Shown piece by piece: positions 1 to 29,124 of a stretch of DNA of 29,124 nucleotides. The stretch lies in contig CAWIIB010000003.1 in assembly GCA_963836075.1 (NCBI GenBank), positions 1 to 29,124 on the forward strand, in the 5' to 3' direction. The notes beneath the pieces were generated by a model, which saw only the letters and a list, made by a program, of their open reading frames with translations, made no database searches and was not told the DNA's origin. Source of the stretch: an uncultured Acidobacteriota bacterium (GTDB lineage Bacteria; Acidobacteriota; JAQAZP01). Made by a program: the position numbers and the translations under genes. How positions within the stretch are numbered: the first letter of the stretch is position 1; the number at the start of each line of letters is the position of its first letter.

Positions 1-26
1 TGTATTCAGGGACTCATTGTCCTCAT

Positions 27-56
27 TTGATGAAACCCAAACGGGCACCATATCGT
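27..56 (+). promoter_or_regulatory. Possible sigma70-type promoter of the export operon
   Basis: TTGATG (27-32), 18-nt spacer, TATCGT (51-56), upstream of the GAGAGGA RBS and ATG 114. Weak match to consensus. Confidence 0.3.
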
Positions 57-113
57 AAAATAAAGGACTTCCCCGCCGTTTACCGGGGAAAAAACCCAGG
101 GAGAGGATTGCTT

Positions 114-999
114 ATGACTATCACCATCCGGGACCTGAGCAAGACCTACAAGGGCGGCGTTACCGCCCTCGAAGGGGTGAACCTGGAGATCCCCGCCCGC
201 ATGTTCGGCCTGCTCGGCCCCAACGGGGCCGGCAAGACCACGATGATAAAGATCCTTCTCACGCTGCTCCAGCCGACCTCCGGCGAAGTGAATATCGCGG
301 TGCTCGACGTGTCCAAAGACCGGCGGAAGATCCGTTCCCGGCTGGGCTACCTGCCCCAGGAGTTCGGCATCTACCCCAAGATGCGGGCCGGGAGTTTCTC
401 GACTTCATCGCCCGGCTGCAACGGCATGCTGAAGAGCGAGCGCGACCGGCGGGTGGACGAGATGCTGGAAAAGGTGGGGCTGGCCGACGCCGCGCGGCGC
501 AAGGTCAAGGCGCTCTCCGGCGGCATGCTGCGGCGGCTGGGCATCGCCCAGGCGCTGATCGGCGACCCCAACTGCTCATCGTCGACGAGCCCACCGTGGG
601 CCTCGATCCCGAGGAGCGGATCCGTTTCCGCGGGCTGCTCCCCGACATCGGCAGGAGATCGTGATCATCCTCTCCACCCACATCGTGGGCGACATCTCCA
701 GCGCCTGCGAAAACCTGGTGATCCTGGACAAGGGGAAGGTGCGCTACCGCGGCTCGCCGCCGGAACTGACGGCGAAGGCCGAGGGCAAGGCCTGGGAGAC
801 GGTGGCCCTGGAAAAGGACCTGCCGGCGATCAAGCAGCACTTCAGCGTGATCAGCACCGCCCCGCGCGGCGACCGGCTGCACCTCCGGCTGGTGGGCGAG
901 GGATCGGCCCCGGGCGTGGAACTGAAACCGGTAAAACCGAACCTGGAGGACGCCTACATCAACTTCATGGGCGGACTGGAGGAGGAAAACAATGTTTGA
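114..999 (+). CDS. ABC transporter ATP-binding protein (ABC-2/DrrA-like NBD), frameshifted in this assembly
   Basis: MTITIRDLSKTYKGG start, Walker A GPNGAGKT, Q-loop YLPQ, signature LSGGMLRR. Walker B/D-loop LLIVDEPTVGLDP reads in a shifted frame near 572-610. H-loop ILSTH and C-terminal PNLEDAY lie in ORF 661..999. Confidence 0.93.
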
Positions 1000-3900
1000 C
1001 CTCGCCGGAATCATGGGCCTGGCCAAGTACGAGGGCCGGCTCCTCCGCCGCACCTGGAAGTTCTGGATCCTGGCCGTGCTGGTCTCCATCGTCCTCTCGG
1101 TGAATCAAGATCTACCAGGGCGCCATCGTCGATTTCCTCTCCAGTTTCTCGGGCAGCATGGGCGGCTTCTACTCGCCGGGGAACATCTTCCAGAGCACGT
1201 TCCTCTTCTACAACATCCTCTTCGCCATCCTGCTCATCTGGTTCTGCTACGATTTCATCTCGCGGGACCGGCAGGTCCGGGTGGACGGGGTGCTGCACTC
1301 CCGCCCCCCGAGCACCTTCAGCCTGGTCTGGGCAAGTTTTTCGGCACCTTCAATCCGGTGGCCTTCATCGCCATCGTGCTCATCCCGCTGGCCACGCTGT
1401 TCTTCTACCTGGTGGCGGCCATCCTGCATTCCTTCTTCCCCTTCCTGGTCTTCCGCACCTACTTCCCGGTGACCCCCTACCTGGTGCAGGTGTTCGTCAT
1501 CACCCTGCCCTCGCTGGCCTTCATCATCGCCCTGGTCTTCTTCCTGGCCACGGTGACCAAGAGCCGGGTGGCGGCGATCATCATCGCCCATGCCTACGTG
1601 CTCATCGACATGGTGGCCTTCCTGCTTTCGGCTACTGGCTGCGCATCGAGTACGTGCCCATCGTCGATTTCAGCGGGTACAGTGTCCTCTCCTTCTACTC
1701 CGACCTCTCCGGGTTTTCCGATCTGCACCTGGTGCTGCTGCACCGCGGCTACATCATCGGCCTGACCCTGCTGCTGCTGGCCCTCACCGCCATGTTCCAC
1801 CCCCGCCTGGCCCAGGCCGGCCGGGTGTCGCAGCCGGTGCGCCTCACCGCCATCATCTGCGCACTGCTCGGCGTCTTTTACGCGGGGTACGTGGTCACCA
1901 CCGGGCACCGCTCCATCGCCTCGCGCACCGCAGGCCATGGCCGAACAGGAAGCGCTGGTGGAGCGGCCGCTGACCACGGTGACCCATTTCGACATGGACG
2001 TGGACCTGACCCGGGCGCACCACATCGCCGCCGAGGCGACGATGAGGGTGCGCAACGAAACCGACCAGCCCCAGGAGCTGCTGACCTTCGTCCTGAACAG
2101 CGGCCTCGAGGTGGACGAAGTGACCGGCCCCGGGGGCGAAGCACTGGAATTCGAGCGCGAACTGACGGTGCTTACGGTGCACATCCCAACCCTGGACCCG
2201 GGGGCCGAATCGGAGATCCGCGTGGCCTGGCAGGGCGGCATCCAGACCCCCACCCTGTTCCTGAACAGCACGCTGGAAATCAACGAACTGAAGGGCAACC
2301 AGCGGAACAACACCGCCATTCTCGGCGACCGGCCGGCGTTGATCACGCCCCGCTGCACCTACCTGGTGCCCCAGGTGCGCTGGTACCCGTCGCCCAACGT
2401 CGACTACGGCTACACCTACCCCGAAAAGAACGACGCCAACTACGCCACCACCGATGTTCGGATCTCAGTGCCCGAGGGCTGTTTCGCCATTTCCCAGGGG
2501 GAGCTGGCCGAGCGCAAACAGTCCGCCGGGAGCAGCACGCTGCACCACTACGTTTCCGATGTGCCGGTGCCCGGTATCTCGATCAACTCCGGCACCTACC
2601 AGGTGGTACGGGGCGAAATGGGCGGCATCACGACGAACCTCTACTACCTCGAAGCCCACGGGGAGAACATCGAGTTCTTCCGCTCCCTGTCCGACATCAT
2701 CCGCGAACAGGTGGAAGCCAAGCTGGAGGAGCTGAAGGAGACCACCGGCCTGGAATACCCCTACCCGGCGCTGAGCCTGGTGGAGGTGCCCGACTCCATG
2801 CGGGCCTATTCCGAGGGGTGGGACAGCCCCAACCCGCTGATCCAGCCCGGCGTGGTGATGCTCAAGGAATCGGGGTTCTTCAAGGCCAACTTCCAGTTCG
2901 GTTTCAACATCCGGTCCCGCAGCGCCCGGGAGGAAAGCGGGGACGAGGAACTGCCCACCGAGCGGGCCAACGAGATCAAGATGGAGATGCTGAAGACCTT
3001 CTTCGACCTCGACGTGCTCAGCGGCAACATGATCCAGAACGCCATGCAGAGCTTCTGGGGCTTCCAGGTCGACCCGGTGGGGCCGCTCTACCCGCTGGCC
3101 AGCCGGCGGCCTCGACAACTACATCAAGGAGATCGCCACCGAAAGCCGGCCGATGAGCTCGGTCTACTCGCTGATCAGCTTCAATGAAAACCAGCAGGGG
3201 ATGCCCGCGGCCATGTCGCAGGGCAAGTCGATCAGCGAGGCCGTGTTCGACACCATCTTCGACAAGAAGACCATCTACCCGGTGATCCTCGAGACGCCGC
3301 TGGCCGAGCTGGTGCCCGGGGACGACCCGGGGCTGTTCTACAAGGTGATGAGCTACAAGGGCCGGGGCTTCGTGGTCAGCCTGCGCGAGGCCATGGGGCA
3401 CGAGCACTTCCGCGCCATGATCATCGAGCTGCTGACCCGCTACCGCTACGGACACTACACCTTCGAAGACATGCGGCGGCTGGCCGAGGAGGTCAGCGGC
3501 GAGGACCTGGGCTGGTTCTTCGAGCAGTGGACCCACCGCACCGACCTCGCCGGGTACAAGGTGGTGGACCACGAGGCCTACCGCATCGAATCCGATGAGG
3601 AGATCCCCACCTACCAGGTGCGGCTGCAACTGGCCAACGAGGAAGCCACCGGCGGCTTCGTTATCGTCACCTTCCACACCCGGGAGGACGAGATCGAGAC
3701 GGCGGCTGAAGGTCAACGGCTACGAAACCGTGGAGGTGGCCCTGGTGGTGGCCGACGAGCCTCAGCGGGTGGTGGTGGACCCGATCCTGGCCCGCAACGA
3801 GGAGATGATCGAGAAGGAGTTCACCATTCCCGAGGAAGCGGTGGACGCCGAACCGGTGGAGCGGGTGGCCGTCATCGCCTCGGAACCGGCCGAGCAGCGC

Positions 3901-4443
3901 AAGGGACGTGATCGTCGACGACCTGGACCAGGGGTTCAGCCTCACCGGGACCGGCGGCGGCGGCCTGCTCCGCTGGCGTTCGGGGGAGGAGGGCGAGGAC
4001 GGGGAAGCGCCGGCCATCCCGGAGTACATCCGCGGTCTGCCCGACGAGTGGAACAACTGGACGCGCGACGAGGCATACGGTCTTTACAACCACACGATGA
4101 AGGTGAAGGGCGGCGGCGAGGGCGAGTTCTCGGCCCGCTGGGCCGCCGACCTGCCCCGCCGCGGCCGCTACGAGGTCTTCGTCTATATCGGCATCGAGGG
4201 GAAGACCTCCGCGTGCGCGATGAAGACGAAAGACTGGGCAGCAACTACCAATACACCATCGAGCACGAGGACGGCCCGGAGACGGTGACCTTCGACGCCA
4301 CCGGCGCGGAGGAGGGCTGGAACAGCCTCGGCACCTGGTACTTCTCGCCGGACAACGAGGCCGTGGTGCTGCTCAGCGACCAGGCCGACGGCGCGGTGAT
4401 CGCCGACGCGGTGAAGTTCAGCTACAACGAGAATGATGACTAG
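992..4443 (+). CDS. ABC-2-type permease fused to an M1 aminopeptidase-like domain (no HExxH) and a C-terminal golvesin/xanthan-lyase CBD-like beta domain; ~1150 aa after joining frames
   Basis: N-terminal LAKYEGRLLRR, several TM helices and ISRDRQVRVDGVLHSRP (ABC-2 permease motif). M1-like segments: WYP, YPYPALSLVEVP, SYKG..LREAMG.E.F, TFEDMRRLAEEVSGEDLGWFFEQW. C-terminal GWNSLGTWYF...VLLSDQADGAVIADAVKF. Pieces: 992..1765, 1158..1472, 1654.., 1937..3187, 3153.., 3595..4443, 3908..4288. Confidence 0.82.
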
Positions 4444-4452
4444 ATGAGCTAT

Positions 4453-4577
4453 CAAAACCTCAGCTGTGGTTCGAAAGCAAGGCGACGGTTGAGGAGAACG
4501 CGCAGCCCACTCACGATGGTATGTGAGCATTTCGACGAAGCCGTCAACGCAGCTATCGGATCTCGGATGAGGTTTTG
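4453..4577. repeat. Long imperfect palindromic intergenic element (structured RNA or MITE/REP-like)
   Basis: Terminal IR CAAAACCTCA (4453-4462) / TGAGGTTTTG (4568-4577). Nested stems GACGGTT/AGCCGTC and CTCAC/GTGAG. Confidence 0.6.
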
Positions 4578-4592
4578 CAAGGAGGCAACCGA

Positions 4593-5675
4593 ATGACCAC
4601 CAGATGCCCACAGGTCTCAATTGTCGCGGCGCTCTTCATCGTCCCGCTGCTCCTCGCCGCTGCGGGCTGCGGCGGCCAGGAGTCCACCGCCGGCCTGGAG
4701 GTGAAGATCCCGGTACGGGTGGAGGAGGCCGGGCGGGCCGACATCGCCGAATATCTCTCCACCACCGGCACGGTACGGGCGATCCAGGAGGTCAAGCTCG
4801 AGTCGCCGATGACCGGGTATCTGACCCTCGGGAAGCTGGGCGGCAACGGCCGGCGGCTGATCGAGGGTGACCCGGTGAAACAGGGACAGGTGGTCGCCCT
4901 GCTGGACAGCGAGGAGACGCGGGTCAACAAGAAGAGCGGCATCGACGCCCGCCGCGCCGAGCTGGAGAAGGCGCAGAGCGACTACGAGCGCTACAAGAAT
5001 CTCTACGACGAGGGATTCGTCTCCGAGCAGGAGATGAGGAACTACGAGAGCGCCCTGGCCACCGCGCAATACAACTACGACAACACGCTGATCGTCGAGG
5101 AGCAGACCAGGATCCTCGCCCCGATCTCCGGCCGGCTGACCTGGCTGATCCGCGATGTGGACGGGGCCAAGGTCACCGCCGGCGAGGAACTGGCCGAGGT
5201 GATGGACTTCTCCCAGGTGCTGGCCGACCTGGAGCTGCCCGGGGGCGACATCGCCCGGGTGGAGAAGGGGATGACGGTCAACATCACCAACTACGCCTAC
5301 CCCGACAAAGTGTTCGAGGGCAAGGTGCGCTACATCAGCTCCACCATCCAGGCCCAGTCCCGGACCTTCCGCGTGGAGGTGCTGCTGGCAAACAACGAGG
5401 GACTGGTGCGGCCGGGTATGTTCGTCAAGGCCGACATCGTCACCCGGGCCCGGACGCAGGCCCTGGTGCTGCCGCGGCACGCGGTGGTGATCCGCAACAA
5501 CCGGCCGTCGGTGTTCGTGGTCTCGCGGCAGAAGGCCGAGATGCGCGAGGTGGTCACCGGCCTCGAGGACGAGGACCGGGTGGAGATCCTCTCCGGCATC
5601 GAAGAGGGTGAGCGGGTGGTGGTCCAGGGCTACGAAACGCTCAAGGATAAGACACCGGTGAAGGTCAACTCCTGA
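4593..5675 (+). CDS. RND efflux periplasmic adaptor (membrane fusion protein), predicted lipoprotein
   Basis: GGAGG RBS at 4581-4585, lipobox-like LAAAGC, EGDPVKQGQVVALLD, helical hairpin, ILAPISG, SRTFRVEV, LVRPGMFV, VEILSGIEEGERVVVQG. ORF intact. Confidence 0.93.
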   Translation: MTTRCPQVSIVAALFIVPLLLAAAGCGGQESTAGLEVKIPVRVEEAGRADIAEYLSTTGTVRAIQEVKLESPMTGYLTLGKLGGNGRRLIEGDPVKQGQVVALLDSEETRVNKKSGIDARRAELEKAQSDYERYKNLYDEGFVSEQEMRNYESALATAQYNYDNTLIVEEQTRILAPISGRLTWLIRDVDGAKVTAGEELAEVMDFSQVLADLELPGGDIARVEKGMTVNITNYAYPDKVFEGKVRYISSTIQAQSRTFRVEVLLANNEGLVRPGMFVKADIVTRARTQALVLPRHAVVIRNNRPSVFVVSRQKAEMREVVTGLEDEDRVEILSGIEEGERVVVQGYETLKDKTPVKVNS

Positions 5676-8600
5676 TGAAAGCCATATCCAGCCTGGCGGT
5701 CCGTTTCCCGGTCACCGTGGTGATGATCTTCACCGGGGTGCTCCTGCTCGGCTACATCTCGCTGGACAAGCTGGGTATCGACCTGCTGCCCGACATCTCC
5801 AGCCCCAAGGTGGTGGTGGTGCTCGAGTCGGGGAACCGGCCGCCGCGGGAGATGGAGGACGTGTTCGGCGAGCAGCTGGAGTCCCAGCTGAGCACCATCA
5901 GCGGCGTCTCCCGGGTCTCGTCGGTCTCGCGGGTGGGCAGCATCATGGTCACGGTGGAGTTCTACTGGGACACCGACATGGACTTCGCCCTGCTCGAGGT
6001 GCAGAAGAACATCGGCTACCTCCAGGCGGACCGCGAGGTGGATGCCCTTTCCATCCGCCGCTTCGATCCCCAGGCCGCCCCGGTTCTGCGGGTGGGCATG
6101 TTCCCCGCGGGTGAAGAGCGACGCCGGGGCCGACCTGGACGAACTGCGGCGGCTGGCCGAAGACTATGTCCGACCGGCGCTGGAACGGCTGCGCGGCGTG
6201 GCCGCGGTGCGCATCTCCGGCGGCCGGGAGCGGGAGGTGATCATCGAGACCGACGAGTTTCTGCTCGACGCCATCGGCATCACCGTGGACGACGTGGCCA
6301 CCCGGGTGGCGGAGGCCAACATCGACAGCTCCGGCGGCACCCTCGAGGAAGACGGCAAAATCTACGTGATCAAGGGGGTGGGTCGGTTCACCGACCTGGA
6401 CCAGCTCCGCGCCCTCACCGTGGCCTACCTTGACCGGAGCAAGGCCCCCTCGGACCTGGTCTCCCAGAACACCGCCTTCGACCCGCTCAAGGTGCCGGTG
6501 CCCCTCTCCCGGGTGGCCCGGGTCTACTACGGGGACAAGGAGGTGCGCAACCTGGTGCGGATCAACGGTATCGAAGGTGTGGGCCTCTCGGTGCACAAGG
6601 AGGGCGGCAGCAACACGGTGACGGTGAGCGGCGACGTGCGCGACACCCTGGACCAGCTGAGCCGTTCGCTGCCCGGCGTGCGCTTCGAGGTGGTGCGCGA
6701 CCAGGCCCGCTTCATCACCGGCTCGATCCGCGAAGTGGAGGAGCAGGCGCTGATCGGCGCGCTGCTGGCCATCGTGATCCTCTTCCTCTTCCTGCGCAGC
6801 TTCGGCGCCACCCTGGTCATCGCCCTGGCCATCCCCCTCTCCATCATCGCCACCTTCGTGCTGATGTATTTCGCCGGGCTGAGCCTGAACATCATGACCC
6901 TCGGCGGCCTGGCCCTGGGAGTGGGCCTGCTGGTGGACAACGCCATCGTGGTGATCGAGAACATCTACCGCCACCTCCAGGCCGGCAAGGGCAAGATCGA
7001 GGCGGCCATCGACGGCGCGTCGGAAGTGGGCGGCGCGATCTTCGCCTCCACCTTGACCACCTGCGTGGTCTTCCTGCCCGTGGTCTTCATCGGCGACATC
7101 ACCGGCGAGCTTTTGAAAGAGCAGGCCTTCACGGTGAGCATCTCCCTGCTCTGCTCGCTGGTGGTGGCCATGGTGCTGATCCCCATGCTCGCCTCGCGGG
7201 TGCTGAAAAAGAAGCGGCTGCGGCGACGGATGGCGAGCACAAGGTGCGCAGCAGGGCGTACAACGGCCTGCTGGGCTGGGCGCTGAATCACAAGCTGATC
7301 GTGGTGGTGCTGACCCTGGTTCTTGGCCTGCTTGGCCGCCGAGGCCTTCCGGCGCAGCGGCACCGAGTTTCTGCCCCGGGCCGACCAGGGCGAGTTCGGC
7401 ATCCGGCTGGCGCTCCCCGAGGGGACGCTGGTGGAGCGGACCGCCGCGGTCTCCGGCTTCGTCGAGGACCTGCTGCTGTCGAATTTCGGCGACGAGATCA
7501 CCGCGGTGTACAGCGACATCGGCAAGCGGCGGCTGGAGGACGAGCTGCTCACCGAGGAGGTGTGGGACGAAAACACCGCGCTGGTCCTCGTTTCGCTGAA
7601 GCCGTTCAACCAGCGCGACCTGCACACCTCGGCGATCATCGGCGCCATCGACCCGGTGCTGCGCGACGTGCCCGACCTGGAGGCGACCTACAACCTCGGC
7701 GAGACCGCCCTGCAGCAGACCATCGGCTCCGGCGACGCGCCGGTGAGCATCGAGGTGCGGGGCCAGGACGTGGACCGGCTGCAGGAGATCAGCGACGGGG
7801 TGGCGGCCCAGCTGGCGGAAATGGGCGCCGCGGGCAAGGGGATCTACAACGTGCGCACCAGCTTCCAGGGCGGCCGCGAGGAGCTGGCGATCCACATCGA
7901 CCGGATGACCGCGGCCAGCCTGGGCCTCGACGTGACCTCCATCACCCGGTTGGTCAAGCGGAAGCTCTACGGCGAGGAGATCTCGATCTTCCGCGCCGAG
8001 GACGAGGACCGGGACATCTCGATCCGCCACCCGATGATGGACCTCAATCAGCTGCTCAACCTGGAGATCGAGAACCCCACCGGCACCCGGGTGCTGCTCA
8101 AGGACATCGCCCGGGTGGAGAGCGAGACCGGCCCGCGGGAAATCCTGCGCCGCGGCCAGTCCCGGGTGGGCCTGGTCCAGGCCGACCTGGCCGAGGGGGT
8201 GACGCTGAGCGAGGTGAGCGGCGAAATCGGCGAGCGCCTCGACGGGATGAACGTGCCGCGGGGCTACCGCTTCCTGGTGGGCGGCGAGGAGCTGCGGCGC
8301 CAGGAGTCTTTCGAGAAACTGCGCTTCGCCATGCTGCTGGCCCTCTTCCTGGTCTACATGGTGATGGCCTCGCAGTTCGAGTCGCTGGTCCACCCCTTCA
8401 CCATCATGCTCACCATCCCCATGGCCGGGATCGGCGTGGCCGCCTTCTTCTTCATCGCCGGGTTGCCGCTGTCGGTGATGGCCTTCATCGGCATCATCAT
8501 CCTCGCCGGCATCGCGGTGAACGACGGGATCATCCTCATCGACTTCGTCAATATCCTGCGCCGCCGGGGGATGAAGCGCCGTGAAGCGCTGCTGGCCGCC

Positions 8601-8825
8601 GGCCAGGCGAGGCTGCGGCCGATCCTGATGACCAGCTCCACCACCATCCTCGCCCTGCTGCCGCTGTCGCTGGGCTTTGGCGAGGGGGCCGAGCTGCGGG
8701 CGCCGCTGGCCTACGCCATCATCGGCGGGCTGGTCACCTCCACCATCCTGACCCTGGTGGTGCTGCCGGTGGCCTATGACCTGATCGACCGCCTGCGGCC
8801 CGCGGGGAGGGGGACGGACGCGTGA
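5675..8825 (+). CDS. RND permease subunit 1 (AcrB/MdtB-like), frameshifted
   Basis: AVRFPVTVVM, LGIDLLPDISSP, TM4 GLLVDNAIVVIENI, LASQFES-type motif (MASQFESLVHPF), GIAVNDGIILID, RLRPILMTS. Pieces 5675.., 6042.., 7323..8825. TGATG overlap with the adaptor gene. Confidence 0.93.
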
Positions 8826-11800
8826 ACCTCCCCACTTTCGCCATCAAGCGGCCGGTGACCACGGTGATGTTCTTCATCGCCCTGGGAGTGCTGGGCGTGA
8901 TCAGCTACACCACCCTGCCGGTGCAGCTGATGCCCAACTACATCTACCCCAAGATGTTCGTCTATGCCGGTTACCCCGGCGCCTCGCCGGAGAAGGTGGA
9001 GGAGGACCTGGTGGAGCGGCTTGAGGCCGAGATCGCCACCCTCGAGGACATCGAGGAGATCGAGGCCGACTCGAACCAGAACTACGGATTGATCACCGTC
9101 TCCTACAAGCTGGGCACCGACCTCAACTACGCCTATCTCAAGCTGGAGCAGAAGGTCAACGGCCTGATCGGCCTGCTGCCCGAAACCGCCACGCTCAGCG
9201 TGGAGCGCTTGGACACTTCGGCCTTCTCCAACTTCGTCATGCAGCTCAACGTGGCCGGGCCGGGGGGCCTGCCCTATATCCGCCGGCTGGCCGAGGAGAA
9301 GATCCAGCCCCGGCTGGAATCGGTGAACGGCGTGGTCAGCGTCCAGGTCTTCGGCGGGCAAAGACTGGGCGTGCAGGTGACCCTCGACGAGGACCGCCTG
9401 CGCTCCTACGGCATCATGCCGACCCAGGTGCTGGCCACCCTGAACGGCTTCCACCGGCGGCGGGAATTCGTCGGCGAGGTGGAGGTGGACGGGAAGCGCC
9501 AGTTCGCCATGGTGGAGGGGCGGTTCACCTCGCTGCAGGAGATCCGCGACCTGCCGTTGAATACCTTGGCAGCGGGACGATCTTCCTCCGCGACGTGGCC
9601 CGGGTGGAGGAGGCGGCGGACCGGCAGACCCAGGTCTCGCGGGTGGACGGCCACCCCACGGTGAGCGTGCTGATCCAGAAGGACGAGCAGTCGAACCTGA
9701 TCAAGGTGGCCCGTCTGCTGCGCCCGGAGATCGCGGCGATCAACGACGAGATGGCGCCCACCGGGGTGCGGGTCAGCACCGCCTTCGACAGCGCGGAGAT
9801 GATCGAGAAGGATATCGACCGGGTGAAAAAGCTGGCCCTGGGCGGCGGGCTGCTCGCCCTGCTGATGCTGCTGATCTTCCTCAGCGGCCCGCGCCGGTGC
9901 TGGTGGTCTCGCTGGCCATCCCGGTCTCGCTGCTGGTGACCTTCAACCTGATGGCCGCCTCGGGCCTGGCCATCGACGTGCTGACCCTGATCGGGTTGAC
10001 CCTCTCCATCGGCCTGCTGGTGGACAATGCCATCGTGGTGCTGGAGAGCATCACCCGGCACCGCGAGCGGGGCCAGCCGCGGATGGAGGCGGCGGTCACC
10101 GGCAGTTCCGAGGTGTTCAAGGCGATCATCGTCGGCACGGTGACCACCGTGGCGGTGTTCACGCCGCTGCTCTGGGTCAAGACCGAGTTCACCGAACTGT
10201 ACAACGACTTCGCCCTGGCCATCATCTTTCCCCTGCTGGTTTCGCTGCTGGTGGCGGTGACCCTGATCCCCATGCTGGCCAGCCGCCTGGGCCGGCGGGA
10301 CACGGGACGTAGACGTTCGACCCAGTCGAGGACCGCAAGCGGCCGCGGCGAGTGCTGCAGATCTACACCCTGCTGCTCAAGCAGCTGGCCCGGCACCAGG
10401 TGCTGACCACGGTCTCCTTCTTCGCCCTGCTGATGCTCACCGTGCTGGTCACCACCCCGATCATCCTCTTCCTCTTCGACGCCAGCCAGCCGCCCACCGA
10501 CCGCATCGAGATGAAGCTGGAACTGCCCGAGGGCACCGACCTGGAATCGACCCTGGCGGTCACCGCCCAGCTGGAGTCGCATGACCCTCGACCTGCCGGA
10601 CCGCAAGGTCACCAATTCCACCGTTCGCGAGGGCGAGGCCTTTGTCACCGTGGAGCTGCTGCCCGAGGACGAGCGGACCTCGGAGCAGTCGCTGGGCGCC
10701 ATCCGCCAGCGGCTCATCGACCGCACCCGGGAGCTGCGGGAGAGCAGCGCGGCCGACATCTACTTCGACCGCTCGCAGTTCCAGAGCGCGGCCGGGGGCG
10801 ATGACGGCGGCGGGGGCGCGCGCGGGAATGCTCGGCCTGACCCGCACCGAGGAGACGGTGGTGCTCACCGGCGAGGAGATGCCCCGGCTGGTGGACCTGG
10901 CCGGGGAGGTGGAATACCGGCTGAGGCAGATCGAAGGGGTGGACGGCGGCATCGATCCGCATGGACGTGGAGAAGGCCACCCCGGAGGTGCGGCTGGAAG
11001 CCCGCTACCGCGACCTGTCGGCCTGGGGGCTCTCCATGCGCCAGGTGATGGGCCTGCTCTGGATGGCCCGCCGGGACGGGGACCGGCTGACCTACCCCTA
11101 CCGCGACCGGCAGGACGACGAGATGCAGATCCAGGTCCGCCTGGGCGAGGAGGGGGAGTGGGGTTTCAGTGACCTGCGGGACCTCTCCATCCCCACGCCC
11201 AACGGCGAGTTCGTCCGGGTGGCGGAGCTGATGGACTTCCGCCGGGAGGCCGGCCTGCCCAGCCTCAAGCGCCACCAGGGGACCCACCGGATCCGCCTCT
11301 ACTACGGCTACGACGACCGAGGTGCTGGACACCCAGACCCGCCTCGACGAACTGCGCGGGACGTGGACGAGCTGCTGCTCGCCATCCCCCTGCCCCGGGG
11401 CTACACCCTGGCCGCGGAGCGGGAGGACGAGGAGACGAACGTCTGGAAGTTCATGCTCTACGTGGCGCTGATCCTGGTCTACATGATCCTCGCCGCTTCG
11501 TTCGAGTCGTTCAACCTGCCGCTGCTGATCCTCTTCACCATCCCCATGGCCCTGATCGGGGTGCTGATCCTGGTGGCGGTCACCGGGGTCGGCCTCGGTC
11601 CGCTGGTCTTTCTCGCCCTGCTGGTGCTGCTGGGCATGGTGGTGAACAACGGCATCCTGCTCATCGATTACGCCCGGCAGCTGGTGCGCAACAAGGGGTT
11701 CCGCCCCGAACGGGCGATCATCGCCTCGGGCCGGGCCCGCTTCCGCCCGGTGATCATGACCGCCACCACCACCATGGTGGGCATGCTGCCGCTGGCCATG

Positions 11801-13595
11801 CGCATGGGCGGCGAGAACGAGATCTGGCCCCCCTTCGCCATCGCGGTGATCGGCGGCATGGCCACCGCCACCGTGGGCACCCTGCTGCTGATCCCCATGG
11901 GCTTCCTCTCCTTCCGCCACATCGGTCTCTGGATCCGGAAGACCCTGGGCCTGCCCTGGGCCCTGGCCGGCACGCTGCTCGCCGCCGTGGCGATCTGGGC
12001 GCTCTACTTCCAGCTGGGCTGGGTCACCTCCGAGGTCTGGCGGATCATCTTCCTCCTGCCCCTCTGGTTCGCCGGTCTGGGCCTGGTGCGCTTCGGCCTC
12101 TGGCTGGCCCGGGGCAAAGAGCGGCGGGAAATCTTCAGCACCGACGAGACGCTGGACATCAGCGTGCGGGAGCTGAAGAAGATCTACGGTGAGGACGGCC
12201 CGTTCCTCCGCGGCTGGAAACAGAACGCCCGCTGGCTGAAGCACGCCCGGCAGCGGGGCATGCGGCTGAACAACCGCGGCCGGCTGGCCCAGGACCTGAT
12301 CTGGAAGGTGCCCGTGCTGGGCCTGCTCTTCTACCTGCTGACCTATTTCGAGAACCGCCTCTGGCTCTTCATCTTCATCGGCATCACCTGGTATTTCGTG
12401 CGCGACTTCCTGGTCACCATGGCCGCCCTGTGGCGCTTTCGCAAGGGTGTCGAACCAGCCGCCGGCACGCCGGTCCGCTTCTCCGAAACCCGCTGGCTGA
12501 ACCTGCTCTTCGGCCTCTCCCTGGCCGTCATGGCCCTGGTCCAGGCCCACGTATCCTGTGAGTTGAACTACGTGCTTCACCATCACCCTCACCTCCCTGC
12601 TGGGCCTGGGGACCCTGGCCCTGCGCACCGGGGCCAGGCTGCGGCGGGGTGAACTGAGCACCGAAGGGCGAGGGGGAAACATCTTCAAGCGGATCGCCCG
12701 CAGCTGGCGGCGGCTGGTGGCCGCCATCCCCCGGGTGGGCCGGGACAAGGAGCGGGTGGCCGCGCTGCGCGGGCTGTCGCTGGACATCGGCGCCGGCATG
12801 TTCGGCCTGCTGGGCCCCAACGGCGCGGGCAAGACCACCCTGATGCGGGTGATCTGCAACATCTACGAGCAGAGCCGCGGCACGGTGTCGATCAGCGGCC
12901 GCGACCCGCGGGAGCACCGGGACGCGGTGCAGAGCCTGGTGGGCTACCTGCCGCAGAATTTCGGGGTCTACGAGAACTTCACCGCCTGGGAGCTGCTCAA
13001 CTACTACGCCCTGCTCAACGAGATCTATGACCGGGAGGAGCGGGAGAAGCTGGTCACCAGCGTGCTCAATCGTGTGGCCCTCTTCGAGCGGAAGGACGAG
13101 AAGCTGAAGGGCTACTCCGGGGGGATGAAGCAGCGGGTGGGCATCGCCACCGCGCTGCTGCACCTGCCGCGGATCATCGTGGTGGACGAGCCCACCGCCG
13201 GCCTCGATCCCAAGGAACGGATCCGCTTCCGCAACCTGCTGGCCGAGCTGGCCAAGGAGCGGATCGTCATCTTCTCCACCCACATCGTCGAGGACATCTC
13301 CGGCACCTGCAACCGGGTGGCGGTGATGGACAAGGGCCGGGTGATCTTCGACGGCACCGTGGAGGAGATGATCGACCGCACCCGGGGCAAGGTCTTCGAG
13401 GCGGTGACCGAGGAGCAGCAGCTGACCGAGCTGTCCAAACGGCTCAAGGTGGTCAACCACATCGGCGAGGGATTCGACAAGATCCGGCTGCGCTTCCTGG
13501 CCGACGGCCCGCCCGCGGACCTGGAAGCCGAGGACGCGGAGCCGAACCTCGAGGACGCCTATCTCTACCTGCGCGGCGGGACCGCGCCGGTATAG
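8822..13595 (+). CDS. RND permease subunit 2 fused to extra TM helices and a C-terminal ABC ATPase domain; ~1590 aa after joining frames
   Basis: AIKRPVTTVM, TM4 GLLVDNAIVVLESI, ASFESFNLP, GMVVNNGILLIDY, RFRPVIMT. The frame continues past RND TM12 through extra TMs. One indel near 12575 joins it to the NBD ([43 protein letters not shown]). No RBS or ATG precedes the NBD. Confidence 0.85.
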
Positions 13596-13600
13596 GGGGC

Positions 13601-13668
13601 CAGGCCATATTGCTCGCAGCGAAGGTCGACTTCGTCTCCAGACGTCGCTCAGGAGCAACATCGGCCTG
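13601..13668. repeat. Intergenic REP-like long hairpin
   Basis: CAGGCC-ATATTGCTC..AGCGA (13601-13622) pairs with TCGCT..GAGCAACAT-GGCCTG (13645-13668). Inner GACTTCGTC mini-hairpin. Confidence 0.6.
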
Positions 13669-13703
13669 ACCTGATTGGAGATTAAAGAGGAGTGAAGCGA
13701 ACG

Positions 13704-14421
13704 ATGGCGAAGAAGATGCGCGGAAGAATCGGATCGTGGCTGCTGCTCTTCCGGCTCTGCCTCAAGGTGACCTTCTCCACCCGCTACTGGTTCCTGCTGG
13801 TGGGCGGGCTGGTCTACTTCGTCATCATCTGGCTGATGCACGCCTTCGGGGACGAGCCCTACACCTCGCTGGAGGTGCTGAACATGATCCTCACCCCGCC
13901 CGGGGTCTTCCTCTCCATCCTGCTGGGCATGCAGCTGGTGCTCCAGGAACGGGAAACCGGGACCATCGAGGTGATGTTCGCCATCTCCCGCTCGCGCTAC
14001 CGGGTCTGGCTGCTCAAGGCACTGACCGTCTACATCGCCATCTTTGTCCTGCACCTGATGCTGGCCGTGCTGACCTAGATCTTCATCACCGACTTCCCCT
14101 TCCTGCCGGTGCTGCTGAACAGCATGGTCCCGGCGCTCTTCTTCGGCAACCTGACCATGCTCTTCACCATCCTCACCCGCTCCACCAACGGCGGGGCGCT
14201 GCTGGCCAGCATCGTCCTCGTCCTGATCTTCCTCTTCCAGGGCGGCTGGAACGACTCGATCATCTACCCCTTCCTCAACCTGCAGGAGCTGGCCCAGGAC
14301 CTGCCCAGCGAGGAATTCTTCCGCATTGCCATCGTCAACCGCCTGCTGGTGCTGGGCGTGGCCTTCTGCCCTGCTCGGCCTGGCCCTCCGCCGCACCAAC
14401 GCCCGCGAGCGGTTGTTGTAG
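13704..14421 (+). CDS. Small ABC-2-type permease (~6 TM), with an in-frame TAG at 14076-14078 and a 3' frameshift
   Basis: Hydrophobic helices and the QERETGTIEVMF motif typical of ABC-2 permeases. ORFs 13692..14078 and 14109.. share one frame. A shifted frame ends LLGLALRRTNARERLL* at 14421. Confidence 0.8.
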
Positions 14422-14463
14422 GAAACGGATGGCACCAGTTTACCAATTGAGGACAATCGGCAT

Positions 14464-14519
14464 AAGTAGGGACAGTCACTACTTTAACAATTAGACAAAA
14501 TTGGTAACTGTCCCTACTT
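14464..14519. repeat. Inverted repeat/REP-like hairpin after the export operon (possible terminator)
   Basis: Perfect 13-bp IR AAGTAGGGACAGT (14464-14476) / ACTGTCCCTACTT (14507-14519), extendable imperfectly to ~22 bp. Degenerate extra copy CAGTTTACCAATT near 14436-14448. Confidence 0.7.
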
Positions 14520-14678
14520 TCATCAACCACATTGATACACGTAGCTTTCACCAAAGGTGATGTCCACCGACTCCAACTATCACGAAAAAGTCCCCAACTC
14601 ATGCCGATACTTTACAAAGGGGCCCACGGGGCCTATATTGACAGGTGTGTCGACCACGCCCGAGGGCCAGAGGAGAGA

Positions 14679-15266
14679 ATGATGAGAAAAGCCAGACTGA
14701 CCGCCGCCGGAACCCTGTTTCTGCTCCTCCTTGCCCCCCTCACGTTGGGCACGATCCCGGCGCTGGCCTCCATGGACCCGGATATCGACCTGGCCTGGAT
14801 GACCGAAAAATCGATCGACATCGTTGCCGGCGAGATCGTCGATCAGCGCTGTGAACTGCGGGACGATATCCCCGGATTCAAGGAAGTGGTGATCACCGTC
14901 TTCACCGTGCGGGTCACTCACCGCTACAAGGGTGACCTGGCGGCAAACATGCTCACCGAGTTCGCCATTCTCGGCGGTGAATTCGCCGGTCAATCCTTTC
15001 AGGCCAGCGATATGCCGGTGGGACTGGGCGTGGGCGTCTCCGGAATCTTCTTCCTTCGCGACTGGCAGGGCCTTCGGGTCCCCGCGGCCTGGGAATTTGG
15101 CTGTGCCCTGCACAGCGACAGCGGCGGCCGCAAGGTCCGGACCCTGGGCCGGGAGATCGATGTGGCGACCCTGGAAAGTGAGATAAACGCCCTCCTGGAG
15201 ACTTCGAAAGTAGTCAGTCATTCACCCGAGATTCGCCTCGAACACGATATTTCTATCTTAAAATAA
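14679..15266 (+). CDS. Secreted hypothetical protein, OB-fold/TIMP-like domain of the kind often found N-terminal to bacterial matrixins (paralog 1)
   Basis: AGGAG RBS, signal peptide, pattern DLAWMTEKSIDIVAGEIV...VITVFTVRVTHRYKG...ILGGEFAG...DMPVGLGVG..GIFFL. Confidence 0.65.
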   Translation: MMRKARLTAAGTLFLLLLAPLTLGTIPALASMDPDIDLAWMTEKSIDIVAGEIVDQRCELRDDIPGFKEVVITVFTVRVTHRYKGDLAANMLTEFAILGGEFAGQSFQASDMPVGLGVGVSGIFFLRDWQGLRVPAAWEFGCALHSDSGGRKVRTLGREIDVATLESEINALLETSKVVSHSPEIRLEHDISILK

Positions 15267-15624
15267 ATATGCTTCAACTTGTCCTTATCTCTTTACATAA
15301 CTGCCCAAAAACCCTATATTTTTCTTGTTGAAGTTTGATTGTTGCAGGGAAATTCTGGCTGCAGGGCCCGCGTTTTTCCGACCACGGCCCACTCCTCCAG
15401 CAGCCGCACTTTCCTGAGTTGGCTGGTTGCAGCCTGACCAACAGCGTCCGGGTGTGCCCGGCAGGGGAATCTCGCTGTTCACCGTCGCCGCAATGGGGGT
15501 GGTGGGTTTCCTGTCAGCCGTTGCGGCATCCACTTTCCCGTTGTGTTGTATGTCTACAGGCTGCGAGGGCTGCGATCAATCAATATTGGTTGTGGGGTAA
15601 TTTGATTCCAAAAAGGAGGTTGTT

Positions 15625-16142
15625 GTGACCGGCAAAAAACTCATTTATTCCAGTATTCCTTCTCGGGACCTTCGTCCTGCTGGCGCTTGTGTCCACGCAC
15701 CAGGCGGCGGCGCTGACCGAGAAAGCGGACCTGTCCACCCTCACCGCCCGGGCGGACCAGATCGTCACCGGCGAAGTGGTGCGGACCGAATGCTTCGCCG
15801 TCGAGGACGGCAGGATCTACACCCGGGCCACAGTGGCCGTCACCGAGAACCTCAAGGGTGTCAAGAGCGCCGAGGTGGAAGTGGTCATCCCCGGCGGCAC
15901 CGTGGGTGAAACGACCATGCGGATGTCCGAGGCGCCCAGCTTCACCGAAGGTGAATCTGTGATCCTCTTCCTCAAGAACAGCGGAAACCGGCTGGCCGGC
16001 TGGTTCCAGGGCAAGTATGTGGTGGTGGACGGTATCGCCTACCAGTCTGCCCCCAGCTGCGGCACGCTGATCATGGAGGGCGGGCTGCCCGCCGACGAGC
16101 TGCTCCAGACACATCCGGACCGAAATTCTGGCCCAGCAGTAA
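15625..16142 (+). CDS. Secreted hypothetical protein, same OB/TIMP-like family (paralog 2), frameshifted
   Basis: AGGAGGT RBS with GTG 15625; signal peptide spans a frameshift. DLSTLTARADQIVTGEV...IYTRATVAVTENLKG...IPGGTVG...EAPSFTEGESVILFL. A shifted frame ends IRTEILAQQ* (TAA 16140-16142). Confidence 0.7.
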
Positions 16143-16217
16143 ATGGATCAGCACCAGATGATTATGCACGCACATACGCCTATCCGCTCAGCGAAGGAGA
16201 GAAGGAGGAGCAAGAGA

Positions 16218-17572
16218 ATGAGATTCACCCGGATTACCCTGTATTTCGCCCTGGCCGGCCTGCTGCTGGTCCTGGCCGGCCCGGCCCAGTATGCCGCCGG
16301 TTACGGCCTCTGCGGCTACGACTGGGACTACCAGGCCAACCCGATGGGCGAGAACTACCGCATCAATGCCAACTGCGTCGATGCGGCCGCCGGCACCACC
16401 GCCGACCAGATCGCCTACATCCAGAACGGCGCGGCCGCCTGGAACGGCGCCGGCGCCTGCTTCGAGTTCACCTACGGCGGCACCACCACCGGCACCAGCG
16501 TGACCTACAACAACATCAACATCGTCTACTTCGACACCACCCCGCCGGACGGCGGCGGCTACATCGCGGCCACCTACATCTGGGCCTCGGGGGGCAACGT
16601 CACCGAGAACGACCTGGTGTTCAACGACCAGAGCTACACCTGGAGCGGTGTGGGCAACCCCACGGCGCAGCGAGTTCGATATCTGGAACATCGCGACCCA
16701 CGAGTTCGGCCACTACCTCTGCCTCGACGACCTCTACGGCGGCGGCGACTCGGCCAAGACGATGTACGGCTACGGCAGCCCGGGCCAGACCTACGCCCGG
16801 ACCCTGCACTCCGACGACATCGCCGGCATCCAGGCGATCTACGGCGTCTGCGACGACTGCACCGACGACGGCTACGAGAACAACGACTCGTTCGCCGCGG
16901 CCAGCGCGATCAGCGCCGGCACGATCAACAATCTGCAGATCTGCACCCTCGACGAGGACTACTTCTCCTTCAGCGTTCCCGAAGGGGACGGACATCCAGG
17001 TGGACATCGCCTTCACCCACGCCAGCGGCAACCTGAGCCTCTATCTCTACAACCCGGCGCAGTCGCTGATCGACATCTCCACCAGCTCCACCGACAACGA
17101 AAGCGTGTCGGCCAGCGGCGTCACCGCCGGCACCTACTACGCCAGGGTCCTCGGGGCTTCCGGCGCGGAGAACACCTACAGCCTGACCCTGACCATCACC
17201 GCGTCCGGGCCGACGATGCACACGTCCTCGGCTGTGTCCCGGAATCGCGGCACCCTGCCCTACACCTTGCAGCTGCTGGCCCCAGCTCTGCAACGACGAC
17301 TGGTTCACCCGCCGGCTCCACGGCAGGATTGAACGTGACCACCGCCAACGGCACCACCTACTACAACTGGCGGGCCGGCGCCACCAACGTGAGCCCCGGC
17401 CATCTGCTACAACACGCCGTTCGGGGTGAACCTGCCGAACCTGCCCTCGGTGCGGGGACTGAACACCTTCACCCTCATCGGCACCGACATCACGGCACCG
17501 CCGTACAACCAGCCGCCCTACTCGCCATCGGGTGACACCGACATCGACTCCTGCACCACCACCGGCAACTAG
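16218..17572 (+). CDS. Secreted matrixin-like (M10/metzincin) zinc metalloprotease with PPC domain and Cys-containing C-terminal domain, frameshifted
   Basis: AGGAGG RBS, signal peptide MRFTRITLYFALAGLLLVLAGPA, ENDLVFND..YTW, ATHEFGHYLCLDD, Met-turn TMYGY, LHSDDIAGIQAIYG. PPC-like DDGYENNDSF...DEDYFSF...NLSLYLYN...GTYYARV. Confidence 0.85.
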
Positions 17573-17578
17573 CGATCC

Positions 17579-17619
17579 AGGGCCTCTCCCCCATCGCGGG
17601 GGAGAGGCCCTTTCCTTTC
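17579..17619 (+). terminator. Rho-independent terminator
   Basis: 14-bp stem AGGGCCTCTCCCCC / GGGGGAGAGGCCCT, 5-nt loop and T-rich tail, just after the protease stop. Confidence 0.85.
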
Positions 17620-17636
17620 GTCCCCCGGCCATCCTG

Positions 17637-17665
17637 TTGACAGCCCCCCCTTTACCTCCTATAGT
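17637..17665 (+). promoter_or_regulatory. Sigma70 promoter of the DEAD-box helicase
   Basis: TTGACA (17637-17642), 17-nt spacer, TATAGT (17660-17665). Confidence 0.8.
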
Positions 17666-17751
17666 CGCTACGGCTTGAAAACGAACAACATCCGGTTGCC
17701 GACCGCTGTCGATCACCCGATCGGACCGAGCCGGGTCCGGCCCCGAGAAGA

Positions 17752-19199
17752 GTGGAAAACAGATTGAGCACACCAACGTTTGAAGAGATGGGCCTCAGCC
17801 CGGCGATCCTCGAGGGACTGGCCAGAATGGGCTACACCAAGCCCACCGATGTCCAGGCCGAAGCGATTCCCCTGGCCCTCGAGGGCCGCGACCTGATGAT
17901 CCAGTCGCGGACCGGCACCGGCAAGACCGCCTGCCTACGGGATTCCCGCTTCGATGCGGCTGGACACCAGCCTGAAAAAGGTCCAGTTCCTCGCCCTCAC
18001 CCCGACCCGCGAACTGGCCCTGCAGTTCGCCGGGGACCTGGCCCAGATCAACGCCTGCACCGGCGTGCTGGTGACCTGCATTTACGGCGGCGCCTCGTAC
18101 ACCAAGCAGATGCGCGACCTGGAGGCCGGGGCCCTGATGGTGGCCGGCACCCCCGGCCGGGTCCTCGACCACCTGCGCCGCCGCACCCTCGACCTCAGCG
18201 CCCTGAAGATGCTGGTGCTGGACGAGGCGGACCGGATGCTCGACATGGGCTTCTACGAGGAGATCTCCGCGATCCTCGAGCGCTGCCCGAAGAAGCGGCA
18301 GACCCTTCTCGGTTCGGCCACCTTCCCCGGCTCGATCGTCCGCATGGCCCAGTCCTACCAGCGGGACCCGCACAAGATCGCCCTCTCCGACGACTCGATC
18401 TACGTCAAGGAGGTGGAGCACCGCTACTACATCACCCGGCAGATGGAGAAGGACCGGGACCTCTACCGCCTGATCGAGATCGAGCGCCCCTCGTCGTCGA
18501 TCATCTTCTGCAACACCAAGGACGACGTGCGGATGGTCTTCAACACCCTGCGGCGCCGGGGGCTCAAGGTGGCGATGCTCACCGGCGACCTGGCCCAGGA
18601 GCGGCGGGAAAAGATCATGGCCAACTTCCGGCAGAAGAAGGTCAAGCACCTGGTGACCACCGACGTGGCCTCCCGGGGCATCGACGTGGAGGACGTCTCC
18701 CACGTCTTTCTCTACTCCGCCCCCCAGACCCCGGAGGACTACATCCACCGGGCCGGCCGCACCGGCCGGATGGGCAAATCGGGCGTGGCCATCTCCTTTG
18801 TCTCCGCCGTGGACCTGCTCAACTTCAACCGCCTGGTCAACGCCCACCACCTGGTGGTCAAGGAGGGGCCGCATCCCCACCGACGAGGACGTTGAAGAAT
18901 CGGCCCGCCAGCGCCTGCTGAACCAGATCCGGGTGCTGGAGGACAAGGCCTCGGCCCAGGACCTGGAAACCCTCGAGCCGCTGGCCCAGGACCTGCTCGA
19001 ACAGGATGACGCCCAATCGCTGGTCTCGCTGCTGCTCAACCTCTACCTCAACCCACCTGAAGCCGACCCGGCGGACATGCCGGCGCCCTCGCCGATCAAC
19101 CGGCGGAACAGGTGCCGCCCGAACCAAAAGCGGAAAAACCGCCCGGCCAGGGACGGCGGCCGCGGACGCCCCCGCCGTCCCCGCAACCGTCGCCGGTGA
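17752..19199 (+). CDS. DEAD-box ATP-dependent RNA helicase, frameshifted
   Basis: Q motif GYTKPTDVQ, motif I TGTGKT, Ia PTRELA, Ib GTPGRV, II LDEAD, III SAT, V TDVASRGID, VI HRAGRTGR, and a basic Arg/Gly tail. Confidence 0.93.
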
Positions 19200-19389
19200 C
19201 TTTTCACCTCACTTCCGGTCCACCAGGGCAGACAGCGGTGGACGGAGGGCTGGTTTTCGCCTAAAAGCGATAATCTTTCCCCTCTTTGCTGCCGATAACA
19301 AACCCGAGAGAAGCGGTGCAAGGGGGTGGGGTCTGCCATCCGGCGTCGGACTCCCATGCACTCCCCCATCTCGTCGGAATCGGCGATCG

Positions 19390-22300
19390 ATGAACGCAGC
19401 AGGCGGCACACTCAGCGACCTGGTCACCCGGGCCAAGGAGGGACCACATCATCCCCAGTGGTGAACTGCGGCAGATGATGGACAACCTGCCGGTGGGTCT
19501 CTACTGGAACCTGCCCGGCGACACAGGGGATCTTCCTCTACGTCAACCAGACCCTGGTGGACATGTTCGGCTACGACATCCCGCGAAGAATTCATGAGCA
19601 TCGCCGCCGCGGACCTCTACCACGACCCGGGCGACCGGGAGGAGTTCTCCCGGCGGTTGATGGATGACCGGAAGCTGCAGGGCATCGAACTGAAGCTGAA
19701 GAAAAAGGACGGGACGCTGATCTGGTGCCGGGAGAGTTGCCACGCCGTCCACGACGACTGCAGGGAAGGTGGTCTGCTTCCACGGGGTGATCGAGGACAT
19801 CACCGACCTACAAACGCCGCGAGGACCAGCTCCGGGCGGTGAACCGGCTGGCCACCCAGATCTCGGGGACCATGGGCATCGACAGCCTGCTGCGCACCCT
19901 GGTGGGCCAGGCCCGCCGGCTGGTGGAAGCCGACCTGGGCATCGTGGCCCGGGTGGACGAGGAGGGACGGCGGATCAGCGCCATCTATCCCTCCAACTTC
20001 CCGCGGAGAAACTGCCCGACGAGGCCGAGGTGCCCGCTCTCCGGCGCCATCCACCAGCTGGCCACCGGCAACGAGTTGTTCACCGACGACCTGCAGCACA
20101 AGTACAAGGACGGGATCCTCGCCTCCTGGTGCCCGGCCCTGCGGGCCTGTATCGGCGTGCCGGTGATCTACCAGGGCCGGCTGCTGGCCCTGCTTCTGCG
20201 TCGGCCGCACCGGCGAGGGGCACACCTTCGCCGCCGAAGACCTGGAGATCATCCGCACCATGGCCAGCCTGGCCGCCATCTCGATCCACTCCGCCGACCA
20301 GTTCGCCAGCCTGGTCCGGGCCGACGCGTTCAACCGCAAGATTCTCGAGACGGCCACCACCGCCGTATTCACCGTGGATACCGACGCGGCGGATCACCAG
20401 CGTCAACGATGCATTCTGCCAGATCACCGGCTGCCGGTCCGAAGACATGTGCTGGGCAAGCCATGCTCGGTGCTGGCCACCAGCACCTGCGAATCAGACT
20501 GCTGCCCTCTTCGACAGCGAGGGCCGGCGAACCGCAACTGCACCAGGAATGCCAGATCTCAGGCTGCCGATGGCCGGCGGCTGAGCATCATCAAGAACGC
20601 CGCCCTGCTCCATGACGAGAAGGGGAAGCCGATCGGCGGCGTGGAATCGTTCATCGACATCAGCGAACTGATCGAACAGCGCAAGTCGGCCGAAGCGGCC
20701 AGCACGGCCAAGAGCAGCTTCCTGGCCAACATGTCCCACGAGATCCGCACCCCGCTGAACGGCATCATGGGGATGATCGAACTGGCCCTGACCACCGAGA
20801 TGACCGGCGAGCAGCAGGAATACCTCAACACGGTCAAGACCTGCGCCGACTCGCTGCTGTCCCTGATCAACGACGTGCTCGACCTGTCGAAGATCGAGGC
20901 CGGCAAGCTGGAGCTGGAGCAGATCAACTTCGGGCTGCGGGAGCTGGCCGACGGAGTTCTCGATGTGATGACCCACCCGGCGGCGAGCAAGTCGCTGGAA
21001 CTGATCGGCCACGTGGACAGCGAGGTACCCCACCAGGTGGAGGGCGACCCCACCCGGCTGCGCCAGATCCTGATCAACCTGGTGGGCAACGCGATCAAGT
21101 TCACCGAACAGGGTGAAGTGCTGCTGAAGATCGACACCGAGTCCGGCGACGGGAGGGCGAGACTGGCAAAAATCCGTTTCACCGTCTCGGATACCGGTAT
21201 CGGAATCCCGGATGAGAAGGTGGCCGCCATCTTCGAATCCTTCACCCAGGCCGACGAATCCACCACCCGGAACTTCGGCGGCACCGGACTGGGGCTGACC
21301 ATCTCACGCGAGCTGGTGGAGGTGATGGGCGGCACCCTGGAGCTGGAGACCGAGGCCGGGCAAGGGAAGCACCTTCTTCTTCACCCTGCCGATGAAAACG
21401 GTGCAGATGGCCCGGCCCGAGCACAGCGCCCCGGTCCGCCCGAACCTCGAGGGGACCAGGGTGCTGGTGGTGGACGACAACAGCAACAACCGCCTGATCC
21501 TGCGCCAGGAGCTGGGTGAGCTGGGCTGCATGGTTGACGGAGAGCGACAGCGGCCACAGGCCATCGAGATGATCGCACGGTCGGAAGGTCGACGCCCTAT
21601 GACCTGGTGATTCTCGACCTCAAGCTGCCCGGCCTGGACGGCTTTGCCGCGGCCGAGCAGATCCGGACCTCCAACCTGCAGCAGCAGCCGCGGCTGCTGC
21701 TGATGACCGCTCTCGGCGTGCGGGGCGACGCCACCCGCTGCCGGGAAATCGGGATCGACGGCTACTTCGTCAAACCGATCAAGCGCTCGCTGCTGCTGGA
21801 AGCGATCAACCGGGTGATGGCCCCGCAGGCCGAGGACGGCGGACCCCGGCCAGGGCCCGGAACTGGTGACCCGCTACAGCCTGGAGGAGGAGAGCACGCC
21901 GCCCTCGAACACCATCCTGCTGGCCGAGGACCACCCGGTGAACACCAAGCTGGCGGTGAAACTGCTCCAGGACGCCGGGTTCGCGGTGGTGACCGCGGCC
22001 AACGGCCGTGGAGGCGCTGGAGCGCCTGGAAACCGAAGAAGGTGGACCTGGTGCTGATGGACATCCAGATGCCGGAGATGGACGGGCTGGAGGCAACGCG
22101 GAGGATCCGGCGAGCAGGAGAAGTTCGCCGATCTGCCGATCATCGCCATGACCGCCCACGCCATGGCCGGCGACCGTTCGACGGTGCCTCCAGGCAGGGA
22201 TGAACGACTACATCAGCAAGCCGGTCCGCCAGGAACTGCTGATCGGGCTGATCTCCCGCTGGCTGGGCCACGGCAGCGGCAAAAAGAGCGACTACCACGC

Positions 22301-22720
22301 CGCCACCACCTCCGGGATCCCACGACCGGAAGAACCAGCCGGCCGCCCAGCGCCGGACAGCGCTCGGAGAGTCCCCATCGACCTGAACAAGGCCCTGGCC
22401 CTGGTTTCCGGTGACCGGGGATTCCTGGTGGAGCTGCTGCGCGAATATCTCGATGACATCCCGCAGCGCCTGGAAAAGATGGGGCAGGCCATCGCAGACC
22501 GCCGACGCCGACACCGTCCGCCGCACGGCGCACAGCATCAAGGGCGCCTCCACCAGCCTGGGCACGGAGAAGATCGGCTCGCTGGCCCTGCACCTCGAGG
22601 CCCGGGCCGCTTCCGGAAACCTGGACGAGGCTCCGGACCTGCACCGGCAGATGCTGGACCGGTTCATCGGGCTGGAAGGTCTTCCTGAAGGCCGAATTCC
22701 CCGAGCTGGCCGAGGCCTGA
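19390..22720 (+). CDS. Cytoplasmic hybrid sensor histidine kinase (PAS-GAF-PAS-HisKA-HATPase-REC-REC-Hpt), heavily frameshifted
   Basis: PAS (LKKKDGTLIW...GVIEDITD), GAF (IGVPVIYQGRL), H-box FLANMSHEIRTPLNG, NLVGNAIKFT, DTGIGI, GGTGLGL, two receivers (VLVVDDN..ILDLKLP; ILLAEDH..LMDIQMPEMDG), Hpt AHSIKGAS. Start and end are approximate. Confidence 0.88.
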
Positions 22721-22774
22721 CCACCGCCGCATCGCCCTCCCCCTGACCTCCCGATTCCACCCGCAGCCCTTTCG

Positions 22775-22804
22775 TTGACAACATTTGACCCCTCACCCTA
22801 TAGT
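22775..22804 (+). promoter_or_regulatory. Sigma70 promoter of the radical SAM-pnp unit
   Basis: TTGACA (22775-22780), 18-nt spacer, TATAGT (22799-22804). Confidence 0.7.
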
Positions 22805-22873
22805 GAGTGCTCCGTTCTCCCGCCTCGCGGGAGTGTTCCGAATCGCCGCCAATGCAGTGGAAGGGGGCCGACA

Positions 22874-24143
22874 ATGAGTTCAGATCACGATACAAACGAC
22901 ACCCCGGGGACGATCAGCCCTGACCAGGCCAGCAACCTCTGGCAGCGTCTGCTGGGCGGGCACCGCGAGGAGATAAAACCGGAGAACAATCTCTGGGCGC
23001 ACTTTCTGCCCGAAGGGTGCCGCCGCTGCCTGCTGGGCGGCCGGCTTTGCCTCACCATCGGCGAACGCTGCCACAAGGACTGTTTCTACTGCTCGAACCC
23101 CATGGGTACCGACCTGATCCGGGCCGACGAATTCACCATCAACAGCGACGAGGACCTGCTCCGGCTGGTCCGTTTCAGCGACCCGGACGCGGTCTGCCTC
23201 ACCGGCGGCGAGCCGACGCTCTACATGGACCGGGCCGAACACTACGCCCGGCTGCTCCGCGAGGAGTGCGGCCCGGATTTCCACATCCAGTTCTTCACCG
23301 CCAACGCCGAGATGACCGAGGACCAGATGGCCCGGATGCACGGGGCCGGGGTGGACGAAATCCGCTGCCACCTCGCCTCGTACAAGGAGGCCCACCTGGT
23401 GGAGCGGGCCAGGGGGTATGACTGGACGGTGGCGGTGGAGATCCCCAGCCTGCCCATCGCCGACATCACCGACCGCATCGTGGACAAGGCCATCGAGCTG
23501 GGCGCCGAATTCGTCAACCTCCACGAACTGCTCTACTTCGACCATGAGGACTTCCAGCGGGTGGCCAAACGGACCAACCTCCAGCCTGGGGAGCCGTTGA
23601 GCCGCAAGATCCCCTTCGAGGCGGCCGCCGGAGAAGGTCTTCGGCACCGACATCCCGGCCCGCTTCGGCACCACCCTGCGCACCACCCTGGGCAGCAAGG
23701 AAAAAGCCCAGGCAATGATGCGCAAGACCCTGGAGACCCCGGGCAGCAAGACCGCGGTCCACTTCTGCAGCATGGCCAGCAAGTATCTGACCCAGATCCC
23801 CAACCGGCTGGCCCGCAAGGCGCGCCGGCTCAAGCGGCCCTACGAGGATATCTCCCCGGACGGCACCCTGGTCTCGGCGATCATCCGCACCCCGGACGAG
23901 CAGACCACGGCCCTGGTCCTGGAACGGCTGGCCACCCAGTTCCGGTGGAGGGCGACAAGGTGGAGCAGGGGGACAACCTGCTGATGGTTCCCTGGACGGT
24001 GGCGCTGAAAAAAGAGCGCGTTCGGCGAACTGGCCGAACGAGCTGGAGATCAGCCTCTACGAACGATACCCGGTTCCCGGTGACGCGAAGATGAGTGACG
24101 ACGGGATGTATATCGTCTTCCCCCCGGCCCCGACGCGGAGTGA
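22874..24143 (+). CDS. Radical SAM protein resembling the mainly archaeal COG2108 family (PFL-activase-related), frameshifted
   Basis: LPEGCRRCLLG upstream of the CxxxCxxC motif (CHKDCFYC), TGGEP, GVDEIRCH, VEIPSLP, FVNLHEL, VHFCS..K...QIPNRL. The 3' end is uncertain; probably TGA 24141-24143. Confidence 0.8.
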
Positions 24144-24146
24144 TCA

Positions 24147-26250
24147 ATGAAGAGCGAAACCATTTCCCTGGCCGGCACGGAGATCACCCTGGAAACCGGG
24201 CAATCGCCCGGCAGGCCGACGCCGCGGTGATCGTCCGCCAGGGGGAGACGATGGTCCTGGCCACGGTGGTGGGGGCCCGCAAGGCCCGCGAAGGGATCGA
24301 TTTTTTCCCCCTCACCGTGGACTACCGCGAAGGCAAGTGGGCCGCGGGCAAGTTTCCCGGCGGCTTCCTCAAGCGCGAGGCCCGGTCCACCGACCACGAG
24401 GTCCTGGCCTGCCGGCTGGCCGACCGTTCGATCCGGCCCCTCTTCCCCGACGGCTACCGCAATGAAACCCAGGTGATCTGCACCACCCTGAGCTGCGGCC
24501 CGGACATCGATCCCTCGGTGCTGAATCTGCTCGGGCGTGCCCCTGGCCCTGCACATCTCGGACATCCCCTGGAACGGCCCGGCCGCCGGCATCCGGGTGG
24601 CCCGGGTGGACGGCAACCTGGTGGTCAACCCGCTGCAGAGCCAGCGGGCGCGGGCCGACCTGGAACTGGTGGTCACCTCCGGGCCCGAGGGGCTGTCCAT
24701 GGTGGAGGGCGAGGCCCGGGAGGTGCCCGAGGCGGAAGTGGCCCAGGCGCTCTTCTTCGCCCAGGACGCGGTGGCCCCGGCCCTGGAGATGATGAACCGC
24801 TGGCGCGAGGAAGTGGGACGGGAGAAGCGGGCCTTCGAGCCTCCGGAGGTGAACGAGGAACTGGCCGACGAGCTGGAGCAAGCTGGCCGCGGCACCGCTC
24901 AGGGAAGCGGTCTGCACACCGGTGAAGCAGGAGCGGGGCCGGGCCGTGGAGCAGGTGCGCGAGGAAGCGCTGGCCGCCCTCTGCCCCGACGGCGACCCGC
25001 AGCGCACCGCCGAAGCTGGCCTCGCTGTTCAGCGAGCTGCACCACCAGGTGGTGCGCCGGATGATCGCCAGGGAGGGCGTGCGGATCGACGGCAGGCCGC
25101 TGGACCAGGTGCGGCCGATCAACTGCCAGGTGGGCTGGCTGCCGCGGACCCACGGCTCGGCCGTCTTCACCCGGGGCGAAACCCAGGCCCTGGTCATCAC
25201 CACCCTGGGCACCACCAGGGACCGGCAGCTGGTGGAGACGCTGTTCGGCGAGGAGCACCACAGCTTCCTGCTGCACTACAACTTCCCGCCGTACAGCGTG
25301 GGCGAGACCCGCCCGGTCCGCGGGCCCGGGACGGCGGGAGATCGGCCACGGCAACCTGGCCCGCCGGGCGCTCCAGCCGGTGCTGCCGCGACGAGGACGC
25401 CTTCCCCTACGCCATCCGCGTGGTCTCCGAGATCAGCGAATCCAACGGCTCCTCCTCCATGGCCTCGGTCTGCGGCGGCTGCCTGGCCCTGATGGACGCC
25501 GGCGTGCCGATCTCCAGCCCGGTGGCCGGCATCGCCATGGGCCTGATCCAGGAGGACGGGGAGATCCACGTGCTCACCGACATCCTCGGCGACGAGGACC
25601 ACCTGGGCGACATGGACTTCAAGGTCACCGGCACCGAGACCGGGGTCACCGCCCTGCAGATGGACAACAAGGTGGGCGGTCTGGACCGCGGCGATCCTCG
25701 ACCGGGCGCTGACCCAGGCCCGCACCGCCCGGCTGCACATCCTGGCCGAGATGGCCAAGGCGCTCACCGGCCCCCGGGAGCAGCTCTCGGACAACGCCCC
25801 GCGGGTGATGTCCCACCGGATCAACCCCGCGCGGATCAGGGACCTGATCGGCAAGGGGGGCAAGACGATCCAGGAGATCCAGGAGACCTACAAGGCCAAG
25901 ATCGACATCTCCGACGACGGCCTGGTCCGGCTCTATGCCGAGGACGGCGTCCTGGGCAGCCAGGCCATGGCCCGGATCCGCCGGATCACCGACGACCCGG
26001 AGGTGGGCAAGGTCTACCGGGGCGAAGTGGTTTCGGTGAAGGATTTCGGCGCCTTTGTCCGGATCATGGACAGCACCGAGGGGCTGGTCCACATCTCGGA
26101 ACTGGACACGGACCGGGTGGACCGGACTCGGACGTGGTTCGTGAGGGGGAAAAAATCCTGGTGCGGGTGCTGGGGGTGGACGACCGGGGCAAGCTGAAGC
26201 TCTCCCGCCGCGATGCCCTGGGGGTCAGCGAAGCCGAAGTGGATGACTAG
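24147..26250 (+). CDS. pnp: Polyribonucleotide nucleotidyltransferase (PNPase), frameshifted
   Basis: [100 protein letters not shown] (LIGKGGKTI) and S1 ([15 protein letters not shown]). Confidence 0.95.
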
Positions 26251-26728
26251 CGGTTCCAGAAAGCGGACAATTTCTACCATCCAGCTCAGCGATCTCCCTG
26301 GCGGCGGCGCCGGGCACCAGCCCCACCTTGCCGTCTTCCGTTTCGATGATGGCCAACTCGCCGCGGGTCAGTCGCCGGGCAGCATCGTCACTGACCTCGA
26401 GGAAGGGGACCCGGTTGCTGCGATTGACATAGCAGAACCGCCGGGCGCCGCCAAAGCCCTGGAATGTGGCCTCGGCGATCAGCGAGTTCAGCCGGTTCCC
26501 GCTGCTCGCCTCCTCGAGGGCCTTTTTCCGCTCTTCATCGATCTGCCGGTCCCGGGCGCGCTTCGCCTCCGCTTCGGCCTGGAGCCGGCGCTCTTTCTCC
26601 TGCTTTTCCTTCTCCAGCCCTTCCCGGCCGACCTTGCTCTGGTGGACACGCTTTTCATGGGCAGCCTTCTTCCGCTGCTTCTTGTCCACCAGCCTGGCTT
26701 TCATCAGTTCTTCCTGCAGCGAGCCCAT
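26225..26728 (-). CDS. DUF2058 (YaiL-like) family protein
   Basis: [17 protein letters not shown], Lys/Glu-rich coiled coil, [13 protein letters not shown]. The true stop may be near 26247 if the tail is frameshifted. Confidence 0.75.
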
Positions 26729-26804
26729 GGCCCCCGGTCCTCCTCGAAAAACGTTTGTGCTCCGTCACGACAATATAGCGCAGGCCGCTGTCGCGGACAA
26801 TGGC

Positions 26805-26889
26805 GGGACGTACGGGAATACATGATTTATGCACTTTTCGATCCTGCCATCACCACCGGCCGGAAAAGTCATGAATTCATGTACGTCCC
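26805..26889. repeat. Imperfect inverted repeat/REP-like element
   Basis: GGGACGTAC (26805-26813) / GTACGTCCC (26881-26889). TACATGATTTATGCACTTTTCG pairs imperfectly with CGGAAAAGTCATGAATTCATGTA. Confidence 0.6.
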
Positions 26890-27055
26890 AGAAACACTCC
26901 CCCCATCCGGGGGTAGGCATCAAGTATCAGTTGATCGTCGGATTCGCCAACGCATGAGATGATTGAAAAGATCAATCACTAGACTAACATATTTATTATC
27001 AATATTATTAGAATCATCCGCACGGAGTAGAATAAACTAGCTGTTGATTTTTTCC

Positions 27056-27083
27056 TTGACAGGGACATCCGGAGACATATAGT
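27056..27083 (+). promoter_or_regulatory. Sigma70 promoter
   Basis: TTGACA (27056-27061), 16-nt spacer, TATAGT (27078-27083), with an AT-rich upstream tract. Confidence 0.65.
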
Positions 27084-27148
27084 AATTCCAGACCGAATGC
27101 TCGACCGTGGTCCATGTGAATCGAATAGGCACCAAATGTGAGAGATCG

Positions 27149-27828
27149 ATGAAAAGAACCAGATTCAACCTGACTCTTTCTGATCGCCGCCCTTGCTGCG
27201 GCGCTCTTTGTCGCCCCGCCGTCCGTGGCCGACATCTCGTCGACGACCAGGGCACGTCTGGACAGTGGTTCGGGACTTCAACAAGTCCTCCGGCGGCTGG
27301 GACCTGCAGCTGATCGTCAACGGCGACGATGAGCGCGCCATCTGGGTCACCAGAGACCCGATCCTCGATCAGGATCCGGTGATCGCTCTCGACCCGCTCT
27401 CCGGAAAGCCGGTGATCTACTGGTCCCGTCAGGTGGGAACCGAATTCCGGATCTTCCGCTCGGCACTGCAGCGGGGTCGAATTCAGCGAACCGGCGGCCA
27501 TCACCGCCGGTGGATGGGCTTCTCCGACGGGCAGCCCTACGTCCAGTACGACACGTTCGGCCAATGCCACCTGGTCTGGTATCGCCAACGGGCCGACGGC
27601 ATCGGTGCCGCCTTCTACGCCCGGTGCACCGGGGTCTCCTGGACGTCCGCGGAACAGATCAGCCTCCCCCTCGACAACGTGATCGGCACGGTGACCATCA
27701 ACGTGCCGCTTGACGAACACGATTTTCTCAGAGCCACATACCAGTATTTCGGCCCGCCACCGGCACCATCGGAGACCAGAGAGGTCTGCCGCGGCGGAGA
27801 CACCAGTCCCTGGAGCGTCTGTCACTAG
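27149..27828 (+). CDS. Secreted hypothetical beta-rich protein (propeller-blade-like repeats), frameshifted
   Basis: Signal peptide MKRTRFNLTL/LIAALAAALFVAPPSVA across an indel. Blade-like units DQDPVIALD..GKPVIYW and DGQPYVQYDTFGQCHLVWY, plus WTSAEQIS. Confidence 0.6.
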
Positions 27829-27872
27829 GCGTGGAAAGGAATCGGAGATCGGAGAGATACGACTAAAAATTC

Positions 27873-27962
27873 ATGGGGCCCAGGGAACTACGGGGGATTA
27901 TCCAAGGCAAGGCAACCCGGCAATTCCCCTCTGGAATGGCTATCCGGGGTCCTGGGTCCCAT
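27873..27962. repeat. GC-rich long hairpin
   Basis: ATGGGGCCCAGG (27873-27884) / CCTGGGTCCCAT (27951-27962), with further imperfect inner pairing. Confidence 0.45.
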
Positions 27963-27985
27963 ACTTATTGAAATACCCTGCTTCA

Positions 27986-28023
27986 GGTGCGGCGAAGCTG
28001 CTGCAACCCGGCTTCGCCGCACC
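27986..28023. repeat. Perfect 13-bp inverted repeat (REP-like or terminator-like)
   Basis: GGTGCGGCGAAGC (27986-27998) / GCTTCGCCGCACC (28011-28023). Confidence 0.6.
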
Positions 28024-28161
28024 CCATTCCCCTTGACGTCCACGTCAAGTGATGGTTCTCCACCAATATAGTCCCTCATCAGCTCGCCGTAAAGGTATCA
28101 GAATGCTCATTCTGTGCGCTTTTTTTTGTGCCTACCCGGGTTGCGGGACACCGACATCCCC

Positions 28162-28191
28162 TTGACTCCACATGGAATCGGCTCGTAAGAT
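28162..28191 (+). promoter_or_regulatory. Possible sigma70 promoter of the isochorismatase unit
   Basis: TTGACT (28162-28167), 18-nt spacer, TAAGAT (28186-28191). Confidence 0.45.
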
Positions 28192-28255
28192 GGCCGCCTG
28201 TCACGGCCCGGGACAGCTGATCCCCGGGCCTCAATGGAGTGCGATGGACGGCAAT

Positions 28256-28938
28256 ATGGCGCATCACGAACCCTACATCACTCCGCAGACCCTGGAGGCC
28301 CGCGCCAGCGCCTGGCACGCCGAGCTGGCGCAAGCGGGGATCGGCCGCCACCCGGAACCGCTGCCCCCGGCAGGACCGCCCTGCTGGTGATCGACATGCA
28401 GCGGTTTTTCCTGCGGGAGGACTCCCACGCCTTTCTCCCGGCCGGCCGCTGCGTCCTGCCCAATGTGCTGCGGCTGATCAATGCCTGGCGGGATGCCGGA
28501 GCGCCGGTGATCCTCACCCGCCACGCCGTGGCCGAGGGTGAGGATCCGGGGGTCATGGCCCGCTGGTGGCACGATACGGTACAGCGAAGGCACGGAGGAC
28601 GCACTGCTGGACACCGAAGATCGCCAAAGCCGCCGCCGGCGCCCCGGTGCTGCGCAAGACCCGATACAGCGCCTTTCACGGCACCGGGCTGGAGGAGAGC
28701 CTCCGCGAACTGGGCGTGGAACGGGTGGTGATCGCCGGGGTGATGACTCACCTCTGCGTGGAGAGCACTGCCCGCGAGGCCTTTATCCGCGATTTCGAGG
28801 TGGTGCTGGCCACCGATGCCAGCGCCTCGGCCAGCGAGGAGCTGCACCTGGGGTCGTTGCGGGCACTGGGCCACGGCTTCGCCTTTCTCGCCCGGACCGG
28901 CGAGCTGCTGGACCAGCTGAACAGCGGGGGGCCCATGA
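28256..28938 (+). CDS. Isochorismatase/cysteine hydrolase family protein, frameshifted
   Basis: TALLVIDMQ (catalytic Asp), PVILTRH, KTRYSAF (Lys), GVMTHLCVESTAREAF (Cys). Confidence 0.88.
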
Positions 28939-29124
28939 TTGACCTGCTGGTGATCGGCGGCGGCCCGGCCGGGGTGGCCGGGGCGGTCCAGGCCCACCGG
29001 GCGGGACTGAAAACCCTGCTGGTGGAGCGGAACGGATCGGCGGCCTGATCTGGAACGCCAACCTGGTGGAGAACCACCCCGGGTTCCGCGGCCCATGGAC
29101 GGGCCGGCAGTGGCCGGGCTGCTG
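28935..29124 (+). CDS. FAD-dependent oxidoreductase, thioredoxin-reductase-like; N-terminus only, cut by the window end
   Basis: MIDLLVIGGGPAGVAGA...LLVER, then IGGLIWNANLVENHPGF in a shifted frame. Confidence 0.8.

Follow-up and report, generated by a model that had tools for sequence, protein, structure and literature searches.

Among described systems, MdtABC and MuxABC resemble the locus examined here in having an adaptor gene followed by two adjoining paralogous RND permease genes. MdtB was the best solved-structure match of the membrane segments of the second permease, RND2 (9lyq_B, E 7.3e-23 and 3.4e-30), and the MdtB2C1 stoichiometry given in PMC7015380 provides a precedent for a mixed RND trimer. 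By contrast to RND2, the Mdt and Mux permeases are not known to have extra helices or an ATPase; in addition, MdtB carries D-D in TM4 and K in TM10, whereas the two permeases of this locus (RND1 and RND2) carry D-N in TM4 and N-N or N-D in TM10. Scores against NCBIfam RND_permease_2 (540.8 and 669.2) were far under its cut-off of 1250. MacAB-TolC likewise clusters an ABC ATPase with a HlyD-type adaptor, joined by a TolC-family gene in the Bacteroidales loci described below, and shares the idea of ATP-driven efflux across the envelope. MacB joins its nucleotide-binding domain (NBD) to a four-helix permease of its own that has a periplasmic domain (PMC8277102). By contrast, the permeases of this locus are ABC-2-like with about 6-7 helices, and it is an RND permease to which one NBD is fused. 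The modeled second NBD (NBD2) resembles those of NosDFY and other ABC-2 (type V) exporters: by Foldseek it matched NosF (7osf_B, 7o0y_C), TM_1403, LptB and ABCA NBDs. ABCA proteins such as ABCA1 and ABCA4 have large ectodomains, as does the first permease here (TMD1). Unlike NosDFY and the ABCA proteins, this locus is predicted to have an ectodomain of M1-aminopeptidase fold and one NBD with a four-helix insertion that is RND-fused. The fold is that of the M1 zinc aminopeptidases (APN, ERAP1/2, IRAP), from which the ectodomain differs in lacking HExxH/GxMEN and in being anchored to an ABC-2 permease. No RND-protein fusion was found among the PDB chains of the 49 fold-search matches listed, as judged by titles. 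No functional description of an RND-ABC hybrid was found in the literature searched, in agreement with a first-pass annotation that knew of none for such gene sets.

The window (the whole stretch of DNA analyzed, 29,124 nucleotides) is an entire 29-kb contig. Pfam analysis of 20 stop-to-stop pieces of the window bore out the domain order and coordinates that the first-pass annotation had proposed for six genes:

114-999, + strand: NBD1, stand-alone ABC ATPase of DrrA/GldA type (ABC_tran 7.7e-26, piece 3-1103)
992-4443, + strand: TMD1, ABC-2-like permease with predicted periplasmic M1-aminopeptidase-like domain and Golvesin_C (Pfam pieces)
4575-5675, + strand: periplasmic adaptor, MFP (HlyD_D23 5.9e-24, piece 4527-5675)
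5675-8825, + strand: RND1, full-length RND permease (ACR_tran in three pieces across 5651-8825)
8822-11910, + strand: RND2 part of the fusion, a 12-TM RND permease (four ACR_tran pieces spanning 8780-12652)
11915-12758, + strand: fusion linker (matched by residues 1-220 and 221-281 of the C9 linker)
12756-13595, + strand: NBD2 core and C-terminal regulatory domain of the fusion (ABC_tran 7.3e-28, piece 12567-13595)
13704-14421, + strand: TMD2, small ABC-2-type permease of ~238 aa and ~6 TM (weak ABC2_membrane matches)

The three start/stop overlaps reported for the cluster are real and join NBD1 to TMD1 (ATGTTTGA at 992-999), the adaptor to RND1 (TGATG at 5673-5677) and RND1 to RND2 (GTGA at 8822-8825).

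Frame breaks in the window and their probable cause

The window was found to be collinear with positions 1329587-1301662 of C9, a main contig of the same assembly, at 74-87% nucleotide identity, and all six genes are intact in that stretch of C9. In the window, every gene of the six except the adaptor has frame breaks. By use of the intact C9 proteins as tblastn queries, RND2-NBD2 was recovered as 8 pieces in alternating frames, RND1 as 3 pieces and NBD1 as 2 (frame 3 up to ~593 and frame 1 from ~652); TMD1 (several frameshifts) and TMD2 (one, near 14367) are likewise broken. The RND1 frame changes, near 6110 and 7230-7330, leave pieces that cover positions 1-141, 146-498 and 544-1020 of the ACR_tran profile, and the frame changes of RND2, at least six in number, leave 3-246, 250-354, 359-490 and 702-1020. 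As assembled, the window copy is unable to encode the proteins. The six-gene arrangement drawn by the first-pass annotation stands, being intact in C9 and recurring elsewhere, but in the window none of the genes except the adaptor is an open reading frame. The advice to polish the assembly, given in that annotation, implies awareness of the frame breaks. The window adaptor likely starts at the ATG at 4593, with an N-terminus that resembles a lipoprotein signal (…LLLAAAGC). Of the C9 counterparts, NBD1 is 295 aa (ABC_tran 3.1e-34) and RND1 is 1051 aa (ACR_tran 1.7e-232), while the adaptor scored 214.8 bits against TIGR01730 RND_mfp (cut-off 94.9).

The window frameshifts are most likely assembly errors, and the window copy most probably derives from another, related organism co-binned with the main genome; this explanation is the likeliest because the indels are everywhere, mismatches concentrate at third codon positions, and every small contig of the bin is a diverged copy. 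The indels were spread across all window genes, including an unrelated DEAD-box helicase, M10 protease and histidine kinase, and a 700-aa open reading frame with two RNase-PH domains is whole in C9 and frame-broken in the window. Mismatches between the window and C9 at codon positions 1/2/3 numbered 47/34/179 for RND1, 19/11/83 for the DEAD-box gene and 154/102/321 for RND2-NBD2. The small contigs (7/7) matched main contigs over 53-94% of their length (counted from alignments of at least 1.5 kb) at 67-95% identity, nearly all alignments running collinearly along a single stretch of C9 or C1. It is very improbable that the window copy instead arose by true decay, as a pseudogenised duplicate of the C9 genes. 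The frame-breaking indels are numerous and not limited to long homopolymers, as such decay would have it, and the public-run contigs matching the window come from relatives (90-99% identity) and are no proof of the source organism's own sequence. These contigs nevertheless read like C9 at frame-breaking sites 9566, 10580 and 10951 (in 3/4, 1/4 and 1/4 runs, respectively), which speaks against decay, as do the breaks in the helicase, kinase and two-RNase-PH-domain genes, the mark of purifying selection borne by the substitutions, and the diverged collinear small contigs, which fit a second genome and not a local duplication.

The RND2-NBD2 fusion and its distribution

In C9 the fusion is an intact open reading frame of 1588 aa, with ACR_tran at residues 5-1029 (1.1e-183) and ABC_tran at 1314-1457. 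The RND-to-ATPase junction is also present in the window without frame correction, within a single open frame (10925-12652) that encodes, in order, RND TM helices (ACR_tran 702-1020), extra hydrophobic helices and the first strand of the ATPase. The RND2-NBD2 fusion is real. As claimed at first pass, an RND subunit includes one NBD covalently, not only in C9 but also in 7 other genomes from the first sample, where the stop-free frames measure 1599-1834 aa, and PF00873 and PF00005 occurred together in 120/120 of the best 120 database matches listed. Fusion open reading frames were intact at ~1560-1620 aa, 111 of the best 120 matches listed were at least 1458 aa, and Marinifilum provides cultured carriers (WP_321295213.1 and WP_120240926.1). 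The shorter database matches examined, which are proteins without genomic context, were mostly N-terminally cut, beginning inside ACR_tran, and one of 616 aa keeps an RND remnant; no clean split into RND2 and linker-NBD2 was found among them.

The linker begins with two hydrophobic helices (~11951-12070), followed by the first strand of NBD2 with the A-loop Tyr (LDISVRELKKIYG, 12152-12190) and a four-helix membrane insertion (~12296-12650) with one frameshift near 12573. Six extra hydrophobic helices (two plus four) lie in this way between ACR_tran and the ATPase core, and the insertion separates the first strand and A-loop from that core. In the AF2 model of the linker with NBD2 (pLDDT 80.8), strand 252-261 (pLDDT 92 for that block) precedes helices 291-314, 318-346, 361-383 and 390-413; the strand is predicted to pair with the NBD, since a DSSP strand needs a partner and the other strands are only in the NBD. 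In an alignment of 40 sequences, K1118 and G1121 were invariant and Y1120 nearly so, as were invariant the Walker A (12813-12839), Q-loop, signature (YSGGM, from 13113), Walker B D-E (13173-13208) and H-loop (13272-13295) motifs of NBD2. Residues 13-288 of NBD1 aligned to fusion residues 1307-1584 (125/278 identical, 45%) and residues 3-12 to 1111-1120 (5/10 identical). From alignment and model, NBD2 is predicted to be a split ABC ATPase, interrupted by the four-helix membrane insertion. The linker sequence is poorly conserved; used alone as a phmmer query it recovered 29 representatives at E <= 1e-3 and missed G005 and G023.

The ABC and RND genes were found to stay linked, and the test that the first-pass annotation set for refuting its claim did not refute it. 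Among 14 in-phylum loci, all six genes were together in 11, either facing one way or split into two divergent operons, five of six in 2 and a partial set in 1, and part of the set was found in Bacteroidales, where two of three loci have the order MFP-RND1-RND2NBD2-TMD2 and the third (a short contig) has RND2NBD2-TMD2. TMD2 immediately follows the fusion in 13/14 in-phylum and 3/3 Bacteroidales loci, and NBD1-TMD1 forms a separate, divergently transcribed operon in 6/14 in-phylum loci. Each NBD adjoins a TMD (NBD1-TMD1, NBD2-TMD2), often with stop/start codon overlap. The Bacteroidales loci include an extra OEP/TolC gene within the cluster; in this genome the cluster has no outer-membrane factor gene, and the nearest OEP match is ~28 kb off. 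Fusion proteins of this phylum and Bacteroidales are ~30-40% identical. The gene cluster recurs across several bacterial phyla.

The paired ATPases and permeases

By phylogenetic analysis, NBD1 and NBD2 grouped as sister clades (support 85/80 and 98/95), separate from 7/8 other ABC ATPases of the sampled genome; the eighth, other1_G000, fell in the same polytomy with them (96/97 for this clade of 30 rows). For NBD1, a regex search found the Walker A, signature, Walker B (DE) and H-loop motifs in 7/7 sequences and the Q-loop in 6/7, and on these motifs both NBDs look catalytically competent.

TMD1 has ~7 TM helices predicted by TM scan, and its family name at JGI is after a NosY-type permease. 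In the window, piece 3033-3911 scored 26.1 bits for Peptidase_M1-like, slightly below the 27.7 cut-off, and piece 3436-4443 matched Golvesin_C; the intact C9 copy (1146 aa) matched Golvesin_C (5.7e-19), Peptidase_M1 (1.4e-07; C-terminal part of the catalytic domain) and, below the 27.2 cut-off, ABC2_membrane_2 (4.8e-05, 23.2 bits). The AF2 model of TMD1 (pLDDT 83.8, pTM 0.80) had IRAP, ERAP and APN as top Foldseek matches (E ~1e-19, ~630-690 aligned columns), with 12-14% identity of the ectodomain to solved M1 enzymes. HExxH and GxMEN were found in 0/35 family sequences examined (0/6 in the first motif scan). The ectodomain is best read as an M1-aminopeptidase fold without zinc motif, probably a non-catalytic binding domain. 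This ectodomain and the insertion within NBD2 go beyond the first-pass annotation.

For TMD2, window piece 13686-14078 matched ABC2_membrane below cut-off (E 0.0016 and 0.0055), and the C9 ortholog scored 29.7 bits against ABC2_membrane_2 (cut-off 27.2). Profile comparison of TMD1 and TMD2 gave only marginal similarity (hhalign probability 20.8%, E 0.0011). Complex prediction of linker-NBD2 with TMD2 scored 0.51, compared to 0.00 for the best of three controls, with partner pLDDT of at least 69, agreement between runs in at least 77% of contacts and no interface reported. The mark was reached by 58/80 solved complexes and 2/110 mismatched pairs, and scores of 0.60 or less that reached it came from only 7/80 solved complexes and both mismatches. 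The prediction lends weak support to pairing of linker-NBD2 with TMD2, and the pass may reflect likeness of NBD-TMD pairs to solved complexes.

A proposed RND-ABC machine and its alternatives

We favor, at a probability of roughly 55%, the reading that the window is an error-laden copy of a real six-gene RND-ABC system in which an ABC exporter is seated on an RND trimer. An alternative that we consider unlikely is an ATP-driven or ATP-gated RND pump, in which an NBD dimer (NBD1-NBD2 or NBD2-NBD2) strokes the RND2 membrane domain via the six linker helices; proton coupling would be replaced or gated, there would be no separate ABC pathway, and the permeases and ectodomain protein would be accessory. 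Direct alignments with MdtB, MexB and MdtF revealed neither the AcrB-type second TM4 Asp nor the TM10 Lys in RND1 and RND2, and therefore use of proton motive force (PMF) by the canonical relay is not established. This absence would suit such a pump, as would the wiring of the ATPase to the membrane by an insertion between A-loop strand and core that resembles a transmission element and keeps its outline across 40 sequences. However, three or four RND paralogs of this genome that lack the fusion (C9:1842762, C1:1213378 and, with a similar pattern, C1:1216569) also show the D-N / N-N pattern, which marks it as a subfamily trait and not as something that goes with the fusion. The first TM4 Asp and the TM11 Arg (R..RP..MT) are retained, and two ABC-2 permeases conserved beside the NBDs are hard to explain without an ABC pathway.

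Somewhat more doubtful still are two independent machines, co-encoded and co-localised, in which the fusion would serve to set expression ratio or location while the exporter and the pump act separately on the same pathway, with no mechanical or hand-over coupling. The divergent NBD1-TMD1 operons agree with this, and the linker evolves fast, as a passive tether might. Such a tether, however, needs neither six helices nor a cross-phylum insertion inside the ATPase fold, and against the two-machine reading stand both the retention of the fusion at the identity noted between this phylum and Bacteroidales and the lack of a clean split form among the shorter proteins examined.

In the favored machine, an ABC exporter on an RND trimer, the lipoprotein adaptor and two paralogous RND permeases make up a tripartite-type RND module; NBD1 and NBD2 would be the heterodimeric motor of a single ABC-2 (type V-like) exporter, and TMD1 and TMD2 would supply its two halves in the membrane. 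The tether between NBD2 and RND2 would seat this exporter on an RND trimer of mixed composition, analogous to MdtB2C; two RND2 per trimer could instead give an NBD2 homodimer. The ABC part would spend ATP on moving or extracting substrate, out of the cytoplasm or the inner leaflet, toward the periplasmic side, where the pseudo-peptidase ectodomain of TMD1 would hold it, and the part comprising RND, adaptor and outer-membrane channel would then expel it, presumably powered by PMF. The adjacency of the genes, the paralogy of the two NBDs, their complete catalytic motifs and the weak complex prediction of 0.51 bear indirectly on the coupling proposed at first pass. We infer, as that annotation did, an ABC core on the RND oligomer with coupled ATP and PMF steps; the M1-like ectodomain leads us to guess at a peptide-like or amphiphilic substrate.

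Broken and intact copies of the cluster

The gene map of the first-pass annotation, which placed the six genes of a hybrid ABC-2/RND complex at 114-14421, was found to be right in its domain order and overlaps but not in its genes as open frames, as these are broken in the window copy. By Pfam analysis of 20 stop-to-stop pieces of the window, domains were detected in the annotated order (ABC_tran first, ABC-2 last).

Pfam domains of the window cluster, in order
ABC_tran (NBD1, an ABC ATPase)
M1-peptidase-like piece and Golvesin_C (TMD1, a permease with an ectodomain)
HlyD adaptor
ACR_tran (RND1), three pieces, profile 1-141, 146-498 and 544-1020
ACR_tran (RND2), four pieces, profile 3-246, 250-354, 359-490 and 702-1020
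ABC_tran (NBD2, fused to RND2)
weak ABC-2 membrane matches (TMD2)

The three start/stop overlaps were literal in the window (ATGTTTGA at 992-999, TGATG at 5673-5677 and GTGA at 8822-8825). By contrast, ORF listing resolved region 992-4443 into ATG/GTG/TTG ORFs of 257, 500, 252 and 282 aa in differing frames and region 8822-13595 into ORFs of 280, 114, 169, 150, 176, 563 and 292 aa, with the adaptor (4575-5675) the sole whole gene of the six. The N-terminus of this adaptor (4593-4680) has a lipoprotein-like signal (…LLLAAAGC), as expected of a membrane-anchored RND adaptor.

The window spans contig C3, one of the 10 contigs of its assembly, in full. It was found to be collinear over its whole length with the opposite strand of main contig C9 (positions 1329587-1301662), in three blocks with nucleotide identities of 74.5%, 87.4% and 84.8%. 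In C9, all six cluster genes are intact. When C9 proteins were aligned to the window by tblastn, RND2-NBD2 matched in 8 pieces of alternating frames, RND1 and a DEAD-box helicase in 3 pieces each, and NBD1 and an M10 protease in 2 each. The region that follows the cluster was read as listed here.

Window genes beyond the cluster
15689-19153 and 20260-22700: M10 metalloprotease (PPC domain), DEAD-box helicase and hybrid histidine kinase/response regulator, all frameshifted compared to intact C9 counterparts
22775-24094: radical SAM gene, apparently whole
24095-26250: two RNase PH-domain pieces (276 and about 442-465 aa) in place of the one 700-aa C9 ORF that carries both RNase PH domains; here a frameshift has probably divided a polynucleotide-phosphorylase-like gene

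Mismatches between window and C9 fell mostly at the third of codon positions 1/2/3 (RND1, 47/34/179; helicase, 19/11/83; RND2-NBD2, 154/102/321), and purifying selection has thus acted on both copies. The seven small contigs (C2-C7 and C10) were all covered for 53-94% of their length by long alignments to C9 or C1, another main contig, at 67-95% nucleotide identity; these alignments were nearly all collinear with one stretch of C9 or C1, and the contamination estimate of the genome is 4.61%. Most simply, the small contigs would be pieces of the genome of another, related organism that was co-binned with the main one; assembly of these pieces at low depth would have introduced many indel errors. 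That the window instead holds a true pseudogene cluster is quite unlikely. Public sediment-metagenome contigs read as C9 does at three frame-breaking window sites (9566, 10580 and 10951), but these contigs are short, come from relatives (mostly 90-95% alike) that are not demonstrably the source organism, and are uninformative in low-depth parts, so that they do not settle error versus pseudogene. Runs with relatives of the window were from marine or salt-marsh sediment metagenomes, at word shares of at most 0.20 that carry no wider habitat claim. Even a small contig ridden with frameshifts may lead to real biology, provided that its bin is searched for an intact copy.

The RND-ABC fusion and its split ATPase domain

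Products of the intact cluster were assigned from C9.

Proteins encoded by the C9 cluster
NBD1: 295 aa; ABC_tran 3.1e-34; DrrA and GldA lead the NCBIfam matches, each scoring under its cut-off
TMD1: 1146 aa (minus strand of extracted locus L019, 1193-4612); M1-like and Golvesin_C domains that follow about 7 predicted TM helices
adaptor: true start downstream of the longest-ORF start; TIGR01730 RND_mfp 214.8 bits (cut-off 94.9)
RND1: 1051 aa; ACR_tran 1.7e-232, profile 1-1020 of 1021
RND2-NBD2: 1588 aa; ACR_tran over 5-1029 (profile 3-1020, 1.1e-183), ABC_tran over 1314-1457
TMD2: about 238 aa, about 6 helices by hydrophobicity scan; ABC2_membrane_2 29.7 bits (cut-off 27.2)

RND1 and RND2 both belong to the RND permease superfamily, as each matched the full-length, 12-TM, two-porter-loop ACR_tran profile, and both scored below the 1250-bit cut-off of NCBIfam NF033617 RND_permease_2 (669.2 bits for RND1, 540.8 bits for the fusion). 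The C9 adaptor is an RND periplasmic adaptor by TIGR01730, and its window copy carries HlyD_D23 and HlyD_3. NBD1 and NBD2 are ABC ATPases by Pfam ABC_tran, with scores exceeding its cut-off, and by motif: in NBD2 the Walker A, Q-loop, signature, Walker B with catalytic Glu and H-loop were invariant in a 40-sequence alignment, and in NBD1 the catalytic motifs were found in 7 of 7 sequences (Q-loop regex, 6 of 7). For the permeases, ABC-2 profile scores (ABC2_membrane_2/3) of TMD1 (23.2 bits) and of the window piece of TMD2 (16-18 bits) were below the gathering score, and TMD1 and TMD2 aligned to each other by hhalign at 20.8% probability, a value not usable as proof of homology.

Anatomy of the fusion was examined by hydrophobicity scan and by an AlphaFold2 model of residues 860-1588 (40-sequence alignment; mean pLDDT 80.8, pTM 0.60).

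Segments of the C9 fusion after RND TM12
1042-1062 and 1069-1095: two helices (scan and model)
1111-1120: beta strand IAVRELKKVY (model, block pLDDT 92), with a short amphipathic helix next
1150-1173, 1177-1205, 1220-1242 and 1249-1272: four hydrophobic helices (scan and model)
from about 1307: remainder of the ATPase

Residues 13-288 of NBD1 aligned to fusion residues 1307-1584 with 125 of 278 positions identical, and the preceding NBD1 residues 3-12 (ITIRDLTKTY) aligned to the isolated strand at 1111-1120 with 5 of 10 identical. Among 40 fusion sequences, K1118 and G1121 were invariant and Y1120 nearly so. From alignment and model, NBD2 is read as a putative paralog of NBD1 in which the strand bearing the A-loop Tyr would be split from the ATPase core by an insertion of ~186 residues with four membrane helices. 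The even helix numbers (two, then four) would keep all ATPase parts in the cytoplasm. By fold search, the NBD2 model matched free ABC-2-type ATPases and ABCA NBDs (TM_1403, NosF and LptB), and none of the listed matches had an insertion like the four-helix one.

Continuity from RND to ATPase was also detected in the window, where frame 10925-12652 stays open from the final RND helices across extra hydrophobic segments and into the strand reading LDISVRELKKIYG; this single open frame makes the continuity independent of any frame correction. An artefact of assembly or gene calling was ruled out by intact frames in C9, in relatives and in cultured isolates. Thus, the proposal of the first-pass annotation that one NBD is part of an RND subunit is borne out by the intact 1588-aa ORF of C9 and its recurrence in other genomes.

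Conservation and linkage of the gene set

In a first sample of 41 genomes (including G025, on which no claim rests), stop-free RND-ATPase frames of 1599-1834 aa were found in C9 and in seven more genomes, two from congeners and five from other families. Within the phylum, 14 loci outside the window were examined. All six genes were present together in 11 of these (C9 of G000, G001, G002, G022, G004, G039, G105, G054, G243, G053 and G117) and five of six in two (G005, with TMD2 undetected by the query used, and G023, with NBD1 outside the locus); the remaining locus, in G163, has a rearranged partial set. Seven loci form one co-directional string, and in six NBD1-TMD1 is divergent from adaptor-RND1-RND2NBD2-TMD2, with TMD2 directly 3' of the fusion in 13 of 14. 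In Bacteroidales, two loci of metagenome-assembled genomes have the order OEP(TolC family)-adaptor-RND1-RND2NBD2-TMD2, one also with an M1/Golvesin protein ahead, and a third, on a short contig, has RND2NBD2-TMD2. Thus, the linkage of ABC and RND genes is real, with the six-gene set in 11 of 14 in-phylum loci and partial sets in Bacteroidales.

Several further loci were recorded.

Further loci
G163 (L103), C5:922700-940180: TMD2, RND2-NBD2 and a 263-aa RND1 fragment, with an M1/Golvesin ORF on the other strand; adaptor and NBD1 not seen at this locus; possibly a copy of the system in decay or after rearrangement
Bacteroidales loci L020:1256-2785 and L022:986-2488: OEP/TolC-family gene within the cluster
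C9:127651-132345, minus strand (L100:652-5346): stop-free 1565-aa frame with ACR_tran over 44-1064 (AcrB-like DD/K relay) and two OEP (TolC-family) repeats; read as a fusion of RND to an outer-membrane factor, or else as the outcome of a lost stop or a frame error

No OEP gene was detected in the C9 cluster, the nearest OEP match being ~28 kb away at C9:1357130. A 526-aa ORF upstream of NBD1 in C9 was considered as a hidden outer-membrane factor and rejected (no Pfam match; E 0.40 to a Bacteroidales OEP protein).

When the linker (the part between the RND2 module and the NBD2 core) plus ATPase was searched against databases, the best 120 matches all carried both PF00873 and PF00005, and 111 of them were at least 1458 aa. 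Source names among these 120 included Latescibacterota, Krumholzibacteriota, Zixibacteria, KSB1, Gemmatimonadota, Chlorobi and cultured Marinifilum species. Among sampled genomes of the phylum, the linker was detected in at least 18 of 401 and, among those of good quality, in at least 12 of 371, by a query that misses G005 and G023. A linker-alignment scan of genome contigs covered query positions 5-346 in Bacteroidales loci L020 and L021 and 103-346 in L022, the rest of the 80 loci listed matching at the Walker A end only. Linker-only phmmer of 1.84 billion representatives returned 29 matches at E <= 1e-3, too few to size the family, and an ESM Atlas search with the linker gave no usable match; the linker is too divergent for single-sequence search. 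Among shorter relatives, 8 of 10 Pfam-scanned proteins begin inside ACR_tran and are thus cut pieces; the other two (database proteins P0126 and P0127) are without ACR_tran and either cut or free-standing. A further database protein, P0300, is 616 aa long and lies on a public contig of 3.95 Mb. Its stretch 156-607 corresponds to the fusion between the first ATPase strand and the C-terminal end, and its stretch 47-122 aligns to residues 676-751 in the periplasmic part of RND, a pattern that would fit deletion of the RND membrane region.

By maximum-likelihood analysis, NBD1 (12 rows, 85/80) and NBD2 (17 rows, 98/95, including that of a truncated fusion in L021) formed sister groups, apart from seven of eight other ABC ATPases sampled from the same genome, the eighth being in a polytomy with them. 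The two clades branch in parallel internally, which is expected of a pair inherited together and is no proof of contact.

Partner proteins and a proposed mechanism

An AlphaFold2 model of TMD1 (35-sequence alignment; pLDDT 83.8, pTM 0.80) displayed an M1 aminopeptidase-like fold over about 630-690 columns, with matches to IRAP, ERAP1/2, APN and PSA at E about 1e-19 and 12-14% identity. M1 zinc aminopeptidases are marked by the HExxH-(18)-E zinc site and the GxMEN exopeptidase motif. HExxH and GxMEN were absent from all 35 TMD1 family members, and TMD1 therefore has the fold of an M1 zinc aminopeptidase but not its motifs. H543, E585 and E613 of C9 TMD1 were invariant in these 35, and the segments around E585 (LVEVP) and E613 (KEAGF) may match the GAMEN and NEGFA elements of M1 enzymes. 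The ectodomain may thus form a putative zinc-free binding site, with H543, E585 and E613 possibly marking the ligand site.

Interaction of linker plus NBD2 (559 aa, alignment of 40) with TMD2 (238 aa, alignment of 10) was predicted with a score of 0.51, compared to 0.00 for the best of 3 controls, and a verdict of 'weak support' (partner pLDDT at least 69; runs agreeing in at least 77% of contacts). In calibration, 58 of 80 solved complexes and 2 of 110 mismatched pairs reached the mark, with only 7 of those 80 and both mismatches at 0.60 or below. The pass may reflect the likeness of NBD-permease pairs to solved complexes.

The proton relay of AcrB comprises D407 and D408 (TM4), K940 (TM10) and R971 (TM11). 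By direct alignment to MdtB, MexB and MdtF, an HAE-1-type relay (two TM4 Asp, TM10 Lys, TM11 Arg) was seen in neither RND1 nor RND2: RND2 has VDN in TM4 and VNN in TM10 where the references have VDD and Lys (KN), RND1 has VDN and VND, and both retain the TM11 Arg (R..RP). Of the 13 RND-like frames of the genome, three or four that are unfused share the D-N / N-N pattern, which is thus uninformative about the fusion specifically; a fusion-specific loss of proton coupling was accordingly dropped as an argument.

Secondary and primary active efflux are exemplified in textbooks by RND pumps and ABC exporters, respectively, which are regarded as separate machines. The present system was rated a covalent hybrid of two known kinds. 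It resembles MdtABC in having two RND paralogs but is not a member, and its likeness to MdtBC-like heteromeric RND lies in gene arrangement alone, with RND1 and RND2 adjacent paralogs overlapping by 4 nt. Likeness short of membership was also found to NosDFY or ABCA-type ABC-2 exporters and to the ATP-powered tripartite pump MacAB-TolC. MacB (type VII) has a four-helix permease whose periplasmic domain lies between TM1 and TM2 and whose N-terminus is fused to the NBD (see PMC8277102). By contrast, the permeases here have 6-7 predicted helices, the ectodomain follows the last TMD1 helix, and the NBDs are free (NBD1) or fused to RND2 (NBD2). A full-text literature search found no paper on an RND-ABC fusion or an ABC-2/M1-like protein, and the five passages of a 2021 tripartite-pump review matched by keyword (PMC8277102) do not mention the fusion. 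Databases carry the proteins under generic names, with the ATPase hidden by 'efflux RND transporter permease subunit'.

We favor, at a probability of about 0.55, a heterodimeric ABC-2 exporter tethered via RND2 to a heteromeric RND-adaptor(-OMF) pump and feeding substrate to the RND part. NBD1-NBD2 with TMD1-TMD2 would make up this one exporter, tethered through an RND2 that would be present once per trimer by analogy with MdtB2C1 (stoichiometry from PMC7015380). ATP-driven extraction or flipping by the ABC part would supply the RND part, which would expel the substrate, and the zinc-less M1-like ectodomain would act as periplasmic holder. Of this picture, the gene complement, the fusion with its conservation and the intact motifs are established, and complex assembly, stoichiometry, substrate hand-over and use of the proton-motive force are inferred. 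An RND pump driven or gated by ATP is doubtful. Still less probable are independent machines that are co-localised only. A substantial chance, though well below even, goes to a dual-energised envelope-spanning machine, in which an ABC-2 exporter on a split membrane-inserted NBD wired covalently and mechanically to RND2 would share one complex with a proton-driven RND trimer. If so, a single substrate passage would be served by both ATP hydrolysis and proton flux. These might form a relay that takes substrate from the cytoplasm or the inner leaflet to the cell exterior, or ATP might gate the RND cycle; the transporter class would then stand outside the present division of primary and secondary efflux pumps.

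Carriers of the covalent RND-ABC chimera with its conserved partner genes span several phyla in the Bacteroidota/Gemmatimonadota/Latescibacterota neighbourhood and include cultured Marinifilum. The chimera opens the questions of whether two energy sources are coupled in one efflux complex, of how substrate is handed over from the inner membrane to a tripartite pump, and of the role of a membrane-inserted, split ATP-binding domain.

Follow-up and report, generated by a model that had tools for sequence, protein, structure and literature searches.

RND pumps are driven by the proton gradient and ABC pumps by ATP, and in the MdtB/MdtC type, in which two AcrB-like permeases are encoded in tandem, MdtB and MdtC form a 2:1 heterotrimer. 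MacB has an N-terminal, contiguous nucleotide-binding domain (NBD), four transmembrane (TM) helices and its own periplasmic domain, with no RND part. In tripartite pumps of this type, the genes of an ABC ATPase and a periplasmic adaptor protein go together, so that efflux by way of an adaptor and at the expense of ATP has a precedent (PMC2613632, PMC5985334). Extra segments between the first two strands of the NBD are also on record: the β1-β2 loop has ~20 extra residues in ABCG2, and 20 and 40 in ABCG5 and ABCG8, respectively, and the regulatory insertion of CFTR NBD1 is named as the sole loop described at the same location (PMC5065228). These insertions are mobile soluble loops of tens of residues.

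The locus analysed here lies in a stretch of 29,124 nucleotides from an uncultured Acidobacteriota bacterium (the window). By its sequence, the region 8822-13595 encodes, with broken frames, a conserved protein of ~1590 residues, which joins an RND permease to an ABC ATPase whose first strand is predicted to be displaced. The explanation that we favour overall, a frame-broken copy of a protein with a predicted split NBD, has a probability of roughly 0.8; the mechanism proposed below is graded lower. The features of the window are the following, where AF2 stands for AlphaFold2 and helix and strand ranges are those of the model discussed below.

4575..5675, + strand: gene for a periplasmic adaptor (membrane-fusion) protein, first of the module (Pfam HlyD_D23, 5.3e-24, and HlyD_3)
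5675..8825, + strand: plain AcrB-like permease RND1, frame-broken at ~6080-6110 (Pfam ACR_tran on the first piece)
8822..11944, + strand: RND2, the AcrB-like permease part of the fusion, in which tblastn with P0001 and P0005 shows six or more frame changes
11945..12010, + strand: extra TM helix 13, the first past the RND domain (AF2 helix 13-33; hydropathy peak)
12035..12109, + strand: extra TM helix 14, taking the chain back to the cytoplasm (AF2 helix 40-73; hydropathy)
12152..12190, + strand: predicted displaced first β-strand of the ABC ATPase, with the L.K.Y (A-loop-type) motif (AF2 strand 82-91)
12203..12259, + strand: basic amphipathic helix past the strand (AF2 helix 96-113)
12296..12349, + strand: inserted TM helix 15 (AF2 helix 121-144; family hydropathy peak 131-142)
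12359..12433, + strand: inserted TM helix 16 (AF2 helix 148-176; family hydropathy peak 150-163)
12494..12559, + strand: inserted TM helix 17, the final element in frame 2 (AF2 193-215; family peak 201-209)
12575..12575, + strand: frame break, one base extra relative to the paralog and related public contigs (alignment with the C9 paralog)
12576..12623, + strand: inserted TM helix 18, in frame 0 (AF2 helix 219-243; family hydropathy peak 221-233)
12678..12719, + strand: basic helix ahead of the ATPase core (AF2 helix 256-269, then coil 270-280)
12756..13595, + strand: ABC ATPase core from β2 to the stop codon, with all catalytic motifs (motif positions; Pfam in the paralog)
13692..14450, + strand: ABC-2-like membrane protein gene, with an in-frame stop after 14078 (ORFs 13692-14078 and 14109-14450, in one frame)

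An intact paralog of 1588 residues with the same layout (P0001) is encoded on another contig of the same genome, C9. In this protein Pfam places ACR_tran at residues 5-1029 (E-value 1.1e-183, profile positions 3-1020 of 1021, the full length of a 12-TM RND permease with two large periplasmic loops) and ABC_tran at 1314-1457 (8.1e-27), with no Pfam match within residues 1030-1313. RND_permease_2 also matches (6.5e-162), under its family cutoff of 1250 bits, and the curated RND profiles that match the fusion include the MdtC and MdtB/MuxB models, likewise below cutoff. Among 73 public-genome loci, the same layout was found in all 64 uncut open frames. A full RND domain lies in frame with the ATPase in 64 of the 73, is partial in eight and is absent in one; most of these nine are truncated at a contig edge, and every uncut locus has the RND domain. 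Of 65 loci, 61 have RND1 upstream, and of 67 loci, 65 have a permease-like gene just downstream. As in the MdtB/MdtC type, the ACR_tran domain is full length and two tandem RND genes stand behind an adaptor gene, the one in the window sharing 74-84% identity with its counterparts at the C9 and G002 loci. The fusion differs from that type by a C-terminal extension of ~560 residues, comprising six TM helices and the ATPase, and by having Asn at the positions of AcrB D408 and K940. From the MacB type it differs in that its periplasmic part is a whole AcrB-like permease and its NBD is C-terminal and, as predicted, split.

As far as its residues tell, the protein is an AcrB-like RND permease (12 TM helices) followed by two extra TM helices and a short cytoplasmic strand with the L.K.Y motif, after which come a basic helix, four TM helices as two hairpins, a second basic helix and an ABC ATPase beginning at its second strand. 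The family-mean hydropathy profile has six conserved hydrophobic peaks, and the loop charges agree with the positive-inside rule, with means of 10.1, 2.3 and 8.7 Lys plus Arg in the cytoplasmic loops (10.1 in the loop holding the basic amphipathic helix) against 0.2 in the outer loops. An earlier note on this DNA had proposed a bundle of about four hydrophobic helices inserted inside the NBD, after its first strand. The strings and coordinates that it named are all in place, LDISVRELKKIYG at 12152-12190 and the second stretch from 12756, and its four hydrophobic segments correspond to 12296-12349, 12359-12433, 12494-12559 and 12576-12623. It had also expected the number of inserted helices to be even, and four are present in the AF2 models, with positive-inside charges. 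The two TM helices between the RND domain and the strand (11945-12010 and 12035-12109) were absent from that note.

No relationship emerged between the six fused helices and an ABC-2-type membrane domain. An hhalign comparison of the six-helix linker with the profile of the neighbouring permease gave a probability of 0.1%, which leaves an origin by duplication without support; Foldseek against the PDB gave no membrane-domain match to solved structures for the six-helix region, and a search of the ESM Atlas with residues 1035-1310 gave no usable match. The Foldseek alignments to ABCA4/7, Atm1 and MsbA that extend into the helices have rmsd values above 21 Å and do not explain them. Membrane anchoring is just one possible role for the helix bundle.

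From β2 onwards, the ATPase is a normal NBD of the ABC-2/DrrA-GldA-NosF class (type V exporters and ABCA NBDs). In the window, Walker A lies at 12813-12836, the Q-loop at 12945-12956, the signature at 13113-13136, Walker B with the D-loop at 13173-13208 and the H-switch at 13272-13286, and Walker A, Q347, SGGM.QR, VDEPT.GLD and H456 are invariant in 47 homologs, so that the catalytic motifs of an NBD are all present. The best curated profiles are GldA (3.8e-51) and DrrA (4.9e-50), all profile scores being under the family cutoffs, and among PDB sequences ABCA4/7/1, 1vpl and NosF match best. For the ATPase part only, the best Foldseek folds are 4yer (0.77-0.79), NosF and 1vpl (0.82), within a TMt range of 0.65-0.82. 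As in this class, an ABC-2-like permease gene follows the fusion gene: its C9 ortholog matches ABC2_membrane_2 with 29.7 bits (cutoff 27.2), so that a DrrA/GldA-like ATPase adjoins the gene of an ABC-2 family membrane protein, and among four distant downstream neighbours two have sub-threshold ABC-2 matches and two have none.

Two features set the fusion ATPase apart from this class: it is joined behind an RND permease, and its putative β1 stands ~190-310 residues upstream, with four TM helices between, instead of ~27. The motif precedes Walker A by 192-312 residues in 73 of 73 loci (213 in P0001), whereas in a contiguous β1-β2 hairpin it would lie ~25-30 residues before, as in the canonical ATPase gene at the window start (27 residues). 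In an admittedly shallow alignment of 47 rows, reaching down to ~30% identity, the motif has an invariant Lys, and conservation of its Leu and Tyr reaches at least 90%, more than chance would give; among 13 sequences L1116, K1118, Y1120, R1128 and W1130 are invariant. The expectation in the earlier note that the motif would be conserved in homologs is thus borne out. The insertion site is the same as in CFTR NBD1 and in ABCG2/G5/G8, a likeness of position and not of shared descent; in contrast to those soluble loops, the segment in the fusion has ~190 residues, is ordered in the models and would cross the membrane four times. A joint from 12187 to 12756, with 18 letters between, turned up in run X1; it has 21 letters on one side, is probably another organism's ordinary ABC gene and was rejected.

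AF2 models were obtained for residues 1030-1588 of P0001 (pLDDT 86.6, pTM 0.77) and for P0143, which is ~33% identical (pLDDT 90.7, pTM 0.82), and both have the same order of elements. In each, the motif is a 10-residue DSSP strand (82-91 in the P0001 model, 64-73 in that of P0143) within a block of pLDDT 95-96, and the residues just ahead of β2 are coil (270-280 in P0001). Strand 82-91 is the sole strand of the P0001 model before residue 281, with four helices between it and the NBD, and as the only strand outside the NBD it could pair only with NBD strands, a pairing that is deduced here from the DSSP state and the lack of other strands. In ESMFold2, residues 72-118 docked in trans on residues 268-559 with a score of 0.84, against 0.01 for the best of three controls, two unrelated peptides of 48-49 residues having scored 0.01. 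The runs had at least 80% contact agreement and a partner pLDDT of at least 57. Of 80 solved complexes, 58 attain the mark for docking, and of 110 mismatched pairs, 2 do so; these counts are rough in the present case, where our own alignment was used. The docked strand is antiparallel between NBD strands 281-291 and 321-326, with residue 82 in contact with 291 and 326, 85 with 288 and 323, and 88 with 284 and 321, and its contacts span 279-293, 319-329 and 308-313. We take this site to be the canonical β1 place of the NBD sheet. On these models, a β1 strand with an A-loop aromatic would accordingly be packed on β2 and the post-Walker A strand, next to Walker A. Since both AF2 and ESMFold2 know the NBD fold, the docking may reflect a learned likeness rather than prove that the segment binds.

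The displaced strand is thus predicted to fold back into the ATPase sheet at the presumed β1 place, by which the conserved Tyr would come to lie beside the Walker A helix, and the ATPase would be complete, with the chain crossing the membrane four times between strands 1 and 2. It could instead be that the L.K.Y segment stays outside the ATPase, as an unrelated conserved cytoplasmic loop or the relic of a lost second ATPase, with β1 absent or formed by the residues before β2 (RLV..IP.VG). These are hydrophobic and moderately conserved, with P272 and G275 invariant in five sequences, but both AF2 models make them coil and give a confident strand at the motif. Predictors could put any amphipathic strand on a free sheet edge, yet the unrelated peptides of similar length failed in the same docking. 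A 36-residue motif peptide, from the paralog or the window, had no match among the ABC profiles of NCBIfam, which says little, as such a peptide is too short for the HMMER filters; its conserved Leu, Lys and aromatic, then Gly or Asp, follow what we take to be the ABC β1/A-loop pattern, and the canonical ATPase of the same window reads L-S-K-T-Y-K-G-G at that place. We consider such an outside location very improbable. The split NBD, with its inserted membrane bundle, is in our reading supported by the predicted strand placement, which the earlier note had asked of a structure model, together with the helix count and the conservation of the motif, the structural evidence being all prediction; the observation that the domain is split is partly confirmed, and the reason for this limit lies in the reading frames.

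The earlier note had given the gap between strand and ATPase as 565 nt, a correct figure, but one that is no multiple of three, so that the two lie in different frames. It had also seen independent support for the fusion in a frame shared by the strand and the RND domain. The RND part, the strand and three helices are in frame 2 (ORF 10961-12652), but the fourth inserted helix and the entire ATPase are in frame 0 (ORF 12717-13595), and about the frame correction required at ~12575 it was silent. In the alignment with the C9 paralog, frame 2 homology stops after 12574 and frame 0 homology starts at 12576, which implies one surplus base near 12575. The base at 12574/12575 is missing in all four related public contigs that bridge the site; these come from three runs only (X1, n=1; X2, n=1; X4, n=2), run X3 not covering it, and are 88-95% relatives, of another strain than that of the window. 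As assembled, the window is therefore unable to yield the split domain as a single chain, and the protein database entry for its fusion product consists of two proteins, of 563 and 292 residues.

At least seven frame changes are present in the fusion gene in all, at least six of them upstream of the ~12575 break, near 9570, 9882, 10300, 10580, 10800 and 10940 (tblastn, P0001 and P0005). With the intact C9 RND1 (1051 residues) as tblastn query, RND1 of the window is read in frame 2 and then in frame 3. These breaks, together with those in the first ATPase gene, the M10 peptidase, the DEAD helicase and RNase PH and the in-frame stop of the permease, would suit a decaying duplicate of the C9 locus, from which nothing functional is made at 12152-12790, whatever the family does elsewhere, and with an intact version on C9 the function would survive the loss. 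Breaks across every gene of a 29-kb contig are, however, also expected from an error-rich, low-coverage assembly of a related strain, and the source genome is rated 4.6% contaminated. Between the breaks, the window fusion keeps 87-95% amino-acid identity with intact homologs, unlike freely decaying sequence, and the surplus base at 12575 is absent from the related contigs, with the reservation that these belong to another strain. A dead copy is therefore a serious contender, to which we give a little under an even chance.

For the family as a whole, we tentatively propose a mechanism to which we also assign somewhat less than even odds. The six helices would keep the ATPase flat beneath the membrane, beside the RND domain, and would join the strand carrying the conserved Tyr (of the A-loop, on that reading of the motif) to helices 14 and 15, so that membrane-helix movement might be directly coupled to nucleotide binding or hydrolysis. 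The ATPase would partner the ABC-2-like membrane protein encoded just downstream, and the whole unit, with RND1 and the adaptor protein, could form a hybrid efflux machine. The working unit is a head-to-tail dimer in ABC ATPases and a trimer in AcrB-type pumps, so that the stoichiometry of such a hybrid poses a difficulty. In function, the ATPase would be tied to a pair of RND permeases and to a permease of ABC-2-like type.

The proton relay bears on the energetics. By comparison with E. coli AcrB (relay numbering D407, D408, K940, R971 and T978, as we take it), D407 and T978 are kept in 21 of 21 sequences and R971 in 19 of 21, and D408 and K940 are both Asn in all 21, so the full relay is not present. 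Position 941 is Asp in five of five RND1 sequences and Asn, Pro or Asp in the fusions. Because D407, T978 and mostly R971 are kept in RND1 and RND2, proton coupling may persist, and the ATPase might then, instead of being a motor, serve a proton-driven RND pump as nucleotide sensor or regulator, or the six helices and ATPase an incidentally fused, independent ABC half-transporter. Three short representatives with helices and ATPase only, P0143 (539 residues), P0044 (526) and P0027 (501), might be free-standing genes of this kind or truncated calls. Yet all hydrolysis residues are invariant, which would be superfluous in a pure sensor; most loci, as given above, have the ATPase fused to a full RND domain; and a search of near relatives for shorter, split or free-standing forms gave only a 420-residue fragment, on a 1310-bp contig, and the two ORFs of the window itself. 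We therefore regard a sensor or half-transporter as unlikely.

Going beyond the tethered-ATPase mechanism, one may speculate, with rather less conviction still, that the fusion is an ATP-coupled RND pump. In RND2, the relay is partly lost (D408 and K940 replaced by Asn, and mostly without the Asp-941 kept in RND1), and its own ATPase would drive or gate it. With the nucleotide-contacting first strand wired between helices 14 and 15, binding of ATP would pull directly on the membrane domain. A trimer of two RND2 and one RND1 would supply two ATPases for a dimer, with the ABC-2-like protein docked below, and such a class would merge primary and secondary active transport.

In a search of the openly accessible literature, we found no description of an RND-ABC fusion or of membrane helices within an NBD. 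The conserved covalent union of RND and ABC parts suggests hybrid energising or control of efflux. If the ATPase is indeed split, four crossings of the membrane between strands 1 and 2 are compatible with the ABC fold, and the family would offer a natural case in which the presumed adenine-stacking strand is mechanically tied to membrane helices, and with it direct access to the coupling between nucleotide binding and motion of the membrane domain. With curated profiles of full-length ABC ATPases, matches begin only at profile position 6-22, which leaves β1 without a local match; to profile searches the ATPase part appears N-terminally truncated, and current names of the family refer only to its two halves. 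In marine and other sediment metagenomes, the shares of 0.08-0.24 reflect relatives and are a basis for no habitat claim. Members of the family are found in genomes of Latescibacterota, Acidobacteriota, Gemmatimonadota, KSB1, Calditrichota-like bacteria and Bacteroidota.

Overlapping ORF pieces in several frames fill the plus strand of the window between 8000 and 16000, and the elements of the split ATPase region were placed by three-frame translation of 11900-13000 and coordinate look-up. All strings named in the earlier note were located, and the coordinates it gave were correct:

12152-12190, plus strand, frame 2: first-strand string LDISVRELKKIYG
12296-12349, plus strand, frame 2: hydrophobic stretch of the insert
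12359-12433, plus strand, frame 2: hydrophobic stretch of the insert
12494-12559, plus strand, frame 2: hydrophobic stretch of the insert
12576-12623, plus strand, frame 0: fourth hydrophobic stretch of the insert
12756, plus strand, frame 0: start of the ATPase domain (NBD) segment from β2
12813-12836, plus strand: Walker A of the fused ATPase

The strand does share a frame with the RND part, as had been proposed, since the frame 2 ORF at 10961-12652 contains the C-terminal helices of the RND part together with the first strand and three inserted helices, but the ATPase does not, being encoded in frame 0 by the ORF at 12717-13595, with the fourth inserted helix also in frame 0. The gap has the claimed length of 565 nt, which, given this change of frame, is not a multiple of three, and it is not a single open frame. 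Alignment with the paralog reveals one surplus base near 12575, where frame 2 homology ends at 12574 and picks up in frame 0 at 12576. The base at 12574/12575 is missing from every bridging contig in three public sequencing runs (one in X1, one in X2, two in X4; 88-95% alike to the window), while a further run, X3, has no cover there. One X1 contig (depth 5) matches both flanks of the insert and joins 12187 to 12756; it skips 568 bases, has 18 different letters in their place and extends over only 21 letters on one side; this anecdotal joint probably comes from an ordinary ABC gene of another organism, with the motif and β2 six codons apart.

When intact homologs are compared by tblastn, the reading frame of the fusion gene shifts near 9570, 9882, 10300, 10580, 10800, 10940 and 12575. 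The window (1-29124) is an entire contig of 29 kb, C3, on which nearly every gene suffers a frame break or an in-frame stop:

114-1103: first ATPase gene, broken
near 6080-6110: RND1, the separate upstream AcrB-like permease, broken
after 14078: downstream permease, in-frame stop
near 16660: M10 peptidase, broken
17933: DEAD helicase, broken
24095-26250: RNase PH, broken

The contig is collinear with G000:C9:1308000-1326000, on another contig of the same genome, at ~75-96% amino-acid identity; it is either a related strain's contig, assembled with many errors, or a duplicate in the course of decay. Under either origin, the window copy as assembled is unable to make the fusion protein.

The paralog on C9, P0001, is an uninterrupted gene of 1588 codons, with ACR_tran at residues 5-1029, ABC_tran at 1314-1457, and ~284 residues between them without any family match. 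Residues 1030-1330, used as the query of a word-indexed search, retrieved 13 proteins: a 921-aa piece and 12 proteins of 1452-1589 aa with both RND and ABC parts. With phmmer, run exhaustively over 1.84 billion representatives, there were 994 matches at E ≤ 1e-3 and 43 at E ≤ 1e-10, including ~35 of full length (1550-1600 aa) that span the linker. Of 41 genomes from the phylum, its own genome counted, seven match the linker over its whole length, and in six of these the match falls in stop-free frames of ~1600-1830 codons. A single peptide pattern scan of 185,579 species genomes yielded 73 loci, a sample picked by motif and linker similarity that shows constancy inside the family, not family frequency. 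The distance from motif to Walker A is 192-312 residues in all 73, the 64 frames without a contig-end cut all span 1567-1941 codons, and the ATPase shares its frame with a full RND domain in 64 loci (partial in eight, none in one; most of these nine are cut by a contig end). At the level of sequence, it can be considered established that the fusion architecture exists and is conserved, with its catalytic motifs intact. The family is concentrated in uncultured Latescibacterota (39/73 record titles), and every record title found for these loci is that of a MAG.

Taxon labels of the 73 loci, counted by hand from record titles
Latescibacter*: 39 loci
Acidobacter*: 12 loci
Gemmatimonad*: 7 loci
KSB1: 2 loci
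Deferribacteres-labelled: 2 loci
Bacteroidota/Cytophagia: 2 loci
Caldithrix: 1 locus
Zhuqueibacter: 1 locus
Without taxon label: 7 loci

One source names a family member 'AcrB / ABC-type ... ATPase subunit'. Three short database representatives, P0143 (539 aa), P0044 (526 aa) and P0027 (501 aa), cover no more than the helix pair ahead of the strand, the strand itself, the four-helix insert and the ATPase. They may represent stand-alone versions of the module, or else gene calls that were cut short.

Averaged over the family, hydropathy peaks six times, twice ahead of the strand and four times within the insert. The C-terminus of AcrB is cytoplasmic, and mean Lys+Arg counts are 10.1, 2.3 and 8.7 in the predicted cytoplasmic loops and 0.2 in each of the three short outer loops; together, these data lead to a predicted scheme of 12 + 2 + 4 helices, with strand and ATPase both cytoplasmic. 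The insert would thus hold an even number of helices, namely four, as the check proposed in the earlier note required. The six-helix region has no similarity to the neighbouring permease, Pfam families, PDB folds or Atlas clusters.

The pattern I/L-x-I/V-x-x-L-x-K-I/V-Y-G/D is seen in all rows of the homolog alignment, and the motif proved conserved as the earlier note expected, its Lys being invariant and its Leu and Tyr at least 90% conserved in 47 aligned homologs. In the canonical ATPase at the window start, L-S-K-T-Y-K-G-G is directly followed by V-T-A-L-E-G-V, and the Leu lies 27 residues from Walker A. When curated profiles of full-length ABC ATPases are aligned to the fused ATPase, the match begins only at profile position 6-22, so that no local segment is matched as β1.

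An AlphaFold2 model of P0001 1030-1588 (47-row alignment; model residues 1-559) had a pLDDT of 86.6 and a pTM of 0.77, with helices 13-33 and 40-73, strand 82-91, helices 96-113, 121-144, 148-176, 193-215, 219-243 and 256-269, coil 270-280, strands 281-291 and 294-299, and then a normal NBD. The motif strand (block pLDDT 95) is the sole strand before residue 281. DSSP calls a strand only for residues in a ladder, and an unbroken strand of 10 residues has no way to pair with itself; from the DSSP states we therefore deduce that, within the model, it pairs with a strand of the NBD. The model of P0143 (~33% identical; pLDDT 90.7, pTM 0.82) has the same order of elements. When residues 72-118 were docked in trans against 268-559 with ESMFold2, the score was 0.84 (three runs: 0.82, 0.84, 0.84) against 0.01 for the best of three controls; the docking mark was reached by 58/80 solved complexes and 2/110 mismatched pairs, counts that apply only approximately here because our own alignment was used. 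The runs share at least 80% of contacts, with partner pLDDT of at least 57. The contacts of least error (82 with 291 and 326, 85 with 288 and 323, 88 with 284 and 321) place the strand between strands 281-291 and 321-326 in antiparallel orientation, a slot that we take to be the usual place of NBD β1, and the interface includes residues 308-313, part of the Walker A helix. Since many NBD structures are solved, the docking indicates likeness to β1, may reflect the predictor's familiarity with the NBD fold, and is not proof of binding. The proposed pairing of the strand into the NBD sheet is thus upheld by predictions, as is the six-helix topology, and we place the probability of a split-domain ATPase architecture in the fusion family at about 0.8.

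The core of the fused ATPase is a DrrA/GldA/NosF/ABCA-type NBD, but lacks the contiguity of that type. According to PMC5065228, ABCG proteins have loops of 20-40 aa at the site of the CFTR regulatory insertion, and the fused ATPase shares this insertion site; the CFTR and ABCG insertions are soluble loops, whereas that of the fused ATPase is predicted to consist of membrane helices. In full-text literature that covers few subscription journals and no supplements, we found neither an RND-ABC fusion nor an NBD with internal membrane helices described.

The gene order at C9 and in four relatives is adaptor (membrane-fusion protein), RND1 (~1050 aa), RND2-helices-ATPase and a membrane protein 240-340 aa long; the tandem RND pair occupies 5675-11944 in the window and 8196-16114 in the C9 locus. 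With 29.7 bits, the membrane protein at C9 exceeds the cutoff of ABC2_membrane_2 (27.2), and its counterparts in the four distant relatives gave sub-threshold matches in two cases and none in two. Among the 73 loci, RND1 lies upstream in 61 of the 65 with enough DNA, and a permease-like gene directly downstream in 65/67. The RND part of the fusion is a full AcrB-like permease without two of the AcrB residues D407, D408, K940, R971 and T978, which have proton-relay roles in AcrB. In 21 sequences aligned to E. coli AcrB (five RND1, 16 fusions), D407 and T978 are kept in all and R971 in 19, and RND1 and fusions alike have Asn at positions 408 and 940 (21/21 each). Position 941 is Asp in all five RND1 and Asn, Pro or Asp among the fusions, suggesting that the two may differ in proton coupling.

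We infer that the helices would hold the ATPase at the membrane beside the RND domain by three tethers (one entering and one leaving the strand, the third entering β2), that the strand, with its probable adenine-stacking Tyr, would be mechanically tied to helices 14 and 15, and that the ATPase would partner the downstream ABC-2-like protein. A direct coupling role for helices and strand is a tentative proposal, slightly less probable than its opposite, and an RND cycle powered by ATP, in which a trimer of two RND2 and one RND1 would provide the two ATPases of a dimer, is unlikely. The scheme accounts neither for the mismatch between dimer and trimer nor for where the six helices came from.

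At 3-3911, the window carries a second, canonical ABC-2-type ATPase gene with two frame breaks, followed by large ORFs without a Pfam match, one having a weak Peptidase_M1 match (6.2e-06, below cutoff); the region resembles a system of the 'ABC permease / M1 aminopeptidase-like' kind beside the efflux module. In both copies, the permease is followed by a conserved protein of ~214-244 aa (window 14532-15266; C9 locus 6565-7209; 70% identity) that matches no Pfam family, and after it comes an M10 metallopeptidase with a PPC domain.
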